DNA of 64,000 bases from a virus (IMGVR_UViG_2919450847_000004:5017-69016), one strand, 5' to 3'. Shown: positions 1-64,000, counted from the first letter of the stretch. The notes: generated from the letters alone by a model not told the origin. Numbers and translations are program-made.

Positions 1-220
1 CAGAATACATGAGACGTGCCGCCGGCGCGCCAGATCTACGCGAGGACGCCCGCCGCCTCGGCAACCGCTATGAATGACGTCTGGAGACGCTGGACAATCT
101 GGAATAACGCGAAATGGCATCGATCGTGCAGTCCAGCCGGACATCGGTATCCAGTTCTGCTGGAGCGAGACGATGTCGACACCACATGGCACGCCGAACA
201 CCAATCAAAAGCGCAGGGTG

Positions 221-406
221 ATGATGCGAGCCGTGCCGCCCGCAGGGGACAGCGCGCCGGCAATCGGCGCAAAGCCGCGCGTGGAATTCGCTGAATTCAA
301 ATGCCCACGGTGTGGGCTGTGCGACAAAATAACTGGCACGCTCACGCTCACCGAGCTTGTACGCGGGATCCCGTGCAAAAAGTGCAACAAAGTCCGGAAT
401 CGCTAG
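221..406 (+). CDS. Small zinc-ribbon protein
   Basis: CPRC...CKKC pair in a 61-aa ORF (3' part of track ORF 74..406). Confidence 0.55.
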   Translation: MMRAVPPAGDSAPAIGAKPRVEFAEFKCPRCGLCDKITGTLTLTELVRGIPCKKCNKVRNR

Positions 407-643
407 CTAGGCAAGAATCCCGGCTTCTTCGGCCGCGGCGACGAAGGCGGCCCGGAAGTCCGCGACGAAGATGACGCCGTTCATCGCCTCGAGCGCAGCC
501 TGACGGGCAGCTCGATGAAGATCCGTATCGATCCGTGTCGGCCAGCGCTCCAGCAGGAAGCGCGCCGCGCCCTCGACGTCGGTGAAGGTCCGCTTCACCG
601 CATCACTTTCCCAGACGCTGACGGGCTGCATGTGCTTCCGCAT
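407..643 (-). CDS. DUF982 family protein
   Basis: Pattern V..AA.FLLERWP...HRAA.QA.LEA...RAAFVAAAEEAGILA typical of Rhizobiales DUF982. Confidence 0.8.
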   Translation of the reverse strand: MRKHMQPVSVWESDAVKRTFTDVEGAARFLLERWPTRIDTDLHRAARQAALEAMNGVIFVADFRAAFVAAAEEAGILA

Positions 644-743
644 GGTCGATTCAATGCGGCATATGGCGAAAGGTTGCTGGGTGGAACGGCCAGGCTCTGA
701 AGCCGTTGTGCGGCCAGCCTCAACTCCTGACGCGAGCTGTGCC

Positions 744-932
744 GTGTACCGGTATCGGATCTACGAATTCGCTCCCGAGGGGATGATCGCCTCGACTACG
801 GAGATCGAAGCCCCAGACGATTTGGCTGCCGTCCAGCGCGCGCGCTCATCGCAGCAGCAACTGCGCATGGAGATATGGCAGGCCAACCGCCTCGTCGCCT
901 CGCTCGAGGTTCCACAACAACGTGATAGCTAG
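744..932 (+). CDS. Small hypothetical protein
   Basis: GTG start; YRIYEF...EAPDDLAAVQRA...EIWQANRLV resembles a common small alphaproteobacterial family. Confidence 0.6.
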   Translation: MYRYRIYEFAPEGMIASTTEIEAPDDLAAVQRARSSQQQLRMEIWQANRLVASLEVPQQRDS

Positions 933-1165
933 ATCCCTTCCGCCGCAAGCACGTCGAGGAAGCCGACCGGCCACCAGTCGGGCGGATCGCCTTCCACCCG
1001 ATGGCAGGCGGCAAGGACGGCCCATGCGAACCGGCGCAGTTCTTCCGGGTCGCCATGCGCGTCGTTGTGCCCCCGCTTCACTATCAGTCGGCAGGTGGGT
1101 AGGTCGAACACCGCGTGGTCGGCGCCAGGCACACGCAGGATGCGGGCCTCAGGGGGAAGCGGCAC
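929..1165 (-). CDS. Hypothetical protein
   Basis: 78-aa ORF overlapping the end of the upstream lysis-region gene. Confidence 0.5.
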   Translation of the reverse strand: MPLPPEARILRVPGADHAVFDLPTCRLIVKRGHNDAHGDPEELRRFAWAVLAACHRVEGDPPDWWPVGFLDVLAAEGI

Positions 1166-1790
1166 CGATCCGCCCCCTCAACACCAAGTCCTCGAGCTCA
1201 CGCTGGCGGCTCTCAAGACGCAGGATCACGTCGCGCGCCGAATAGGTGTCGGCCGAGCTGCGTTTCAACTCGTCGACCTGGCGCTGGAGGCTGGCATTCT
1301 GGGCGGCCTGCGCATCCCACTGGATCTTGTGCACCTCGAATGGCACCATCTTGGCCACGATGGCGTCGATGTCCTTTTCCTGCCGCGCCGCCAGCACCTC
1401 CATTGCCTTTTCCTGCGTCGCTCGCGTTTCCCTCGCACGCTCGGTCGCGATGGCGAAGGTCTCCTGATTGAGCTTGGAGGAAATCTGCGTCTGGAGGATC
1501 GCCCAGACGAAGGTCGCGGCGCCGAGGATCATCGGGATGATGATCGCATAGATCTGGAGCTTCGGCTCGCTCCGCTTCTCGATCAGCGCGTTCTGCGCCG
1601 AGATCTGCTGTTCGAACCGCGCCCCCTGGGCCGACATTGCCTGTTCGAACTTGGTGTATTGCGCACCGATCTGCCGGGTGAGTTCGGCAAAGCCATCCCG
1701 CATGGTCGACTGTACGTCGGCAAGCCCGCGCTCGGTGGTGCGCAGGCGGGTATCGAGAACGTCGAAGGACTGCCGGCTGTCTTGATCCAT
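1149..1790 (-). CDS. Coiled-coil/single-TM membrane protein of the lysis cassette
   Basis: Heptad-rich segments flanking hydrophobic IYAIIIPMILGAATFVWAIL; follows holin-like gene. Confidence 0.7.
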   Translation of the reverse strand: MDQDSRQSFDVLDTRLRTTERGLADVQSTMRDGFAELTRQIGAQYTKFEQAMSAQGARFEQQISAQNALIEKRSEPKLQIYAIIIPMILGAATFVWAILQTQISSKLNQETFAIATERARETRATQEKAMEVLAARQEKDIDAIVAKMVPFEVHKIQWDAQAAQNASLQRQVDELKRSSADTYSARDVILRLESRQRELEDLVLRGRIGAASP

Positions 1791-1850
1791 TGCCGCCCCC
1801 CTTTCCGAGTTGGGCATCACGGGCACCTCATGCGCAGCGGGGAACGATCG

Positions 1851-2231
1851 TCAGGAACCGAGCGGCTTGCGGGCGGCCCAGCGGCCATAGAGCGCCAGGG
1901 CAGCGCCGATCACTGGGCCGAGCGCAACGATCAGGTCGATCACCTTGCCCTGCACTTCGGCGGGGAAAGCCCAGCCGAAGAGCCCGAGGATGCCGGCGAG
2001 CGCGGCGAGTATGGCACCGAGCGTCACGCGGCTCTGATACCAGGGCTCATTATTCGTCTGGTTGATGACGACGGCCGCCGTTTCCTTCGCCACCTCCGTG
2101 GCGATGACGCTGGCGTCGGCGCCGCCGAGCCCTGAGGCGGTGTTGGCTATGGCCTGGTGCGTCGCCGTGGCGATGGCAGGCGTGATCGAGGCCAGCACGG
2201 CTTGCGCCGCGGCCTTCGTGGTCGTGCTCAT
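1851..2231 (-). CDS. Holin-like membrane protein
   Basis: PWYQSRV motif followed by two TM helices, directly downstream of the endolysin. Confidence 0.7.
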   Translation of the reverse strand: MSTTTKAAAQAVLASITPAIATATHQAIANTASGLGGADASVIATEVAKETAAVVINQTNNEPWYQSRVTLGAILAALAGILGLFGWAFPAEVQGKVIDLIVALGPVIGAALALYGRWAARKPLGS

Positions 2232-2256
2232 GTGAGGATGTCCTTTTGGCGGGAAG

Positions 2257-2997
2257 TCAGGCGGCGAGGCTGATCGGCCGGGCGTCGGTCGACCGGGCCT
2301 TGGGCAGGCTGATGCTGTAGGGCGTGACGAACTGGTCGGCCTCGCCGGTGCGGCGGGAGATGATTTCGGCCGGCTTGCGCCACATCAGGATGGCGGCGCG
2401 GATCCGCGCCGGGCTCTCGCCGGCATTGATCCGCTTCACGAAGGTCGCACCCGCGAAGGCACCAGTGCCGATGTTGTAGCAAACCGAGGTGAGCGCATCG
2501 AACTGGTGATCGGCCAGGTTCACCTTGATCGCGGCGCGCACCGCGTCCTCATACTGGACGATGTCGCGGGCGAAGATGGCATCCGCCTCGGCGACGGTGA
2601 TCGTGAGCCCAGCATAGGGGATCGGCGCGCCGGCGGCGGCGGTATGGCCGATGCCGATGGTCCAGATGCCCTTGGTGTCGCGATAAGCGGTGAGCTTGCG
2701 CGCCTCGCGGCTGATCAGCACGGCAAGGCCGATCGCGCTCATGCTCTGACGCGGCGGCGCGGGCGTGACGACAGCTGCCGGCGCCTCCATCGCCACCTTG
2801 AGGGCGGCCTCAGTTTTCGCGCCGGCGATGCCGTCGGGGTAGAGACCGGCGGCCTTCTGGAAGGCGACCACGGCGGCCTCGGTGGCCGGTCCGAAATCCC
2901 CATCGACCGCGCCAGAATATCGGCCGAGCGTGGCAAGGCGCGTCTGTAGAGCGCGGACAGCAGGGCCGCTGCTGCCGCGCCGCAGGATGGCGGTCAT
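2257..2997 (-). CDS. Endolysin: N-terminal peptidoglycan-binding domain plus GH24 (phage lysozyme) domain
   Basis: LRRGSSGPAV..LQ..L...DGDFGPATEAAVVAFQ...DGIAG (PG_binding_1); REARKLTAYRDTKGIWTIGIGHT (GH24 E-x8-D-x5-T). Confidence 0.92.
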   Translation of the reverse strand: MTAILRRGSSGPAVRALQTRLATLGRYSGAVDGDFGPATEAAVVAFQKAAGLYPDGIAGAKTEAALKVAMEAPAAVVTPAPPRQSMSAIGLAVLISREARKLTAYRDTKGIWTIGIGHTAAAGAPIPYAGLTITVAEADAIFARDIVQYEDAVRAAIKVNLADHQFDALTSVCYNIGTGAFAGATFVKRINAGESPARIRAAILMWRKPAEIISRRTGEADQFVTPYSISLPKARSTDARPISLAA

Positions 2998-3011
2998 TTC
3001 ATGCTCCAGAA

Positions 3012-3036
3012 ATGGAAAAGCCGCCCAGCGGGCGGC
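3012..3036 (-). terminator. Intrinsic terminator-like hairpin just upstream of the lysis genes
   Basis: Minus strand GCCGCCC-GCT-GGGCGGC followed by TTTTCCATT. Confidence 0.6.
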
Positions 3037-3170
3037 GGATGTGAAGATGAGATGCAGCGCGACGACGGCGTCCAATCAGCAGTTTGTAACAAGTTTTTGG
3101 GTTGCGCTGTGACAGGGCACTCGCATACCGTGCGCGCCGCCATGATCGTCAGTGCCGGAAACCGACTCCG

Positions 3171-3404
3171 ATGAAAACAGTCGCCGCAGAAATCGACGCC
3201 GCCATCGCCAAGCTGACAGCCGCCGCAACGGCGGAGCGGAGGCAGCGGGCTTCGGAAGCTGGCATCGAAGGGTTCGGGGAACTCGACCCATTCAGCAGTG
3301 CGCTGCTTGAGGCCGTCTTCACCGCCCTCAACGGCATCAAGGAAAGCCTGATCGACGCATCGCAGCTCGCCGAGGCGCCCAATCGCCGCACGGCGGAAGG
3401 CTAG
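3171..3404 (+). CDS. Small helical hypothetical protein, opposite to the late operon (moron-like)
   Basis: ATG at 3171, 77 aa, lies between tail-fibre and lysis modules in reverse orientation. Confidence 0.55.
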   Translation: MKTVAAEIDAAIAKLTAAATAERRQRASEAGIEGFGELDPFSSALLEAVFTALNGIKESLIDASQLAEAPNRRTAEG

Positions 3405-3419
3405 ACAACCGCGTGATCG

Positions 3420-4097
3420 CTACGGCGTCGCCATGGCGATCAGTTCGGCATCCGAAACCGCCGCCGCGATCACCGCCACGCGCGTGGCGGTACCGCCCCA
3501 GGGGCGGGCATAATCGATGCCCCGGTTCTTCACCGTCACGCGCGTGAGCGAGGTCGGCAGGAGTGCCGTGCCGTTGGTCCGCACCGCCGCTCCATTATAG
3601 GAGACGCCCAGGTTGGACGTCGCAAACCGCGCCGCGATGCTGAGGTGGGTGCTGTTCGGCAGCACGGCCAGCGAGCGCATTTCGTCGCCGGTCTGGATCG
3701 CACCGCCACGGTAGCAACCGATCTCGCCGCGCCCGGCCGGCGAAATCTGGGTGCGGTCGATCCAGATGGCATTGTCGAGCAGATCGCCATCTTCCCCGTC
3801 ATCGAGCGACAAGGCCCATTGCGCCGCGCCGCTCGGCGTCGTGCCGGCGGCAACACCTTCGAAGAAGAGCGAGCACGTCGTGATTGAGCTCGGAAGAGCG
3901 ATGGAATCTCCGCTCGGGTTCTCGGTATAGAACCCCGCCGTCACCATGTCGGCGAGCGCATCATAGACGGTTCCGTTGTAGTAGAACCTCTCATTGGCAT
4001 AATCGAAATCCAGTATCGCACCCACGAAAGGCCAGGGGTATTTCGCTACGACAGCCTCGGCATCGAAATTGATGTCGGAGATGAGCAGGATCGTCAT
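3420..4097 (-). CDS. Tail-associated beta-rich protein, probably LamG/ConA-like lectin
   Basis: Beta-strand-rich sequence with SIAARF...LGVSYNG and WGG...RVAVI motifs; follows the tailspike. Confidence 0.55.
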   Translation of the reverse strand: MTILLISDINFDAEAVVAKYPWPFVGAILDFDYANERFYYNGTVYDALADMVTAGFYTENPSGDSIALPSSITTCSLFFEGVAAGTTPSGAAQWALSLDDGEDGDLLDNAIWIDRTQISPAGRGEIGCYRGGAIQTGDEMRSLAVLPNSTHLSIAARFATSNLGVSYNGAAVRTNGTALLPTSLTRVTVKNRGIDYARPWGGTATRVAVIAAAVSDAELIAMATP

Positions 4098-4109
4098 TAT
4101 GGTCTCTCC

Positions 4110-6020
4110 TTAGAAAAGCCAGGGGACGTCGATGCCGTATTGCTCGGCCCACCGCTCCAGGCCGGCGGGGTTCGCGTGGACGCCGTCGCCGTTGTTGTAA
4201 GCGGAGTTCCAGGCCCCATCGTCGCCGCCGAGCGACAGCGCCCGCGCCACATCGACATAGGGGTAGTCACCGAAATACCGGCTCCGGATCCATCCGTTGA
4301 TGGTCGTGTTCTTGGCTGTCGCGCCGGTGCGCGGCGCCAGCGTCTGCAGGATCGGCGTTGCGCCGCGCGCCAGCACCTTGGCGATCGCCGCCGCCGTGTT
4401 GGTCTGCCACGTCGCCGTGTCGGTATCGTTGGTGCCCTGGCCGAGCACGACGAACTGCGGATTGAAGATGTCGAGATCGACAGGCATGCGAGCGAGCATC
4501 CCGCCGGACGTGTCGCCGCTGCGGCAGACATTGAGCATGTCGCCGCGCCCCCGAAGGGCCTCGACCTGGTGTGCCCAGCCATAGCGCCAGTCGGGAACGC
4601 CGCCGAACCCTTCGCCGTTGCTGTCGCCGAACAGCAGGCAGAACGGCTTTTGCTGCACGCCGGCATAGAATTCGACGAGGCGGACGAACACGTTGCCGGA
4701 CAGGAAGGCCAGGCCGGGCTTTCCCCACTGGCGGCCGGCGCCGTCCGCATCATCCTGCTCGCCGGAGAGGGCGACGACCTTGCCGGTGATCGTGTCGGTG
4801 AAGCGGGCGATGTTCACGCCGCCGAGCTTCTCGAGGTCGACGACATAATCGCGGCCGGCGACCAGGGTGAACGGGATGGCGACGGACTTGCCGCCGGTCG
4901 GCGCGCCGGATCCGTTCCACGGCTGCATCAGCAGCACGGCACTCGATGCGCCAAGGGAGGCATCTACGGTGACGACGGTCCCGAGCGTGTAGGAGCCGCC
5001 ATCCATGGGATAGGTGACGACGGCGACCTTGGAGGTCGGATCATCGAGCCGGATATGCGCGACGATCCGCTTGCGGCCGAGGGCGGAGAAGGTGTCGAAC
5101 ATCGCCAGGGTCGCCCAGTCTCCCGTGGGCGGCGACACCAGCCCGTTCGAAACCGTCCAGCCGGTGACGGACCAGCCCGCGGGGGTTGAGGTGCCGGTGA
5201 AGAACTGCCGAAAGACCGTCGTGAGACCCGCATTCCGCGCTACGCCGGCAATCGAGCTGTAGATATTGTCGATCTCCTTGCAGAGGATCCTGCCCGACCG
5301 GGTGACGGCGAAGCCGCTTTTGCCGTCCGGCCCCACAAGGGCGAGCAGATCCGCAGAGGGAACGACCTTCACCGAGAGCCCGGCCTGTGCTCCCGCCTCC
5401 GCCTTGCTCTCGATCTCCCGAATATGCTTGTTCAGGATCTTGCCCGATCGGGTGACCGCGAACCCGCTCTTGCCGTCGGGGCCAACGGCGGCAAACAGGT
5501 CGGCATCGTCCGTGATGGGCGCCCGCGCATCCAGCGCCGCCTTGTCGGCGGCCGGCGTCATCGCCTTGTCGGTCGCCGTGCCGGCCACAGCTTCGGGATT
5601 GGTGGCAGCCGGCACCGTGATCGTGAGGTTATCTTCGAGCGGGCCGCCGCCAGCGGCGAGGCCATCGCCGGTTATTGTGAGGCCCTGCAAGGCGGTTACA
5701 GCAGCAGCAGCGCTATCTGCTGTGTCGGCGGCGCCGGCAGCGGTCGAGGTGGCCGCTGCGGCGGCGCTCGTGGCCTCCGCCGCAGCGGCCTCGGTGGCCG
5801 CCAAACCATCAAGGATATCTGCGATCGCCTCCGGATCGCCCGTCGCGGCCTGAAGCGCCTCAAGTTCATCGTGCAATTGCCCCGACGCCATCAGCTGGGC
5901 GATAAGCGAAGGAAGCGCTATCTGCACGGTGTTGGTAACGCTGCCCTCTGTCCGATTACCCACGAGAGCGTCGACGAGCGGCACCGCCGACAGTTCGTCG
6001 GTGGGTTGTCCCTTGTCCAT
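4110..6020 (-). CDS. Tail fibre/tailspike with C-terminal SGNH (GDSL) esterase
   Basis: SGNH blocks FGDSN, SGDTSG, GTND, DGVH; Ala-rich N-terminal shaft. Confidence 0.85.
   Translation of the reverse strand: MDKGQPTDELSAVPLVDALVGNRTEGSVTNTVQIALPSLIAQLMASGQLHDELEALQAATGDPEAIADILDGLAATEAAAAEATSAAAAATSTAAGAADTADSAAAAVTALQGLTITGDGLAAGGGPLEDNLTITVPAATNPEAVAGTATDKAMTPAADKAALDARAPITDDADLFAAVGPDGKSGFAVTRSGKILNKHIREIESKAEAGAQAGLSVKVVPSADLLALVGPDGKSGFAVTRSGRILCKEIDNIYSSIAGVARNAGLTTVFRQFFTGTSTPAGWSVTGWTVSNGLVSPPTGDWATLAMFDTFSALGRKRIVAHIRLDDPTSKVAVVTYPMDGGSYTLGTVVTVDASLGASSAVLLMQPWNGSGAPTGGKSVAIPFTLVAGRDYVVDLEKLGGVNIARFTDTITGKVVALSGEQDDADGAGRQWGKPGLAFLSGNVFVRLVEFYAGVQQKPFCLLFGDSNGEGFGGVPDWRYGWAHQVEALRGRGDMLNVCRSGDTSGGMLARMPVDLDIFNPQFVVLGQGTNDTDTATWQTNTAAAIAKVLARGATPILQTLAPRTGATAKNTTINGWIRSRYFGDYPYVDVARALSLGGDDGAWNSAYNNGDGVHANPAGLERWAEQYGIDVPWLF
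5283..5501 (-). repeat. Two-copy internal repeat (150-nt period) in the tailspike
   Basis: DLFAAVGPDGKSGFAVTRSGKIL and DLLALVGPDGKSGFAVTRSGRIL; DNA-level similarity visible at 5283-5351 and 5433-5501. Confidence 0.9.
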
Positions 6021-6049
6021 TGGACGTCCTTCGATGTTGTCAGGGAAGC

Positions 6050-9000
6050 CTAGGGAACCGTCGCGCTCTCGGGGCCGGCCGGATCAGAAGGCGATCCAGC
6101 CGTGTTCTCGACGGTCATCCAGTAGTCGTAGGAGCCGGAAGCGGGCGCGAGGTCGACGAACGGGACGTCCGCATTCGCCCCGAAATAGAGCGGGCCGGAG
6201 ATGTCGACGGCATCTTCGAAGTCGGCGCCGGCGGCTGCGCGCCAGAAGCGGGCCGCGGCCACCGCGGTATCGTTGGGGGTGCGCCCGGTCAGCTGCACAT
6301 CCGCACCCACGACGGCCGGAGCGTTCATCGTCGGAGCGACGGGAACGGGCAGCGCCGAGAAGGTCCGTTCGATCAGTACGGGAGTGGATTCCCGGCCATC
6401 GGAATCGACGGCGACGATGCCGAAGGTGTAGGCCCCCGCCTCATCTGGATCCCAGCTATTCCAGGGAGATGAGGCGAGCACGCCCGTGTGCAGTGGAGCA
6501 AGCGCTGCCCAGCTGCCTACCGAGCCGATGCCGTAGCGGATCCGGGCCGTGATCAGGCTCGCATAGGTGCCGTCATCATCGTGCGGCGCGATTGTCCAGC
6601 TGAAGCGACGTTGGCCGGAGGCAAGCGCGACGGCATCGAAGGCAGTGATGCCGGGCACTTCAGGATCGGTGGCGCCGACAACATGGGTGCGCGGCGCACT
6701 CCTGGCACCTGTGACACCGGCCCGGGACACCGCTTCGGCTTCAATCTCGATCTCGTCGCCGCTCGCGTAGCCCGTCAGCACCACGATGGAGGAGGAGATG
6801 TCGGTCGAAGTGGACGTCCACGATCCGGCCCCGACCAGGCGGTGATAGACGTTGAAGCTGGCGAGTTCCACGCCGGTGCCGGCGGATCGGCGCAAGGTGA
6901 TGACAACGCGCAAGGTGCCGGTATCGTCCGACACGGCCTCTCCCGAGGCGACCTCGAAGTCCGGCGCCAGCGGCGGCGTCGTGTCCGGTGGCACCGGCGC
7001 GCCGACCCGTCCATCCCAAGGCGGCACCACAGTGGCATCGAGGATGCTATCGATCTCCGGCGCGTGGGGAATGAGATAGAGCGTGCCGGCAAAATCATCG
7101 GCGCGCTCGATGCGATTGACGATGACCTCGCGGCTCTCGTGCCCAAGCGTGCCGAACATGAAGGCGTCGCCGACCGCGGGCGCCAAGCCTTCCTCTGTGA
7201 GCTCAACGAGCGTCGTCGCGCCGCTGATCGTCGCGATGCGCCGTACGAAAGTGGTTGTGTCGGCGCGGCGGAAGCGGATGGCATAGTCGCGGCCGCTTTC
7301 CATGGTGACCGGCTCGGTGAGTTCGACCAGCGCCCCCTCGACGCGCCGCACCCGGCCGGACGCATGCGCGACGTCGATGACGTCGTGAGACACCACCACC
7401 AGGTCCCCGCGCGCGGATTCCAGACTGTCGAGGTCCTGCTCGGCCGTATAGGTGTCGGGACGAAGGATCAGCTCAAGCTGCCGGCGTCGGAGCGCCTTCC
7501 ATAGCTGCGTCGGATCCGTGACGCCCGGCATGTCGATCGCCTCGGTGAGGCTGATCGGCCCCTCATAGCCGGGCCACCGAACCACCATCTCCTTGTCGGA
7601 GCCATCGTCCGACCGATCCTTGAAAGAGCACCGGTAGGCGTGCGGCGGGCGAAAATAGGTCCGTGACCAGCGGAAATTACGGGCGTTGCGCGGGGTGATG
7701 GCGGCAACGATCTGGGAGCGCGGTCGGTCTATGATGACGCCAATGCGCCGGCCGTCATCGCGTAGGCTTGCCCGGCCAGCCGCCGCAACCATCTTGCGGA
7801 CTTCCGGAAGGCTGGCCTCATAGTCGTGAACCCGGTCGTAGCTGAGCCCCTTGGCGGCGCAGAACTCGTGCCAGTCCTCGAATTCGGAGAGGATGAGCTC
7901 GTCATCGGTCTTGGGCTTCGCCGACATCGGCCCCTGCAGCACCCAACGCGCCAGGCTGGCGGGGTTACGGGTCGGCCGCGTAATCCAGGTGCCACTGGCG
8001 GAATCCCAGTCCGGGCAGATGCGCGTGACGTCTGCGGTCAGCTGATCGAGGACGCCATTGAGCTCATCGGTTGCCTTTACCCGAATTGCGATCTCGGCCA
8101 GCGGGGCGCGGGTATAGTTGAGGGGCGGCTCGGGACGGTAGCCGCGCAGAGCCGTCCATTGCACTTGATCGACACGCTTGCCGTCATCGATGACCTTGGT
8201 GACGCGAAGAACGCGGACCTCATAGCGCCCGCGCGTCGGCACGGTCCAATAGATCGTCCTGCGAACAGCCCGTTGCTGGTTCCCGCCGAGGGACAGGCCC
8301 TGCACCCAGATCCAGTCGGTGGTGCCGTAGAGCCGCTGCTCGATCTCGAAATATTGGTCGTACCACTTCCGCTTGCCGTTGTTGTCGAAGATGCACAACC
8401 CGCCTGGAGCCGTCAGATCGATGGAAACGGCGGTCACATCCGATTGGGTGCGCCGGATATGAGGTTCGGGCGTGTCAGTATGTTCGTCACGATCGAGCGT
8501 GATCGACAGCTGTTCTTCCAGCACCTGGCTGGGATACAGCGTGATCGCCGCGTCACCGGGCCATCCGGAGCGGATCTCGGTCTGCACTTCGAAATTCTCG
8601 ATCGCCGTCTCGCCGATGCGGAGATTCTCGATGAGGACCGGACCGTAGCCGAAGCACATCCGCGCCACGATGTACTGATCGTCGCCGACAATCTCGGTGT
8701 AGCTACTCGCCGAGTGCACTGGCGCCTGCCGATGGCTGCCGAGCACCGCGGGGATCGGGCCATCAGGATTGGCGACATTGCGCCAGCCCTTCACATCATA
8801 GGTCGGGCTGTTGCCTTCCCCGCTATCTGTCTTGGGTTGAGGAATCAGCGCGTTGAGCAACAGGGTGCCGCCGAGAATGAGGCCGGCGGTCGCCAAGGTT
8901 GTCGCCGCTGCGGTGCCGATCCCGAAGGTGCTGGCCAGCACTGGAGCCAGGTACGGGGCGAACACAGCCGCGGCGATGGTCACGACGATCGAGAGGATCG

Positions 9001-9259
9001 ACTTCAGCGCGTTGCCCGGGACGATGCGAACAACGACCAGCTGTCCCGGCCGGGGGCGAGCATGCCAGCAATGGGGATAGATGGGCTGGCCCCCGATCGA
9101 CACCCGTATGACGGCGCGCCGCTCCTCCTCGCTGGAGAGCGGCAGGATTTCGCTGACGATGTCGGAGATCCGCGCGCCGTGCGGAACGGTCATCCGGATC
9201 CGGCCCTTGCCAGGATCGATCACCGGCATGGCGAGAACGTCGATCGATGTGGCCGTCAT
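6050..9259 (-). CDS. Central tail tip/host-specificity protein (gpJ-like) with Fn3-like C-terminal domains
   Basis: NPDGPIPAVLG.HR..P, TRNPASLARWVL, GDLVVVSHDVI; ATGA overlap with upstream gene. Confidence 0.85.
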   Translation of the reverse strand: MTATSIDVLAMPVIDPGKGRIRMTVPHGARISDIVSEILPLSSEEERRAVIRVSIGGQPIYPHCWHARPRPGQLVVVRIVPGNALKSILSIVVTIAAAVFAPYLAPVLASTFGIGTAAATTLATAGLILGGTLLLNALIPQPKTDSGEGNSPTYDVKGWRNVANPDGPIPAVLGSHRQAPVHSASSYTEIVGDDQYIVARMCFGYGPVLIENLRIGETAIENFEVQTEIRSGWPGDAAITLYPSQVLEEQLSITLDRDEHTDTPEPHIRRTQSDVTAVSIDLTAPGGLCIFDNNGKRKWYDQYFEIEQRLYGTTDWIWVQGLSLGGNQQRAVRRTIYWTVPTRGRYEVRVLRVTKVIDDGKRVDQVQWTALRGYRPEPPLNYTRAPLAEIAIRVKATDELNGVLDQLTADVTRICPDWDSASGTWITRPTRNPASLARWVLQGPMSAKPKTDDELILSEFEDWHEFCAAKGLSYDRVHDYEASLPEVRKMVAAAGRASLRDDGRRIGVIIDRPRSQIVAAITPRNARNFRWSRTYFRPPHAYRCSFKDRSDDGSDKEMVVRWPGYEGPISLTEAIDMPGVTDPTQLWKALRRRQLELILRPDTYTAEQDLDSLESARGDLVVVSHDVIDVAHASGRVRRVEGALVELTEPVTMESGRDYAIRFRRADTTTFVRRIATISGATTLVELTEEGLAPAVGDAFMFGTLGHESREVIVNRIERADDFAGTLYLIPHAPEIDSILDATVVPPWDGRVGAPVPPDTTPPLAPDFEVASGEAVSDDTGTLRVVITLRRSAGTGVELASFNVYHRLVGAGSWTSTSTDISSSIVVLTGYASGDEIEIEAEAVSRAGVTGARSAPRTHVVGATDPEVPGITAFDAVALASGQRRFSWTIAPHDDDGTYASLITARIRYGIGSVGSWAALAPLHTGVLASSPWNSWDPDEAGAYTFGIVAVDSDGRESTPVLIERTFSALPVPVAPTMNAPAVVGADVQLTGRTPNDTAVAAARFWRAAAGADFEDAVDISGPLYFGANADVPFVDLAPASGSYDYWMTVENTAGSPSDPAGPESATVP

Positions 9260-9660
9260 CGCGCGCCCATCAGGGTTTCGTGCCGGCAATAGCCGATCAA
9301 CCGCGGCCGCCACCGTGGTGCGTCGATCGAGGCGATGCAGGAGGTCCCGCCTTCGGTCACATGCAGCATCAGCCCGGGTCCGGCGACGACGCCAACATGG
9401 CGGAGGATCGCGCCCATCCGGAACACCGCGACGTCAAATTCGCGCGGTTCAGCGACCGCGTGCCAGGGATCGCCGGCGGCGATGGCATCGACCTGGCGCG
9501 CCATCTCCGCCGTCTCCACGGGAACGTCCAGATAGTCGGGGAGCTCGATGCCGAGCACGTCACGATAGGTCATGACCACGACGCCCCAGCAGTCGATGCC
9601 GGCGCGGGCGCGGCCCAGCCGAACCCATGGAATGCCAATGAAGGCGTTCGACCAGCTCAT
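9256..9660 (-). CDS. NlpC/P60 tail assembly protein (gpK-like)
   Basis: IGIPWVRLGR...GIDCWGVV...RHVGVV catalytic Cys/His. Confidence 0.9.
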   Translation of the reverse strand: MSWSNAFIGIPWVRLGRARAGIDCWGVVVMTYRDVLGIELPDYLDVPVETAEMARQVDAIAAGDPWHAVAEPREFDVAVFRMGAILRHVGVVAGPGLMLHVTEGGTSCIASIDAPRWRPRLIGYCRHETLMGAR

Positions 9661-10160
9661 CGGAACAGCCCCGGGAATTGCGACGCGGTCATGCGATCGG
9701 CGGGACATGGCTCCATCTCCTCGCTCTCCCTGGCGATGGAGATTTCAATCTGATCGAGGTCAGCTTGGGCGGCGAAAGCAAACAAGCCGAGATACTCTTC
9801 CTCGATCAGCTCCGGCGAGGACGCCAGCACGAGCTGAAAATCGATCTGGCCTGGCTCGGTCGACATCATCATCGCCGCGACCATGCCGGCGCCGAGGTTC
9901 TCGAGGATCAGTTGCGTGGACACCCCCTCCTCCGTCTCGTCCGGCAACCGGGCCGCCATGGGCACGAATTCCCATTCCTGGCCCTGGCTGCGGGTGCCAT
10001 AGCGCAGCGGCTCGAGGCTGAGGCGCTCCGTAGGATCGGTCGACAGGTAGATCGGTCCGTCCGCGTCGGGATGCGTGATCTTCACCAGCACCACCGGCAC
10101 CTGATCGGTACTGTCGGCCTCCATCGCCTGCCGGATGTTTAGCGAGAGGATGCGCGGCAT
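9657..10160 (-). CDS. Minor tail protein (DUF1833 / gpL-like)
   Basis: VVLVKITHPD..PIYLS...EFVPMAARLPDE; position between distal tail and NlpC genes. Confidence 0.75.
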   Translation of the reverse strand: MPRILSLNIRQAMEADSTDQVPVVLVKITHPDADGPIYLSTDPTERLSLEPLRYGTRSQGQEWEFVPMAARLPDETEEGVSTQLILENLGAGMVAAMMMSTEPGQIDFQLVLASSPELIEEEYLGLFAFAAQADLDQIEISIARESEEMEPCPADRMTASQFPGLFR

Positions 10161-10588
10161 CAGGGCATCACCAATAGGGACAGGGTCCAGCGGAACCACG
10201 CGCCACCAAGGGCGCTTGCGCTCGGGTCGGCCTCATCTATGAGGACCAGCCACCACGCGCGCGTGAGCAATGGCCGCCCGTCCGCCGTGAGTATCGGTGT
10301 GCCGTCGGGCATGAGCAGCGGCAGGCCGTCGGTCATCTGGTTCGGAAAGAAGAACGGAATCGCGCCTTCCGCTATCTGTTCGAACCAAAAGCGCTCGAAC
10401 CGGATCGACTGACGCGCCGACAGATCGAACGCCCCCGTCACCGGCTTGGCGGATTGCGAATACCGAAGCCGAGGACGCGGCGGCCCACTATCCTTTCGCC
10501 CCAGCCGCCGCCCGCTGGCCAGGCTGCGGCCGAACCCCTCCCGGCTCATTTTCTGCGGCAGGTCGGCCGGCCAAACCGGGATCGTCAT
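10160..10588 (-). CDS. Distal tail protein (gpM-like)
   Basis: WPADLPQ...DSGPPR.R.RYS...FERFWFEQIAEGAIPFFFP; immediately after tape measure. Confidence 0.75.
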   Translation of the reverse strand: MTIPVWPADLPQKMSREGFGRSLASGRRLGRKDSGPPRPRLRYSQSAKPVTGAFDLSARQSIRFERFWFEQIAEGAIPFFFPNQMTDGLPLLMPDGTPILTADGRPLLTRAWWLVLIDEADPSASALGGAWFRWTLSLLVMP

Positions 10589-13500
10589 CGACGAAGCACC
10601 CCGGTGGTCGCGGCCAGCGCCTGACGCGACCTGGAGCCGGGCCGCGCCAGATTGCGCGAGTTCTGATCATCGAAGAAGAGGTCGATCCGTCTGTTGCCCC
10701 GGTCGTCGACATTCTCTTCCACCCGGGGCGCGCCTGGCGCGCCATGCAGGTTCACCTCGACCTTTCCACGCCCGCCGCCGATCGTGCCGCGGGCAATGTT
10801 GGCGGCGGCATCGCGCAGGGCAGCCGCCGCCTCCGGCAGGTTGTCATTCGTGCCCGCCATGCCTCCGGAAAGCGCCACCGGAATCCGCCGGCCGTCGGGA
10901 AGCGGGACATAGGCCTCGGGGCGCCGCCCCTCGCCATAGATCGCCACCTGCGGACTGTTGGCGATGCCGCCATTGGCATAAGTGCGAAGCGGCAGGGGCC
11001 CGGACGCTGTCATGACGCCGCCGTTGGCGAAGCCGAAGATACCGGCGATCCCCGACAGCAGCGAACCGCCGCCCCCGGTGAGGCCGCCGAGCAGCGATTG
11101 CAGGACACCGCCAAAACCTTGGATGAATCCGGTGCCGATCTGGCCGATCCCGCCGAGGATCTGACCGAAGGCGCCGGCCAGCCCTCCGGTGAAGCTGGTC
11201 GCGGAGGTCGCCACCGTCTGCGAGGCCTGGGTGAGCTGGCCAGCCGACGTCGTGAGCCCACCCGAAGCATCGAACGCAGTACGGCTTAAATCCCCGATCC
11301 CGGTGCCGAACTGATTGACGCCTTGGGTTGCAGTGTCCATCGCGGAAGATAGCGTCTGCGCCTGCTGCTCAACGCCCGCCGTCCCGATGCCATCCATATT
11401 GCCGATACCGGCTTTCTTGGCCCCGTACCACGCTCCCCACCCATTCTTGGAAGCATGATCGAGTGCAAAATCAACACCAGCCGGGCCATTCGCGGCAAGA
11501 CGAGGATCGAGGCCCGTCTGCTTCTGGAATTCGTTGCCGAGGCCACCGCCCATATATAGTTGATAGGGACCAAAGGACGGCTCTTGGACGCCGTTCTTCA
11601 TGACCCGCGACTGAAGGTTCCAACTATTCAGTCCGCCTTCCGACTTCGCGACGGCGAGGGCGACCTTCGGATCGATGCCCCGTGCCACGGCGGCCTTTTC
11701 GATGTACTTCGCAACATCCGTGGTGGCAGCATAATCCGAGCCGATCCCGCCCCTGCCGACTGCCGCCGTGTTGGCGCGCTGGGAAGCGACGGCATCGGAA
11801 CCAATACCGCCGCCCCCGGAGAGGCCGGCAGCGCTCCCGAGTGCACCGGAGAACGGCCCGTTGACGATCACGGTTCCGGCGGTGACTTGCATCGCGCCGA
11901 CGGCTCGACCGGCGGAAGGGACGTTGTCGTTCGATCCCGAGAGCACCTTCGTGAGATCGCCAAGGGTGCCGTAATTGGTGCCGAAAATCGAGTTCTTCAA
12001 CGGATTGACGACACTGAGCTGAATGAGCTCGCGTGAGATCGACTGAAGGACGTTGCTCCATTCGACGCTCTGCCCGTTCAGCGCGTCACCGATCGCGTCG
12101 AGAGCGCTCTCTCCCGCCTCGCGATAGCGATCCCAGGCATCCTGCGCGCGGGCCTGCACCACAGTGAGATCAGCTATCGCCGCGGCCTTCGCGCGGATCT
12201 CCGCCGCCTCCCGCGAATTCTGCCCGACGCCGGCGGCGGTTATCCGCTGCTCGGCTTCCAGTTGGGCGAGGCGCCGCGCCCGCACCTCTTCGGTCTGCCC
12301 CACCAGCGAGATTTCGAGGCGAAGCTGATCGAGCCGGTCGTTCTGATCGCGCTGGATCGACAGGGCGGCCGAGCGGCTTTCCTGACTGGCGGCCGCGGCG
12401 TACGCCTCGCGGGACTGATTGATGAGATCCAGCAGCCGGGCCCGCTCCGCCCCTTCGGCTTTCATCGCGGCGACCACAAGCGGCCGGATCTGCGCTTCGA
12501 ACTGCATTTGCCTGTTGGCGTCGCCGAGCGACACGGCTCCCGACGCCACGGCATCGTTGACCCGGCGACGGGCCTCGGTTTCCTCTTTCAGATCGGCGAT
12601 CCGCTGTTCGTAGCTGGCGAGCCCCTCCTCCAGCGCGCGAGTGCGCGCCCGGTCGGCGGCTTCGGCGGCCTTGGTCGCGTCGACTTCTTCCATCAGAAGA
12701 GCCGTCGCCTCGCGCTGGCGGATCAGGTTGGCGCGCGTGACCGGATCCCGCGCGGCGCTGATCTGCGCATCGATCTGCACCAGCTGGTTCTGAATATCCT
12801 GCGCCCGGTTGAGGCCGTCGAGGGCGCGCGTCTTCGCCTCAATGGCGCGGGCGATCTGCTCCTGTTGCTCCGCCGTCTGCCCGGTTGCCGACTGGCCGGC
12901 CCGAAGGCTGGCAATGTCCTGCTGAAGCTGAAGGCGACGGCGGGCGGTGTCGTTTGCACTCGAGTTCGCCGCGACGTCGATCGCCAACGTCCCCGCTCGA
13001 TCCAGAGACGCATCATCGACGCGACGGCTATTCTGCGCCGAGCGCCGGCGCATCTGCTCGTTGATATCGTCGATTTCGGCCCGAATGACGTCCGCGCCGG
13101 CGGGGTTCTGCACGCCAAGACGGCGGGCGCGGGTATAGACCGCCTGCAACCGCTGCTGCGCGTCGGAAAGCCGGCTTTCGAGCGTATCGCTGCTGCCGCC
13201 AAGCGCGCTGTCGATACCCTTGCCGATGCTGTCCCACGCGTTTGAGGCCGACCGGCTGAGATAATCCCATGCCCGGCCCCATGCCGTCGTCGCCTCGGCG
13301 GCGTCGACAAGGCGAGGCTTGATAGCATTGAGCATGGTGGACTGGGCTTCGGAAAGCCGGTTCTGTTGCGCCAATCGCTGCACCAGGCGTGCCGTCGCCC
13401 CATCCAGAAGACCGATCTGTTGAAGCTGTGCCGCGCCTGACGACGGATCGGCAAAGAGCTTGGCGAGCTGCGACTGGGCGCCAGACAGGTCCGTACCCAC

Positions 13501-14562
13501 AGTCGCGGCGAAATCTTTCGAGATGCCGATCAGGCCTTCGAAATTGGACACGCCGACCCGACCGGTCCGCAGGAACGCCGCCTCCATCGAGCGCGCCTCA
13601 CGAACCGAAATCTCCCCCGTGGCCGCTGCCGTCGTGGCGATGCGCTCAAGCTGGGCGGGTGCAGCGCCGAGCGCACGGCCTAGGCCAACGCTGGCAATCT
13701 GCACCTCCTTGGTGGACTGCAGGTAGTCATCCAATGCCATGCCGCCGGCAATGACCGTGGTCGCTGCGCCGGCCATGCCGAGACGCACGGGTGTGATCGC
13801 TGCGGCAACCGCACGCAAGGTATTGCCGACGCCGCCATAGATCTGGGCGATCTGCGGACCCTGCTGCAGCAGGACCATATAGGCCGATTGCCCGGTCAGC
13901 AGGCCCGGAATGACGTCTCCGCCGATCTGCTGGTAGAGCTGCGCCCGCTGCCAGGGCTGAAGCTGAGCCGTAGGCGACGCGCCGGGTGAAGACGGCCGCG
14001 CTGCGGACGCCGCTCCCATGCCGCGTAACTGGGCGCTTGCGCGCTCATTGGCGCTGATGCGCGCCGACTGCGCCGCCGTCGCCGCCCCCATCGTCGACAG
14101 GCGGGCCGTTGCCTGCTGGAGCGCATTGGCGCGCTGCAGTTCCGTCGACTGTTCAGCGATCCGCTTGTTGGTGGCATCGATAGCACTGGCGAGGCCGATC
14201 TGCCCCTTGGCGGCGATGTCGGCGGCGTTCGCGGTGAGTCCGAATTTTCGGTACAGGCCGTCATAGATGGTGGTGGCCTGTGCCGCGGTGATGTTGCCGG
14301 TCTCCACGCCCCGCCCGAGATCGCGGATCGCCTTTTCGAAGCGCTGGGCCGAGCCGGCGCCATCGACATATTGACGGGAGAGCCGAGACAGCAGGCTGGC
14401 GGAGTCGCCCAGCTTGAGATCGGTCTGCTGGATGGCCTTGCCGACGTCGGCGCTCGACTGGGCACCGGCACGATCGGCCGCAACCTTGTCAGCCATGCCG
14501 CGCAGATAGGCGGAGGCATCGACCTCCGCCGCTACGCGAAGGCTGGAAAGCTGCACGGTCAT
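10585..14562 (-). CDS. Tail tape measure protein with internal lysozyme/transglycosylase-like domain
   Basis: 1325 aa, Ala/Gln-rich helical; LLTGQSAYMVLLQQGPQIAQIYGG tape-measure motif; AVAKSEGG...FGPYQLY domain. Confidence 0.92.
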   Translation of the reverse strand: MTVQLSSLRVAAEVDASAYLRGMADKVAADRAGAQSSADVGKAIQQTDLKLGDSASLLSRLSRQYVDGAGSAQRFEKAIRDLGRGVETGNITAAQATTIYDGLYRKFGLTANAADIAAKGQIGLASAIDATNKRIAEQSTELQRANALQQATARLSTMGAATAAQSARISANERASAQLRGMGAASAARPSSPGASPTAQLQPWQRAQLYQQIGGDVIPGLLTGQSAYMVLLQQGPQIAQIYGGVGNTLRAVAAAITPVRLGMAGAATTVIAGGMALDDYLQSTKEVQIASVGLGRALGAAPAQLERIATTAAATGEISVREARSMEAAFLRTGRVGVSNFEGLIGISKDFAATVGTDLSGAQSQLAKLFADPSSGAAQLQQIGLLDGATARLVQRLAQQNRLSEAQSTMLNAIKPRLVDAAEATTAWGRAWDYLSRSASNAWDSIGKGIDSALGGSSDTLESRLSDAQQRLQAVYTRARRLGVQNPAGADVIRAEIDDINEQMRRRSAQNSRRVDDASLDRAGTLAIDVAANSSANDTARRRLQLQQDIASLRAGQSATGQTAEQQEQIARAIEAKTRALDGLNRAQDIQNQLVQIDAQISAARDPVTRANLIRQREATALLMEEVDATKAAEAADRARTRALEEGLASYEQRIADLKEETEARRRVNDAVASGAVSLGDANRQMQFEAQIRPLVVAAMKAEGAERARLLDLINQSREAYAAAASQESRSAALSIQRDQNDRLDQLRLEISLVGQTEEVRARRLAQLEAEQRITAAGVGQNSREAAEIRAKAAAIADLTVVQARAQDAWDRYREAGESALDAIGDALNGQSVEWSNVLQSISRELIQLSVVNPLKNSIFGTNYGTLGDLTKVLSGSNDNVPSAGRAVGAMQVTAGTVIVNGPFSGALGSAAGLSGGGGIGSDAVASQRANTAAVGRGGIGSDYAATTDVAKYIEKAAVARGIDPKVALAVAKSEGGLNSWNLQSRVMKNGVQEPSFGPYQLYMGGGLGNEFQKQTGLDPRLAANGPAGVDFALDHASKNGWGAWYGAKKAGIGNMDGIGTAGVEQQAQTLSSAMDTATQGVNQFGTGIGDLSRTAFDASGGLTTSAGQLTQASQTVATSATSFTGGLAGAFGQILGGIGQIGTGFIQGFGGVLQSLLGGLTGGGGSLLSGIAGIFGFANGGVMTASGPLPLRTYANGGIANSPQVAIYGEGRRPEAYVPLPDGRRIPVALSGGMAGTNDNLPEAAAALRDAAANIARGTIGGGRGKVEVNLHGAPGAPRVEENVDDRGNRRIDLFFDDQNSRNLARPGSRSRQALAATTGVLRR

Positions 14563-14584
14563 TGGGTCTATTCCCGGAGGTTGG

Positions 14585-14956
14585 CTATTCCCGCTTCCGG
14601 CTCGCCGCCTTCAGCTTTTCGCCGATGTGGACCAGCCAGACGTCGTCCATGGCTCGGAGCAGCCGATGGAAGTCATCGAACTCTTCAGCCGGCACGCCGC
14701 TGCGCTGCGCGAACGCGTCGATTGCCAAAAAGGAGATTGGCGTCTCACCGCCAAAGGCCCCATAGGAGCGATCGAACCTCAGCTGATCCCAGGCGCGGCG
14801 CCAGAGATTGGCCCATTCCGGCCATTCGGCATCCGCCGGCCGCTGGGCAACCACCGCCACATGGGCCGCGTCCGGCTCTTCACCGGCAAGATCCTGCAGC
14901 CAGTCGTCATCCGCCTTCCGCGAAATCTCATAGCGGAAGGCCTCGATCAGTTTTTT
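14585..14956 (-). CDS. Tail assembly chaperone GT, -1 frameshift extension
   Basis: Frame entered by -1 slip at A AAA AAC; RAWDQLRFDRSYG...ISFLAIDAFA...LLRAMDDVWL typical of gpT-like tails. Confidence 0.8.
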   Translation of the reverse strand, partial: KKLIEAFRYEISRKADDDWLQDLAGEEPDAAHVAVVAQRPADAEWPEWANLWRRAWDQLRFDRSYGAFGGETPISFLAIDAFAQRSGVPAEEFDDFHRLLRAMDDVWLVHIGEKLKAASRKRE

Positions 14957-15342
14957 TCCTGATCTCCGGTAAACTGCACCTTGGGAGTGCCGACCTGAGC
15001 GGCCGCGTTCTCCACCATCTGCACCAGCGGCCGGTGCTCGGGATCCGTCAGCGCCGCGACGGCCGCTTCCTGCGACCACTGGACGTCAAAGCCGCGCCAG
15101 TCCAACAGAATGTGCTCGGCATAGAGACGGCCGAAGACGGCGGCGCGCGCGTCGCGCGGGATGGGCTGATTGCCGTGGATGGCAGCCAGCTTGCGCAGCT
15201 CGATGTCGCGCGCGGCGGTATAGGGTGGATAGTTGAGCGAGCGCACGTGAAAGGCGACGCCGGGGAGTTCCGGCGCGTCGATCCATTCGCCGGACGTTTC
15301 CAGCGCGACATCGACCTTCAGGCTCGACAGGACGACAGGCAT
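14947..15342 (-). CDS. Tail assembly chaperone G
   Basis: Between tail tube and tape measure; G.WI...ELPGV.F.VRS..Y...HILLDWRG; ends in slippery sequence. Confidence 0.85.
   Translation of the reverse strand: MPVVLSSLKVDVALETSGEWIDAPELPGVAFHVRSLNYPPYTAARDIELRKLAAIHGNQPIPRDARAAVFGRLYAEHILLDWRGFDVQWSQEAAVAALTDPEHRPLVQMVENAAAQVGTPKVQFTGDQEKN
14950..14956 (-). other. Programmed -1 ribosomal frameshift site
   Basis: GAA AAA AAC TGA at the end of G contains X XXY YYZ heptamer A AAA AAC; -1 frame is open for about 120 codons. Confidence 0.85.
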
Positions 15343-15368
15343 AGAGGGCTCCTAACGTAAAGAGAGGA

Positions 15369-16832
15369 TCACGCTTCGAAATATTCGAGGCGGTCCATGA
15401 GGATGTGGGCTTGCGTGAGGGTGTCCTTCGACGCCTTGAACTCGAAGGACTGCATGACGTCCTGGTTCTTGCCGCCGGCCTGCGGCGTGCCGTTGCCATT
15501 GTACGTCACCCGCGGAAGGGTCGTGATCAAAGCCTGGCCGTTCTTACGAACGATGGAGTTGATCGAGGTCGGGGTGCCGGCGAAGAACTTCTGCAGCAGC
15601 AGATCGCTGCCAAAATAGAATTCCGCGGTGCCGGTGACCGTCGCCTCGCCATCGCGTGCGTCGACCGGCGCATCCGCCTGGAGGTCTTCGACGGCGCCAT
15701 AGTTGTTGTTGATCGTGTAGCTGAGCGAGCGAGCCCAGTTCGGCGCCGCGACCAGCGCCCCGCCTTCCGCGATCCGCCCGACATTGACGTGCGAGGCCAT
15801 GACGGCCGCGTCGGTCTCTGCGTCCGGGCTGGCATCGAGCGGGGCGCTGTTCAACGCACCGCCCATGCCGACGAACGTGACGGATCCCGTGATGATCTGC
15901 CGGTTCGTCATCGAGATGCCGAACTCGTTGGCGTGGAGGCCGTACGAGCAGATATAGGCCGGCACCGCCTGACCGAGAAAGCCCTTCTCGATCGTGTGGG
16001 CGATGCGCGTCACGCCGTTTTTGACCTGGTCGCCGACGAACACCTTTAGGGTCTTGCCGGCGCCGGCGTCGATCGCCCAGCCGGCGGGCAGGTTATCGAG
16101 TGTAAGGGCGTTGGCCGAGATCGCGATGATGCGTGCCCAACCGTTCAGCACCGCCGTCGCGAAGCGGTCTCCCGCGGCCGTGCCGCCGATCTTAATCCAA
16201 CGTCCCACGGAGAGGCCGAGCGTGGTGAAATCGAGCGCGGTCGATGCGAGCCCCGTGGCGGTGGCGGTGATGTCGCCGGCGGCGCCGGCGAAACCGACCA
16301 CCTTCATGCGGGCCGCTGCCGCCGGCGCCGCCTCATCGGCGAGCAGCGCCGCGCCGACCGCTGGCACCGTGGCGGAGCCGGTAGTGATGCGGAAGACACC
16401 GTTGTTGGCGGCGACGCCGAAGCCGCTCAGGCGCACCAGGTGCCCGACCGCGAAGGCGGCGCCGGCGGCGACAGTGATGACGCCGGTAGAGGCCGTCACC
16501 CCGGTGATGGCGCTGTCAGCGGTGCCGTCATTGTCCCGTACCGGCGTGTTCGCCCAGTCGTTGAGCATCGCGTTCGCGATGATCTCGGAGAGCGGAGAAG
16601 CGTCGACCGGATAGGACAGCTCGAAGGCCACGCCGCCGGCGCTGGACTTCATGATCATCGCGGGATCGCTGCTCATGCGATCGGCGCGGAGCTCCTCGGA
16701 ATCGGCGAATTCCGGGCGGTAGGCGAGCGTTTCGCTCCGGATCCGCATCTTGCGCATGCGGGGCGAGACCGGCGGCGTCCCGCGGGCGGTCTCGCGGACG
16801 ATGCACAGTTGCAGGCGGTTCGACGAGGTCAT
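15369..16832 (-). CDS. Major tail (tube) protein
   Basis: 487 aa; RE..RGT.P...R.RSETL, ITTLPRVTY; canonical position before chaperones. Confidence 0.85.
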   Translation of the reverse strand: MTSSNRLQLCIVRETARGTPPVSPRMRKMRIRSETLAYRPEFADSEELRADRMSSDPAMIMKSSAGGVAFELSYPVDASPLSEIIANAMLNDWANTPVRDNDGTADSAITGVTASTGVITVAAGAAFAVGHLVRLSGFGVAANNGVFRITTGSATVPAVGAALLADEAAPAAAARMKVVGFAGAAGDITATATGLASTALDFTTLGLSVGRWIKIGGTAAGDRFATAVLNGWARIIAISANALTLDNLPAGWAIDAGAGKTLKVFVGDQVKNGVTRIAHTIEKGFLGQAVPAYICSYGLHANEFGISMTNRQIITGSVTFVGMGGALNSAPLDASPDAETDAAVMASHVNVGRIAEGGALVAAPNWARSLSYTINNNYGAVEDLQADAPVDARDGEATVTGTAEFYFGSDLLLQKFFAGTPTSINSIVRKNGQALITTLPRVTYNGNGTPQAGGKNQDVMQSFEFKASKDTLTQAHILMDRLEYFEA

Positions 16833-16876
16833 GGCGGGCTCCAAGAAAAAGCCCGCCATGGCAAGGCCAGGCGGGC
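16830..16876 (-). promoter_or_regulatory. Terminator-like hairpin with a competing hairpin over the tail-tube start codon
   Basis: GCCCGCC/GGCGGGC stem plus U tract; alternative 11-bp stem 16830-16840 with 16850-16860. Confidence 0.55.
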
Positions 16877-16899
16877 ATCAGGACGGCGTGAAGGGTCGT

Positions 16900-17088
16900 T
16901 TAGGCGGCGTCGGCTTCGGCGCTCACCGGCTTGCTCTTGGCTTTCGTCGGACGGGTGTCGGGGTCGCCGACGAACCGATGGTCCGACAGGTGTTCGAAGC
17001 TATGGGGCGAGAAGTCGTCGCCCGGGTTGACCGGGTCGCCCGCCTTGAAGCGACGGTTATGGGTATTGAAGGGTTTCAGGACCTGCAT
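16900..17088 (-). CDS. Small hypothetical virion-module protein
   Basis: 62 aa, VLKPFNT..RRFKAGDPV; co-oriented in the tail operon. Confidence 0.6.
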   Translation of the reverse strand: MQVLKPFNTHNRRFKAGDPVNPGDDFSPHSFEHLSDHRFVGDPDTRPTKAKSKPVSAEADAA

Positions 17089-17100
17089 CGTGGTGCTCCA

Positions 17101-17514
17101 TCACGCGTCCAGGCGGCGCCAATCGATCGACACCGAAAGCCGCCACCAGTTACCGGAATCGTCGCCGGGCTCGCCTAAGCCGATTGAGGCGTCGAGAAAT
17201 TCCAGCGTTTCGTTCAGCAGCTGCCGCCCCCGGAACAGGTCCGCCAGGGTCTTGGCGTAGCCGCGGGCCGTCGAAGATCCCGTTCCGACCGGCACGAAGA
17301 CATGCAGCCAGAGCACGCCGTCCGCATCCCAGCGATTATCGGCCGGATCGCCGATCGACTGCTGGCCATAGAAGCTGCCCGTCACCTCGAGCATGATCCA
17401 TGGCGCCGGCGGGCTCGGCTTCTGGAAGTCCTCATTCTCAAAGGCGATCTGCGTCACCGTCCATCCGGCGATCAAGGCGTCGCGGATGGCCTGATAGACG
17501 ACGTCGTCCGCCAT
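17101..17514 (-). CDS. Tail terminator/completion protein (DUF4128-like)
   Basis: IAFENEDF.KP...PWI.LEV...GVLWLHVFVPVGTGS...AKTLADLFRG. Confidence 0.8.
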   Translation of the reverse strand: MADDVVYQAIRDALIAGWTVTQIAFENEDFQKPSPPAPWIMLEVTGSFYGQQSIGDPADNRWDADGVLWLHVFVPVGTGSSTARGYAKTLADLFRGRQLLNETLEFLDASIGLGEPGDDSGNWWRLSVSIDWRRLDA

Positions 17515-17517
17515 CGG

Positions 17518-18141
17518 TCACTGCTTCATGTTCAGGATGAGCGAGGGATAGGTCAACGGCATGCCAGCCTGACGATCGGCCCGGTTGCCCTGGCTCCGTT
17601 TCAGGATGTAGCCGCCGCGCAGCTGAAGGAATTTCAGCTGCACGCTGATCAGCGTCGCGCCGAACCGGCGAACCACGGCGGAGCCGGCATAGTCGAAGAG
17701 GAATGGCGGCACGTTCATCTTCATCGCGCCGACCTGGACCTTGCGCGCATACGGCTGGGTGTTCGTGATCACCACCTCCGCATTGGGCGGGATTTCCTCG
17801 CCACGATGTGCCCGGCGGCCATTCACGAACACGACGAACGAATTGGCATATCGTCCCGACTTCCGCGGCGACCGGCGCTCGAGTTCGTTCAGCGCGAAGG
17901 CGATGATGGGCTGCCACCAAGAGAAGACATAGAGGATCGGCCCAGGCGCCTGGACGCTCTCTTCCGGCGCGCCGGCGTGCCCGTTGACGAACCGATCGTA
18001 GATCTGCGTTCCCTCGCCCCGCGCTATGACGCCGGCAAGCTCCTGTTTCGCGAATGCCGCCAGCGCCGAGCTAATCGCCGCCGGTTCCATGCCAGCCGTC
18101 GCGAACTTGATGTCGCGGGCGAAGGTCTCGAAGCGCGCCAT
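17518..18141 (-). CDS. Neck/tail-completion protein (HK97 gp10-like)
   Basis: SPRKSGRYANSF, VITNTQPYARK; synteny. Confidence 0.65.
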   Translation of the reverse strand: MARFETFARDIKFATAGMEPAAISSALAAFAKQELAGVIARGEGTQIYDRFVNGHAGAPEESVQAPGPILYVFSWWQPIIAFALNELERRSPRKSGRYANSFVVFVNGRRAHRGEEIPPNAEVVITNTQPYARKVQVGAMKMNVPPFLFDYAGSAVVRRFGATLISVQLKFLQLRGGYILKRSQGNRADRQAGMPLTYPSLILNMKQ

Positions 18142-18479
18142 CAGCCCCTCACCCGGATCTCATAGGCGATCAGCACGCCGGCAACGCGGCGCGTGTTGTC
18201 ATCGATCGCCTGGATGGTCGTGTAGCGCCCGCGCACGACGATCCCATCGGCACCGCGTTCCTTGAACGGTACCGGAAACGGCGGGACGTCCTCGGCGAGC
18301 ACGATAAGGCGCTGGTCGCCTTGTTGGATCTGCCCGACAAGGTCGGCCGGCGCGTAGCCGAGCACCCGAGCCTTCACCGTCCGCTCGACCGGCACGGTGC
18401 CGCCGCGGCGCAACACGACATCCTCCCCGTGGCGGCGCAGCTGGCGCCGATAGGAGGCAGTCGCCTGCGCTGGTGTCAT
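18141..18479 (-). CDS. Head-closure/head-tail joining protein
   Basis: GEDVVLRR...VKARVLGY...IQQGDQRLIV; synteny. Confidence 0.7.
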   Translation of the reverse strand: MTPAQATASYRRQLRRHGEDVVLRRGGTVPVERTVKARVLGYAPADLVGQIQQGDQRLIVLAEDVPPFPVPFKERGADGIVVRGRYTTIQAIDDNTRRVAGVLIAYEIRVRG

Positions 18480-18483
18480 CGGC

Positions 18484-19092
18484 TTACACCAACCGCGGAA
18501 CTGCGTACGGCTTGAGCAACTGCGCAGCTGACGGACTGGTCAACGAATCGCCGGGACTGGGGACTCGATAGGAAAATGACCCGACGCCGTCTACCGTCTC
18601 GGCCTTCAGCAGTTCATCCCGATCGGCGCCTTCGAAATAGGCTGCCGCTTCCAAGGCAACCGCTCTTTCAACAGGCAGCGGCAACGTGGCGGCGGCCTCC
18701 GGCGGCACCGAATATCCGGCGGTGAAGATCACTTCAGCCGAAACGCCGCACCAGGCGCGCGGTCGGCCGCCAGCCACGCGACAAAGCCACTGATCATCCT
18801 GCCGGTAGCTATCCGGTGCCAGAGACGTCCCGTCGATGATGACGGAGGCGATGTTCGTCACCGGCCATTGCGCCAGCATGATCTCGCCATCGGCCAGCTC
18901 ACGGTCCGTAAAAGTCTGCCGATAGGTCTGGCGGTAGAATATTCGCTTGCAGAAGTCTGAAATCGCGGCAGAGGCGTGCTGGAGCAGCAGCGTGACCTCT
19001 TCGTCCGACAGATTTCCGAACTCCGCGAGCGCTCGCGCCCGCTCGACCGTCGTCAACACCAGGCTTGCGGCGGGAGTGACGACGGTCAGCAT
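18484..19092 (-). CDS. Head-tail connector/adaptor protein
   Basis: LTTVERAR...AISDFCKRIF...L..WPV..I.SV...V.FTAGY...LP..VERAV. Confidence 0.8.
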   Translation of the reverse strand: MLTVVTPAASLVLTTVERARALAEFGNLSDEEVTLLLQHASAAISDFCKRIFYRQTYRQTFTDRELADGEIMLAQWPVTNIASVIIDGTSLAPDSYRQDDQWLCRVAGGRPRAWCGVSAEVIFTAGYSVPPEAAATLPLPVERAVALEAAAYFEGADRDELLKAETVDGVGSFSYRVPSPGDSLTSPSAAQLLKPYAVPRLV

Positions 19093-19098
19093 GGCGCA

Positions 19099-19716
19099 TC
19101 AGCCCTTGCGGCCGGCGATGAAGGCGGCCTTGCCGGCGACGTCCATCGCGTTGAAGGCGTCCGCTTCGGCCTTGGTGAGCTTCTCGCCGAGATCTAGCAC
19201 GTCCTCGCCCTGCATCACCGAATAAGAACCGCGCCCGGCGTGCACGGCTTTCATTTCGACGGTCGACGTCGTCGCGCCGCCCACAGCCGCCGGCGCCGAG
19301 GGCGGTGTCGGCGTGGCAGGCACGGATGGCGACTGTTCGGTGAGGCCGGCATTGGGATCGATGCCGAGGATGGGAGTCGCTCCCTCCATCTCGCGCACCA
19401 GCTGTTCCTTTGCCGCGCCGACCATCGCCGCATGGACCAGATTTCCGGTCCACGGCGTGCCGGACCGGGCGATGATAGACTTCAACTCCTCATCGGAGGT
19501 CGCGGCGAGCCGCTGGTCGAACGCCGCCACGATGCGGGCATTCAGAGCGGATTGCCCGCCATCATCCTCGGGCGCCGCCTCGATATAGCCGGCATCCCGG
19601 AGGCCGTTGAACACCGTGTCCGGAAAGTTGAGCGTCTGGCCGGCGGAAAGCTGTTCCACCGTCACGCCGTCGGGCGCGAAAGGGAACGGTTTGCGGACGA
19701 TGCCTATTCTCGGCAT
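19099..19716 (-). CDS. Hypothetical protein (head region)
   Basis: 205-aa ORF with RBS in the head operon. Confidence 0.65.
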   Translation of the reverse strand: MPRIGIVRKPFPFAPDGVTVEQLSAGQTLNFPDTVFNGLRDAGYIEAAPEDDGGQSALNARIVAAFDQRLAATSDEELKSIIARSGTPWTGNLVHAAMVGAAKEQLVREMEGATPILGIDPNAGLTEQSPSVPATPTPPSAPAAVGGATTSTVEMKAVHAGRGSYSVMQGEDVLDLGEKLTKAEADAFNAMDVAGKAAFIAGRKG

Positions 19717-19775
19717 GGCAGTGGTCTCCTACAGGTCCCGAAACGTGATGGCGGCGCCCGCGAGCGGCGCCGTGA

Positions 19776-20201
19776 TCAGCTCGGCGGGTTGGACGTGGGG
19801 CGCAGATTGACGGTGCCGAGGAGCCACACCGCCGCAATGAAGGAGTTGCCGGTGTTGTTCGCGGGCGTGATGGTCGCGCGGACATACTGCTTCCCGCCGA
19901 CATAACCGATCTTCCGCACGGCATCGTCCGCGGCGAAGGTGAAGCTGGCCGCTGCGAGCGTGCCGTTCAGCTGGTCGGCCGGCACGGCAGCCGCATCGGA
20001 CAGATTGGCCTGGTCGCCGTGCTCGATGGTGACGGTGAAGGTGGCGTCGGCGTCCGCCAGCGCGCCGGTGATGATCAGCAGCGCGACCGATTCCGCGCCC
20101 TGACGGTTCAGGATCTGGGTGACGACGGCGGTGTTGTCGGCGACGGCGGCAGCCGGCGAAATGGCGCGCTTCGCGTCGATGTTCGAGATCAGGTCCCGCA
20201 T
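19776..20201 (-). CDS. Probable capsid decoration/cement protein
   Basis: Directly after the capsid gene; GALADADATFTV..EHGD...KIGYVGGK.YVR family common in alpha prophages. Confidence 0.65.
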   Translation of the reverse strand: MRDLISNIDAKRAISPAAAVADNTAVVTQILNRQGAESVALLIITGALADADATFTVTIEHGDQANLSDAAAVPADQLNGTLAAASFTFAADDAVRKIGYVGGKQYVRATITPANNTGNSFIAAVWLLGTVNLRPTSNPPS

Positions 20202-20285
20202 GGGCTGGGTCCTCCAATGAGATGATCGGGGATGACGGCGCGCCGATCGTGCCGGCGCGCCAATGCCGGGGACGGGTGACGACCG

Positions 20286-21662
20286 TTAAAGGCCAATCAC
20301 CTGCAGGGCGTAGGCTTCGAAGTCGACGACGTCGCCACCAACACGGGTGCGAGTGTAGAACTCGACGAACGGCTTCGAAGAATACGGGTCGCGCAGCACG
20401 CGGATGCCGAGGCGATCCACGACGGTGTAGCCGGCGCCGAAGTCGCCGAATGCCACCGGCAGCGCGCCAGCGGCGACGCCCGGCATATCGTCCGCGCGGC
20501 GGATCGAATGGCCGAGCAGCATCGAGGGCTGGCCCTCCTGCAGGCCGGGACGCCAGATGTACTGGCCCTGGCTGTCCTTGAAGAGCATCACCGAGGCGAC
20601 GGTGCCGCGCTTCATCAGCCAGTTGGCCCGCGCGAGATAGCGGTCCTTCAGGCTGAACATCAGGTTGACCAGGCCGTCCGGGGTCAGCGCCGTCGCATGG
20701 CCCGACGCCACCTGCATGATGGTGCCGCGCGCGCCGGCACTGCCGGCCGGATAGGTCAGGATGCCGCGCGGCTTCTTGATGCCATTGCCGAGGATGAACG
20801 CCGTCGCCCGCATGCGGGCGAACTTCTCAGCCACCTTGCGGCCCAGCCACGCCTCGATGTCGATGCCCGCATCCTCGAGCAGCTGCTGCGTCGCCCTGGG
20901 CTTAGCATAGAGCTCGTGGACGGGGATGCGCTGCACGCCGACCTGCGGGGTGCTGGTCTCCGGGCGCGCCTCGGTCTCTCCGACCCAACCGGCGCCGGCC
21001 TCGTCGGTGTCGATCGGGATCTCCAGCGCATCGGTCGACACCGTCTCATGCGTGGCGAGTTCGTCGATCGGCGACGTCTCGTAGACCTTGGTGATGATGC
21101 GCGAGGACGTCGACGTCGGGACGAGAAAGCCGCCGTCCGGATCTGAGCCCACCATCAGGGCCTTGTATTCGTCGGGCGACAGGCCCTTCTCGTCGCGGCG
21201 CAGCAGCGTCGGCCACATGTCGGCATAGGCCTTGTACTCGTCGCGATTGACGGTCTCCGGCGTCAGCACGGTGGTGGACTTGAGCTCGCCGCGGCGGGAC
21301 AGCGCGACGCGCTTGAAGGCGATGGCATCGTCCAGCAGTTTCTGGCCGATGTCGCCGCCGGCGCCGGGTCGGTTCAGCTTCTTCTCGATATCATCGAGAC
21401 GCTCGGCGCCGGCCTTCGCCTCTTCGATGATCTTCTTGACCTGGGTCTCGATCGCATCGTGCTTGGCAACGATACCGGTGGTGAGCGCCTCGAGGTCCTT
21501 CTTGAACTGCGGGCTCTCCAGCAGCTTGGCGCCGGCCTTCTCGGCGAGGTCGCGGACCTCCTTGAGGTCCTTTTCCATGGTCGACTTGAGACCGGCGACG
21601 TCGTCGCCAAATTTCTTCACTTCGCGCTGAACATCCTTCAGCACGTCATCGAGTTCGGGCAT
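20286..21662 (-). CDS. HK97-fold major capsid protein
   Basis: N-terminal coiled-coil delta domain, DGGFLVP, FILGNG.KKPRGIL, WLM, FGDF, RVGG. Confidence 0.96.
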   Translation of the reverse strand: MPELDDVLKDVQREVKKFGDDVAGLKSTMEKDLKEVRDLAEKAGAKLLESPQFKKDLEALTTGIVAKHDAIETQVKKIIEEAKAGAERLDDIEKKLNRPGAGGDIGQKLLDDAIAFKRVALSRRGELKSTTVLTPETVNRDEYKAYADMWPTLLRRDEKGLSPDEYKALMVGSDPDGGFLVPTSTSSRIITKVYETSPIDELATHETVSTDALEIPIDTDEAGAGWVGETEARPETSTPQVGVQRIPVHELYAKPRATQQLLEDAGIDIEAWLGRKVAEKFARMRATAFILGNGIKKPRGILTYPAGSAGARGTIMQVASGHATALTPDGLVNLMFSLKDRYLARANWLMKRGTVASVMLFKDSQGQYIWRPGLQEGQPSMLLGHSIRRADDMPGVAAGALPVAFGDFGAGYTVVDRLGIRVLRDPYSSKPFVEFYTRTRVGGDVVDFEAYALQVIGL

Positions 21663-21683
21663 GTCGCCCTCCTGTGAGGTGGG

Positions 21684-22412
21684 TTATCGGATCCGGCTGC
21701 TGGTGGAGCGGATTTGCTCCAGCAGGTCATCCAGGCTCTTGCTCGCCCCAGCCTCACGCTGTGCGATGCGCGCCACCCGCGAGACGAGCGCGGTGGCGGT
21801 CTTCCGAGAGAAGCCGCCTGCCTCGCGCAGGAACTTCTCGACGTCGGAAAGGGTGGCGAGATCGTCGATGTCGGATTTCACCGCATCGACGAGGGCGACC
21901 GGGTTCATGCCGAACAGCACGACGCTCACTTCCATGAGATCGAGGCGCTTGATCGTGCGGTAAGGCTCGTCCGGCTTGGTGCCGAGAGTGAATTCCTTGG
22001 CGCGATAGCCGATCGACAGGCCGTCGAGCTCTCCTTCGCGCATGGCGGCATAGATCATCTTGCCGCGTTCGCTCTCGGTGAAGAGCCGTCCCTCGACCCG
22101 AAGGCCGGTTTCGTCCTCCGACATCTTCGTCCACTTGCCGATCGGCACCATGTCGTTGGCGGAGCCGGCCCAGCCGCCGCCATGCTGGAGCAGCATCTTC
22201 GGCAGCTTGTTCTTGGCGGACCATTCCTTGAGCGTCGCGCGGAAAGCGCCGCGCTTGATGACGTCGCCGCCATAGTCCTCGATGTCGAATATCGAGCCAT
22301 ACCCAGAGAATGTGCCGTCTTGGGCGTTCTCGGCGAACTTCACCTCGAATCCGACACTGAGACGGCCCGGGGCCTGGCCGTCCGACTTCGCTTCGATCGG
22401 CTCAAGCGTCAT
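21684..22412 (-). CDS. HK97-type prohead protease
   Basis: GTFSGYGSIF...GDVI..GAF, LLQH, GLSIGY, LMEVSVV..GMNP. Confidence 0.95.
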   Translation of the reverse strand: MTLEPIEAKSDGQAPGRLSVGFEVKFAENAQDGTFSGYGSIFDIEDYGGDVIKRGAFRATLKEWSAKNKLPKMLLQHGGGWAGSANDMVPIGKWTKMSEDETGLRVEGRLFTESERGKMIYAAMREGELDGLSIGYRAKEFTLGTKPDEPYRTIKRLDLMEVSVVLFGMNPVALVDAVKSDIDDLATLSDVEKFLREAGGFSRKTATALVSRVARIAQREAGASKSLDDLLEQIRSTSSRIR

Positions 22413-23676
22413 TGCTCGGTTTCCCAGTTTCAGACTTGGCGGGCATGATCGGCGTGCCGTCGGCCTGCACGACGGCGAAATTGCCCGGCATGATCGGCCG
22501 GTCGAGGCCGGCAACATACGGCAGGTCCTCGAAGCGCCGGGCGTCGGAGCGCAGCATCCATCCGGCGTCGATGCCGGATTTGTAGAACTCGGACCGGGCC
22601 TTATGGTCGCCGCGCAGCAGTTCCGTATCGACGAACCCCATGTAGCGGCCGGCCTGCCTCTCCTTTTTGGTCAGCAGCCAGCGATCGGCGCTGGATTCCA
22701 GCCGGCGGTGCCACGGTCGGACCGTGTACGTCACATGGGCAAGGAAGAGCTGCTCGGACGAAGCGAAGGTTGCGTTCTTGTCACCGGTGTAGCCCACCAT
22801 GATCGGCAGCACGCCCATCGCCCGGCACACCTCCTCGATCTGGAAGCCGCGCGTCTGCAGATGCTGGGCATCGACGCCGGACATTTGCTGCGACTGCCAC
22901 TTGGCGGCCCGATCCAGGATGAGCGTGCGCCCTGTATTCCGGACCCCGCTGTAATGGGCCTCGATCCATTTGCGGTAGACCTTGAGCTGAGCTTCCTCGA
23001 GCGGGCCGTCGACGGAGAGAACGCCGCTCGGCCGGGCGCCGTTGACGTGCATCCGGGCGTGGCTCGCCTCGGTCGAGATTGCCAGCCCCAGCGCCTCACG
23101 TGCCAGGCGCAGGGTTTCCAGCCCCATATAGCCGTTCCAGGCGCGCGCCTTGATGTGCCAGATGGCGCCGGCCGGGAACACCTGCCGCTCACCATCTGGC
23201 GCCGTCACGGTATAGCTCAGCGTCCAATCTCGGTTCTGCGTCACCTCCACCCGGCCAGGCTCGAAGGGAATGAGCTCGGCTATGTCACCACGAACGCGGT
23301 TCACGAAGACATAGGCGTTCTGGCACAGGGCAAGGTGCAGGCCGATGGTTTCGCGAAACTCGAAGCCGGACTGCCATTCGTTCGGCTCGGTCGACATGAT
23401 GTCGGTTAGTGCGTGCGCCTGGTCCTCCCGACGCTCTACCCGATTGTCGACGGTGACCTTCTGATAGACCTTGAACGGAACTGAGCAGATGCCCTCGGCG
23501 ATGATCGTCGCGCAGCGCAGGGCAGTCGTGACTTCCAGGGCGCGCTTCCACGTCACCGAAACTCCGGATTGCGACTGGTGGCCGCCGAATAGGTCGCGCC
23601 ACACATCCTCCGCAGAACCGTAGGAGCTGTGGTCCTTCTGCTCGGCACCGAAGAGCGTCGACAGGATCCCGCGCAT
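22402..23676 (-). CDS. Portal protein (HK97 family)
   Basis: IAEGI.SVPFKVY, EPNEWQSGFEFRE, NGARPSGVL, EEVCRAMGV.P. Confidence 0.95.
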   Translation of the reverse strand: MRGILSTLFGAEQKDHSSYGSAEDVWRDLFGGHQSQSGVSVTWKRALEVTTALRCATIIAEGICSVPFKVYQKVTVDNRVERREDQAHALTDIMSTEPNEWQSGFEFRETIGLHLALCQNAYVFVNRVRGDIAELIPFEPGRVEVTQNRDWTLSYTVTAPDGERQVFPAGAIWHIKARAWNGYMGLETLRLAREALGLAISTEASHARMHVNGARPSGVLSVDGPLEEAQLKVYRKWIEAHYSGVRNTGRTLILDRAAKWQSQQMSGVDAQHLQTRGFQIEEVCRAMGVLPIMVGYTGDKNATFASSEQLFLAHVTYTVRPWHRRLESSADRWLLTKKERQAGRYMGFVDTELLRGDHKARSEFYKSGIDAGWMLRSDARRFEDLPYVAGLDRPIMPGNFAVVQADGTPIMPAKSETGKPSNDA

Positions 23677-23819
23677 CAGAACCGCCTCGCGCCGCGGATC
23701 GCCAGGCCGATCAGTGCGAGGCCGCCGGCGATGCAGGCGGATGGCACGTGCATCATGGCGATCCCACCAACAACCAGACCGGCGCCCGATAGGCCGACGA
23801 TGTCCCACAGGAACGACAT
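23676..23819 (-). CDS. Small two-TM protein between terminase and portal
   Basis: 47 aa, almost entirely hydrophobic; coupled to the portal start. Confidence 0.65.
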   Translation of the reverse strand: MSFLWDIVGLSGAGLVVGGIAMMHVPSACIAGGLALIGLAIRGARRF

Positions 23820-23854
23820 GGTGGCGAGGCGGCGCGGAGAGGGTTCGGCCATGG

Positions 23855-25741
23855 TCACTCCGCATCGTCGGCAAGCAGGCGATCGACGGCATCTTCCGAA
23901 TCCGCGAACGATTTGCCTGGCAGCTTCAACTCGGTATCGGCGGCGCCGACGGCCATGGCGATGGTGACAAGGCCGTCGATACGCCCGCGCGAGCGTGCCT
24001 TGTCGAAGGCCCTGTTGTTCTGACCGTCGCTGTCCAGTTGCGCGTTAGCGGCGCACGATGTGGTGACCGGCGACTGCTCGATGACGATCGTGCCGGACAG
24101 GATCCGGTCCTCAAGGCGCTCCACCGAGCGCGGCATGCACAACTGCTTGTCTTCGAACATGACGCGCTTGCCCTGAGCATGCTGGACAAGCATCAGTCCG
24201 CGGCCTCTCGGTTTGTTCGGCCCCTTCCAGCGCCATACAGGAAAGCCGATATCGAGGCAGGCCTGTTCGAAGTCCTCCATCTTCGCCGCGTCGAAGGCGA
24301 GGAACTGCACATCGTGCTCGGCGCAGAGGCGGCGCACCTCTGCGGCGACGAAGGTCTTGTCGATGATCGGCGCGTCCACGGCCGTCAGGAACTCGGCTTC
24401 GACCCACTCTTCATAGGGCGCCTGGTCCTCGCGTGCGCGGTCGGCGAGGCCCCGCTTGCGCGTCCAGTACCAGGTCTTTGCGAACAACAGCCCGTCATCG
24501 TCGATCCACACCGCCGTCAGGGCGGTGAAATCGTTCTTGTCGGACAGATCGAGCGCGAGCCAGCAGCGGTAACGACGCAATGCGGGAACGTCGACGACTC
24601 CTTGAACCTCCTGCCAGGCATCTTCGGCGATCCAGAAATCCGTCGCGCCGATCGGGATGCCGAAGTACAGCCGCTTCACGGACATTGCCGTGGACAGCAG
24701 CTGCTTCGCCGTCGCAACCATCCCCTCGATGTTTTCGCGAGGGAACGTCACGCCGAGGGCCGGCAACGATTTCGGCCAGCAATCGGGATTGTCGAAAACA
24801 GTCTCCCGATCCGCCTTGTCGACGCGGGCGATGAAGGCGAAGGCCTCATCATCGCGGAACTCGCCGCGCGCGACCTTCTGGTAGAACTCGCTGTATTCCG
24901 TCCCGACGATCTGGTTGGTACTCGGCGTGTTGGTGCCAAGGATCATGATCGCATCGCCCGGCATCTTGCCGATGGCGTTCTTCCAAATCTCGATCGACGT
25001 ATTGCGCTTGAACTCGTGGATTTCGTCCGCCAGCACCGCGATCGGTCGAGGGCCGGAGATGGCCTCGCCATTGGCCAGCGACAGGAACTTCGAACCCGTG
25101 GCCGGATGCTCGATCTTCCACGCATTGTCCCCTTCGCCACGGATGACAACGCCCCCCTCCTCCTGATTTTCCAGGGTGTCGTCTTCGTCCTCTCCCGGCG
25201 GAATCGGCGCCCGGCACATCGCGACGGCATCCTTGAACAGGACGTTCGCCGTGTTCTTGTCCTGGCCGATGGCGAAGACCTCGGCGCGCGGCACGCCGTA
25301 CCAGCCCATGAGATAGAGGCCGATCGCCGCCATGAACGGCGATTTCGCCTGCCCCTTACCTGTCTCAAGCCAGGCAGACCGGAACCTCATCCGGCCGCTG
25401 GCCTTGCGCCAGCCGAAGATGCTACCGCCACAGAACACATGCCATGGCAGAGGGTGGAACGGCTTCCCCGCCGCGGTCCCGGCCGTCACGCTCAGCATGG
25501 CGGGGAAAAAGCCCAGCGCGTGCGCCGCCTTATCCGGTCGCCAGATCAGCCCCCGCTTTTCGCCGTCCCGCAGGTCTCGCAGGTGCCGCTCCGCAGCGCC
25601 GCCGACCAGTTCGCCGGCGACTATTCGGCCGGCGAGGACATCGCGGGCCCAATCCGTCGTCGGATCATTTGACCTGACGGAGGTAGCTGTCCGCCGCGCG
25701 CGGGGCTTTTTTGGCACGCTGCACCTTCTGCGCCTTGCCAC
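23855..25741 (-). CDS. terL: Terminase large subunit (exact start uncertain)
   Basis: GKGQAKSP Walker A, ADEIHE Walker B, LDLSDKNDFTA and RIDG nuclease motifs. Confidence 0.95.
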   Translation of the reverse strand: MARRRRCSVPKKPRARRTATSVRSNDPTTDWARDVLAGRIVAGELVGGAAERHLRDLRDGEKRGLIWRPDKAAHALGFFPAMLSVTAGTAAGKPFHPLPWHVFCGGSIFGWRKASGRMRFRSAWLETGKGQAKSPFMAAIGLYLMGWYGVPRAEVFAIGQDKNTANVLFKDAVAMCRAPIPPGEDEDDTLENQEEGGVVIRGEGDNAWKIEHPATGSKFLSLANGEAISGPRPIAVLADEIHEFKRNTSIEIWKNAIGKMPGDAIMILGTNTPSTNQIVGTEYSEFYQKVARGEFRDDEAFAFIARVDKADRETVFDNPDCWPKSLPALGVTFPRENIEGMVATAKQLLSTAMSVKRLYFGIPIGATDFWIAEDAWQEVQGVVDVPALRRYRCWLALDLSDKNDFTALTAVWIDDDGLLFAKTWYWTRKRGLADRAREDQAPYEEWVEAEFLTAVDAPIIDKTFVAAEVRRLCAEHDVQFLAFDAAKMEDFEQACLDIGFPVWRWKGPNKPRGRGLMLVQHAQGKRVMFEDKQLCMPRSVERLEDRILSGTIVIEQSPVTTSCAANAQLDSDGQNNRAFDKARSRGRIDGLVTIAMAVGAADTELKLPGKSFADSEDAVDRLLADDAE

Positions 25742-26090
25742 GCCGGACAGGAGAAATGCCGAGCTCGATTTCGAGCACGCGGATTTCCTCGCCCGCCTGG
25801 CGCATCACGGTCCAATAGGGGCTTGGCATGGGCACTTTCGAGCGACGAGCCTTCTGGATCGTCCCCATCTCGCAGACCTGCCGCGAGGCGCGCTCATATT
25901 GGACGCTGAAATCCACCAGGCGGCGGATCGCGTGATCGTTCGCGAGAACCAGCGTCCCCGCTTCCTGCATCTCGCGGACAACGATCGCCCAACGATCACG
26001 AGCGATCGCGATATCGAGCTCGTCGGTGAACAGCGACGTCCAGTCGGGCTCGGGCGGCGCGCCGTCTATGGAGGTAAACGTCATCCTCAC
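25665..26090 (-). CDS. terS: Terminase small subunit, P27 family
   Basis: RWAIVVREM..AGTL...PYWTVMRQA...LEIELGISPVRRGK. Confidence 0.85.
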   Translation of the reverse strand: MRMTFTSIDGAPPEPDWTSLFTDELDIAIARDRWAIVVREMQEAGTLVLANDHAIRRLVDFSVQYERASRQVCEMGTIQKARRSKVPMPSPYWTVMRQAGEEIRVLEIELGISPVRRGKAQKVQRAKKAPRAADSYLRQVK

Positions 26091-26222
26091 CCCCTATGGG
26101 GGTGGCCGATACCCCCCTTCCAAAATCTGCTCGCAGTGCGAATGAAGGCCCCGGACGGTCAGGGCCCCGATCCCCCCGAAGATCGGACCCTCCCCCCTTC
26201 GTGGCTGCCTGCGGCCTGCCGG
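26091..26222. other. Probable cos/packaging initiation region
   Basis: Non-coding G/C-run segment between HNH and P27 terS, where cos usually lies in HNH-assisted cos phages; exact cut site not determinable. Confidence 0.55.
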
Positions 26223-26552
26223 TCAGGGCCGGCGGCGGTTCCACGGGTGCGCCGGGTCACGCGGTCGACCGCGTTCGTCGGTGCCCTGCACGAACAGCGC
26301 GCCACCCCCGCGCCGGGCACCGCCAGCCGTTTCCTTCACCTTGCGGTCGTGGTTGCCGCACAGCGTGCGGGTGTTGGACAACACATCGAATGACGTCGGA
26401 TGATCAACGTTTGGCCGTGTCTGGATGTGGTCGCAGACGATACTCTCGCGAGAGCCGCAGCCCGGCACGACGCACCGCCAGCCATCCCGCTCATGTGTCG
26501 CGCGCTTCAGAGCCCGCCAATGAGGGGTGCCGTAGTAGCTGTTTCGTGCCAT
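26223..26552 (-). CDS. HNH endonuclease (HK97 gp74-like terminase cofactor)
   Basis: CVVPGC...VCDHI...NTRTLCGNH; adjacent to terS. Confidence 0.9.
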   Translation of the reverse strand: MARNSYYGTPHWRALKRATHERDGWRCVVPGCGSRESIVCDHIQTRPNVDHPTSFDVLSNTRTLCGNHDRKVKETAGGARRGGGALFVQGTDERGRPRDPAHPWNRRRP

Positions 26553-26575
26553 GAAATGCACTGAATATCTCTATT

Positions 26576-26609
26576 AGCGATTGACAAGATTATCGCTTTA
26601 TGCGATATT
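26576..26609 (+). promoter_or_regulatory. TA promoter with overlapping palindromic operator
   Basis: TTGACA (26581-26586), N17, GATATT; AGCGAT-N10-ATCGCT at 26576-26597. Confidence 0.65.
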
Positions 26610-26615
26610 TACCTC

Positions 26616-26864
26616 ATGAAACAGGTCGCTTACACCTCCACCGCAGCGAAGGCCCTCAAGCGCCACGGCAACCGGGCCGCTGCGATCCGCGCCAAGGTCG
26701 CACAGTACGCCGCCGACCCGGCCTCGCTGGCGAACAACGTCATCATCCTCACGGGTGTTGAGGCGCGGCGGCTGCGGGTGGGCGACTTCCGGGTGATCTT
26801 CACCGAAACCGCCACCACCGTTACCGTGCTCGATATCGGCCCGCGTGGCGGCATCTACGACTGA
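26616..26864 (+). CDS. RelE/ParE (HigB-like) toxin
   Basis: 82 aa; YTSTAAKALK...RRLRVGDFRVIF...VLDIGPRGGIY. Confidence 0.9.
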   Translation: MKQVAYTSTAAKALKRHGNRAAAIRAKVAQYAADPASLANNVIILTGVEARRLRVGDFRVIFTETATTVTVLDIGPRGGIYD

Positions 26865-26879
26865 GAGGGACAGGAACCA

Positions 26880-27263
26880 ATGACCGCCATCATGACCAAG
26901 AGCCCGGCCGGCGAGGACATCGTGATCCTCTCCCGCCCCGAATATGACGCCCTTGTTGCCGCCAGCGAGGATGCCGCCGACGCCCGCGCCGCTGGCGCCG
27001 TGCTCTCCCGCATCGAGGCCGGCACCGAGGCGCTGATCGCCGACGAGGATATGGACGCCTATCTCGCCGCCGCTACCCCGCTCGCCTTCTGGCGCAAGAA
27101 GCGCGGCCTGACCCAAGCCGCGCTGGCCAGCGCCACCGGCGTGGGTCAAGGCTTCCTCTCTGAGATCGAGAGCGGCAAGAAGACGGGCGATGTTGCCACG
27201 CTGAAGAAGATCGCCAATGCGCTCGGCCTGCGGATAGATGACATCGTCGCGGAAAATGAATGA
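26880..27263 (+). CDS. XRE-HTH antitoxin (HigA-like)
   Basis: Acidic N-terminus (VILSRPEYDAL...EDAAD); C-terminal HTH WRKKRGLTQAALA...GQGFLSEIESGKK. Confidence 0.9.
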   Translation: MTAIMTKSPAGEDIVILSRPEYDALVAASEDAADARAAGAVLSRIEAGTEALIADEDMDAYLAAATPLAFWRKKRGLTQAALASATGVGQGFLSEIESGKKTGDVATLKKIANALGLRIDDIVAENE

Positions 27264-27467
27264 CCGGGCCGGGCAAACCCGGCTTAGGCGTGGCGTTCCG
27301 GCTCCTGTGCACTCGGAGGCGGTTCACACAGGTTTGCGCCGTTGACCCGCGCCGAATACGGGTGCGGACCTGTGCCGTTTCGCTGCGTCAGTCGGGGGCT
27401 TTGCGTCTCCGCGTGCCCTTCCACGTCGCCGGTCAACTATGAAGCCAAGAGCATCGGAGCTCCTGCC

Positions 27468-27508
27468 CAACAACAAAACGCCCGGCAAGCCATCTGGCCA
27501 CCGGGCGT
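27468..27508 (-). terminator. tR'-like intrinsic terminator of the late leader
   Basis: Minus strand ACGCCCGG-N15-CCGGGCGT followed by TTTGTTGTTG. Confidence 0.7.
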
Positions 27509-27538
27509 AATTCGCTGCGATCATGAATTTCGTCGGCA

Positions 27539-27567
27539 ATTACGACTGATTCACCCGCTTTTGTCCA
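27539..27567 (-). promoter_or_regulatory. Putative late (pR'-like) promoter
   Basis: Minus strand TGGACA-N17-CGTAAT overlapping the last codons of the upstream regulator gene. Confidence 0.55.
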
Positions 27568-28264
27568 GCGCTGGTTCCGGGTCCGACGCGTCGTGCGCCA
27601 CAATATTCACGATTCGCTCCTCATGCGGCCACACCGGCCTATCGTATCGGTGCCCCGCCACGCGGACGGGGAGTTCCTCGTCTGCCTTGGGCGGCGACCG
27701 CAGGCGCCAGAACCGCGCCAGCGCCGACAGGCCCTCTTTCAGCACGATGAGCTCGGCCTCGCCGCCTATGGGGCAATCATAGAGCACGACGGCTTCCAGC
27801 GTCCGGAACACGGCACGGTGATCAGACGTCCCTCGGAGGATGTTCATCGCCGAGCCGTGGTGACCGAGCACGCGCTCGCGCCGTTCCTCTTCGGTTTCCG
27901 GACGCTCCGCCGCTCCGACGTCGCCGTCACGGTCACCTCGGTCACCCGCCGCCATCGTGCCCAGGACCGTTGTGGTGGTGATCGGCGTGGCCATGATCTG
28001 GTGGAATTCCCCGATCAGCCGAAACCACCGCTCCGCCGCCCAATATTCCGCCTCGTCGATCCGGCCGGTCATGAACAGCCGGCCGATGGCGGTGGCGGCG
28101 CGCTGGTCCATTCGACGGTCCTTGCCGAGCCCGGCGCGATGCGGCTGGCTCATGACGACGGACCGGACATCGCCGAGACCGCGCTTCGCCCGCTCGTCGG
28201 TGGATTCGGAGAGCTTTCCGCTCGGCGTCCTCTTGCCCATCTTGCGCTTCCGACCCTTGGCCAT
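27551..28264 (-). CDS. Putative late-gene activator/antiterminator (Q-position protein)
   Basis: Last early gene before the late promoter; basic N-terminus GRKRK.GKRTPSGKLS; function inferred from position only. Confidence 0.55.
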   Translation of the reverse strand: MAKGRKRKMGKRTPSGKLSESTDERAKRGLGDVRSVVMSQPHRAGLGKDRRMDQRAATAIGRLFMTGRIDEAEYWAAERWFRLIGEFHQIMATPITTTTVLGTMAAGDRGDRDGDVGAAERPETEEERRERVLGHHGSAMNILRGTSDHRAVFRTLEAVVLYDCPIGGEAELIVLKEGLSALARFWRLRSPPKADEELPVRVAGHRYDRPVWPHEERIVNIVAHDASDPEPALDKSG

Positions 28265-28278
28265 CGAACTCCCCCACA

Positions 28279-29295
28279 TCACGCTGAATCCCCTGCCGCC
28301 CGCTGAAGCAGGTCAGGCCCGTCGCGGCTCGGCGGCCATTCACTCGGCAAGTAGCGACCTGTGACCTCGCGGTCACGGCCGGCGAATGGCGCGGCGCGGT
28401 ACACAATGGCCCGCAGCGGAAATCCAGCCTCGCTGGCTACTGCCTGCCATGCCGCCCAAGCACCCGTTCCATGCTCCACCAGAACGCCGCCGGAGAAGCC
28501 CGGCGACAGGGTGCGCCGAAGTGCTGCCACGGCCGGGCTGTCGGGGGGCCGAACGACGGATCCGGTGCTGAAATTGTCGAAGATGCGCCGACTCAAATAG
28601 GCCGACGGGTCAAGCATCTTGCGTGCCTTGGGCCGCTCCGAGCGGCAAGCGGAACGGTATGGCTCGATCGACGCCATCGCCTTCTGCCGATCATCGGGCG
28701 AGAGCTTTCGCCAACGTCGCCGCGCCGTGACCTTCGACGCCGTTGGAGGCGGAGCATATCGAGCGAAGAACGCCTCGAACTCCTCATCCCGATCGGTGTC
28801 TATCCCGCCAACCGCCCCCTTGGGGGCTATGGGGGATATTTTCTCTCTTTCCGTATTTGCTTCTTCTATATGCACAACCGGCTTTGCCGCGCGCGGCTTT
28901 TCAGGCTGTGGCCGGTACTTAGGTGTCGGATGAGCCACAACCGGATTTTCAGGCTGTGGCTCGGTCTCCGAGTTGACCTCGGAAGCACTATCCGTAGTGT
29001 CGTTCGGTTCGTCATACACAACATAGTCGATCCCGTTGAAAGCCCTAGTGACGGGGTCGCGCGTGCGTTCTCGTTTTATCCACCCGGCATCCACCAACTC
29101 GGCAACGACGCGCTGCGTCTTGTCCCGGCCGATGCGAAACCGCTCGCTGAGGTGCGACAGCTCGACGTTCCACGCCTCTGGCCGGCTGCGCAGATAGACA
29201 AGCACGCCGAGCGCCTCTGGCGAAAGGCGGTCGTCTTCCACCACGGCGTTCGGCAGCACGGTGAAGTTTCGGTTGTAGCGGCGGCGGATGATCAC
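28279..29295 (-). CDS. Phage replication initiator (N-terminal wHTH, O-like)
   Basis: NFTVLPNAVVEDDRLSPEALGVLVYLRS.P..W...L.ERF.IGRD...ELV.AGWI. Confidence 0.8.
   Translation of the reverse strand: MIIRRRYNRNFTVLPNAVVEDDRLSPEALGVLVYLRSRPEAWNVELSHLSERFRIGRDKTQRVVAELVDAGWIKRERTRDPVTRAFNGIDYVVYDEPNDTTDSASEVNSETEPQPENPVVAHPTPKYRPQPEKPRAAKPVVHIEEANTEREKISPIAPKGAVGGIDTDRDEEFEAFFARYAPPPTASKVTARRRWRKLSPDDRQKAMASIEPYRSACRSERPKARKMLDPSAYLSRRIFDNFSTGSVVRPPDSPAVAALRRTLSPGFSGGVLVEHGTGAWAAWQAVASEAGFPLRAIVYRAAPFAGRDREVTGRYLPSEWPPSRDGPDLLQRAAGDSA
28873..28962. repeat. Iteron-like repeats (probable origin) inside the replication gene
   Basis: CACAACCGG x2 (28873, 28936), TTTTCAGGCTGTGGC x2 (28898, 28946), GAGCCACA/TGTGGCTC inverted repeat; AT-rich tract at about 28835-28870. 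Confidence 0.6.
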
Positions 29296-29735
29296 TGGGA
29301 CGCCTCCCAGCGCAACTTGTCGAACAGAGGTCCCTCTTCGCGCGGTCGCGAGGGCGTGTTCCAGTGGCGACCCTTGACCTTGCCGACGACGCGGAAGCCT
29401 GCCCCGCGGAGGGATGAACCGCCTTCGCTGGCCAGCGTATAGGTGACTACCTTGCGAAACCCGCGTGAGAATGCCGCTCGGCAGGCGGCGCCCTTAACGA
29501 ATGACACCGCGTTCCGGGTGCCATCGGTCGCCACGCGCAATATCTCCACGGTCAGGCCATCCTGAAGATGCCGCGCGACCGGGCGGCCAACGATGGACAC
29601 GCCAACGAGCCGCCCATCCAATTCCGCACCGGTCGACCAGAGGTGACCGACGACCGGATCATTGTGACGATGGTGCTGATCGACAAAGGCATTCGCCTCA
29701 TCGAGGGACAGCGGAACAAGGGTGAGGTGGCTCAT
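29292..29735 (-). CDS. XF1762-family protein (GNAT-like, Mom-like)
   Basis: LSLDEANAFV.QHHRH...VGVSIVGRPVARHL..G.TVEILRVATDGTRNAVSF...VTYTLASEGGSSLRGAGF. Confidence 0.75.
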   Translation of the reverse strand: MSHLTLVPLSLDEANAFVDQHHRHNDPVVGHLWSTGAELDGRLVGVSIVGRPVARHLQDGLTVEILRVATDGTRNAVSFVKGAACRAAFSRGFRKVVTYTLASEGGSSLRGAGFRVVGKVKGRHWNTPSRPREEGPLFDKLRWEASQ

Positions 29736-30652
29736 AACCCGCACCCCGCTTCGCAGACCATAAGCATGCCTTGGCCGGCTTCCTCGTCGGTGCGCAGGTC
29801 GACCTGATCGAGAGGAACGCGATCCCGATGCAGGAACTCCTGCTCGCGCATGCCGGGCGTGGTGCGGATCAGGCGGTCGATCTCGACCGCGTCCGCCCAT
29901 GCCTTCGGGTCGTTGTCGCGAAGCCAGCGCCATTCCGCATTCGTCTTGTAGGGGCAGTAGATGCATGCGCTCTTGGGCGGCACGGGAAAGCCGTGGCCTT
30001 CCAGCCACGACACGCAATCGCGCCGCGACATCCGCTTTTCTAACAGCGGATAGCGGTTCACAGTCCATGACGTGAAGGCCGCCCCTGCGCGCACTACTTC
30101 GTCAGTCGAAATGCCGATCCAAACCTCGCACGAACCGGCCGGGATGCGCTGGCGCGCCGCATAGCCAAGCAGTTCGCGCTGTTTCTTCTCCAGCGGCTCG
30201 ATCTTGAACTCGCGCGTGCACTGGCGCTTTCCCTGCCCACCACGACCGTCCTTGCCGCCGGAGGTGAAGAATGGCGCAGAGACGAAGCGATCATTGTTGA
30301 GCACGCCGCGCCCGGCTGCCCGATTGCGGATGCGATCGGACAGCCGGCCACCTCGGCTGACGGTGTGCGTCTCCACACGGCCGTTGCTGTAGCGACGCAC
30401 CTGCGCGTCGAGCCATTCGAGGTGGCGATAGGTCGCCTCGCTCTCGTCACCGGGATCGGCGTTGATGATGTGGTCGACCCACGGCAGTTCGCCGACGCAC
30501 ATCATCATGATCAACGCCGAGGACTGAATGCCGCCGCCGTTCGACATGACGCGCAGATTGGCGCCTTCGACCGGCCCCCAAGACCATCCACCACGACGGA
30601 CACGGGGACGCTTTGGGCCGGGAGGAGTGGTGAGTGCGAATTGCTCCGTCAC
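29732..30652 (-). CDS. PAPS-reductase-family (PP-loop/AANH) protein with Cys clusters
   Basis: SNGGGIQSSAL PP-loop variant, ADPGDES, RQCT..FKI.P, WIGIS.DE, YPLL, KSACIYCPY. Confidence 0.85.
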   Translation of the reverse strand: MTEQFALTTPPGPKRPRVRRGGWSWGPVEGANLRVMSNGGGIQSSALIMMMCVGELPWVDHIINADPGDESEATYRHLEWLDAQVRRYSNGRVETHTVSRGGRLSDRIRNRAAGRGVLNNDRFVSAPFFTSGGKDGRGGQGKRQCTREFKIEPLEKKQRELLGYAARQRIPAGSCEVWIGISTDEVVRAGAAFTSWTVNRYPLLEKRMSRRDCVSWLEGHGFPVPPKSACIYCPYKTNAEWRWLRDNDPKAWADAVEIDRLIRTTPGMREQEFLHRDRVPLDQVDLRTDEEAGQGMLMVCEAGCGL

Positions 30653-32301
30653 TCTGCCGCCCTCCGGCTGAGGTAACTCTCGGCAAGCGCGCGGATGCGG
30701 CTGTCGTCGGAATGCACCTGGACGATGCCCTTGCCGGGATCGACGATGCCCTGCGCCTGGCTGGACTTGAGCCCGAGCGTCGACACCACCAGCGGATCAG
30801 AGCCACCATTGGCGTGCAGGTAGATGCCGGTGACCTCCCGCGTCTGGCCTGGGCGATCGAGGCGGCCGAAGATCTGCTCATGCACTTTGGGCGACCAATC
30901 GAGCTCGCCGATGACGACGGTACGGCAGCGATGCTGCAGGCCGTCGAGACCGGCGCCGGACCGCAGGGAGATGATCATCAGGTCGGTCTCGCCGCTGATG
31001 AACGCCGCCTTCGCCTTGTCCTTCTGGGTGGTGCTCTCGGTGCCGGTGTAGAGCCGCGGCTTGAAATCCTTCAGCTCCTTCAGCCAGATGTCGTAGACGT
31101 CGCGGTGCCAGCCGGCCAGCAGCACCGGCTCGCCGGCTTCCAGCAGCATGCGGACATAGGCGGCGACATGGCGGGCCTTGGCGGTGCCGGTCACCATGCG
31201 GGCGAAGGCATCGAGCTCGCGCGCCGCCTGGCCGCGCTCGGCGAAGCTGCCGGACACGACCTTCATGGCGAGCGTGCGCATCAATGACAGAGCGTCGGCC
31301 TCGACCTCTTCGTCATAGTCGACCTCGACGGTGAGGGTGTTGATTGGCGCCCCGGTGCGCTCGCGCCGCAGCACCAGCTGCAGTTCGCGCAGATAGGTGC
31401 CGAGCGCATCGGGATCCTTGACGATCCACTTGCCGTTCTTGCCGGTGCACCACTCGCGGATGAAATCGTCCTGGGCGCCCAACGCACCCGGCTCGATGGC
31501 CTCGACGACGTTGAAGATCTCGCCGCCGTAATTGTAGACCGGCGTCGCCGAGAGGCCGATGCGCAAGCCGGCCGCCGCGGTGAATATCGCCGCGGCGCTG
31601 CCCTTGCCGGTCTTCCGGCCGTGACGAAGCTCCTGCACCTCGTCATATACGACGGCCTTGAACAGGCCGGTCCTGGCGACGTCGACCCATCCGATGATGT
31701 TCGAATAGCTGAAGACGTAGATGTCCGCCTCCGGCAGGTCGTAGGGGCGACCGCCCTTGATGATGTGCGCGCGCAGGTGGGTGAACTTCTCTATGTATTC
31801 CTTCACCCATTGGGTGCGCAGGTGCGGCTGCACGACGATGGCCGCCGGCAGGTGCTCGCCATCGACCAGCGCGCCGAGCGCCGACACGGTCTTGCCGAGC
31901 CCGACGTCATCGAGAAGCAGGAGGCGCTTCTTGAGCCTCGCCAGCTCTACGGCCTGCGCCTGATAGCGATAGAGTTCCCTGCCCTCCCGGAAGCCGGCCG
32001 CCGCCGGCGGAGACCAATCCGGCATGAGGATCCGCTCGACATCGTCGCGTGCCGTGGCGAAGGCCCGGCAGCCGCCGAGCAGGCGCTCGCGGTCGGCATC
32101 GGCGATGTCCATGGGATAGCGGTGCAGGAACCATTCGAGGTCCGTCGCGGTCGCTTCCGTCGCGGGGAAGAAGAACGGCCCGGCCGAGCCCTTGTGGATG
32201 TGTGGGAACATGGCCTTGAGCCGGATGGCGACATGCGGCTCCAGCTTCTCCATGCGCCAGCGCGCGCCGTCGAAGGCTATCTGCCCATAGGTGCGGATCA
32301 C
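30649..32301 (-). CDS. SNF2-like SF2 helicase
   Basis: DDVGLGKT, YDEVQEL, LSATP, GLDGLQ, QIFGRLDRPGQ. Confidence 0.9.
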   Translation of the reverse strand: MIRTYGQIAFDGARWRMEKLEPHVAIRLKAMFPHIHKGSAGPFFFPATEATATDLEWFLHRYPMDIADADRERLLGGCRAFATARDDVERILMPDWSPPAAAGFREGRELYRYQAQAVELARLKKRLLLLDDVGLGKTVSALGALVDGEHLPAAIVVQPHLRTQWVKEYIEKFTHLRAHIIKGGRPYDLPEADIYVFSYSNIIGWVDVARTGLFKAVVYDEVQELRHGRKTGKGSAAAIFTAAAGLRIGLSATPVYNYGGEIFNVVEAIEPGALGAQDDFIREWCTGKNGKWIVKDPDALGTYLRELQLVLRRERTGAPINTLTVEVDYDEEVEADALSLMRTLAMKVVSGSFAERGQAARELDAFARMVTGTAKARHVAAYVRMLLEAGEPVLLAGWHRDVYDIWLKELKDFKPRLYTGTESTTQKDKAKAAFISGETDLMIISLRSGAGLDGLQHRCRTVVIGELDWSPKVHEQIFGRLDRPGQTREVTGIYLHANGGSDPLVVSTLGLKSSQAQGIVDPGKGIVQVHSDDSRIRALAESYLSRRAAE

Positions 32302-32657
32302 AGCCAGGCCCTCCCCAGATTGAAGACGGCCGTCGGCTTGCCGGCGAGCGCCGGGGGAAAGCCCATCGCGACGTTGGTCACCAGCAGAACGGCGCTGACA
32401 CATTCGTGGGCGGCGTAGCGCTCGCATTGGCGCAGGATGGCGCGGCGCTGGCCCTTAATCTTCACTTCGACAGCCGTGCCGCCGATCATGAAGTCCACGA
32501 TGTCGCCCGGGGCGAGCGTCACCTCGCGGCGGAATTCCAGCCCGGCCGAAGTGAAGCGCTCTGCCATGGCCGCCTGGAGCTCCTTCTCATCGTGGAGAGG
32601 AAACCGGACGCCGGTGAGCGTGCGATAGATCGGAATCGTCCCTCCGGTCAGCGTCAC
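32298..32657 (-). CDS. PD-(D/E)xK nuclease-like protein
   Basis: EKELQ...REV...IVDF...VEVK...QCERY; coupled to the helicase. Confidence 0.7.
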   Translation of the reverse strand: MTLTGGTIPIYRTLTGVRFPLHDEKELQAAMAERFTSAGLEFRREVTLAPGDIVDFMIGGTAVEVKIKGQRRAILRQCERYAAHECVSAVLLVTNVAMGFPPALAGKPTAVFNLGRAWL

Positions 32658-32965
32658 CTCGCGCCTCCTTCAAGGATGCGGTCGAGGAGGATGCCGACAA
32701 GGCCCAGCGAGGCGCCGGCGGCGTTCTGCCGGATGCTCTTGCGTAGCGTCTCCGGCGTGACGCCGTGCTGGAGCGCCAGTGAGATGCTTACAGCTGCATC
32801 GGACGCGAAGATTTCGGCATCCGAGCCGATCTTGGTGCCGTCGATGAACACCTCGCCGACACGGCCGTCGTCGTAATAGCCGAAGGTCACGGTGTAGCGG
32901 ATGCCGGCAACCACGATCTCGAAGGCCTCGGAGGAGCGGCGGTCCGGAAGTCGCTCGCGCGTCAT
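32654..32965 (-). CDS. Stand-alone TSCPD domain (C-terminal domain of class II ribonucleotide reductase)
   Basis: RERLPDRR...YTVT.G.Y.DGR.GEVFID..K.GS...AVSISLALQHGV. Confidence 0.8.
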   Translation of the reverse strand: MTRERLPDRRSSEAFEIVVAGIRYTVTFGYYDDGRVGEVFIDGTKIGSDAEIFASDAAVSISLALQHGVTPETLRKSIRQNAAGASLGLVGILLDRILEGGAR

Positions 32966-33567
32966 GCCGCCACCTCGCCGAACTTGTCGGTTTCATTGCC
33001 CCAGCAGTCCCACCCCTCCCGGCGCTGGCGGGCGAATATCTCGACATAGGGGCCGGGCGCGAATTTCTGCACCCGTTCGTAGAACTCCTCGGGCTTTCGG
33101 CTGTGCTCGCGCCGCGCCGACAGGATCACCTCGAACACGCTGGCGCTGAGGCGCTTCGGCTTGCCTATCCTCGCCAGCAGGCAGAACTCGGCATTCTTCC
33201 GCGTCGTGTAGCCCTGCCCGACATGGAAGCAGTTGCGCGGATAGAAGAGCGGCTCGCCGGCGCGGCCGAACCGCAGATGCGTTTTCAGCCAGACGAAGCC
33301 CATGCCGGAATAGCGAAAGCGATAGGCCTTCAGGATGGTGAAGGCCTTCGGCAGCTTCGGCCCCGTCGTCCAGAAGAACAGCCAGCAACCAGCAGGATCT
33401 GCCAGGGCGCGCACCGGCAACGCGGCGATGTCGTCATCGGTCATCCGCTTGTAGTGCTGCGGCCGGCGCTTGGTGCCGGCGACGAACTTGTGCGGCGCGT
33501 CGATGCAGATCACGCGATAGCCGGGCGACATGCCTTCGAACGGGCCGAGATCGATGGGGCGGGTCAT
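32962..33567 (-). CDS. MT-A70-family adenine methyltransferase
   Basis: YRVICIDAPH, Y..M...DIAALPV, FVWLK, TRKNAEFCLL, HSRKPEEFY, VEIFARQ.R.GWD.WGNE. Confidence 0.88.
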   Translation of the reverse strand: MTRPIDLGPFEGMSPGYRVICIDAPHKFVAGTKRRPQHYKRMTDDDIAALPVRALADPAGCWLFFWTTGPKLPKAFTILKAYRFRYSGMGFVWLKTHLRFGRAGEPLFYPRNCFHVGQGYTTRKNAEFCLLARIGKPKRLSASVFEVILSARREHSRKPEEFYERVQKFAPGPYVEIFARQRREGWDCWGNETDKFGEVAA

Positions 33568-33749
33568 CAAGAGGGCTTCCTCCGAGCCCGGAACCACACG
33601 CCGCACACCGCCGAGCGGGTCATGCCGAACCGCTTTGCGACTTCCGAGGACGTGCACGTGCCGCGCAACATGATGATGGCCCTGCGCTCTTCGGCCGTGC
33701 GCTTGGCGCCGGTCTGCCACACGTCGGCTTTCCAGGGGATCTGGCTCAT
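33567..33749 (-). CDS. Small HTH protein, GcrA N-terminal-like
   Basis: TSSEVAKRFGMTRSAVCGVWFR resembles GcrA S.SQIA..LG.TRNAVIGK.HR. Confidence 0.55.
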   Translation of the reverse strand: MSQIPWKADVWQTGAKRTAEERRAIIMLRGTCTSSEVAKRFGMTRSAVCGVWFRARRKPS

Positions 33750-33827
33750 TCGGTCACCCGAATGCCTGCCCTGGTCGCCGGGATGTCGGAGGTGGCCGGG
33801 GGAGTTGGAGAGATCCATGCCGGCACC

Positions 33828-34805
33828 TCAATGCTGCAGGAAGGCGATGCGCCGGCGGCTTTGCCAGCACAGCGCACAGGTGGAACAGGAATCGGTCTTG
33901 CCGACCTGCTGCGGGCACAGCACGGCGTCGGCGGGGACCTGGCGGGGATGTTCGACGGTGACGGTGGCGCACTCGTCCACCGGCGCATTGGAGAAGCGAA
34001 TGGCGAAGCGATCCCAGCGCGCCAGCACCAGCCGCACCAGTGCGGAAGCTATGGGATCGCGACGGCCGTCGATGCGAGCGGTGAAGCCGAAGACATGCAG
34101 CGCCGGAAATCGGTCGATGAACGCCGCCCAGAGGTCGACATAGGCGACCGAGTAGAAGTCGCCGAGCACGTGCAGGCGCACCGCGAAGCCGGCCGGATGA
34201 CGCGACTGAAGCACCGCGAGTTCATGCCCGAGGCGATCCTCCAACGCCCTGCCGGCCTGCACCCGCTTGGCGTGGTGCATGTTGTTGCCGTAGCAGCTGC
34301 GCCAATGCCGGCAGCTATCCGGGCAGGTCGCCCTCTCTTCCAGCGTGAGTGTGTAGACCGGGAAGCCGGCCCAGGCGCCCTTGGCGATCGCGCCACCGAT
34401 CTTCCAGTGGTTGACACCCGAGACGAGCACGTTCAGCAATCTGTCGACCGGCGTGACGGTCGCTGGGTAGATGGTCCGGTCCTCGCTCAGTGCGGGATGG
34501 TCGACGGGCGGGATCCGGACGGACCGTTCGGTTGCCGTCTTAGGGGCGAAGCGGCTTGGCGGGCGCTTCTCGCCCCCCTTCGCCCGGCGCCTCAGCCCGA
34601 GCTTCGCCCGTTTCATGGCGACCAGCTGCCGCGAGCACCCGAATTCCTCCGCAATCTCGGCATCGGACTTGTCGGCCTCGAAGGCTTGGCGCAGCTCCGC
34701 GGCAGGCAGCTTCTCCCGCGGGCCGCGCCGCGCCGGCGCCGGGAATGGCACCACGGACGGTCGGTCGAGCGGGTTGAGCAGGTTCGGCAGGATCCGGCCC
34801 GTCAT
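33828..34805 (-). CDS. HTH fused to Gp88-like radical-SAM-type Fe-S domain
   Basis: SDAEIAEEFGCSRQLV HTH; TCPDSC..WRSCYG, VRLHVLGDF, C-terminal CPQQ..C.TC.LCW. Confidence 0.7.
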   Translation of the reverse strand: MTGRILPNLLNPLDRPSVVPFPAPARRGPREKLPAAELRQAFEADKSDAEIAEEFGCSRQLVAMKRAKLGLRRRAKGGEKRPPSRFAPKTATERSVRIPPVDHPALSEDRTIYPATVTPVDRLLNVLVSGVNHWKIGGAIAKGAWAGFPVYTLTLEERATCPDSCRHWRSCYGNNMHHAKRVQAGRALEDRLGHELAVLQSRHPAGFAVRLHVLGDFYSVAYVDLWAAFIDRFPALHVFGFTARIDGRRDPIASALVRLVLARWDRFAIRFSNAPVDECATVTVEHPRQVPADAVLCPQQVGKTDSCSTCALCWQSRRRIAFLQH

Positions 34806-35170
34806 GGCGTCAATCCCAGCGATCGGGCGAGTTCGGCTCGGCCGCGCAGTTCCCAGCCAAGTCCGTGCCGCGTCGTGATCACGATGCCGAAGGGCGTCAG
34901 CTTCTTGCGGATCTTGCAGATGAAGACGTCGGCGATCTTGGTATCGGGCTCATCACGGCCGTCCGCCCGATAGAGAGCGGCCATCACCGCGGCCTTGGTG
35001 GCGAGCTCGCGCTTGAGCAGCACGCCGCAGACGCAGGCCTCGCTCCTGGTCAAACGCCACTCGACCGGCGCGGGGAAGGTGACGCCGAGGACCGCTTCCA
35101 ATTGATCGATGCGCTGCCGGAGGCGGTCGTTCTCCGCCTCGAGCGCATCAGCTCGTGCGTTTGCGTCCAC
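34802..35170 (-). CDS. Receiver-less OmpR-type winged-helix regulator, CtrA DNA-binding-domain-like
   Basis: LTRSE...ALY....DEPDTKIADVFICKIRKKL...ITTRHGLGW vs CtrA DEPELKIIDVFICKLRKKL. Confidence 0.8.
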   Translation of the reverse strand: MDANARADALEAENDRLRQRIDQLEAVLGVTFPAPVEWRLTRSEACVCGVLLKRELATKAAVMAALYRADGRDEPDTKIADVFICKIRKKLTPFGIVITTRHGLGWELRGRAELARSLGLTP

Positions 35171-35987
35171 GCGACTGCCTCTTGAACCAGATGACGCCCA
35201 GCGCGCGCCAGAGCGGCACGGAATGAGCGGCGGCGAACATCTTTGCCTCCTTCTCCGCCTCGGGCCCGAGCGTCATGATGACGTCGCGGATGGCATCCGG
35301 TGTCACCTCGCCGCTGTACTCGGGATCGGTGAGCAACATCTCGACGGCCTTGACCGCCGCGGCGCTGACCGGCGCCATGCGCGCGGCGCCGAGTATTTCG
35401 AGCATCTGCCGCGCCTTCATGGCACCGCGCCGGTTGATCAGCCTGCCGATGGCGCCTACCGCCATGGTGTCGCCGGGCTTGAAGAAGCCGCTGCCGGGTG
35501 GCACGCGGAGCACCCGGATGTTCGCGCGCCGGCACACCTGGTCGATGGTCATGGCGTCGGGATCCTCAGCCGCCACCGCCGCGAAGTGCATCTGGGTGGC
35601 GGTCACCGCGATCCGGTCGCGGTTATGGCCGATGAAGGCCAACGCCCGCGCCGCGCGGCTATCCGCCTCCACGATCATGATCGGGATTGACGATATGGCC
35701 GGGTGCGTCGCCGCGGCGATCGCGGTGTGCTGGCCGTCGATGATGTCAAAGCCTTCCGGCGTCTCGACAACGATCGGACATTTGAACCGCCGCCAGTCCC
35801 AGTCGGCCACGATGCGGCGGATGAGGTGTACGGACCGCTCCGACAGATTGCGCTGGTAGCTTTCGTCGACGAACAGCGTCGTCGGATCGACCCACCGGAA
35901 TTCCGGCTGTTGCGCCAGCTCCGGCTCGCCACCAGGTTCGATGCCCGGCACTCCAATGGGCTGAATTGGTCGACGCGCGCCGCTCAT
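35148..35987 (-). CDS. ParB/Srx-like (DUF6551, DGQH-motif) protein
   Basis: LFVDESYQRNL...WDWRRF..PIV...IIDGQHTAIAA. Confidence 0.75.
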   Translation of the reverse strand: MSGARRPIQPIGVPGIEPGGEPELAQQPEFRWVDPTTLFVDESYQRNLSERSVHLIRRIVADWDWRRFKCPIVVETPEGFDIIDGQHTAIAAATHPAISSIPIMIVEADSRAARALAFIGHNRDRIAVTATQMHFAAVAAEDPDAMTIDQVCRRANIRVLRVPPGSGFFKPGDTMAVGAIGRLINRRGAMKARQMLEILGAARMAPVSAAAVKAVEMLLTDPEYSGEVTPDAIRDVIMTLGPEAEKEAKMFAAAHSVPLWRALGVIWFKRQSRGRKRTS

Positions 35988-35989
35988 GG

Positions 35990-36271
35990 CTACGCGCCCA
36001 CCATGCCGAGCGCCTGAAGGTACAGGTCAAGGATCGCCTCGTGCTCGGCGCGCTGGTCGGCGTCCTGCTTGCGGATCTTCAGGATCTCGCGCAGCGCCTT
36101 GACGTCGAAGCCGGTTCCCTTGGCTTCGGCGAACACCTCCTTGATGTCCTCGGAAATGGTCTTCTTCTCTTCCTCGAGACGCTCGATGCGCTCGATGAAG
36201 GATTTCAGCTGCTCCTTGGCGAAGCCGGCCGCGGCGTCGGACAAGGGTTGATCGTTGGGTATGTCGGACAT
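35990..36271 (-). CDS. gapR: GapR/DUF2312 (UPF0335) nucleoid-associated protein homolog
   Basis: [48 protein letters not shown]...[13 protein letters not shown]. Confidence 0.93.
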
Positions 36272-36349
36272 GCGTTCTCTCCCGGCCGCGTGCGGCCCTA
36301 TGCCGAAGAAGGTCCGGAGCCAGGGCGGGCGCCGGGATGAAGCGGCCCT

Positions 36350-36733
36350 TCAGCCCTCGAGGCAGCAGGCCGCGGGCGAGCTGATCCCCGACGGGCCGGC
36401 CATCTGCCGTCGCCAATCGAAGCGAGCGCGATCGAGGATGTGAGGCCGGATATCCGGCGGCGGGCATCGGTGCTCGCTGCGCAACGCGGCCAGCAATCGA
36501 TCTGTGCCGGCCTGCTGACAATTGACGGCGGTCCTGCCGGCATCCATGGGATCGAAGGCAAGCCCAAGGCGACGGGCGCGGTCTGCGACGGCACATGGCG
36601 ATATGCGCTGGAATCGCGCGCTGAGCTCGCGGGAGGCGGCGACGAAGGTCATGTCGCGCGCCATCATCTCGGTCAGGGCATCATCCATACCGGCCGGCCA
36701 TGGGCGGATGCGGTAGGGCCCCCGCCTATTCAT
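36350..36733 (-). CDS. Hypothetical HTH protein (GcrA/Myb-like N-terminus)
   Basis: WPAGMDDAL...ASRELS.RF...S.CAVADRARRLGL. Confidence 0.5.
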   Translation of the reverse strand: MNRRGPYRIRPWPAGMDDALTEMMARDMTFVAASRELSARFQRISPCAVADRARRLGLAFDPMDAGRTAVNCQQAGTDRLLAALRSEHRCPPPDIRPHILDRARFDWRRQMAGPSGISSPAACCLEG

Positions 36734-37101
36734 CGGCGCGCCTCCGCACCCAACGCGGCACGAGCCGCCGCAATGTGCGCATCCACCTCCGCCAGGTCGC
36801 GTGTCGAGCTGTGGCCAGCTTGTGCCGCAATGACAGCTCGCTCGTGCTCGAGCTTGGCGATTTCGGCACAGAGCCACCTGTCGGCGGCCGCCAGGAGCGT
36901 TCTGTAGACATGAGCTTTGATCGCCTTGATGCGCCGGCGGCGGATGTTCTCCAGCGTGCCGACGGCGAGGCCGACATGACGCGCCACGATGGGGCGGACT
37001 TCTGAGACTGAAAGGCCGGTGCGCGCCGCCTCCGCCTTCTCCAGGCGGATGACCAGCGCCGCGGCGTAGTCTTCGTCACGAAGGGGCTTCAGATGGATCA
37101 T
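36730..37101 (-). CDS. Hypothetical DNA-binding protein (cII position)
   Basis: VARHVGLAVGTLENIRRRRIK HTH-like; third gene downstream of cro. Confidence 0.6.
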   Translation of the reverse strand: MIHLKPLRDEDYAAALVIRLEKAEAARTGLSVSEVRPIVARHVGLAVGTLENIRRRRIKAIKAHVYRTLLAAADRWLCAEIAKLEHERAVIAAQAGHSSTRDLAEVDAHIAAARAALGAEARR

Positions 37102-37331
37102 TTGTCCATCACCGATGGATGAATCTGCCAAGTCTTCCGTGCTCCTCTGAGAACACGGAAGCGGTTGGACAGAGGAGTTCGCAGGGAATGAGAGAGCAGC
37201 GCCCGATCATCAGCATGGACGGCGAGACCGGGCGCCAAGGTACGCCGCGAGGGAAGTGCGGCCGGGAACGAACGAACATGTGCAGCACCAGCGAGCTGGC
37301 AGGCCCGCCGCTGCGGAAGAGGACGTGACGA

Positions 37332-37505
37332 ATGACGAAGTCGGTGGCGGCGGCGATCCTCGCCTATGTGGTCTGCCTTGGCAGAGGCGACCCGGTGAGG
37401 ACGCTGCAACAGCTCGAAGCGCATGCTGGGTACAGCGGAGACGTTGAACTGATGGAGATCGCCGGCATGGCGCAGGCGATCCTCATGCAGGAGGTGGGCG
37501 GCTGA
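37332..37505 (+). CDS. 57-aa ORF antisense to the cro operon (not in the ORF track)
   Basis: GAGGA RBS then ATG; MTKSVAAAILAYVVCLGRGDPVRTLQQLEAHAGYSGDVELMEIAGMAQAILMQEVGG. Confidence 0.45.
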   Translation: MTKSVAAAILAYVVCLGRGDPVRTLQQLEAHAGYSGDVELMEIAGMAQAILMQEVGG

Positions 37506-37558
37506 AACGCGGGTATCAGACCTGCAAGTTCTGGCAATTGACTGGGCCATGAAGCTGA

Positions 37559-37828
37559 TCACCGCCGCAAAGTACGATTTGCTCGATGGATCAAGCCCAT
37601 CCGTTGAGACATTGACTGATCAAAGCTGACGTCGGCGCGCACCCGGCATTCTTCGGACTGCGGCTGCTCCAGTTGCTGGACGTACTTGTGCCCGCCATTG
37701 ACCGGCGCCGGCAGCTTGCCGAGCACGTCACAGGCTGCGTCGTATGTAGGGAACGGGCCGATGTGACGGGTGGCAAGGTTGAGATCTTCGCCGTCCATCT
37801 TGAAGACAATGATGAAGGCGCCCATCAC
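37559..37828 (-). CDS. Hypothetical protein
   Basis: Coupled to the cro stop codon. Confidence 0.6.
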   Translation of the reverse strand: MMGAFIIVFKMDGEDLNLATRHIGPFPTYDAACDVLGKLPAPVNGGHKYVQQLEQPQSEECRVRADVSFDQSMSQRMGLIHRANRTLRR

Positions 37829-38073
37829 GACGCTCCACCCTGCGGGGAGCGGGCTTCGCCCATGTGTTCGGGGGCTTCAAAGAACCACGCGTCGTTCCAC
37901 TGGAGGCCGCGTTTCAGGGCTTCTGCGCGGATGAGCGCCATTTGTGACCGGTCCGGATGCAGATCTCCCTTTTCCCATCGGGAAACGGTCGCCTGCGACG
38001 TGCCAGCTATGGCGGCAAGCGCCGCTTGAGATACGTCGAGCACCGATTTGCGGATGAGAAGCATCTGGTTCAT
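37825..38073 (-). CDS. cro: Cro-like HTH repressor
   Basis: SQAALAAIAGTSQATVSRWEKG; divergent from cI. Confidence 0.85.
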   Translation of the reverse strand: MNQMLLIRKSVLDVSQAALAAIAGTSQATVSRWEKGDLHPDRSQMALIRAEALKRGLQWNDAWFFEAPEHMGEARSPQGGAS

Positions 38074-38080
38074 GCGCATG

Positions 38081-38163
38081 AACATACTCATGTGCATGAG
38101 AAAGACAAGTCCATCATACACTCACGCATTGGATTTTGCTAATGCACTCACGTATGGCGGTAA
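38081..38163. promoter_or_regulatory. OR region: three operators with divergent pR/pRM
   Basis: CATRC-N6-GYATG sites at 38083-38098, 38115-38130, 38141-38156; minus TTGTCT-N16-TATGTT; plus TTGCTA...GTAAT. Confidence 0.8.
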
Positions 38164-38164
38164 T

Positions 38165-38857
38165 ATGAATGTCGCCGCGACAGTGAACGCAATCTTGAAG
38201 GCGAAGGGCTGGATCCATCAGGATATGGCCGATGCCATGGGCGTCAGCCAGCCGGCGGTCACTCGATGGGCTGCCGGCAAGAGCTTTCCTCGCGGCGAAA
38301 GCTACGTGAAGCTAATGGAGTTGGCGAAGTCGGTTCTGGAAGACGAACCGGTGGACGAAGCCCGCCCAGTCCGCGCCGCCCTCGTCTCGACGCCTCTTTC
38401 GGGCCAGGTTAGCGCCGGCCTCTTCCAGGAGGTTGACGAACTCGAAAACCAGGATCCTGATGAGGTCCTGGCGCAGAGGGACCCGCGCTACCCCCGGGCG
38501 CGAACTCTGGTCTTCGACGTCGGCGGCAATTCCATGAATGCCTTCGATCCTCCGATCCCCGACGGTTCCCGGGTCAGCGGCCCGGCCTTCGAAGACATCA
38601 ACGAGAAGCTGCAGAACGGCATGGCCGTCGTGATCGAGCGCAGGTCCGCCGACGGACAGATGCGGGAATGGTCCGTCAAGGAGCTCGAGGTGCGCGATGA
38701 CGGCTACACCTTTCATCCTCGCTCGACTGATCCTCGCTACAAGCCGATCTTGGTGGACACAAATCTGCAAGCCGATGACGGCAAGACGGTGGAAATCATC
38801 GCCCTTGTCGTCGATGTGACGCGACCGGTACGTTGGCGGAGCGGCAGCTCGCGTTGA
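38165..38857 (+). CDS. cI: CI-like repressor (HTH plus S24 peptidase)
   Basis: HQDMADAMGVSQPAVTRWAAG HTH; GNSMNA Ser and SVKEL Lys; SAG cleavage-site region. Confidence 0.92.
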   Translation: MNVAATVNAILKAKGWIHQDMADAMGVSQPAVTRWAAGKSFPRGESYVKLMELAKSVLEDEPVDEARPVRAALVSTPLSGQVSAGLFQEVDELENQDPDEVLAQRDPRYPRARTLVFDVGGNSMNAFDPPIPDGSRVSGPAFEDINEKLQNGMAVVIERRSADGQMREWSVKELEVRDDGYTFHPRSTDPRYKPILVDTNLQADDGKTVEIIALVVDVTRPVRWRSGSSR

Positions 38858-38887
38858 TCAATGCATGACAGAATATCGGGCCAAGAC

Positions 38888-39235
38888 ATGACACCTCGCA
38901 AATGCACCACCGGAATGCTTGCAGTTTTGGCCCCTCTCCTGATGACGGCGTGCGCTGGCAGTCAGATGCAGTTGCGCCTGCTGGAAACAGATGGCTCCGT
39001 TCGTGTCACGCCATCGGCTGAACCAAACGCCGACTTCACGGTACTAATCCGGAACACCGTTGATTTCGGATACAATCCCGATGATCGCGCCACACGGGAG
39101 AAAACTGCCCTCAATCTGCTAAGCACACAGTGCCCCCAGGGGCGCATCGCTGGCGAGACAACGATCGAAACCGGGACGTACGGTACGGGGCGGCCTGCGC
39201 GAACTTACGCCGTCCATGTCAAATGCAAGCCATAG
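38888..39235 (+). CDS. Lipoprotein downstream of cI
   Basis: Signal peptide with lipobox LMTAC; second Cys pair (QCP...KCKP). Confidence 0.75.
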   Translation: MTPRKCTTGMLAVLAPLLMTACAGSQMQLRLLETDGSVRVTPSAEPNADFTVLIRNTVDFGYNPDDRATREKTALNLLSTQCPQGRIAGETTIETGTYGTGRPARTYAVHVKCKP

Positions 39236-39282
39236 CTGGCATCAGGTAGCACTGCTGCGCGCAACACCTTGGCGAACCGTTT

Positions 39283-39531
39283 TCACGAGCCGCCCAACAT
39301 TCCTTCCGGCACTTTGCCGAACGAAGCGATCAGGATCGGCTCGTCGGCATCGTCGCTCTCGTGGTCCACTTCTCGAGAGAAGGCGACCGCTCCGAGCTTG
39401 ACCAGACTGAGCCGCCTGGCCACGCGCTCAGCATCCTCAGCAGACCGCACCTCCATTGGGATACCGGCCTTGATCGCACCACGCTTACCAGTCTCAAACG
39501 GCTGGACGACATAGAAAGTCTTCTTGCTCAT
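39283..39531 (-). CDS. Hypothetical protein (third gene of the LexA-box operon)
   Basis: Coupled to DUF3572; FYVVQPF...AVAFSREVD...EP..IASFG.VP. Confidence 0.7.
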   Translation of the reverse strand: MSKKTFYVVQPFETGKRGAIKAGIPMEVRSAEDAERVARRLSLVKLGAVAFSREVDHESDDADEPILIASFGKVPEGMLGGS

Positions 39532-39866
39532 TTCACTCTCCGTGGCGGGATGGGAAGACGCACGACGTTGGAGCTCGGCTCCTCACGCTTAGGTTTGCGA
39601 AGTGCGTACTGCGCCATGCTCAGATCGGCCGGATGCAGGGACAATTCGGATAAGATGATCGCCACCAGGGCTGGGTCCTCGGCCACATAATCCACTACAC
39701 CCGCCAAAAAGCGCTCGTCGTCTGCGAGGACGCGAACAGCGCGCGGCGCAATCCCGGTCACGGTCAGGAACCGTTCCAGCCTCGACGGGTCCTTCGCTAT
39801 TGAACCCAGCACAGCGATCGCTATCCATTCCGCCCGGTCGCGGTTGATTGGACGCGGATCAAGCAT
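39528..39866 (-). CDS. DUF3572 family protein
   Basis: AE.IAIAVLG.IA.DP.RLERFL..TGI.P..VR....D..FLAGV.DY. Confidence 0.85.
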   Translation of the reverse strand: MLDPRPINRDRAEWIAIAVLGSIAKDPSRLERFLTVTGIAPRAVRVLADDERFLAGVVDYVAEDPALVAIILSELSLHPADLSMAQYALRKPKREEPSSNVVRLPIPPRRVK

Positions 39867-40092
39867 CAGCCGGCTCCTTCACCTCAACGGCCGCCACAAT
39901 GACGCCGATCGGTGCCTCGCAGGCCTTGCACTGGAACCGCTGATCCCGAAGGAACTGGCTTTCAAGAAGATCGTCCACGCACTCCGGCGCATCTTCGGCG
40001 GCCGGAACAGCCAGCCTATGCACGGTGTCCACTCGGCAGTTGAAGCAGCGCACCTTGAGCTTGAAGTGGGCTCCAATTCGGTCGTTCGCCAT
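39859..40092 (-). CDS. Zinc-ribbon protein (first gene of the LexA-box operon)
   Basis: CFNC...CKAC. Confidence 0.7.
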   Translation of the reverse strand: MANDRIGAHFKLKVRCFNCRVDTVHRLAVPAAEDAPECVDDLLESQFLRDQRFQCKACEAPIGVIVAAVEVKEPADA

Positions 40093-40110
40093 GGTCGTCA
40101 GCCTCAAAAT

Positions 40111-40125
40111 GTTCCCTCTATGTTC
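40111..40125 (-). promoter_or_regulatory. Alphaproteobacterial LexA (SOS) box
   Basis: GTTC-CCTCTAT-GTTC (GAAC-N7-GAAC on the minus strand), 19 bp upstream of the ATG at 40092. Confidence 0.8.
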
Positions 40126-40166
40126 TCATCCTGTTAACGTTTGTCGCGAGAGTCGAGTCGATTCGA

Positions 40167-40239
40167 CATACCCCATCGCATAATTTTTCATGCAAACGCG
40201 CATTATTTCGCTTGCACCATTCATGCACATAAGTATGTT
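40167..40239 (+). promoter_or_regulatory. OL region: three operators and pL
   Basis: CATRC-N6-GYAT(G/T/A) at 40167-40182, 40189-40204, 40222-40237; TTGCAC-N16-TATGTT. Confidence 0.8.
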
Positions 40240-40253
40240 TATGCCATCGCAGC

Positions 40254-40321
40254 ACGACGCGGCGATACCCGCTCCGGGGCCCCTTCGCCCCCAGCCCAGT
40301 CCCGGAGCGGGCAGCCGTCGT
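40254..40321 (+). other. Long stem-loop in the pL leader
   Basis: Perfect 11-bp stem CCCGCTCCGGG/CCCGGAGCGGG plus outer ACGAC..GGC/GCCGTCGT. Confidence 0.6.
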
Positions 40322-40337
40322 CTGGATGGAGAGCGAC

Positions 40338-40622
40338 ATGCCCGCCCGACCCGAAATCATCCAAGCGACCGTCTCTCACGGCCCCGATGGCCGACTGATC
40401 ATCGACAGTGACGGGAAGGCGGAATTCGTCGCCCCAAACGGCATCCGCTTCTATATCGCGCTCGACGGCAACGACTTGTGGGTGCACGTCTCTGCACCGG
40501 AGGGGTGGAGCCCGAAGCCCGTCGAGTTCGAGCACAACGCCGGCAATGAAGGCTGGCTGAAGACGGGGCTCCGCCTGCCGGTCCCCGCAACGCCCCTCCC
40601 CCTACGCGCGAGGGCCGCGTGA
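40338..40622 (+). CDS. Hypothetical protein, first gene of the pL operon
   Basis: GGAGAG RBS; TGA overlaps the next start. Confidence 0.65.
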   Translation: MPARPEIIQATVSHGPDGRLIIDSDGKAEFVAPNGIRFYIALDGNDLWVHVSAPEGWSPKPVEFEHNAGNEGWLKTGLRLPVPATPLPLRARAA

Positions 40623-40890
40623 TGCCCCGGCTCGACCCTTCCCCCTTCTGGATGGTCTACGGTTTCGGCCAGCGCGCGCCGGTGGTGCGGCACAAGTCCT
40701 TTGAGAGCGCGGACACTGAGGCGAAGCGCCTCGCCAGGCTCAATCCCGACATCGAGTTCTTCGTGCTCGGTACCGTGAGCATGAGCGTTCATCGCACGGT
40801 CGAGACGGTGGCGATCCCGCTGCCCCCCGGATTGCCGCTCTGCAGCCCGGCGAGCGCACGCCGGTCGAGGATCCCGACATCCCTTTCTGA
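40622..40890 (+). pseudogene. Phage protein frameshifted at a C6 tract; restored C-terminus ...EDPDIPF
   Basis: Typical FWMVYG.GQRAP.VRH.S.ESA..EA.RLA.LNP..EFFVL N-terminus; adding one C at 40823-40828 gives PRIAALQPGERTPVEDPDIPF-stop. Confidence 0.6.
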
Positions 40891-40988
40891 ACTCCGGCGG
40901 TTCTCCCCACCCGCCCGGCCGGGCGCGCCTTCCTCCCGCCAGCAATGGATCAACTGGGCCCGGCCGCCCTCCCTTTCTGGATATCGCC

Positions 40989-41126
40989 ATGTCCGACCGC
41001 GGCAACCTTTCCCCCGACGTGCAGCGGACGATCCGCAGGACCGAACTGTTCTGGCTCGCCCTGCTGGTGATCGGCGTCATCCGGGCCGGCCTCGCCTTCC
41101 ACGCCTACCTCACCGCCGCGCCCTGA
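40989..41126 (+). CDS. 45-aa single-TM protein (not in the ORF track)
   Basis: MSDRGNLSPDVQRTIRRTELFWLALLVIGVIRAGLAFHAYLTAAP. Confidence 0.5.
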   Translation: MSDRGNLSPDVQRTIRRTELFWLALLVIGVIRAGLAFHAYLTAAP

Positions 41127-41148
41127 GCCGGCTGAACAGGAGCCTTCC

Positions 41149-41535
41149 ATGCCCCGCATTGATCGCTGCCACACCATGGAAAAAGAGATCGGACGACGTG
41201 TCCGCGCGGCGCGCTGCCAGGCCGGGATGAGCCAGGCGCGCCTGGGCGAGCATCTCGGTCTCACCTTCCAGCAGATCCAGAAATACGAGAACGGCAGCAA
41301 CCGAATTTCGGCGAGCGCCCTCGTCCGTCTCGCCAAGGTCCTGGGCACCACGCCCGGGGAGTTGCTGGCGGGGCTCGGCGAGGATGACGAGAGCGCGCCG
41401 CGCCCGGTCACCAATCGCCAGGCCATCGAATGCGCGCGCCTCGTCGAGGCCATGCCGCCGAAGGCGCGCATCGGCGCGGTGCAGACGCTGCACGCCATCG
41501 CCATGGCGTTCCGCCCCGCGGGCGTCGCGGCATGA
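41149..41535 (+). CDS. XRE-family HTH regulator
   Basis: IGRRVRAARCQAGMSQARLGEHLGLTFQQIQKYENGSNRISAS. Confidence 0.9.
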   Translation: MPRIDRCHTMEKEIGRRVRAARCQAGMSQARLGEHLGLTFQQIQKYENGSNRISASALVRLAKVLGTTPGELLAGLGEDDESAPRPVTNRQAIECARLVEAMPPKARIGAVQTLHAIAMAFRPAGVAA

Positions 41536-41777
41536 GCGCGGCCTCCTCCCTGACCCGGAGCGCGGTCGTAAAGCGCTCCATCGTCATCGCCGGTCACAAG
41601 ACCAGCGTCTCGCTCGAGGATGCCTTCTGGGAGGCGATCAAGGAGATCGCTGAGGACGCCAAGCGCACACTCTCGGACCTGGTCGCCGAGATCGACGGCC
41701 AGCGGGGCAACGCCAACCTTTCGTCCGCCATCCGCCTGCGGGTGCTGGCGCACTATCGACAGGCATCCCGGCCATGA
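41532..41777 (+). CDS. Ribbon-helix-helix protein (RHH_4)
   Basis: KRSIVIAGHKTSVSLEDAFWEAIKEIA...LSSAIRL.VL.HY. Confidence 0.9.
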   Translation: MSAASSLTRSAVVKRSIVIAGHKTSVSLEDAFWEAIKEIAEDAKRTLSDLVAEIDGQRGNANLSSAIRLRVLAHYRQASRP

Positions 41778-42184
41778 CGGTCGCCACGCTCGCCTCCCCC
41801 AAATCCAAGGGCCGCAAGCGCGCGGACCGGCTGCGGGACCGGCGCTATGCCACCGAGACCCGTGAGCAGCTGGCCCAGCGTTTCCCTCGCTGCTTCATGC
41901 CGAAGGGCGCGCCGAAATTGCCGCTCAAGATCGGCATCTATCACGACCTCAAATTGGCGGCACCGGACATCAGCAGCCGGCGCCTGCACCTCGCCCTTCG
42001 CGATTACACCGGCGGGCCAACCTATCTCGCCGCGCTGCGTGAGGGCGCGCACCGCCTCGGCCTCGATGGCTGGCCGGACGGGATAGTCAGTGCCGATCAA
42101 GCCGCTGACGCCAGACGTCGGCTCAGCAGCAAGAAGCGCCGCATCGCCAAGGAACATGCCGATGATCAAGACCGTGCTGCATGA
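41774..42184 (+). CDS. ProQ/FinO-domain RNA-binding protein
   Basis: L...FPRCF.....PLKIGIYHDL...L..ALRDYT....YL.AL..GA.RLGLDG.P.G.V. Confidence 0.85.
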   Translation: MTVATLASPKSKGRKRADRLRDRRYATETREQLAQRFPRCFMPKGAPKLPLKIGIYHDLKLAAPDISSRRLHLALRDYTGGPTYLAALREGAHRLGLDGWPDGIVSADQAADARRRLSSKKRRIAKEHADDQDRAA

Positions 42185-42266
42185 AGCCGCGGCGCTCGGC
42201 GCCCTGGTTCTGTTCGTATCCGCCGTTCTCCTGTGGAGCGGCATCATCGGGGCGAGGGTGCTGTGA
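42156..42266 (+). CDS. 36-aa hydrophobic protein (not in the ORF track)
   Basis: MPMIKTVLHEAAALGALVLFVSAVLLWSGIIGARVL; TGATG overlap with the next gene. Confidence 0.55.
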   Translation: MPMIKTVLHEAAALGALVLFVSAVLLWSGIIGARVL

Positions 42267-42562
42267 TGGCCGAACTCGCCCCCGCCCCCTATCGTCTGTC
42301 CGACGATCTAACCGTAACCGCCGCCGACGGTTCGACGTTCTGTGTGATCGGCGATCCCTTCGCGTCGCCGACCGAGCGCGACCGCTTGCATGGCGCAGTC
42401 GTCGTGCTGCTGCCCGAGATCCTCGAAGTCTTCGGCATCTTCACCGAAACCTTCGCCATGGCGGCGATGGAGGCCGACTACTATCCGGAGGCTGTCCGCG
42501 CGCTCAAGGTATTCGAGCAGTTGAAGGCGGCGGGCTACCGTGGCCGGGGCATCGTGTCATGA
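42266..42562 (+). CDS. Hypothetical protein
   Basis: Coupled at both ends. Confidence 0.6.
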   Translation: MAELAPAPYRLSDDLTVTAADGSTFCVIGDPFASPTERDRLHGAVVVLLPEILEVFGIFTETFAMAAMEADYYPEAVRALKVFEQLKAAGYRGRGIVS

Positions 42563-43029
42563 GCCCTCTCGCCGCCTTCCTCGCCGGCGCCAGCGCCGCG
42601 CTGCTCACCGCCACTCCCCTCGCCTTCTGGCTTGGCCGGCGTTCGGTCGAACAGGACGATTTCCCGGGCGACCACGATCCCTATGCCGAGCCCCATGGCG
42701 AGGACGTCCGCCTGATCGGCGTCGGCATCGGGCTTGCGATCCTGACGGCCGCCGGCGTGGTCGCCGGCGTGTCCATCGGCTTCGCCCATGAGGCGCCCAG
42801 CGGCTGGGAATATCCCCGCGACTGCTGTTCTGCCTATGACTGCTACCCGGTGCCGGCCGGCGCCCTGCGTTTCGGCCCCGGCGGCATCACGGTCGAGGCC
42901 ACCGGCGAAACCTTTCCCTCCCGGTCGACGATCGTGCGCCCAAGCGGCGACGGCGCCTTCCACCGCTGCTCGCGCGCCGGTGACCCGGCGAAGCCCACCA
43001 TCTGCCTCTTCGTTCCGGGAGGCGTGTGA
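42559..43029 (+). CDS. Membrane-anchored Cys-rich protein
   Basis: Two hydrophobic segments then AHEAPSGW.YP.DCCS..DC...SGDG.FHRC...ICLF.P. Confidence 0.7.
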   Translation: MSPLAAFLAGASAALLTATPLAFWLGRRSVEQDDFPGDHDPYAEPHGEDVRLIGVGIGLAILTAAGVVAGVSIGFAHEAPSGWEYPRDCCSAYDCYPVPAGALRFGPGGITVEATGETFPSRSTIVRPSGDGAFHRCSRAGDPAKPTICLFVPGGV

Positions 43030-43241
43030 TGGAGATCGTCGACGCCATGGCCGTCACTCTCGCCCGCTCGAATGTCGATCTCGCCGACGAGCGCGCCACC
43101 GCCATCTTCCTCCTGGAAGCCGGCTACGACGAGCGGGAGATCGCGAACCACCGGCTCCAGGCGGCCCGCGCCGCGCGCAGCCGGCGGAAGGCCGATGACA
43201 TTTGCGCCGGCCGGCCGGCAAAGGGAGGCGCCCGTGGCTGA
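43026..43241 (+). CDS. Hypothetical protein
   Basis: Coupled ORF in the operon. Confidence 0.55.
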   Translation: MMEIVDAMAVTLARSNVDLADERATAIFLLEAGYDEREIANHRLQAARAARSRRKADDICAGRPAKGGARG

Positions 43242-43614
43242 CGCTTCCACGCTCCGGCATTTCGTCGAGAAGATCAGGGCCGGCGGCCATATCGGCGCCG
43301 ATGACCCGGCCGCAATCGAGGCCTTCGGTTCCGAGGCGGCCTATTACGGCCAGTGCGCTACCACCGGGACCACCTATCCGGCCGATCTCAAGATCGCCTA
43401 TGCGGTCGCCTTCAAGGAAGCGCTGCTCCCGAAATGGTACTGGCGCGCCGGGCATGGCTCGCAGGATCCCGGCTGGGCGCATCTCAATCGCGTGCACCCC
43501 GACCACTGCGACCGCCTCGACGAGGCGCACGCCGTATCCACGGAACCGGCCCGCGCGCTCGTGCTCGCCGTCCTGAAGGCCCGCCTCGCCCTCGCGGAGG
43601 CGCGTCATGGGTGA
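43234..43614 (+). CDS. Hypothetical phage protein
   Basis: GGGAGG RBS, GTG start; ...LLP.WYW....PARALVLAVLKA. Confidence 0.6.
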   Translation: MADASTLRHFVEKIRAGGHIGADDPAAIEAFGSEAAYYGQCATTGTTYPADLKIAYAVAFKEALLPKWYWRAGHGSQDPGWAHLNRVHPDHCDRLDEAHAVSTEPARALVLAVLKARLALAEARHG

Positions 43615-44179
43615 GCCGGTCAACATCTTCGTCGCCGGCCTCGGGCGCTGCGGCACCACCATGGTGATGGCCATGCTCGATCGCGGCGGGTTTCCCGTCG
43701 GCGATGTCGCTCCCGACTACGAGTCCTGTACGCCGATGGTCGCCGGAAAGGTCAGCGCCGAGGCGCTCGCTCCCTTCCGGGGCCAGGCGGTGAAATGGCT
43801 CGATCCGACCATTTCCATCCCGCCGGCAGGCACGCGGGCCGTGTCGATCTGGCTCGATCGGGATTTCACCGAGCAGGCCAAATCCCAGCTGAAGCTCTGC
43901 GGCATCCTGCCGTCGCGCCGGAAGGTCCGCGGGATCGCAGCCATGCTTCGCTCGGATAGTGAGCGCGCGCGGCGAGCGGTCGCCGGCTGCGGCCCGGTGC
44001 TGCCGATGTCCTTCGAGCGGATCCTCGCGCAACCTCTCATCGAGGCGCAGCGCATATGCGGGTTCCTCGGCAAGCTCGACGTGACGCGGGCCGCGGCGAC
44101 CGTGCGCCGGCGCGGGCCGGAATGCCTTCCCGACCTGCTGCTGGAAGCCCGGCTTCTGCGGGAGGCGCTCAATGGCTGA
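43607..44179 (+). CDS. Sulfotransferase-like P-loop protein
   Basis: IFVAGLGRCGTTMVMAML resembles the PAPS 5'-PSB loop (G.PRSGTS); WLDRD..EQAKSQ; MSFE.IL.QP. Confidence 0.65.
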   Translation: MGEPVNIFVAGLGRCGTTMVMAMLDRGGFPVGDVAPDYESCTPMVAGKVSAEALAPFRGQAVKWLDPTISIPPAGTRAVSIWLDRDFTEQAKSQLKLCGILPSRRKVRGIAAMLRSDSERARRAVAGCGPVLPMSFERILAQPLIEAQRICGFLGKLDVTRAAATVRRRGPECLPDLLLEARLLREALNG

Positions 44180-44531
44180 CGCACCCCGCCGGATCCGGCT
44201 GTCCCGCGCCAAGGGCTGGCGTATGCCGGACAACACCGTGAAGGTGGACCGGTCCACGCCATGGGGAAATCCCTTCGTTGTCGGCATCGATGGCACCGCG
44301 GCCCAATGTGTCGCGACGTACCATTTCTTGCTGTCCGGTCTTCTCTGCGTCTCGACAAAGGCGCCTCTCGACAAGCAGAAGGCGGCGCTCTCCCACGTGC
44401 GGGCTCACGCGCAGGATCTGCGCGGCAAGAACCTCGCCTGCTGGTGCGCGCTCGATAAGCCGTGCCGCGCCGATGTGCTGCTGGAGGTCGCCAACGCACC
44501 GTCACCGGCGACGGAGGCCGCCCATGGCTGA
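44172..44531 (+). CDS. DUF4326 family protein
   Basis: VKVDRSTPWGNPF...LRGKNLACWC...PCRADVLLE.AN. Confidence 0.9.
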   Translation: MADAPRRIRLSRAKGWRMPDNTVKVDRSTPWGNPFVVGIDGTAAQCVATYHFLLSGLLCVSTKAPLDKQKAALSHVRAHAQDLRGKNLACWCALDKPCRADVLLEVANAPSPATEAAHG

Positions 44532-44913
44532 CATGAACCTCGCTCGCGCTCACGAGATCGTCGCGGCGATCAACGCCCGATCTCTCGTGACGATCGGCAT
44601 AGATCAGCCGCTGGGCTCCCTCTCCGGCGTGACGTTGCAGGAGATGATCGAGGCCAAGGCTGCGGTGGAGCGCGAGAACAACGCCGCAGTCGAAGCCGCC
44701 AAGGCGAAGGGCGGCGGCTATTCGATCAACCTGGTGCCCGATGATCGGCTGATCGCTGCTGTCTACACTCTTCATCATTACACGCCACGACACGACGCAA
44801 TCCTTTGCGTTCCCGTCGATCATTTTCTAGGTGATCGACTGGCGCTCGCTGTCGTCGTCATCGACAGCGCAGAGGCGGATGCCGACGATGATGAAGGGGT
44901 CGCCCATGGCTGA
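44524..44913 (+). CDS. Hypothetical protein
   Basis: Coupled ORF in the operon. Confidence 0.6.
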   Translation: MADMNLARAHEIVAAINARSLVTIGIDQPLGSLSGVTLQEMIEAKAAVERENNAAVEAAKAKGGGYSINLVPDDRLIAAVYTLHHYTPRHDAILCVPVDHFLGDRLALAVVVIDSAEADADDDEGVAHG

Positions 44914-46057
44914 CCGCTCCAGCATCGAATGGACGGATGCGACCTGGAATCCGGTCCGGGCGCGCAGCCTGCTCAAGACCGGCGGCATCGGCTGGCATTG
45001 CGAGAAGGTCTCCGACGGCTGCCGCAACTGCTACGCCGAACCGATGAACGTCGATCGTTTCGGCACCGGGCTCGCCTACAAGCCGGGCAATGCCGGCAAG
45101 GTCGAGATCTATCTCGATGAGGCTGTGCTTGCCCGGCCGCTGCACTGGCGCCGGCCACGCAAGATATTCCCCGGCTCCATGACCGATCTCTTCGGCGACT
45201 GGGTCACCGACGCGATGTTGGACCGGATCTTCGCCGTGATGCTGCTGGCGCCGCAGCACGTCTATCAGTTGCTTACCAAGCGGCCGGAGCGGATGCGCGC
45301 CTATATCGGCATGCCAGGCGAAGCGCGTGCCGCGCGCAACGACGCGATCCGCACCGCCATGGAGGATCTTTCTCCCGGCCACGGCAAGCCCTGGGCATTG
45401 CAGCCCCGGAATCCAAACATCTGGCTCGGGATCTCCGCGGAAGATCAGCGCACCTATGACGACCGGTCCGCCTCCATCCTCGACCTGGCGGGAGGTTTTC
45501 CTCTGTTCGTGTCCGCCGAGCCCCTGCTCGGTCCGATCGACCTCCGCTTCAACTGGGACCACTGCGACCTGTGCGGCGGCACGGGCATGCTCGCCCGCTG
45601 GCCACGCGGCAAATGCCACGTCTGCGGCGGCAAGGGCCAGGTCCTGATAAACGGCCAGCCCAACGGCAAGGGCTATCGGGCCTTCTCCTGGATCATCGCC
45701 GGCGGCGAGAGCGGCCCCCGCGCCCGCCCCATGCATCCGGCCGGCCCGATCAGCCTGCGCGATCAGTGCGCCTCGGCCGGCGTCGCCTTCCTCTTCAAAC
45801 AATGGGGCGAATGGATCGACGCCGATCAGTGGGTGCGGCTGCTGCATGTCGACGGATTCCGCTTCACCCATCTCGGTAAGCCCGTCGATCTGAATGCGCC
45901 TCTCTCTTTCGAGCTCGCCGCGGCACTCGCGCAAGAGATTGGCGCGCGCTTCGAATACCGGTCCGACGGCGGGACCTTCTTCCGCATCGGCAAGCGGCGC
46001 GCCGGCCGCCTCCTCGACGGCATCGAACACAATGCTTTCCCGGAGATCCGGCCATGA
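44906..46057 (+). CDS. DUF5131 (phage Gp37/Gp68) radical-SAM-like protein
   Basis: SSIEWTDATWNP...C.KVSDGC.NCYAE, SMTDLF, YQLLTKRPERM, FVSAEPLLG, WII.GGESG..ARPMHP, FLFKQWGEW. Confidence 0.92.
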   Translation: MADRSSIEWTDATWNPVRARSLLKTGGIGWHCEKVSDGCRNCYAEPMNVDRFGTGLAYKPGNAGKVEIYLDEAVLARPLHWRRPRKIFPGSMTDLFGDWVTDAMLDRIFAVMLLAPQHVYQLLTKRPERMRAYIGMPGEARAARNDAIRTAMEDLSPGHGKPWALQPRNPNIWLGISAEDQRTYDDRSASILDLAGGFPLFVSAEPLLGPIDLRFNWDHCDLCGGTGMLARWPRGKCHVCGGKGQVLINGQPNGKGYRAFSWIIAGGESGPRARPMHPAGPISLRDQCASAGVAFLFKQWGEWIDADQWVRLLHVDGFRFTHLGKPVDLNAPLSFELAAALAQEIGARFEYRSDGGTFFRIGKRRAGRLLDGIEHNAFPEIRP

Positions 46058-47085
46058 CGCGCAAGCTCGACGTGCGCCTGCACGACACCACCATGGGCAT
46101 CTGGCAGGACGATCCGAACGATCCGACCTTCAAGACGGACATCTTTGCCGGCATCCGCGGCTTGCTCTGGCGGCGCGGCTGGAAGGTCGGCGACGATCCG
46201 GCTTGCCACCATCGCAGCCTCCGGCCGTCGCATCGCCTCGCACGGAAAGGCAACCTGATCGCCTCCCTGCAAGTCGCCGGCCGGAGCATTGAATTCAAAT
46301 GCTGGGCTGAGACCTGGCCGAAGGACAATCAGAACGGCCACCGATACGACTTTAACAAGCGAGACCGTCTCGACTACATCGACCGGCTGAGCCTGGAGCT
46401 GGAAGAGCGGGCCATCATCCGCTGGTTGGAGGCGCGCGCCAGCCTCTCCGTGAGCCGCTCGCGCCCGTATCCGTCGACCGGACGCATCACCGCCCTCGAA
46501 TACATCGAGCAGGAGTATGCCGAAAGCTGGCATTCGGACAAGGCGCTGGGTCGCCCGGTCCCGACCGGCGATTACAATCGGAAATCTGCCGACGGCTTCA
46601 TGCTGGAGCATGGCGCCACCGTCTGGACGACGGATGAGAAGGGCCGGCTGATCCGCGGTACCGCCTTCTACCACATCAACAATATGTGGTGGGTGGTGAC
46701 GGGACGGCACGCGCTGGAGAACAAGGGCTGTCACGACATCTACGCCCGGCGCCCGGATAACGTCCGCCGCAAGCGGAACGGCCGCTCGCGTCGCTTCCGC
46801 CTGGAACGGGAGCTCGCCAACGCCATCCGGCGCGAGGATGAGAAGCGCGCCGAACTGCTTCAACAGATCCTGTTCAGTGACCAGCCGATCTATCGCATCT
46901 GGTCCCGGAAATGGAACGCTTATTACGGCCCCAACTATAGCGGCTACACAACCGACGAGGTGCGCGCCGGGCGCTACACACTGGCTGAGGCACGGCGCGA
47001 GGTCCGCCGGGTTTCGCACATCCTTCATGCCATCGGGCCCGACGGCCGCCGCGAAGATTTCGCGGGCGCCGAGGATGCGGCATGA
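46054..47085 (+). CDS. Conserved hypothetical phage protein
   Basis: 343-aa coupled ORF with phage-like codon usage. Confidence 0.7.
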   Translation: MTRKLDVRLHDTTMGIWQDDPNDPTFKTDIFAGIRGLLWRRGWKVGDDPACHHRSLRPSHRLARKGNLIASLQVAGRSIEFKCWAETWPKDNQNGHRYDFNKRDRLDYIDRLSLELEERAIIRWLEARASLSVSRSRPYPSTGRITALEYIEQEYAESWHSDKALGRPVPTGDYNRKSADGFMLEHGATVWTTDEKGRLIRGTAFYHINNMWWVVTGRHALENKGCHDIYARRPDNVRRKRNGRSRRFRLERELANAIRREDEKRAELLQQILFSDQPIYRIWSRKWNAYYGPNYSGYTTDEVRAGRYTLAEARREVRRVSHILHAIGPDGRREDFAGAEDAA

Positions 47086-47297
47086 GCGCGCCCACGCCGC
47101 GCACCTGGCGCGAGGTGTTCGAATGGCCCGCGGGCGAGCAGCTCACCGTCGATCAGATCGACGCCCGCTATCTCAGGCTGGCCAGTCTCTCTGGTCGCGA
47201 TCGTCCGTGCGGCAGCGCCGAGGCGAAAGCCGAGCTCGACCGCGCCTATGTCGAGGCGCGCCGCGAGCTCGCGGATGCCGAGGGTGGAGCGAGATGA
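47082..47297 (+). CDS. Small J-domain-like protein (degenerate)
   Basis: WREVF...IDARY.RLA...DR...AELDRAY.EA; lacks HPD. Confidence 0.45.
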   Translation: MSAPTPRTWREVFEWPAGEQLTVDQIDARYLRLASLSGRDRPCGSAEAKAELDRAYVEARRELADAEGGAR

Positions 47298-47758
47298 ACC
47301 TCCGCATCCTCAAGAAGCTCTCGAAGCGGGCGGCGCCTCTGCTCATCGCGCTCGGCGATGATCGTGAGCAGTTCCGATCTGAGCGGCATGAAAATTACCA
47401 CGGCATGCTCATCCGTGCCCGAAAGCACTTCGAGCGCTGCCCGTCCTGCCACACGGACCTATTCGGCGAACGGGAAATGGTGATCGAGCCGAGATGTCGG
47501 GCCGGCACGGGGCTTCCCTACGTGAAGCTCTATCCGCCGCACCATCCGCGCAAGGGAACCCTGATGGTCGGCGGCGTCTCGGGTGGTGAAGAACCGGAAT
47601 GGAGCGAGGAGTGCGCCTGGCTGGCGCTGCGCGAACAGGTCTACTGGTCATTCGTCGACTATGACGGCGAAGAACTGGTTCCGACGCGCCAGCTTCGCTC
47701 GCCCCGCGACTTCTTCCGCGCGGCCGAAGACCTCATTCGCAAGCGGAGGGCGGCATGA
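47294..47758 (+). CDS. Hypothetical phage protein
   Basis: GGAG RBS; coupled at both ends. Confidence 0.65.
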   Translation: MNLRILKKLSKRAAPLLIALGDDREQFRSERHENYHGMLIRARKHFERCPSCHTDLFGEREMVIEPRCRAGTGLPYVKLYPPHHPRKGTLMVGGVSGGEEPEWSEECAWLALREQVYWSFVDYDGEELVPTRQLRSPRDFFRAAEDLIRKRRAA

Positions 47759-48429
47759 GCATTCACACCCGCCTCTCCGCCCCGGCCATGCTCGCCGACG
47801 CCATGCCCATCTTCGTGAAGATGCGCGAATGGGCGGAGCCGGGCGTTCGGCTCAAGCTGGTCCGATGGTGGGGACCGGTCCAGGAGACCGATCCTCTGCG
47901 CTGGCTGCCGTGGATCATGCTGAATCCGTCGACGGCGAACGGCACGGCGAACGATCCGACCTTGCTGCGCATCATCCATTTCACGGCGCTGTGGGGCTTC
48001 AACGGCCTCTCCGTCTTCAACGTCTATCCCTTCCGCACGCCGTCGCCGCAGGAACTCGCCCGGACCGTCGTCGGCTGGCACCTGCGAGAGGATTGGGGCG
48101 TTCGCGATCAGATCCGGGATAATCACCGCTTCATCGCGAAGGACCTCGTCCACGCCGACGCCGCGATGGTGGCATGGGGCAGCCCAGGCGGCGCCCTCGG
48201 CGCCGACACGGATCTCTGGCTCGAGAGCCTGTTCGACACCATCAACGACCCGGACGGGCCGCGCTCCCACACGCTGAGGCTCTGGTGTCTCGGCATGACC
48301 AAGACCGGCGCGCCGATCCATCCGATGGCGCGCGGCAAGCACCGGGTGGCGAACGACGCCCGCCCGATCCCCTTCCCCAATCCCGGCACGATCTCCATCG
48401 GCGAGCCGGAGGAGCAGTGTCATGGGTGA
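47755..48429 (+). CDS. DUF1643 family protein
   Basis: WIMLNPSTA....NDPTL.RII.F...WGF.GL.V.NVYPFR...AWG...CLG.TK.G.P.HP. Confidence 0.9.
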   Translation: MSIHTRLSAPAMLADAMPIFVKMREWAEPGVRLKLVRWWGPVQETDPLRWLPWIMLNPSTANGTANDPTLLRIIHFTALWGFNGLSVFNVYPFRTPSPQELARTVVGWHLREDWGVRDQIRDNHRFIAKDLVHADAAMVAWGSPGGALGADTDLWLESLFDTINDPDGPRSHTLRLWCLGMTKTGAPIHPMARGKHRVANDARPIPFPNPGTISIGEPEEQCHG

Positions 48430-48748
48430 TGCAAAGCGAAAGAAACTCGCCCGAGATGCCAAGCCTCACGAAGTGTTTCCCGATGGACATGGGCCAGTGC
48501 AGAGCCACGTTGTCGACGTGATGAAGACTGCGCTGGACAGCCTGCGCGATGTTTTGCCGGGCTATGACTTCACTCTGTTTGCGAGCGAGCGCGAGGCTTC
48601 TGACGACCATCTACTGCCGCGCTTCAATTACATATCGACCGCCGAGCGCGCGGACATGGTCAACGTCCTTGCCGCCTTCATTCTGAAGAACAAGGACATG
48701 CTCTCCATCGACGCGGCGGTGGCCCGCGATCCTGAGGGTTCGGCATGA
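48422..48748 (+). CDS. Hypothetical protein
   Basis: Coupled ORF; FNYISTAERADM. Confidence 0.6.
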   Translation: MGDAKRKKLARDAKPHEVFPDGHGPVQSHVVDVMKTALDSLRDVLPGYDFTLFASEREASDDHLLPRFNYISTAERADMVNVLAAFILKNKDMLSIDAAVARDPEGSA

Positions 48749-49122
48749 AGGCGCCCCTCTGCCACTGGTGCGGGAACGGCCGCCTGCGGCCCACGCCCTG
48801 GTTTCGCACCTTGTCGTGCGACGTCTGCCGCGTCGGCAGCGCGGACCTGAACGGCCCGGCTTTCATAGGCTGCTGCATCCCGTTCTGCCGTGCCTCCCGT
48901 GGCGACCGGAAGGGCGACCCGCTCACAGCGCACATGGAATGGATCTGCTCCCGTCACTGGCGCGCCGTGCCGCGCCGGCTGAAGCAGCGGCGTGCCTCGC
49001 TCCGGCGGATGGAAGCCCGCACCAGCGATGCGGCCCGCCTTCAACGCATCCATGCAGCTGACGCCCGCGCCTGGTCCGCCTGCAAGCGCGCCGCCACCGA
49101 AGCGGCCGGAGGAATCGCATGA
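48745..49122 (+). CDS. Cys-rich hypothetical protein
   Basis: CHWC, CDVC, CCIPFC...ICSRHW. Confidence 0.6.
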   Translation: MKAPLCHWCGNGRLRPTPWFRTLSCDVCRVGSADLNGPAFIGCCIPFCRASRGDRKGDPLTAHMEWICSRHWRAVPRRLKQRRASLRRMEARTSDAARLQRIHAADARAWSACKRAATEAAGGIA

Positions 49123-51722
49123 ACGCGCCTCTCTCCTATCGGCAATTCCTCGAAGCCAAGATGAAGATCGCTCCCTCGACCGGCATCTCCGTGCCGCTGG
49201 ACGCCATTAACCCGGAGCTCAAGGACTTCACCCGGGCAATCGTCCAGTGGGCCGTTGCCGGCGGCCGTCGCGCCATCTTCGCGTCGTTCGGCCTGCACAA
49301 GACCGCGACGCAGATCGAGGCCTGCCGGCTGCTGATGGAACGCACCGGCGGCCGGGCGCTGATCGTCCTGCCGCTCGGCGTCCGCATCGAATTCTTCCGC
49401 GAGGCGCGGCAGCGCTTCCATGGCGCCCATGCCGTCAGCCTGAAATTCATCCAGTCCGCCGCGGAGATGGACGACGGCCGGCACATCTACCTGACGAACT
49501 ACGAGACGATCCGCGACGGCAAGCTCGATCCGAACCTGTTCGACATCGCCAGCCTCGACGAGGCGTCGATCCTGCGGAGCTTCGGCTCGAAGACCTTCCA
49601 GACGTTCCTCGCCCTGTTCGACAAGGTGCGGTTCCGTTTCGTCGCCACCGCCACGCCCTCGCCGAACCGGTTCAAGGAGCTGATCCACTACGCCGGGTTC
49701 CTCGGTGTCATGGACACCGGCCAGGCGCTGACCCGCTTCTTCCAGCGCAATTCGGAGAAGGCCGGCGACCTCACGCTCTACCCGCACAAGGAACACGAAT
49801 TCTGGATCTGGGTATCGACCTGGGCGGTGTTCCTGCAGAAGCCGTCGGACCTCGGCTTTTCCGACGAGGGTTATGACCTGCCGCCGCTCAAGGTGCGCTG
49901 GCACGAGGTGCCGGTCCAGTTGATCGGCTCGACGGCCGACCGTGACGGGCAGCTGGCGCTGATCCGGCCTGAGGCCAAGGGTCTGTCCGAGGAAGCACGC
50001 GAGCGCCGCGCTGCGCTGCCGGCCTGCATCGCCAAGCTGCAGGATATCGTCGCCGCCGATCCGGACAGCCATCGGGTCATCTGGCACGACCTCGAAGATG
50101 AGCGCCGCGCGATCGAGAAGGCGCTGCCCGGCGTGGTGTCGATCTACGGCGCCCAGCCGCTGGAGGAGCGCGAGCCTCTCATCGAGGGCTTCTGTGACGG
50201 CTGGATCAAGGACCTCGCCGCCAAGCCGGTAATGCTCGGCTCCGGCTGCAACATGCAGCGGTACTGCCACAAGGCGGTGTTCCTCGGCGTCGGACACAAG
50301 TTCAACGACTTCATCCAGGCGATCCACCGCATCCAGCGGTTCGGCCAACCCTTCGAGGTCGAGATCGACGTCATCTATCCCGAGAGCATGCGCCCGGCGC
50401 GCCGCGATCTCGAGGCGAAATGGGCGCGCCATGAGGAGATGGCGGCGCGCATGAGCGAGATCATCCGCAAATATGGCCTCAGCCAGGCCGGCATGGCCGA
50501 CGTGCTGAAGCGCTCGATCGGCGTGCAGCGCATAGAGGCCAGCGGCAACGGCTGGCTGGTGGCCAACAATGACTGCGTCGAGGAATGCCGGCGCATGGAG
50601 GCGGGCAGCGTCGACCTCATCGTTACGTCGATCCCCTTCAGCAACCACTACGAATACACGCCGACCTATGACGATTTCGGCCACACCGATGATGATGAGC
50701 ATTTCTTCGCGCAGATGGACTTCCTGACGCCGGAGCTGCTGCGGATCCTGAAGCCCGGCCGGGAATGCTGCATCCACGTCAAGGACCGGATCCTGTTCGG
50801 CTCGGTCACCGGCGCCGGCACGCCGACGGTGAACCCCTTCCACATGAAGACGGCCTTCCACTTCATGCGGCACGGCTTCGCCTACATGGGCATGGTGACC
50901 ATCGACACCGATGTCGTCCGCGAGAACAACCAGACCTATCGGCTCGGCTGGAGCGAGAACGCCAAGGACAGCACCAAGATGGGCTTCGGCAGCCCGGAAT
51001 TCGTGCTGGTGTTCCGGAAGCTCCCGACCGATCGCTCGCGCTCCTATGCCGACGAGCGCGTGACGAAGGAGATGCCCCGCGTCGAGATGCTCGACGGCCG
51101 CATCGTCGAGTTCGACGACAAGGGCCGGCCGGTGCCAGGCACGGGTTACAGCCGGGCACGCTGGCAGACCGATGCCCATGCGCGCTGGCGGTCCAGCGGC
51201 AACCGGCTGGCCACGGCCGAAGAGATCGCCGCCATGGATCCGGACGTGGTCGGCAAGGTCTTCAAGCAATTCAGCATGGAGACCGTCTACGACTACGAGA
51301 CGCACGTCCGCATCGGCGAGCTGCTGGACTATCGCGGCGTCCTGCCGGCCACCTTCATGGCGCTCTGGCCGGCGAGCTCCCGGCCGGACGTCTGGCATGA
51401 CGTCGATCGCATGCGCACGCTCAACACCATGCAGGCGTCGGCCGGCCGGGAGCTTCACGTCTGTCCGCTGCAGTTCGACGTCGTCGATCGCTGCATCAAT
51501 CGGTACTCAAGCCCGGGCGAGCTCGTCTTCGATCCGTTCGGCGGCCTCTTCACGGTCCCCTATCGCGCCCTGCACCTCGGGCGCCGCGGCCGCGCCGTCG
51601 AGCTCCACCCGGAATATTTCGTCGACGGCATCAAGCACCTGGAAGCCAAGGAGCGGGAGAAGGCGACGCCGTCCCTGTTCGACTTCCTCGCCGCCGGCGA
51701 TCAGACGGAGGCGGCGGAGTGA
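49119..51722 (+). CDS. SF2 helicase-like domain fused to N4/N6 (beta-class) DNA methyltransferase
   Basis: GLHKT, LDEAS, ATATPSPN, HRIQRFGQ; then VTSIPF (motif IV) and DPFGG (motif I). Confidence 0.9.
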   Translation: MNAPLSYRQFLEAKMKIAPSTGISVPLDAINPELKDFTRAIVQWAVAGGRRAIFASFGLHKTATQIEACRLLMERTGGRALIVLPLGVRIEFFREARQRFHGAHAVSLKFIQSAAEMDDGRHIYLTNYETIRDGKLDPNLFDIASLDEASILRSFGSKTFQTFLALFDKVRFRFVATATPSPNRFKELIHYAGFLGVMDTGQALTRFFQRNSEKAGDLTLYPHKEHEFWIWVSTWAVFLQKPSDLGFSDEGYDLPPLKVRWHEVPVQLIGSTADRDGQLALIRPEAKGLSEEARERRAALPACIAKLQDIVAADPDSHRVIWHDLEDERRAIEKALPGVVSIYGAQPLEEREPLIEGFCDGWIKDLAAKPVMLGSGCNMQRYCHKAVFLGVGHKFNDFIQAIHRIQRFGQPFEVEIDVIYPESMRPARRDLEAKWARHEEMAARMSEIIRKYGLSQAGMADVLKRSIGVQRIEASGNGWLVANNDCVEECRRMEAGSVDLIVTSIPFSNHYEYTPTYDDFGHTDDDEHFFAQMDFLTPELLRILKPGRECCIHVKDRILFGSVTGAGTPTVNPFHMKTAFHFMRHGFAYMGMVTIDTDVVRENNQTYRLGWSENAKDSTKMGFGSPEFVLVFRKLPTDRSRSYADERVTKEMPRVEMLDGRIVEFDDKGRPVPGTGYSRARWQTDAHARWRSSGNRLATAEEIAAMDPDVVGKVFKQFSMETVYDYETHVRIGELLDYRGVLPATFMALWPASSRPDVWHDVDRMRTLNTMQASAGRELHVCPLQFDVVDRCINRYSSPGELVFDPFGGLFTVPYRALHLGRRGRAVELHPEYFVDGIKHLEAKEREKATPSLFDFLAAGDQTEAAE

Positions 51723-51736
51723 TCACGGCTACGGCA

Positions 51737-52357
51737 CTACGATCCACCCACGATTTTGGAATTGGCGAGCACACTCGTCAGTGCGTTCGTAAGAGCTTCT
51801 TTCTCAATCCAGACCTCGCTTTGGCTCACGGCGAGGCGCGTCACGACGTTGTTATAGTCGGCAATGCGAAGATCAAGATCGATGACCTTCTCAATCGTCC
51901 TTATTCCAAGACGCCAAAGCTCCCCATAGCCCAAAACCGCTTCAATCGTTCGCAGTTTTCCGAGGTGCGAACTTGGAACCACTTCACCATCCGAACAAAA
52001 TTTGAGCCGCCTAAGGTAATTCTCGGCGTCTACCTGGATCATGGTCGCCGATCGCAGAAGCAGGATCATGACCGTACGCTGCCGAGCCTCTTGTTCTTCT
52101 TGAAGGGCTGCGAGTTCGTATTGCTGCATCATCACTTGCCTACGCGTGAGGCCGAAGGCAATCGCGGCCGCAATCAGTGTCATAAGCCCGCCGGCAACAC
52201 CGCCCCAGAAACCCAGCCAATCGGCACGGTGATCGCTGTCCGCCCAGGCAACAGGATCATCACAGAACGCAGCGAGAAGCGTGGCGCCAAGGATTGCGCC
52301 GAGTACCACGCCGGCGCCAATCAGCGGCCCCGGACTGTCCCAATTCGGTTTCCACAT
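51737..52357 (-). CDS. Antisense-oriented membrane protein (moron)
   Basis: Two TM helices (LIGAGVVLGAILGATLLAAF; WLGFWGGVAGGLMTLIAAAIAF), helical C-terminus; visibly lower GC than the flanks. Confidence 0.7.
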   Translation of the reverse strand: MWKPNWDSPGPLIGAGVVLGAILGATLLAAFCDDPVAWADSDHRADWLGFWGGVAGGLMTLIAAAIAFGLTRRQVMMQQYELAALQEEQEARQRTVMILLLRSATMIQVDAENYLRRLKFCSDGEVVPSSHLGKLRTIEAVLGYGELWRLGIRTIEKVIDLDLRIADYNNVVTRLAVSQSEVWIEKEALTNALTSVLANSKIVGGS

Positions 52358-52404
52358 ACCGCGAGGCTGCACGGTCGCCCTCAGGTTGTCGAGAGGCATG
52401 CAGC

Positions 52405-54381
52405 ATGAGCGAAGTAGAAATCCGCCACTTCCACATCTGCTGCGGCCTCGGCGGCGGCGCCAAGGGCTTCAACCGGGGCCGCGCACGCGTCGGCACGATG
52501 AACGCGCGCTTCCGCTGCATCGGCGGCGTCGACAGCGACGCGGCGGCGATCCGGGATTTCACCCGCGCCGCCGGCGTGCAGGGCACCGTGCTCAACCTGT
52601 TCAGCACCGAGCAATATATCGACTTCCATGATCGGCCGCCGCCGGCGGACTGGCGCGAGGCGACGACAGACGACATGCGTCGCGCCGCCCATGGCGAGCG
52701 CCCGCACATCGTGTTCGCCTCTTTCCCGTGCAAGGGCTTCTCCGGCCTGCTGTCGGAAACCAAGAGCCTCACCAAGAAGTACAAGGCGCTCAACAGCCTC
52801 AGCTTCCGTGGCCTGTGGCTGGCGCTCGAGGCGTGGAAGGACGATCCACCGGAGTTCTTCATCTTCGAGAACGTGCCGCGCATCGCCACGCGCGGCCGGC
52901 ACTTCGTCGATCAGCTGATCGCGCTGCTGCGCAGCTATGGCTATGTCGTCGCCGAGACGACGCACGATTGCGGCGTCGTTGGTGGCCTCGGGCAGAGCCG
53001 CAAGCGGTTCCTCATGGTCGCCCGCCACGCGGCGAAGGTCCCTCCCTTCCTCTACGAGCCGCCGAAGCGCCGGTTGCGCGGCGTCGGCGAGATCCTCGAA
53101 AAACTGCCGCTGCCCGGCGATGAAGATCGGGGCGGCCCGATGCATCGCATCCCGTCGCTTCAGTGGAAGACGTGGGTGCGCCTGGCCTTCGTCCAGGCCG
53201 GCTCGGATTGGCGGTCGCTGAACCGGCTCGCCATCGCCGACGGCGTGCTGCGCGACTATGGCATAGCGCCGGACACAGAATGGCAGGCGGGCGTTCTCGG
53301 CGTGCAGCCGTGGGGCCGTCACAGCGGCACGGTGACCGGCCGTGGTTCCCCGACCAACGGGACTTTCGCTGTTGCCGACCCTCGGGCGCCGGACGGCGCC
53401 CTCCAATATGGCAATTTCGGCGTCCGCGACTGGGAGGCTCCGACCGGCGCCGTGATCAACGTGAAGTCGCCCGGGCAAGGTGGCTTTGCCGTATCCGATC
53501 CGCGCCTGGAAGGCACACCGCGCTTCAACAACGTCTTCCGGATCGTCGGCTTCGGCGACCACTCGCCGGCCGTCGCCGGACCGGGCGGCCCCGCCGGCGG
53601 GCTGGCGGTGGCGGATCCTCGCCCGGCCGACCGCGATGACTACAAGCAGACGAAATACCGCGTCACCCGCATGGATGAGGCATCGGGCGTCGTCATCTCT
53701 GCATCGACCACCGGCAACGGCGCCTTCGCCGTGGCCGACCCGCGCACCGGCTATGGTCCGAACTCTCATCGCAACAAGCTGGCCATCGTCGACAGGGATC
53801 ACACGGCTGGCACGGTGACGGGCTCGGATCGTGTCGGCTCGGGCGCGCTCAGCGTCGCTGATCCCCGGCCGGCTGCGCTCAGCCGTGAGGACCGCACCGA
53901 GTACTTGACCGGCGGCCATTACGGCGTCACCGGCTGGGATCAGTCCACCGGCGCGGTGCCTGCCTTCGCGAAGAACAACAATGGCAACTGGTCCGTTGCC
54001 GATCCGCGCGAGCCGGAAGCGGCCCTTGCGGCGATCGAGGCTCTGCCGGCGCCGAACACCAACCTCGTCGCGATCATCCGCGCGCTCGACGGGACCTGGC
54101 ACCGGCCATTCACCACGCTGGAGCTCGCCGCCCTTCAGAGCCTCGTCGATCCCGAAACGCTCTTCACGCTCGAGGGCCGGTCCGATTCCGCGTGGCGCGA
54201 GCGCATCGGCAACGCCGTGCCGCCAGACGCCGCCGCCGCCATCGCCTCGGTGATGGGCCGCACGCTGCTGCTCGCCTGGGCCGGCGAGAGCTTCATGCTC
54301 TCCGCCGATCCGATCTGGGTGCAGCCGCTCACCGTCGCGCTTTCTGTCGACATCCCCAACATCGAAGGAGAGCTGTCGTGA
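52405..54381 (+). CDS. C5-cytosine DNA methyltransferase with repeat-expanded variable region
   Basis: CCGLGG (motif I variant), SFPCKGFS (PC), FENVP, Q.RKR, RIGNAVPP. Confidence 0.92.
   Translation: MSEVEIRHFHICCGLGGGAKGFNRGRARVGTMNARFRCIGGVDSDAAAIRDFTRAAGVQGTVLNLFSTEQYIDFHDRPPPADWREATTDDMRRAAHGERPHIVFASFPCKGFSGLLSETKSLTKKYKALNSLSFRGLWLALEAWKDDPPEFFIFENVPRIATRGRHFVDQLIALLRSYGYVVAETTHDCGVVGGLGQSRKRFLMVARHAAKVPPFLYEPPKRRLRGVGEILEKLPLPGDEDRGGPMHRIPSLQWKTWVRLAFVQAGSDWRSLNRLAIADGVLRDYGIAPDTEWQAGVLGVQPWGRHSGTVTGRGSPTNGTFAVADPRAPDGALQYGNFGVRDWEAPTGAVINVKSPGQGGFAVSDPRLEGTPRFNNVFRIVGFGDHSPAVAGPGGPAGGLAVADPRPADRDDYKQTKYRVTRMDEASGVVISASTTGNGAFAVADPRTGYGPNSHRNKLAIVDRDHTAGTVTGSDRVGSGALSVADPRPAALSREDRTEYLTGGHYGVTGWDQSTGAVPAFAKNNNGNWSVADPREPEAALAAIEALPAPNTNLVAIIRALDGTWHRPFTTLELAALQSLVDPETLFTLEGRSDSAWRERIGNAVPPDAAAAIASVMGRTLLLAWAGESFMLSADPIWVQPLTVALSVDIPNIEGELS
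53290..54009 (+). repeat. Six protein-level repeats of about 40 aa, each ending V(A/S)DPR
   Basis: FAVADPR, FAVSDPR, LAVADPR, FAVADPR, LSVADPR, WSVADPR. Confidence 0.9.
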
Positions 54382-54842
54382 AGGCGCTCACCGTCTGGCA
54401 ACCCTGGACAAGCCTGATCCTCTATGGCTGGAAACCCTACGAGTTCCGCGGCTGGCCGGCGCCAGTCAATCTCCGTGGCGAACGCATCGCGATCCATGCC
54501 GGCGCTCGGCCGGTAAGGGTGACCGAGGTTACCGACCTCATCTTGCGCCTTCGCGGTCCGGATGCCTGGACGACAAGCCTACGGCCCGAGGCGCTCGAAT
54601 TCCTCGAGCGGGTCAAGCTGACGCCCGGCATTCTCCCGCTCTCGCATGTGCTCTGCACCGTCGAGCTCGGCACGCCGGTCCGGTCCTGGGAGATCGTCGG
54701 CGAGTTCGGCGGCGTCATCAACGACAGCGACCGGGACAATCACTGCAACTGGGCATGGCCGGTCTCGAAGATCGAGCCGCTCGTTCCGCCGGTGCCCGCC
54801 AAGGGCGCCCAGGGCTTCTGGAACTGGGCGGGCTCTAAATGA
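54378..54842 (+). CDS. ASCH-domain protein
   Basis: MKALTVWQPW.SLI..GWKPYEFRGW......RIAIHAG...KGAQGFWNW. Confidence 0.88.
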   Translation: MKALTVWQPWTSLILYGWKPYEFRGWPAPVNLRGERIAIHAGARPVRVTEVTDLILRLRGPDAWTTSLRPEALEFLERVKLTPGILPLSHVLCTVELGTPVRSWEIVGEFGGVINDSDRDNHCNWAWPVSKIEPLVPPVPAKGAQGFWNWAGSK

Positions 54843-55171
54843 CGACGGCAACCCAGCTCTCCGACGCGCAGTGGTGCTTCCTCGACCTGCTGGTGCGCTC
54901 CAAGCAGCGCGGCGCCTCGCGGGTGAACCGGCACGAACTGCTTTATTCGAGTGCGCTGCCAGCGGTGGTCAGGATGAGGCTGGTGTTCGCCGGCCTGACC
55001 ATGCCGGCCGAGTTCGTCGTCATACACGGTCAGCACGATTTCGAGCTTACCGAAGCGGGGCAACGGCTCTACGACCTGCGGTTCGGACGTGGCGCCGAGC
55101 CCGCGTCAGCGACCTCGATAGCAGATCGCGTCATTGCCCTCCCGGACCTAACCGGAGGCACCCGTGGCTGA
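54839..55171 (+). CDS. Hypothetical protein
   Basis: Coupled ORF. Confidence 0.6.
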   Translation: MTTATQLSDAQWCFLDLLVRSKQRGASRVNRHELLYSSALPAVVRMRLVFAGLTMPAEFVVIHGQHDFELTEAGQRLYDLRFGRGAEPASATSIADRVIALPDLTGGTRG

Positions 55172-56795
55172 CATCTGGTCCGGCTTCTCCGCCGTCATTG
55201 GCCGCACTGGCGCCGGCAAGTCCTATGCGGCACGCGGCGTCGTCGAGGGGTTCCTGGACGATCGCCGCCGCCTCTGTGTCGTCGACCCGACCGGCGTTTG
55301 GTGGGGCCTACGCAGCCTCGCCGACGGCGGCGCCGGCTTCCCCGTCGTGATATTCGGTGGCGAGCACGCCGATGTGCCGATCGACGTCGATGCCGGCGGG
55401 CTGCTGGGCGCGATGATCGGAGAGGAGAAGGTCGGCGCCTCGATCGTCGACGTCTCCGAATTCTCGACCGGGCAGCGCACCCGCTTCCTCACCGACTTTT
55501 TCGAAGCATTGTATGGCGCCAACCGCACCGCCCTGCACCTGGTGCTGGACGAGGCCGACGAGGTCGCCCCGCAGAACCCCATGCCGGAGACAAAGCGGCT
55601 CCTCGGCGCCGTCGATCGCATCGTGCGCCGCGGCCGCGTACGCGGCTTCCGGCCGATGATGATCACGCAACGCCCGGCCGTCCTGCACAAGAACGTCCTG
55701 TCGCAGATCGGCACGCTTGTGGCGCTGCGTCTCACCTCCCCGCAGGATCGCAACGCCATCGGCGATTGGGTAAAGGGCAACGCCGATGGTGACCAGGCCG
55801 ACACGGTGATGAAGAGCCTGCCCAGCCTCGCCGTCGGCGAAGGCTGGATCTGGTGCCCGGCGCTCGACGTGCTCGAGCGGAAGGCCTTCCCGCGGATCCG
55901 GACGCTGGATTCCTCCCGGACGCCGGAGCACGGCGAGGAGCGGGCCGCGCTGCCGCCCATATCGTCGATCGACGTCGACCACCTCCGGCATCTGCTCGGC
56001 ACCGGCGCGGAATCGCCGACCGCCGCCGGAGGCGCAACCGCACCACCATCGGTCAACGTCGCCGTTATCGAGGCAGCCGCCTATGAGCGCGGGCTCGCCG
56101 ACGGGTTCGAACGCGGCCAAACAACCGGAATTGCCATCGGTATCGCTCGCGCGCAGTCGGCCCTCAGTGCGCTGCAGATCCCCGACATTGTCGCCTCCGT
56201 CCCTTCGTCTAGCGGCGGGACATCGGCGTTTGATACCGGGGACCATGGTTCGTATCCACGAGCGGCAACCACGTCACTGGCCAGGCCCCTGAAGCGTGAC
56301 GTCGTTCCGGCGCCGAAATCTGAAGCGACCGGCCTCAACAGTGCCGGCCGGAAGATGCTGGCGGTGCTGGACACCAACCCGCCGGTCCGACGGTCCTGGC
56401 AACAGATTGCCACCCTCGCCGGCCTGAAGGCGCGCGGCGGTCATTTCAACGCCGGTCGCAAGGCACTGATCGAGAGCGGCCTGATTGTGGATAGCGATGG
56501 ACTGGTCGCCATCGTCGCGCCAAGTGCCAAGGCCGGCCCCGCCACCAGCGATCCTGCCGCCATGGTCGATCTATGGGCGTCGGCGCTTTCGGGCGCCGCG
56601 CCGAAGGTGCTGCGGGCCCTCTTCGAAATGGGCGGCACCGCCGCCCGTTCCGCCGTCGCCGAGCGCCTCGGCATGCAGCCGCGCGGCGGCCACTGGAACG
56701 CCGCGTGGAAGGAGCTCCGCGACAATTCCATCGTCTCGGTCGAGGGCGACACCGCCCGCCTCACCGAGCTCTTCAATCCGGGAGGTCAGGCATGA
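55164..56795 (+). CDS. HerA/FtsK-superfamily ATPase with C-terminal tandem winged helices
   Basis: GRTGAGKS, VVDPTG.WWGL, LVLDEAD..APQ, ITQRPA.LHK.VLSQ; two similar GLK/GMQ.RGGH.N wHTH repeats. Confidence 0.85.
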   Translation: MADIWSGFSAVIGRTGAGKSYAARGVVEGFLDDRRRLCVVDPTGVWWGLRSLADGGAGFPVVIFGGEHADVPIDVDAGGLLGAMIGEEKVGASIVDVSEFSTGQRTRFLTDFFEALYGANRTALHLVLDEADEVAPQNPMPETKRLLGAVDRIVRRGRVRGFRPMMITQRPAVLHKNVLSQIGTLVALRLTSPQDRNAIGDWVKGNADGDQADTVMKSLPSLAVGEGWIWCPALDVLERKAFPRIRTLDSSRTPEHGEERAALPPISSIDVDHLRHLLGTGAESPTAAGGATAPPSVNVAVIEAAAYERGLADGFERGQTTGIAIGIARAQSALSALQIPDIVASVPSSSGGTSAFDTGDHGSYPRAATTSLARPLKRDVVPAPKSEATGLNSAGRKMLAVLDTNPPVRRSWQQIATLAGLKARGGHFNAGRKALIESGLIVDSDGLVAIVAPSAKAGPATSDPAAMVDLWASALSGAAPKVLRALFEMGGTAARSAVAERLGMQPRGGHWNAAWKELRDNSIVSVEGDTARLTELFNPGGQA

Positions 56796-57694
56796 CCAAT
56801 ATCGTCGACGCTGAAAAGAAAACGCCGATCGATGTCCTCCTCGAGGCGAGCGAACGGCTCCCGCAGATGCCGGAGCTCAAGTTGGGCCTGGAGGTGTTCA
56901 ATGTCCATTGGGGCTTAGATGCCTATGACCCTCCCTTCGAGGTGAGGCGGGCGGTGCATGATCTCGTTGAGACGTTTCTCGCCCTGGCCGCCGCGCCCGC
57001 CGCGTCCGCCGCGCTGGTGCCGGTGAAGGTGCGGGAGTTGGTGGCACACCACGCTGAGGCGGAGCGCTATTGCCTCGGCCTGTTGGCCGAGGAGGCCGGC
57101 GAAATTGTGCAGCTTGTCGGCAAAGCCATGCGCTTCGGGACCGACACGCCCGGTAGGCTGAACGCAGCTGGCGAGGTATCCGGCGAGACGCCGCGCACGC
57201 TGCTCCCCGCCGAGCTAGGAGACATGCTTGCGGCTGTATCCTTCGCCATTCGCCACGGCATCGTGCAGAGCGAAGCGATTGAGACTGCGCAGGTGCGGAA
57301 GCTGGCAAAGCTCCTGGACCCCGACGCCAAAGACAACCTGGGCCGGCCGCTCGCGCCACAACCCGCCCTCACCGCTGCCCAGCCGGTGGGGCGGGAGGAA
57401 CCTCCGCGCGTACCGACGCAGCAGGAGATGAACGAGGCGTTCTACGTCGATGTTTGCCGCGCGGAGGATCGCCTCAAGGAGTTCATCACTGCGGGCAAGG
57501 CCCTGCTCGAAACCCTGCCGAAGCATTGGCATGGCGAAGCCGAGACCAGCCTTCGTGACCTGATCGACGAAACTGAAATGGTGCTCTCGCCGAAGAAGCA
57601 TCATCAGACTTATGCAGTGCAGCAGGCCATAAAGCGATATCGCGGAAAACCTGCTGGATCGGCCCCACAGCCCGCCCCCGACGCCCAGGGGTGA
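56792..57694 (+). CDS. Protein with a central MazG-like nucleotide pyrophosphohydrolase domain
   Basis: LGLLAEEAGEIVQLVGKAMRFG...AELGDMLAAV. Confidence 0.7.
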   Translation: MTNIVDAEKKTPIDVLLEASERLPQMPELKLGLEVFNVHWGLDAYDPPFEVRRAVHDLVETFLALAAAPAASAALVPVKVRELVAHHAEAERYCLGLLAEEAGEIVQLVGKAMRFGTDTPGRLNAAGEVSGETPRTLLPAELGDMLAAVSFAIRHGIVQSEAIETAQVRKLAKLLDPDAKDNLGRPLAPQPALTAAQPVGREEPPRVPTQQEMNEAFYVDVCRAEDRLKEFITAGKALLETLPKHWHGEAETSLRDLIDETEMVLSPKKHHQTYAVQQAIKRYRGKPAGSAPQPAPDAQG

Positions 57695-57696
57695 AC

Positions 57697-58191
57697 ATGG
57701 AGCCCCATCGCGTTCGCCTCACCAAGGTCGATGGCGTGACGATCGTGCCGGCCGGCGCCGTCCGCGTCGATCGCGGCAGTCCATGGCGCCCGCCATTCTG
57801 GACGGATCACCCCTATGTGGTGCGCCAGATCGTGCAGGACATTCGCGTAATTGATTGCCCGGGCAACCGGATGCTGTTCCTGGCCCGCATGTTCCGGGAT
57901 TGGATCTGCGGCACGCTCGGCGATCACGTCATGTGGCGCTCATTGCCCCACTACGATCGCGCGCTGCCGGCCCCGCCGACGCTGACGGAAATCCGAACCC
58001 GCCTCGGCGGGCGCATCCTCGCCGACTGGCCGCGTATCGGTCAGCCCTGCATAGGCGATGTCTTCCTTTCGCTCGCAAACCCTCGCCCCGACGGGTCGCC
58101 GATGCCGATCTCGCTCGATCGCATGGATCCTGCGCTCGGCTCGGCGAACTGGATGATCGGCCGGAACAACATCCATCGGAGTCGGATCTGA
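57697..58191 (+). CDS. Degenerate DUF4326-like paralog
   Basis: VRVDRGSPWRPPF...LGGRILADW...PCIGDV.L.LAN parallels 44172-44531. Confidence 0.6.
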   Translation: MEPHRVRLTKVDGVTIVPAGAVRVDRGSPWRPPFWTDHPYVVRQIVQDIRVIDCPGNRMLFLARMFRDWICGTLGDHVMWRSLPHYDRALPAPPTLTEIRTRLGGRILADWPRIGQPCIGDVFLSLANPRPDGSPMPISLDRMDPALGSANWMIGRNNIHRSRI

Positions 58192-58192
58192 C

Positions 58193-58657
58193 ATGGCAAT
58201 ACGCCCTTGGACCGGACCGATCCCCAAGACGAAACCCTCGAAGAAGCGGAAGCCGTCGCGCCGCCTGGTGCCGCCGCGTTCGCCCCTCGAGGATCCGGAC
58301 CATCTCCGGCTGCTGCTGCAGTTGCCGTGCCTGGCGAGCGGCGAGACGCCCGCCGGCGCCTACGCGCACATCCACTATCCCAGCGCCCTGCTCTCCAAGC
58401 CCGTCACCGGCACCGGCATGCTGCCGGAGGATAAATGGGCCGTCCCCTTGAAGGCCTGGTTTCACACCGTCAGCCGCAACCCTGATGCCCCGGGCGGCGA
58501 GGAAGGCTGGTGGGAGCGCCGCGGCATCAACCCGCTTGTGGTCGCCACCCGGCTGCACGCCGCGTCGGTCACGCTCCGTGACGCCGGCGTGTCGGAAGCG
58601 GAAATCGTAAAGCGCCTGACGGCGATCATAATAGCGGCCCGGGCTTGCGCATGCTGA
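58193..58657 (+). CDS. DUF968/HNHc-like protein (degenerate)
   Basis: DPDHL..L.QLPCLASG....AH....GTG..PED.WAVPL...H...GEE.WW...GINP. Confidence 0.65.
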   Translation: MAIRPWTGPIPKTKPSKKRKPSRRLVPPRSPLEDPDHLRLLLQLPCLASGETPAGAYAHIHYPSALLSKPVTGTGMLPEDKWAVPLKAWFHTVSRNPDAPGGEEGWWERRGINPLVVATRLHAASVTLRDAGVSEAEIVKRLTAIIIAARACAC

Positions 58658-58887
58658 ACGACCCGGATTCACCGATTCACACGACATGGCGCCGGCGGCG
58701 CCACGTCCCCCCCGATCCTTCCGATGCGATGATCCGGGAGTGCCTTATAGCGGCCGCCGACCTGGTCGACCGGTATGGAGAGGACGTGCGACCTCTGCTT
58801 GCATTTTTCGAGTCCGAGTTTCGGAAACGCACAGGTCGAGGTAGCGAGAGCGAGCGAATTCGGGCAATGATTGGCTCCGCAATCTGA
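58651..58887 (+). CDS. Hypothetical protein, last gene of the pL operon
   Basis: Coupled ORF before the att region. Confidence 0.55.
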   Translation: MLNDPDSPIHTTWRRRRHVPPDPSDAMIRECLIAAADLVDRYGEDVRPLLAFFESEFRKRTGRGSESERIRAMIGSAI

Positions 58888-58990
58888 AGACATTCGCCAT
58901 ACAAATGCGTTACATTTCTCCACGCCGTTCGGAGCCATCTTCACTAAATAGCTGATATAATACGCTTTTCTATTCCATGGTTTTTGGCAA

Positions 58991-59010
58991 GAGTCCTGCT
59001 CAGGGAGCCA
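58991..59010 (+). other. 3' fragment of a tRNA (probably tRNA-Asn): probable att core at the prophage boundary
   Basis: GAGT-CCTGC-TCAGGGA-G-CCA = T-loop end, T-stem 3', acceptor 3', G73, CCA; no 5' half upstream. Confidence 0.7.
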
Positions 59011-59142
59011 CTCCCCCGTTTCCGGGGCGGCTCAGCTTTTCCCAAGCACTCTCTTCCCCATTGAAATTGGTGGATAATTTAATTTCCAGCCTCCGCTCGC
59101 TATCCCAATCAGGATCAGCCAGAGCCACCCCATCCCGCGAAT

Positions 59143-59164
59143 TTGTTGGCCTAGTTGTTGGCCT
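59143..59164 (+). repeat. 10-bp direct repeat, probable integrase arm-type sites
   Basis: TTGTTGGCCT at 59143 and 59155, upstream of the integrase. Confidence 0.6.
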
Positions 59165-59212
59165 GCAGCCCGTGTTTTCAGTGATCCCGGCAATCAACAG
59201 GGGATGGCGAAC

Positions 59213-60336
59213 ATGGCCTCGTCAGATGCAGCGTACCGGACGGCAAAGGCCGGGAAGGCGAATACAAACTTTCCGACGGTGGTGGCCGCTATCTCTTCGT
59301 GAAGCCCAACGGCGCCCGGGTCTGGCAGCAGGCCGACAGGTTCGCGGGCAAACAGAAGAAACCCATGGCCCTACCCGTTCATTTCGCTGGCCGATGCGCG
59401 GCGGCTTCGGGACGAGGTCAGGAGGTTGTTGGCCTCAGGGGTAGACCCAGGAGCCAACGAACAAGCCAACAAGGCCGCCGGCGCGGCGTCTGTCGCCGCC
59501 GCAACGAGCACCTTCGGGGTCATTGCGATGGAGTTCATCGACAAGATGACAAAGGAAGGGCGAGCCGAGGCCACCCTCCTGAAAGCGCACTGGCTGCTGG
59601 AGGAAATCGCGGCCCCTCTTCGCAACCGCCCCATCGCGTAGATCACACCGCCAGAGATTCTTGCTGTCCTACGGGCGGTGGAGGTCAGGGGTGACGACAG
59701 GACCGCACGCCACTCCCGTAGCATTATCGGTCAGGTTTTCCGTTACGCGATCGCAACCAGCCGCGCCGAACGGGATGTGATGGCCGATCTGCGAGGTGCG
59801 CTTGTCCCACCCACGACCAAGCACCGCACCGCCATCACACGCCCGAAGCGGCTGGGCGAGCTTATGGCGGCCATCTATGGCTGGACGAAGGATCAGGAAA
59901 CGACGGTCGCAGGCTTGAAGCTGATTGCCCTGCTGGCACTCCGCCCCGGCAAACTCCGCGCCGCTGCATGGGAGGAGATTGACCTCGAAGCTGGGGTCTG
60001 GACCGTTCCAGCCCGCCGAACCAAGATGCGCCGACCACACCGCATGCCCCTGCCCTTACAGGCCGTAGCCATTTTGCAAAAATTGCTCGGCGCTACCCGA
60101 AGCGGGATCAGCACCTTCGTGTTTCCGGCGACCGTCTCGGTGAGGAAACCGATGAGCAAAAACACCTTGACCTTCGCTCTACGACGTTTGGATATAGGGG
60201 CGGACGACATGACCGCCCACGGTTTTCGGACAGCGTTCGCCACGCTCGCCAATGAGAGCCGGCGCTGGCATCCCGATGCAATCGAGCGGTAGCTCGCCCA
60301 TGTTGAGGGCAATAATGTGCGCCGGGCATATGCCTT
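59213..60336 (+). pseudogene. P4-like tyrosine integrase pseudogene
   Basis: LSDGGG.YL.VKPNG..W arm domain, LRPG.LR, HGFR, LAH...VRRAY; frameshifts and in-frame TAG at 59639 and 60290. Confidence 0.92.
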
Positions 60337-60424
60337 CCGCGATCTTGCGGTAGATGGTGGAGCGGGACAGGCTGGTCCGGGCAAGGACGGTCTTCAGGCG
60401 GACGATACGCTCGGGTGTCTGCAT
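60333..60424 (-). pseudogene. alpA: Truncated AlpA-family regulator/excisionase
   Basis: MQTPERIVRLKTVLARTSLSRSTIYRKIAEG, then runs into the integrase 3' end. Confidence 0.8.
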
Positions 60425-60539
60425 GGCGGTGCTGCCTCCTGCTGGATGCGCCTGAGGGCGCCTGCTCCAGACAAGACACGGAGCCGCCGGCCGGCAAGAG
60501 GATGAACGGCGCCGGTGTGGCATGGCGAGCCGGCGGCGG

Positions 60540-60986
60540 CACATCCACCGAGCGCATGGTGAGCATGACATGGGCATGGGGCTTCGGCATGCCGTCCTCA
60601 CCGACATCCCAATGCACATTGAGATCGGCGACCATCCCGAGAGCGACGAACTCCGCCTGGACGAAGTCGCGGGCCAGCGCGATCCCCTGCGCCTGGCTCA
60701 TCTCCCGCGGCAGGGTGAACTCGACCTCGCGGGCGAGCCGCGCGTCCTTCCGCAGTTCGAAGGCCTCGATATCGTTCCACAGCCGCTCGCGGTCGCTCCA
60801 CATCTCAGGCGCGCCGTCGGGCAGCAGAACCTCGGAATGCACGACGCCGCGATTGCCGGAGAAGTCCTGAACGCGATCGATGCGCGCGTCGCGCAGCCTT
60901 GAGGCCGAGCGGTAGGCCGCGGACGCCACCGCACTGGAGCCGGCCTTGCGGCCGATGACCTTGACGTGATGATAATAGATCGCCAT
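60540..60986 (-). pseudogene. traA: Truncated MobA/MobL (MOBQ) relaxase, TraA N-terminus
   Basis: MAIY.HHVKVIGRKAGSSAVASAAYRS, RERLWN.IE..E.RKDARLAREVE..LP, PHAHVMLTMR; no helicase domain follows. Confidence 0.9.
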
Positions 60987-61026
60987 CGCGATCCAAACAT
61001 GAGCACGGCAAAGCGCATGTCGGAAA

Positions 61027-61044
61027 GACGTATAAGCGCGCCCT
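61027..61044 (+). promoter_or_regulatory. MOBQ-type oriT nic region
   Basis: GACGTATAAGCGCGCCCT matches the TAAGTGCGCCCT-type core, between divergent traA and traD. Confidence 0.75.
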
Positions 61045-61158
61045 CCCTCGAAAAAATCTCGGGAGCGACGAGCCCATCCCAGTCTGTCCCGGCAACATTA
61101 CAGCCATCTGCCACACGCTCAACTATCATCCCTCCATCGACTGCTGATGGAGATGACA

Positions 61159-61340
61159 ATGCACAAGCCACGGGACTTCGACACGCGGCTGGAGGCGCTC
61201 AAGAAAGGCGCGAGAGCTCAGGAGCAGCAAGGTGCAGCAGCTGGGCGATCTGGTGATCGCCACCGGCGCCGACGCGCTCACGACCTAGGAATTGGCCGGT
61301 GCGCGGCTCGTGCTGGCCGAGACCAAGGACCTCAGATAAG
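61159..61340 (+). pseudogene. traD: Conjugal transfer TraD-like pseudogene
   Basis: MHKPRDFD..LEAL + ELKSSKVQQLGDLVIATGADAL split by a frameshift and stop. Confidence 0.75.
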
Positions 61341-61346
61341 CACCCT

Positions 61347-62153
61347 TCATCCTAGGCCGAACGTCTTCCTCAGCCCCTTCTCCACGGGCCCCGCCGGCAT
61401 GAAGCGGCGGAGTTTGGAGAGGAGGGACGCCTCTCCCTTCGGCGTATGGCGCATCTTCCATCTGCCCAGCGCGGCGCGCACGATCGTGGCGGCGACCGCG
61501 TCGGGTTCGGGCGCCTTCTGAACGTTCTTCTGGACTGCCCGGGAGACGATGTCGCGCTCCTTTCCATAAGCGATAATGATGGAGGCCGCCTGCGGCGCGT
61601 TCAGATCGAGGTTGGTCTTGGTGAAGGACGGTTCGACCAGCGCCACGCGGATACCGAACTGGCGGACCTCGTGATCGAGGCTTTCGGACAGACCCTCGAC
61701 AGCGTGTTTGGACGCCGCATAAAGCGCCATATAGGGCGCAGGCAGAAAGCCCAACACCGAGCTGACATTGACGATGCGGCCGGAGCGTGCCTCGCGCATA
61801 TGCGGCAGAACGGCCTTTATCATACGCAGAAGGCCGAAGAGATTGGTGTCGAACAGCGTTTGGGCTTCATCGATCGACGTCTCCTCTGTGGCGCCGAGCA
61901 GGGTCACCCCCGCGCTGTTGACCAAGACATCGATACGCTTGTCCTGCGCGATGATGGTCTGAATGCCGCGATCAATCGATGTCTCGTCACGGACATCCAT
62001 CTCGACGAGCGTCACGCCGGGAAGCGCTTGAGCTTTTGTCAGATTGCGCACGGTGCCATAGACGCGGCATCCCGCTTCCGCGAATTTCAGCGCGGTGGCA
62101 CGGCCGATGCCGGATGAGACCCCGGTGATGAGCACGATTTTCGCGGTCGACAT
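61347..62153 (-). CDS. Short-chain dehydrogenase/reductase
   Basis: ITGVSSGIG, VNSAG, NVSS, YAASK. Confidence 0.95.
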   Translation of the reverse strand: MSTAKIVLITGVSSGIGRATALKFAEAGCRVYGTVRNLTKAQALPGVTLVEMDVRDETSIDRGIQTIIAQDKRIDVLVNSAGVTLLGATEETSIDEAQTLFDTNLFGLLRMIKAVLPHMREARSGRIVNVSSVLGFLPAPYMALYAASKHAVEGLSESLDHEVRQFGIRVALVEPSFTKTNLDLNAPQAASIIIAYGKERDIVSRAVQKNVQKAPEPDAVAATIVRAALGRWKMRHTPKGEASLLSKLRRFMPAGPVEKGLRKTFGLG

Positions 62154-62200
62154 GATCGTTCCTTTGTTCATTGCTTTGAGATGAGAGCGGTTGAAGGCTC

Positions 62201-64000
62201 TCATTCGGCGGCCATGGCCGGATGCGCTGCGGGACTGCGCGCGACGTCCGCGTGCACCTGATCGGGCGTGGCCTTGATGCGGAACCAGGCGGCGTAGAGG
62301 GCGGGCAGGAACAGCAGGATCAGCACCGTGCCGACGGCGGTGCCGCCGATCAGCGTGTAGGCCATCGAGCCCCAGAACACCGAGTGCGTGAGGGGAATGA
62401 AGGCGAGCACCGCCGCCAGCGCGGTCAGGATCACCGGCCGCGTCCGCTGGACGGTCGCCTCGATGACGGCGTGATAATCGTCGAGCCCCGCGGCCTTGTT
62501 CTCCTTGATCTGCTCGGTCAGGATCAGGGTGTTGCGCATCAGGATGCCGGCCAGCCCGATAAGCCCGAGAATGGCGTTGAAGCCGAAGGGCTGGTTGAAC
62601 AGCAGCAAGGTCGGCACCACGCCGGCGAGGCCGAGCGGCGCCGTCATCATCACCATGGTCATGGTCGAGAGGCTGCGAACCTGCAGGATGATGACGATGA
62701 GCATGGCGGCGATCATCAGGGGGAAGATCTTGACCAGCGCGATATTGGCCTTGAGGGACTCCTCGATATTGCCGGCCATCTCGATGCGGTAGCCGACGGG
62801 CAGCGAGGCGATCAGCGGCTGCAGCGCCTGCATCACCTGTTGGGAGACCTCCGGCGGCTGCGTTGCTTCGTTGACATCGGCGCGGACGGTGACGACCGGC
62901 GTGCGGTCGCGGCGCTTGAGGATCGGCTCTTCGAAACGGATCTCGGAGTGGCCGACCTGGTCGAGCGGAACCTGGCGCCCGTTGCGGCTCATCAGCGAGA
63001 AGTCCGCCAGGCGGGACGGATCGAGCCGATGGTCGCCGGCGCTGCGCGCCACCACCGGCACGTTGCGGATGTTCTCGCGCACCTGCGTCACGGTAAGGCC
63101 GGTCAGCAGCAGCTGCATCTGCTGGGCGGCCTCGGTGGGCGAGAGGCCGATTAGGTTGAGCCGGTCCTGGTCCGGAACGAAGCGGAGCACGGGCGCGCGG
63201 TTGCCCCAGTCGCGGTTGGCCTGCCGCACGTCCGGCACGCCGTTCATCAGGGTGAGCGCCTGCTCGGAGATGCGGTACAGCTCCGCCGGGTCGGGGCCCA
63301 TGATGCGGAACTCGACCGGGAACGGCGTATAGGGCCCGAAGACGAGCTGGGTGACCCGGACGAAGGCCTCGGGAACGAGACCCTCGGCGATGGCGGCGCG
63401 GAGCTCATGCTTCAGCGCCTCGCGCGCCTCGGCATCGCGCGTCAGCACCACGATCTTGGCGAAGGCGGGATCGGGCAGTTCCGGCGCCATGGCGAAGAAG
63501 AAGCGCGGCGCGCCCTGGCCGATATAGCTGGTGACGATCTTGGCCTCGGGGCGCTCCCTCAGCCAGCGCTCGACCTTTTCCACCGCCGCCGCCGTGGTCT
63601 CGATGCTGGTGCCTTCCGGCATACGCACTTCGACCAGCACCTCGGGACGATCCGAGGTCGGGAAGAACTGCTGCTTGACCGCTCCCATGCCCATCACCGA
63701 GAGGGCCATGGCGACGCCCACCACCGCGCAGGTGATGAATTTATGGCGCACGGTGAACTGGATGACCGCGCGCAGGCGCCGATAGTTCGGCGTGTCGTAG
63801 ATCGCCTGGTGGCCGCCCTCGACCGGCGTGATCGCCGGCAGCATCTTGACGCCCAGATAGGGCGTGAACACTACGGCGACGATCCACGAGACGATCAGCG
63901 CGAAGCCGACCACCCAGAAGATGTTGCCGGCATATTCGCCGGCGGCGGAGGCGGCGAAGCCGACCGGCATCAGGCCGATGATGGTCACCAGCGTGCCCGA
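62201..64000 (-). CDS. RND efflux permease (AcrB/AcrD/AcrF family), 5' end outside the window
   Basis: QQFFP.SDRPE, GLAGILMRN, RTRPVILTALAAVLAFIPL; multiple TM helices. Confidence 0.95.
   Translation of the reverse strand, partial: SGTLVTIIGLMPVGFAASAAGEYAGNIFWVVGFALIVSWIVAVVFTPYLGVKMLPAITPVEGGHQAIYDTPNYRRLRAVIQFTVRHKFITCAVVGVAMALSVMGMGAVKQQFFPTSDRPEVLVEVRMPEGTSIETTAAAVEKVERWLRERPEAKIVTSYIGQGAPRFFFAMAPELPDPAFAKIVVLTRDAEAREALKHELRAAIAEGLVPEAFVRVTQLVFGPYTPFPVEFRIMGPDPAELYRISEQALTLMNGVPDVRQANRDWGNRAPVLRFVPDQDRLNLIGLSPTEAAQQMQLLLTGLTVTQVRENIRNVPVVARSAGDHRLDPSRLADFSLMSRNGRQVPLDQVGHSEIRFEEPILKRRDRTPVVTVRADVNEATQPPEVSQQVMQALQPLIASLPVGYRIEMAGNIEESLKANIALVKIFPLMIAAMLIVIILQVRSLSTMTMVMMTAPLGLAGVVPTLLLFNQPFGFNAILGLIGLAGILMRNTLILTEQIKENKAAGLDDYHAVIEATVQRTRPVILTALAAVLAFIPLTHSVFWGSMAYTLIGGTAVGTVLILLFLPALYAAWFRIKATPDQVHADVARSPAAHPAMAAE

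Follow-up and report, generated by a model that had tools for sequence, protein, structure and literature searches.

A PAPS-reductase-like protein and a predicted short Mom-lineage GNAT are optional cargo in the early operon of a Xanthobacteraceae prophage

The hypermodification of phage DNA is a fertile field for new chemistry and for anti-restriction tools. The mechanism of Mom, the hypermodifying enzyme of phage Mu, was solved only in 2026. Mom (PF25680; PDB 8bv8) is a Gly-tRNA-dependent GNAT that converts adenine to N6-carbamoylmethyl-adenine. It achieves this modification alone, and deletion of an HTH-like insertion (residues 175–209) kills it; TacT and related GNAT toxins target tRNA (PMC13219725). 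Phosphorothioation is the business of DndC, SspD and BrxP, and the known systems need a PAPS-domain protein and an NTPase, the DndD/SspC-type ATPase (PMC12914056). Phage PAPS reductases have already been treated as anti-defence genes (PMC13551039; bioRxiv 10.1101/2021.05.05.442762), and a Vibrio podophage escapes Dnd defence by means of a PAPS–Dam fusion (Piel et al.; bioRxiv 10.1101/2021.05.05.442762). XF1762 proteins 46–55% identical to the one described here lie in the early/replication regions of Burkholderia phage phi1026b (gp66), Min1, Samy and ZF40, where they are annotated 'Mom-like DNA modification protein'. A DNA methyltransferase gene and one for a ParB-like protein adjoin gp66 in phi1026b. 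None of the three cultured XF1762 phages that we inspected has a PAPS-like neighbour.

The window analysed here is a 64,000-nucleotide stretch of viral DNA (IMGVR_UViG_2919450847_000004:5017-69016). The element is a complete temperate siphovirus-like prophage, with genes for a large terminase, portal, major head, tape measure, tail J, endolysin, CI-like and Cro-like proteins, and it resides in a Xanthobacteraceae genome (Ancylobacter/Xanthobacter-like). In the middle of its early operon, which serves regulation and replication, lies an eight-gene run on the minus strand (29292–34805), which a sequence-only reading had proposed as one undescribed DNA-modification operon directly upstream of the replication gene. 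All eight ORFs, from GP88 to XF1762 below, are present at the coordinates claimed. They are flanked by ParB and winged-helix genes upstream and by Rep downstream:

35148–35987, minus: ParB-like protein, upstream part of the coupled run (phrog_1033, E 1.2e-14; 68% identity in L254)
34802–35170, minus: winged-helix protein (wHTH), CtrA/OmpR C-terminal domain-like, also in the upstream part (NF045991, partial, E 1.2e-7; Trans_reg_C, E 0.001)
33828–34805, minus: GP88-domain protein with a GcrA-like N-terminal region (PF17338, E 1.3e-6; phrog_2554, E 6.9e-33; 72% identity in L254)
33567–33818, minus: 83-aa ORF, possibly HTH (sub-threshold sigma-70 region 4/MarR matches, E 0.015–0.04)
32962–33570, minus: MT-A70 DNA N6-adenine methyltransferase (PF05063, E 1.9e-19; phrog_359, E 2.8e-56; PADLOC MTase_II, E 9e-45)
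32654–32965, minus: lone TSCPD-domain protein, 103 aa (PF12637, E 1.9e-5)
32298–32657, minus: nuc119, a 119-aa putative PD-(D/E)xK nuclease with a D..EVK motif (phrog_5928, function unknown, E 4.8e-33)
30649–32301, minus: SNF2-family helicase (PF00176, E 4.8e-10; phrog_62, E 9.7e-77)
29732–30652, minus: PAPSr, a PAPS-reductase-like PP-loop protein of 306 aa, optional cargo (phrog_424, E 2.6e-40; SspD model, E 2.8e-13)
29292–29735, minus: XF1762-family protein, 147 aa, optional cargo directly upstream of Rep (NF045478, E 1.8e-52)
28279–29295, minus: replication initiator Rep, HTH_36/DnaD-like (phrog_270, E 2e-21; PF13730, E 6e-6)

From ParB through the gene after Rep there are eleven junctions, and start and stop codons overlap by 4 nt at nine of them, so the coupling extends past the eight genes on both sides. 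The SNF2 GTG start overlaps the stop of the gene upstream, and the Rep start shares 4 nt with the end of XF1762. The overlap coupling and the position directly upstream of the replication gene were both read correctly from the sequence.

Related loci divide these genes into two sets. Close relatives keep ParB–wHTH–GP88–MT-A70–TSCPD–Rep, and SNF2, PAPSr and XF1762 are missing in every combination. TSCPD immediately precedes Rep in L254 and L255, nuc119–SNF2 is added in L253, and L094 has the order nuc119–SNF2–x–PAPSr–Rep. The diverged relative L261 has PAPSr–XF1762–Rep and no SNF2. PAPSr is also found, 85% identical, beside a different initiator (L084), and XF1762, 91% identical, in another context (L260). 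ParB, wHTH, GP88, MT-A70, TSCPD (kept in L253, L254, L255 and L261) and Rep are a syntenic, lineage-conserved backbone; the presence of nuc119–SNF2, of PAPSr and of XF1762 varies independently. The claim of one DNA-modification operon fails on this comparison.

The GP88 protein had been labelled Fe-S/radical-SAM, a label we drop: domain searches returned only GP88, GcrA (a weak N-terminal match, E 0.0012) and DUF7227, with no radical-SAM match, and its cysteines are spaced C-x3-C-x5-C instead of CxxxCxxC. GcrA and GP88 are combined within one Atlas cluster, and the Atlas neighbours of the protein are GP88 families of unknown function. The 83-aa ORF, without a match in the PHROG search, is possibly an HTH protein, to judge from its profile matches. 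MT-A70 spans the whole of PF05063 (model positions 1–172 of 172; 70.7 bits, cut-off 23.9) and is an orphan, no restriction partner being seen. Pfam and PDB sequence searches gave no match for nuc119. In three other loci (L035, L094, L253) its homologues immediately precede SNF2, and the pair is an optional two-gene cassette.

XF1762 had been compared with the Mom GNAT fold on the strength of its motifs, and that relationship stands. The protein matches NF045478 over model positions 2–143 of 143 (177 bits, curated cut-off 50) and phrog_1384 ('Mom-like') over profile positions 19–166 of 245 only (E 4.5e-31); Mu Mom matches phrog_1384 too (E 7.8e-84). It has no Pfam match at E 10 and does not reach the Mom model, against which close relatives score 24.9–28.7 bits (cut-off 27.1); hhalign against the Mom alignment gives E 0.0026 at 11% probability. 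For the AF2 model (pLDDT 91), Mom is the best Foldseek match (8bv8_B, E 6.6e-9), and VIA superposition on Mom covers 142 of the 147 residues (Z 14.6, rmsd 2.7), a score that ties with generic GNATs (Z 14–15). Mom H58, E108, R111, N121 and S124 correspond to the XF1762 invariants H22, E64, R67, N75 and S78. Both hhalign runs match H22, R67 and S78 to H58 and the catalytic R111 and S124 of Mom, in a statistically weak alignment that ends before Mom's essential D149 and R151 and before Y159.

XF1762 nevertheless differs from Mom in several respects. It is 147 residues long against 231–241 for Mom, and the first ~37 residues, with the basic 11–19 stretch among them, are missing. The HTH-like insertion is absent as well: 142 residues align within Mom 38–221, and PHROG positions 167–218 are unmatched. 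The gene does not lie at a Mu-like genome end, and a com-like regulator is absent. Profiles and model together indicate a short GNAT of the Mom lineage without Mom's essential insertion. Because this insertion and the basic N-terminus are absent, DNA may not be the substrate of XF1762. Such 'mini-Mom' GNATs number 4,652 clusters at 50% identity.

PAPSr was correctly recognized as DndC/SspD/CysH-like with a CxxC motif. It has a PAPS-reductase fold, with Foldseek matches to YcfA, CysH, APS reductase, LarE and TtuA (E 8e-5 to 1e-3; TM by target up to 0.56), and residues 142–284 match positions 82–219 of 277 of the PADLOC SspD model. Its alignment (A2) shows an invariant SxGxGIQS, conserved RQCT and CxxCP motifs and a C-terminal CxxGCGL tail. 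PAPSr thus shares with DndC, SspD and BrxP a PP-loop ATP-pyrophosphatase fold and conserved cysteines. Unlike theirs, its PP-loop is CysH-like rather than SGGKDS, and the NCBIfam search gave no match, DndC (TIGR03183) included. Nor is there any Pfam match even at E 10; a PF01507 search of the genome recovers two host CysH-type genes and not PAPSr. Profile searches of the operon found no DndD/SspC/BrxC-type ATPase or other dnd or ssp genes, DndE and SspB being absent near PAPSr. Searches of the host genome found no Dnd or Ssp genes, neither DndC nor a second SspD-like gene. The Vibrio fusion offers a partial parallel: there too a phage carries a PAPS-reductase domain, joined to a DNA methyltransferase, within a variable early region. 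However, PAPSr is stand-alone and divergent, whereas the Vibrio domain is canonical and fused to Dam, and the host of PAPSr has no evident Dnd target. For phage-borne PAPS-reductase genes, Dnd escape by PAPS–Dam is, to our knowledge, the one role so far shown by experiment.

Do PAPS-like enzymes and XF1762 belong together? Of 160 XF1762-anchored loci, 33 have a PAPS-like gene within 10 kb, as do 17 of 80 (21%) after dereplication at 85% identity. The same holds for 1/80 MT-A70-anchored and 0/80 Mom-anchored loci, an enrichment of ~20-fold over imperfect controls, the MT-A70 loci being mostly from environmental phages and the Mom loci mostly from Mu-like phages of fixed architecture. The PAPS-like gene adjoins XF1762 in 7 of the 80 dereplicated lineages and lies within 5 kb in 15. 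The pairs draw on two or more PAPS subfamilies (SxGxGxQS/SYGGGANS-type and SGGKDS-type), occur in both gene orders, and come from Alpha- and Betaproteobacteria, Bacillota, Bacteroidota and Planctomycetota. One ORF (P0495), known from a single 2.4-kb metagenome contig and with no relatives found in IMG/VR, joins PAPS_reduct, a linker and XF1762; another (P0369) fuses a C5-MTase to XF1762. On the other side, the 10-kb neighbourhood of ~80% of XF1762 loci contains no PAPS-like gene, and three of four near-complete XF1762 phage contigs checked have none anywhere, so XF1762 cannot depend on a PAPS-like enzyme. XF1762 is present in only 4 of 80 PAPSr-anchored loci. The neighbourhood survey found no dominant partner family beside either gene; the commonest named neighbours of XF1762 are DNA methyltransferases. 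The pairing, which the sequence-only reading had singled out, is recurrent and above two controls, yet facultative: most XF1762 genes stand alone. The label 'undescribed' given to the operon holds only in part, since the XF1762 family is already a 'Mom-like DNA modification protein' in PHROGs and phage PAPS reductases have been discussed in anti-defence.

We favour, if only moderately, an early operon of backbone plus optional cargo in which MT-A70, the PP-loop enzyme and XF1762 are independent anti-restriction tools. The backbone comprises Cro-like, GapR-like, ParB-like, wHTH, GcrA–GP88, MT-A70, TSCPD and Rep genes, and cargo varies at a slot immediately before the replication initiator. Here the slot holds three separable modules: the nuclease-like gene with SNF2, the stand-alone Cys-rich PP-loop protein, and the minimal Mom-lineage GNAT, presumably co-expressed with the replication genes. 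Each of the three tools may act on replicating phage DNA or counter host DNA-sensing defences. With H22, R67 and S78 as its Mom-like active site, XF1762 probably acylates a DNA base amine. The PP-loop enzyme probably applies ATP and cysteine/Fe-S chemistry to DNA, or blunts phosphorothioate-based defence. The two would belong to the same functional guild, often side by side, with neither requiring the other. Gene identities, folds, modular presence or absence and statistical co-occurrence are observations; every chemical step is one that we infer. Several points count against this proposal. The enrichment, for all its imperfect controls, and the fused ORF could mean real cooperation; XF1762 is without the insertion and basic N-terminus of Mom; and neither a DndC or further SspD-like gene in the host nor, in the operon, the DndD/SspC-type ATPase of known phosphorothioation is there.

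Cooperation could take the form of a two-step hypermodification pathway, the sequence-only idea narrowed to two genes, in which the PP-loop enzyme adenylates or thiolates, for example, a base, backbone or carboxylate donor and a Mom-like GNAT transfers or caps the group. The adjacency counts, the spread over subfamilies, gene orders and phyla, the fused ORF, the lack of any such association for bona fide Mom and the retention of the pair in L261 all argue for it. We nonetheless find it unlikely: most XF1762 loci lack a PAPS-like gene within 10 kb, near-complete phages with XF1762 can lack one altogether, few PAPSr loci have XF1762, each gene occurs alone (PAPSr in L094 and L084, XF1762 in L260), the fusion comes from one short contig, and the C5-MTase–XF1762 and PAPS–Dam fusions show that the guild joins independent activities. 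It is unlikely, too, that mini-Mom GNATs install a base modification different from Mu's and cooperate with a PAPS-like enzyme where one lies within 10 kb (about one-fifth of lineages) or, rarely, is fused, giving a compound undescribed mark, for example thio- or acyl-adenylate-derived.

Neither cargo enzyme need act on DNA. PAPSr could be a sulfur-metabolism or regulatory moron (AMG or IbrA-like) and XF1762 a protein, tRNA or small-molecule acetyltransferase, as the PHROGs class of phrog_424 ('moron, auxiliary metabolic gene'), the tie with generic N-acetyltransferases, the missing Mom DNA-binding insertion and the tRNA-directed TacT-like GNAT toxins (PMC13219725) would allow. This is distinctly unlikely given that PAPSr lacks the PF01507 match of host CysH-type genes and always has replication and methyltransferase neighbours, that P0369 joins XF1762 to a C5 DNA methyltransferase, and that the Mom catalytic residues are invariant across its family. 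Highly improbable is an Ssp-like trio of nickase, ATPase and PP-loop enzyme (nuc119–SNF2–PAPSr) that phosphorothioates phage DNA. Nuclease–SNF2 pairs are a common replication/recombination module in phages. The three genes are overlap-coupled, keep the same order in L094, and include a partial SspD match, and known phosphorothioate synthesis calls for a PAPS-domain protein and an NTPase (PMC12914056); but nuc119–SNF2 occurs without PAPSr in L253 and L035, any SNF2 match appears in only 3 of 80 PAPSr loci, and SNF2 is not a DndD/SspC/BrxC-type ATPase.

The backbone-and-cargo reading amends the broader claim: rather than a pathway, the eight genes form a stretch of phage backbone with exchangeable cargo. 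It also brings into view a much larger branch of the Mom lineage, of shorter proteins, spread through temperate phages of many phyla. This branch retains the Mom catalytic residues and not the DNA-binding insertion and, unlike Mom, lies preferentially beside DndC/SspD-like enzymes. The PAPSr/XF1762 pair is a reasonable pointer to a DNA mark not yet known, and could reveal a new mark or a new anti-defence route.

The block reads as one stretch of a longer operon. The sequence-only reading had described a mostly overlap-coupled run of eight genes, and eight ORFs were indeed found in the interval 29292-34805:

33828-34805, minus strand, GP88 (PF17338, E 1.3e-6; phrog_2554; weak GcrA-like N-terminus)
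33567-33818, minus strand, 83-aa ORF, its HTH matches all sub-threshold
32962-33570, minus strand, MT-A70 methylase (PF05063, E 1.9e-19)
32654-32965, minus strand, TSCPD protein
32298-32657, minus strand, nuc119, a 119-aa nuclease-like protein (phrog_5928; D..EVK motif)
30649-32301, minus strand, SNF2 protein
29732-30652, minus strand, PAPSr, the PAPS-reductase-like PP-loop protein (phrog_424, E 2.6e-40)
29292-29735, minus strand, XF1762 (NF045478, 177 bits against a cut-off of 50)

Start and stop codons overlap by 4 nt at almost every junction. The coupling continues upstream into a winged-helix gene (wHTH) and ParB, and downstream into the replication initiator (28279-29295) and the next gene. 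The overlaps therefore characterise the operon as a whole and do not single out these eight genes. In the window, which has a G+C content of 64-68%, the minus-strand gene run spans roughly 0.4 to 38.1 kb. We found no support for the radical-SAM label given to GP88, and Pfam and PDB searches with nuc119 returned no match. A 243-aa protein coupled to the initiator (27551-28282, minus strand) occurs in all relatives of the window phage at 46-52% identity. Neither Pfam nor PHROGs matches it, and it could be an accessory replication protein or a small terminase.

The window holds a siphovirus-like prophage, with these landmarks:

2257-3075, endolysin
6050-9313, tail J protein
10585-14562, tape measure
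20286-21662, major head protein
22402-23892, portal
23855-25741, large terminase
26880-27263, plus strand, transcriptional-regulator-like gene (phrog_7241, E 9e-23)
35990-36271, minus strand, GapR-like protein (PF10073, E 3.6e-35)
37825-38121, Cro-like HTH
38048-38857, plus strand, CI-like repressor, divergent from the Cro-like HTH

Structural, lysis and CI/Cro control genes thus surround the block and identify it as an early regulation and replication operon. A PADLOC scan assigned it to no defence system, returning generic SNF2 and methyltransferase matches and a partial SspD match only. The window (1-64000) contains no tRNA genes; the portions scanned revealed no integrase. The regulator-like gene lies in a short plus-strand island (26616-27442) that separates the early operon from the terminase and is oriented opposite to all its surroundings. 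The early operon also encodes proteins that resemble chromosome and cell-cycle factors of Alphaproteobacteria: the GapR-like protein, a CtrA/OmpR-type winged helix (34802-35170, minus strand) and the GcrA-like N-terminal region fused to GP88. Caulobacter GcrA is a reader of adenine methylation; the MT-A70 methylase lies two genes downstream of the GcrA-like/GP88 ORF.

Relatives of the window phage, located through the initiator and other genes, separate an inherited backbone from its cargo. Two loci (L254, L255) have the order XRE-ParB-wHTH-GP88-..-MT-A70-..-TSCPD with the initiator (Rep) immediately after, and a third (L253) adds nuc119-SNF2 to this order. L094 reads nuc119-SNF2-x-PAPSr-Rep and lacks XF1762; L261, from an Ancylobacter MAG, reads MT-A70-TSCPD-..-PAPSr-XF1762-Rep and lacks SNF2. 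PAPSr and XF1762 each also occur elsewhere: at L084 an 85% identical PAPSr adjoins a different initiator with all other window genes absent, and in Ancylobacter defluvii (L260) a 91% identical XF1762 sits in another gene context. The backbone is inherited; the slot directly before the initiator takes nuc119-SNF2, PAPSr and XF1762 as separable items of cargo. The proposal that all eight genes form one pathway is not sustained, as relatives show every combination of the cargo genes. Nor did neighbour clustering and Pfam tallies reveal a dominant partner for XF1762 or PAPSr; around them lie genes for replication, recombination and packaging, and the commonest named neighbours of XF1762 are DNA methyltransferases.

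XF1762 is a Mom-lineage enzyme. The proposed kinship with Mu Mom is borne out in family and fold: XF1762 matches phrog_1384, 'Mom-like DNA modification protein' (E 4.5e-31), as does Mom itself (E 7.8e-84); its AlphaFold model (pLDDT 91) is a GNAT fold; and the top Foldseek match of this model is Mom (8bv8, E 6.6e-9). In VIA-align the longest superposition is with Mom (142/147 residues, Mom residues 38-221), at a Z of 14.6 that is tied with that for generic acetyltransferases. Some close relatives reach threshold with the Pfam Mom model; the window protein does not match it. PDB sequence searches with XF1762, using the single sequence and a profile, did not find Mom and gave chance matches only, such as atlastin and lactate oxidase. 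Two profile alignments (E 0.11 and 0.0026), statistically weak and mutually consistent, pair Mom H58, E108, R111, N121 and S124 with the family-invariant H22, E64, R67, N75 and S78 of XF1762. Mom R111 and S124 are essential, its donor is Gly-tRNA(Gly), it acts alone, and it is inactive once its HTH-like insertion (residues ~175-209) is deleted (PMC13219725). Unlike Mom, XF1762 lacks both this insertion and the first ~37 residues; in its model a conserved basic loop (121-139; W125, R130, P131, R132) joins the final two strands. XF1762 therefore belongs to the Mom lineage, yet one trait that defines Mom proper is missing from it. With 4,652 representatives at 50% identity (E ≤ 0.001), the family is large, and it spans many phyla and cultured phages including phi1026b, Min1, Samy and ZF40; the name 'XF1762' is absent from the searchable literature.

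The assignment of PAPSr as a PP-loop enzyme is likewise upheld by family and fold evidence, namely phrog_424, a partial match to an SspD model (E 2.8e-13, residues 142-284) and a structure model (pLDDT 84) that matches YcfA, CysH, APS reductase, LarE and TtuA at E about 1e-4. Pfam, NCBIfam and PDB sequence searches gave no match. Across 31 homologues the motifs SxGxGIQS, RQCT, CxxCP and a C-terminal CxxGCGL tail are conserved; we take these to resemble the cluster cysteines of APS reductase and DndC and the ECGLH tail of CysH. The Atlas record begins PAPSr at residue 36, omitting the first 35 codons. Two facts make the longer start probably the real one: residues 19-26 (RRGGWSWG) are nearly invariant among homologues, and starting there gives a 4-nt overlap with the SNF2 stop. 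Known phosphorothioation needs a DndD/SspC/BrxC-type ATPase (PMC12914056); the window operon has none, and the host genome lacks both DndC and any further SspD-like gene. The sole experimental role known for a phage PAPS domain is Dnd escape via a PAPS-Dam fusion (Piel et al.; bioRxiv 10.1101/2021.05.05.442762), and a reappraisal of Dnd (PMC10853773) is silent on stand-alone phage PAPS enzymes. A candidate 'phage PAPS reductase against Dnd', JSS1_004, proved to be a T7 gp0.7-like kinase and was rejected.

Do PAPSr and XF1762 nevertheless work together? An HMM built solely from close PAPSr homologues found adjacent pairs at 5/62 loci, and 0/55 in the reverse direction, an underestimate. With a canonical PAPS-domain model added as a second model, a PAPS-like gene lay within 10 kb of XF1762 at 12/80 IMG/VR loci and 21/80 genome loci. 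Single-linkage dereplication at 60-70% identity chained nearly all XF1762 proteins into one cluster, and thresholds of 80-95% were used instead; at 85%, a PAPS-like gene was adjacent in 7 of 80 evaluable lineages and within 5 kb in 15. The co-occurrence check proposed in the sequence-only reading is positive (17/80 within 10 kb, against 1/80 MT-A70-anchored and 0/80 bona fide Mom-anchored control loci) and of weak penetrance. Among the adjacent partners are the window type, which has a Bacillota/Bacteroidota SYGGGANS variant, and the canonical SGGKDS type. Depending on the lineage, the partner is found upstream or downstream of XF1762, and the lineages belong to the Alpha- and Betaproteobacteria, Bacillota, Bacteroidota and Planctomycetota. 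This is a real association, specific to the XF1762 branch, and a facultative one. Some four-fifths of XF1762 loci lack a PAPS-like gene nearby, 3 of 4 near-complete XF1762 phage contigs checked have none anywhere, and only 4/80 PAPSr-anchored loci carry XF1762. Among 401 sampled genomes of the order, 3 have XF1762 above cut-off and 10 have strong PAPSr matches; both occur in 2, the window's genome and one fragmented assembly (on separate contigs). We found no paper pairing a PAPS reductase with Mom-like GNATs. One set of pairs, from L264 (Lactonifactor), L268, L269 and L333 (Bacillota), and L273 and L329, forms a single cluster at 85% XF1762 identity; the PAPS-like proteins of the first four and the last two are nearly identical, and the assemblies are labelled Bacillota and Bacteroidaceae. 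Possible explanations for these pairs are a gut phage with a broad host range, a recent transfer, or contigs that were binned wrongly.

The two domains also occur fused. In a survey of the best 150 of about 4,650 XF1762 cluster representatives, one ORF (P0495, L256:218-1978) carries a PAPS_reduct domain (SGGKDS, CxxC) at its N-terminus and an XF1762 domain at its C-terminus, with two HTH-like repeats between them; its source is one 2.4-kb activated-sludge contig, and no close relatives were found in IMG/VR. Other multi-domain forms are a tandem double XF1762 (P0474) and an XF1762 with a C-terminal extension weakly matching Recombinase (P0473, L257:5001-6377), which adjoins a 2293-aa MutS_I/Eco57I/helicase giant protein.

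We rank a real two-enzyme pathway of PAPSr and XF1762 second, as a putative and rather unlikely reading. In another fused protein (P0369) the partner of XF1762 is a C5 DNA methyltransferase, an architecture suggesting that the shared target is DNA and that independent activities have been fused within one guild. The putative anti-defence cargo of a 2026 survey includes both Mom homologues and PAPS reductases (PMC13551039). The most likely explanation, which we judge slightly more probable than not, is that the early operon of this phage carries independent, co-located putative anti-restriction modules.
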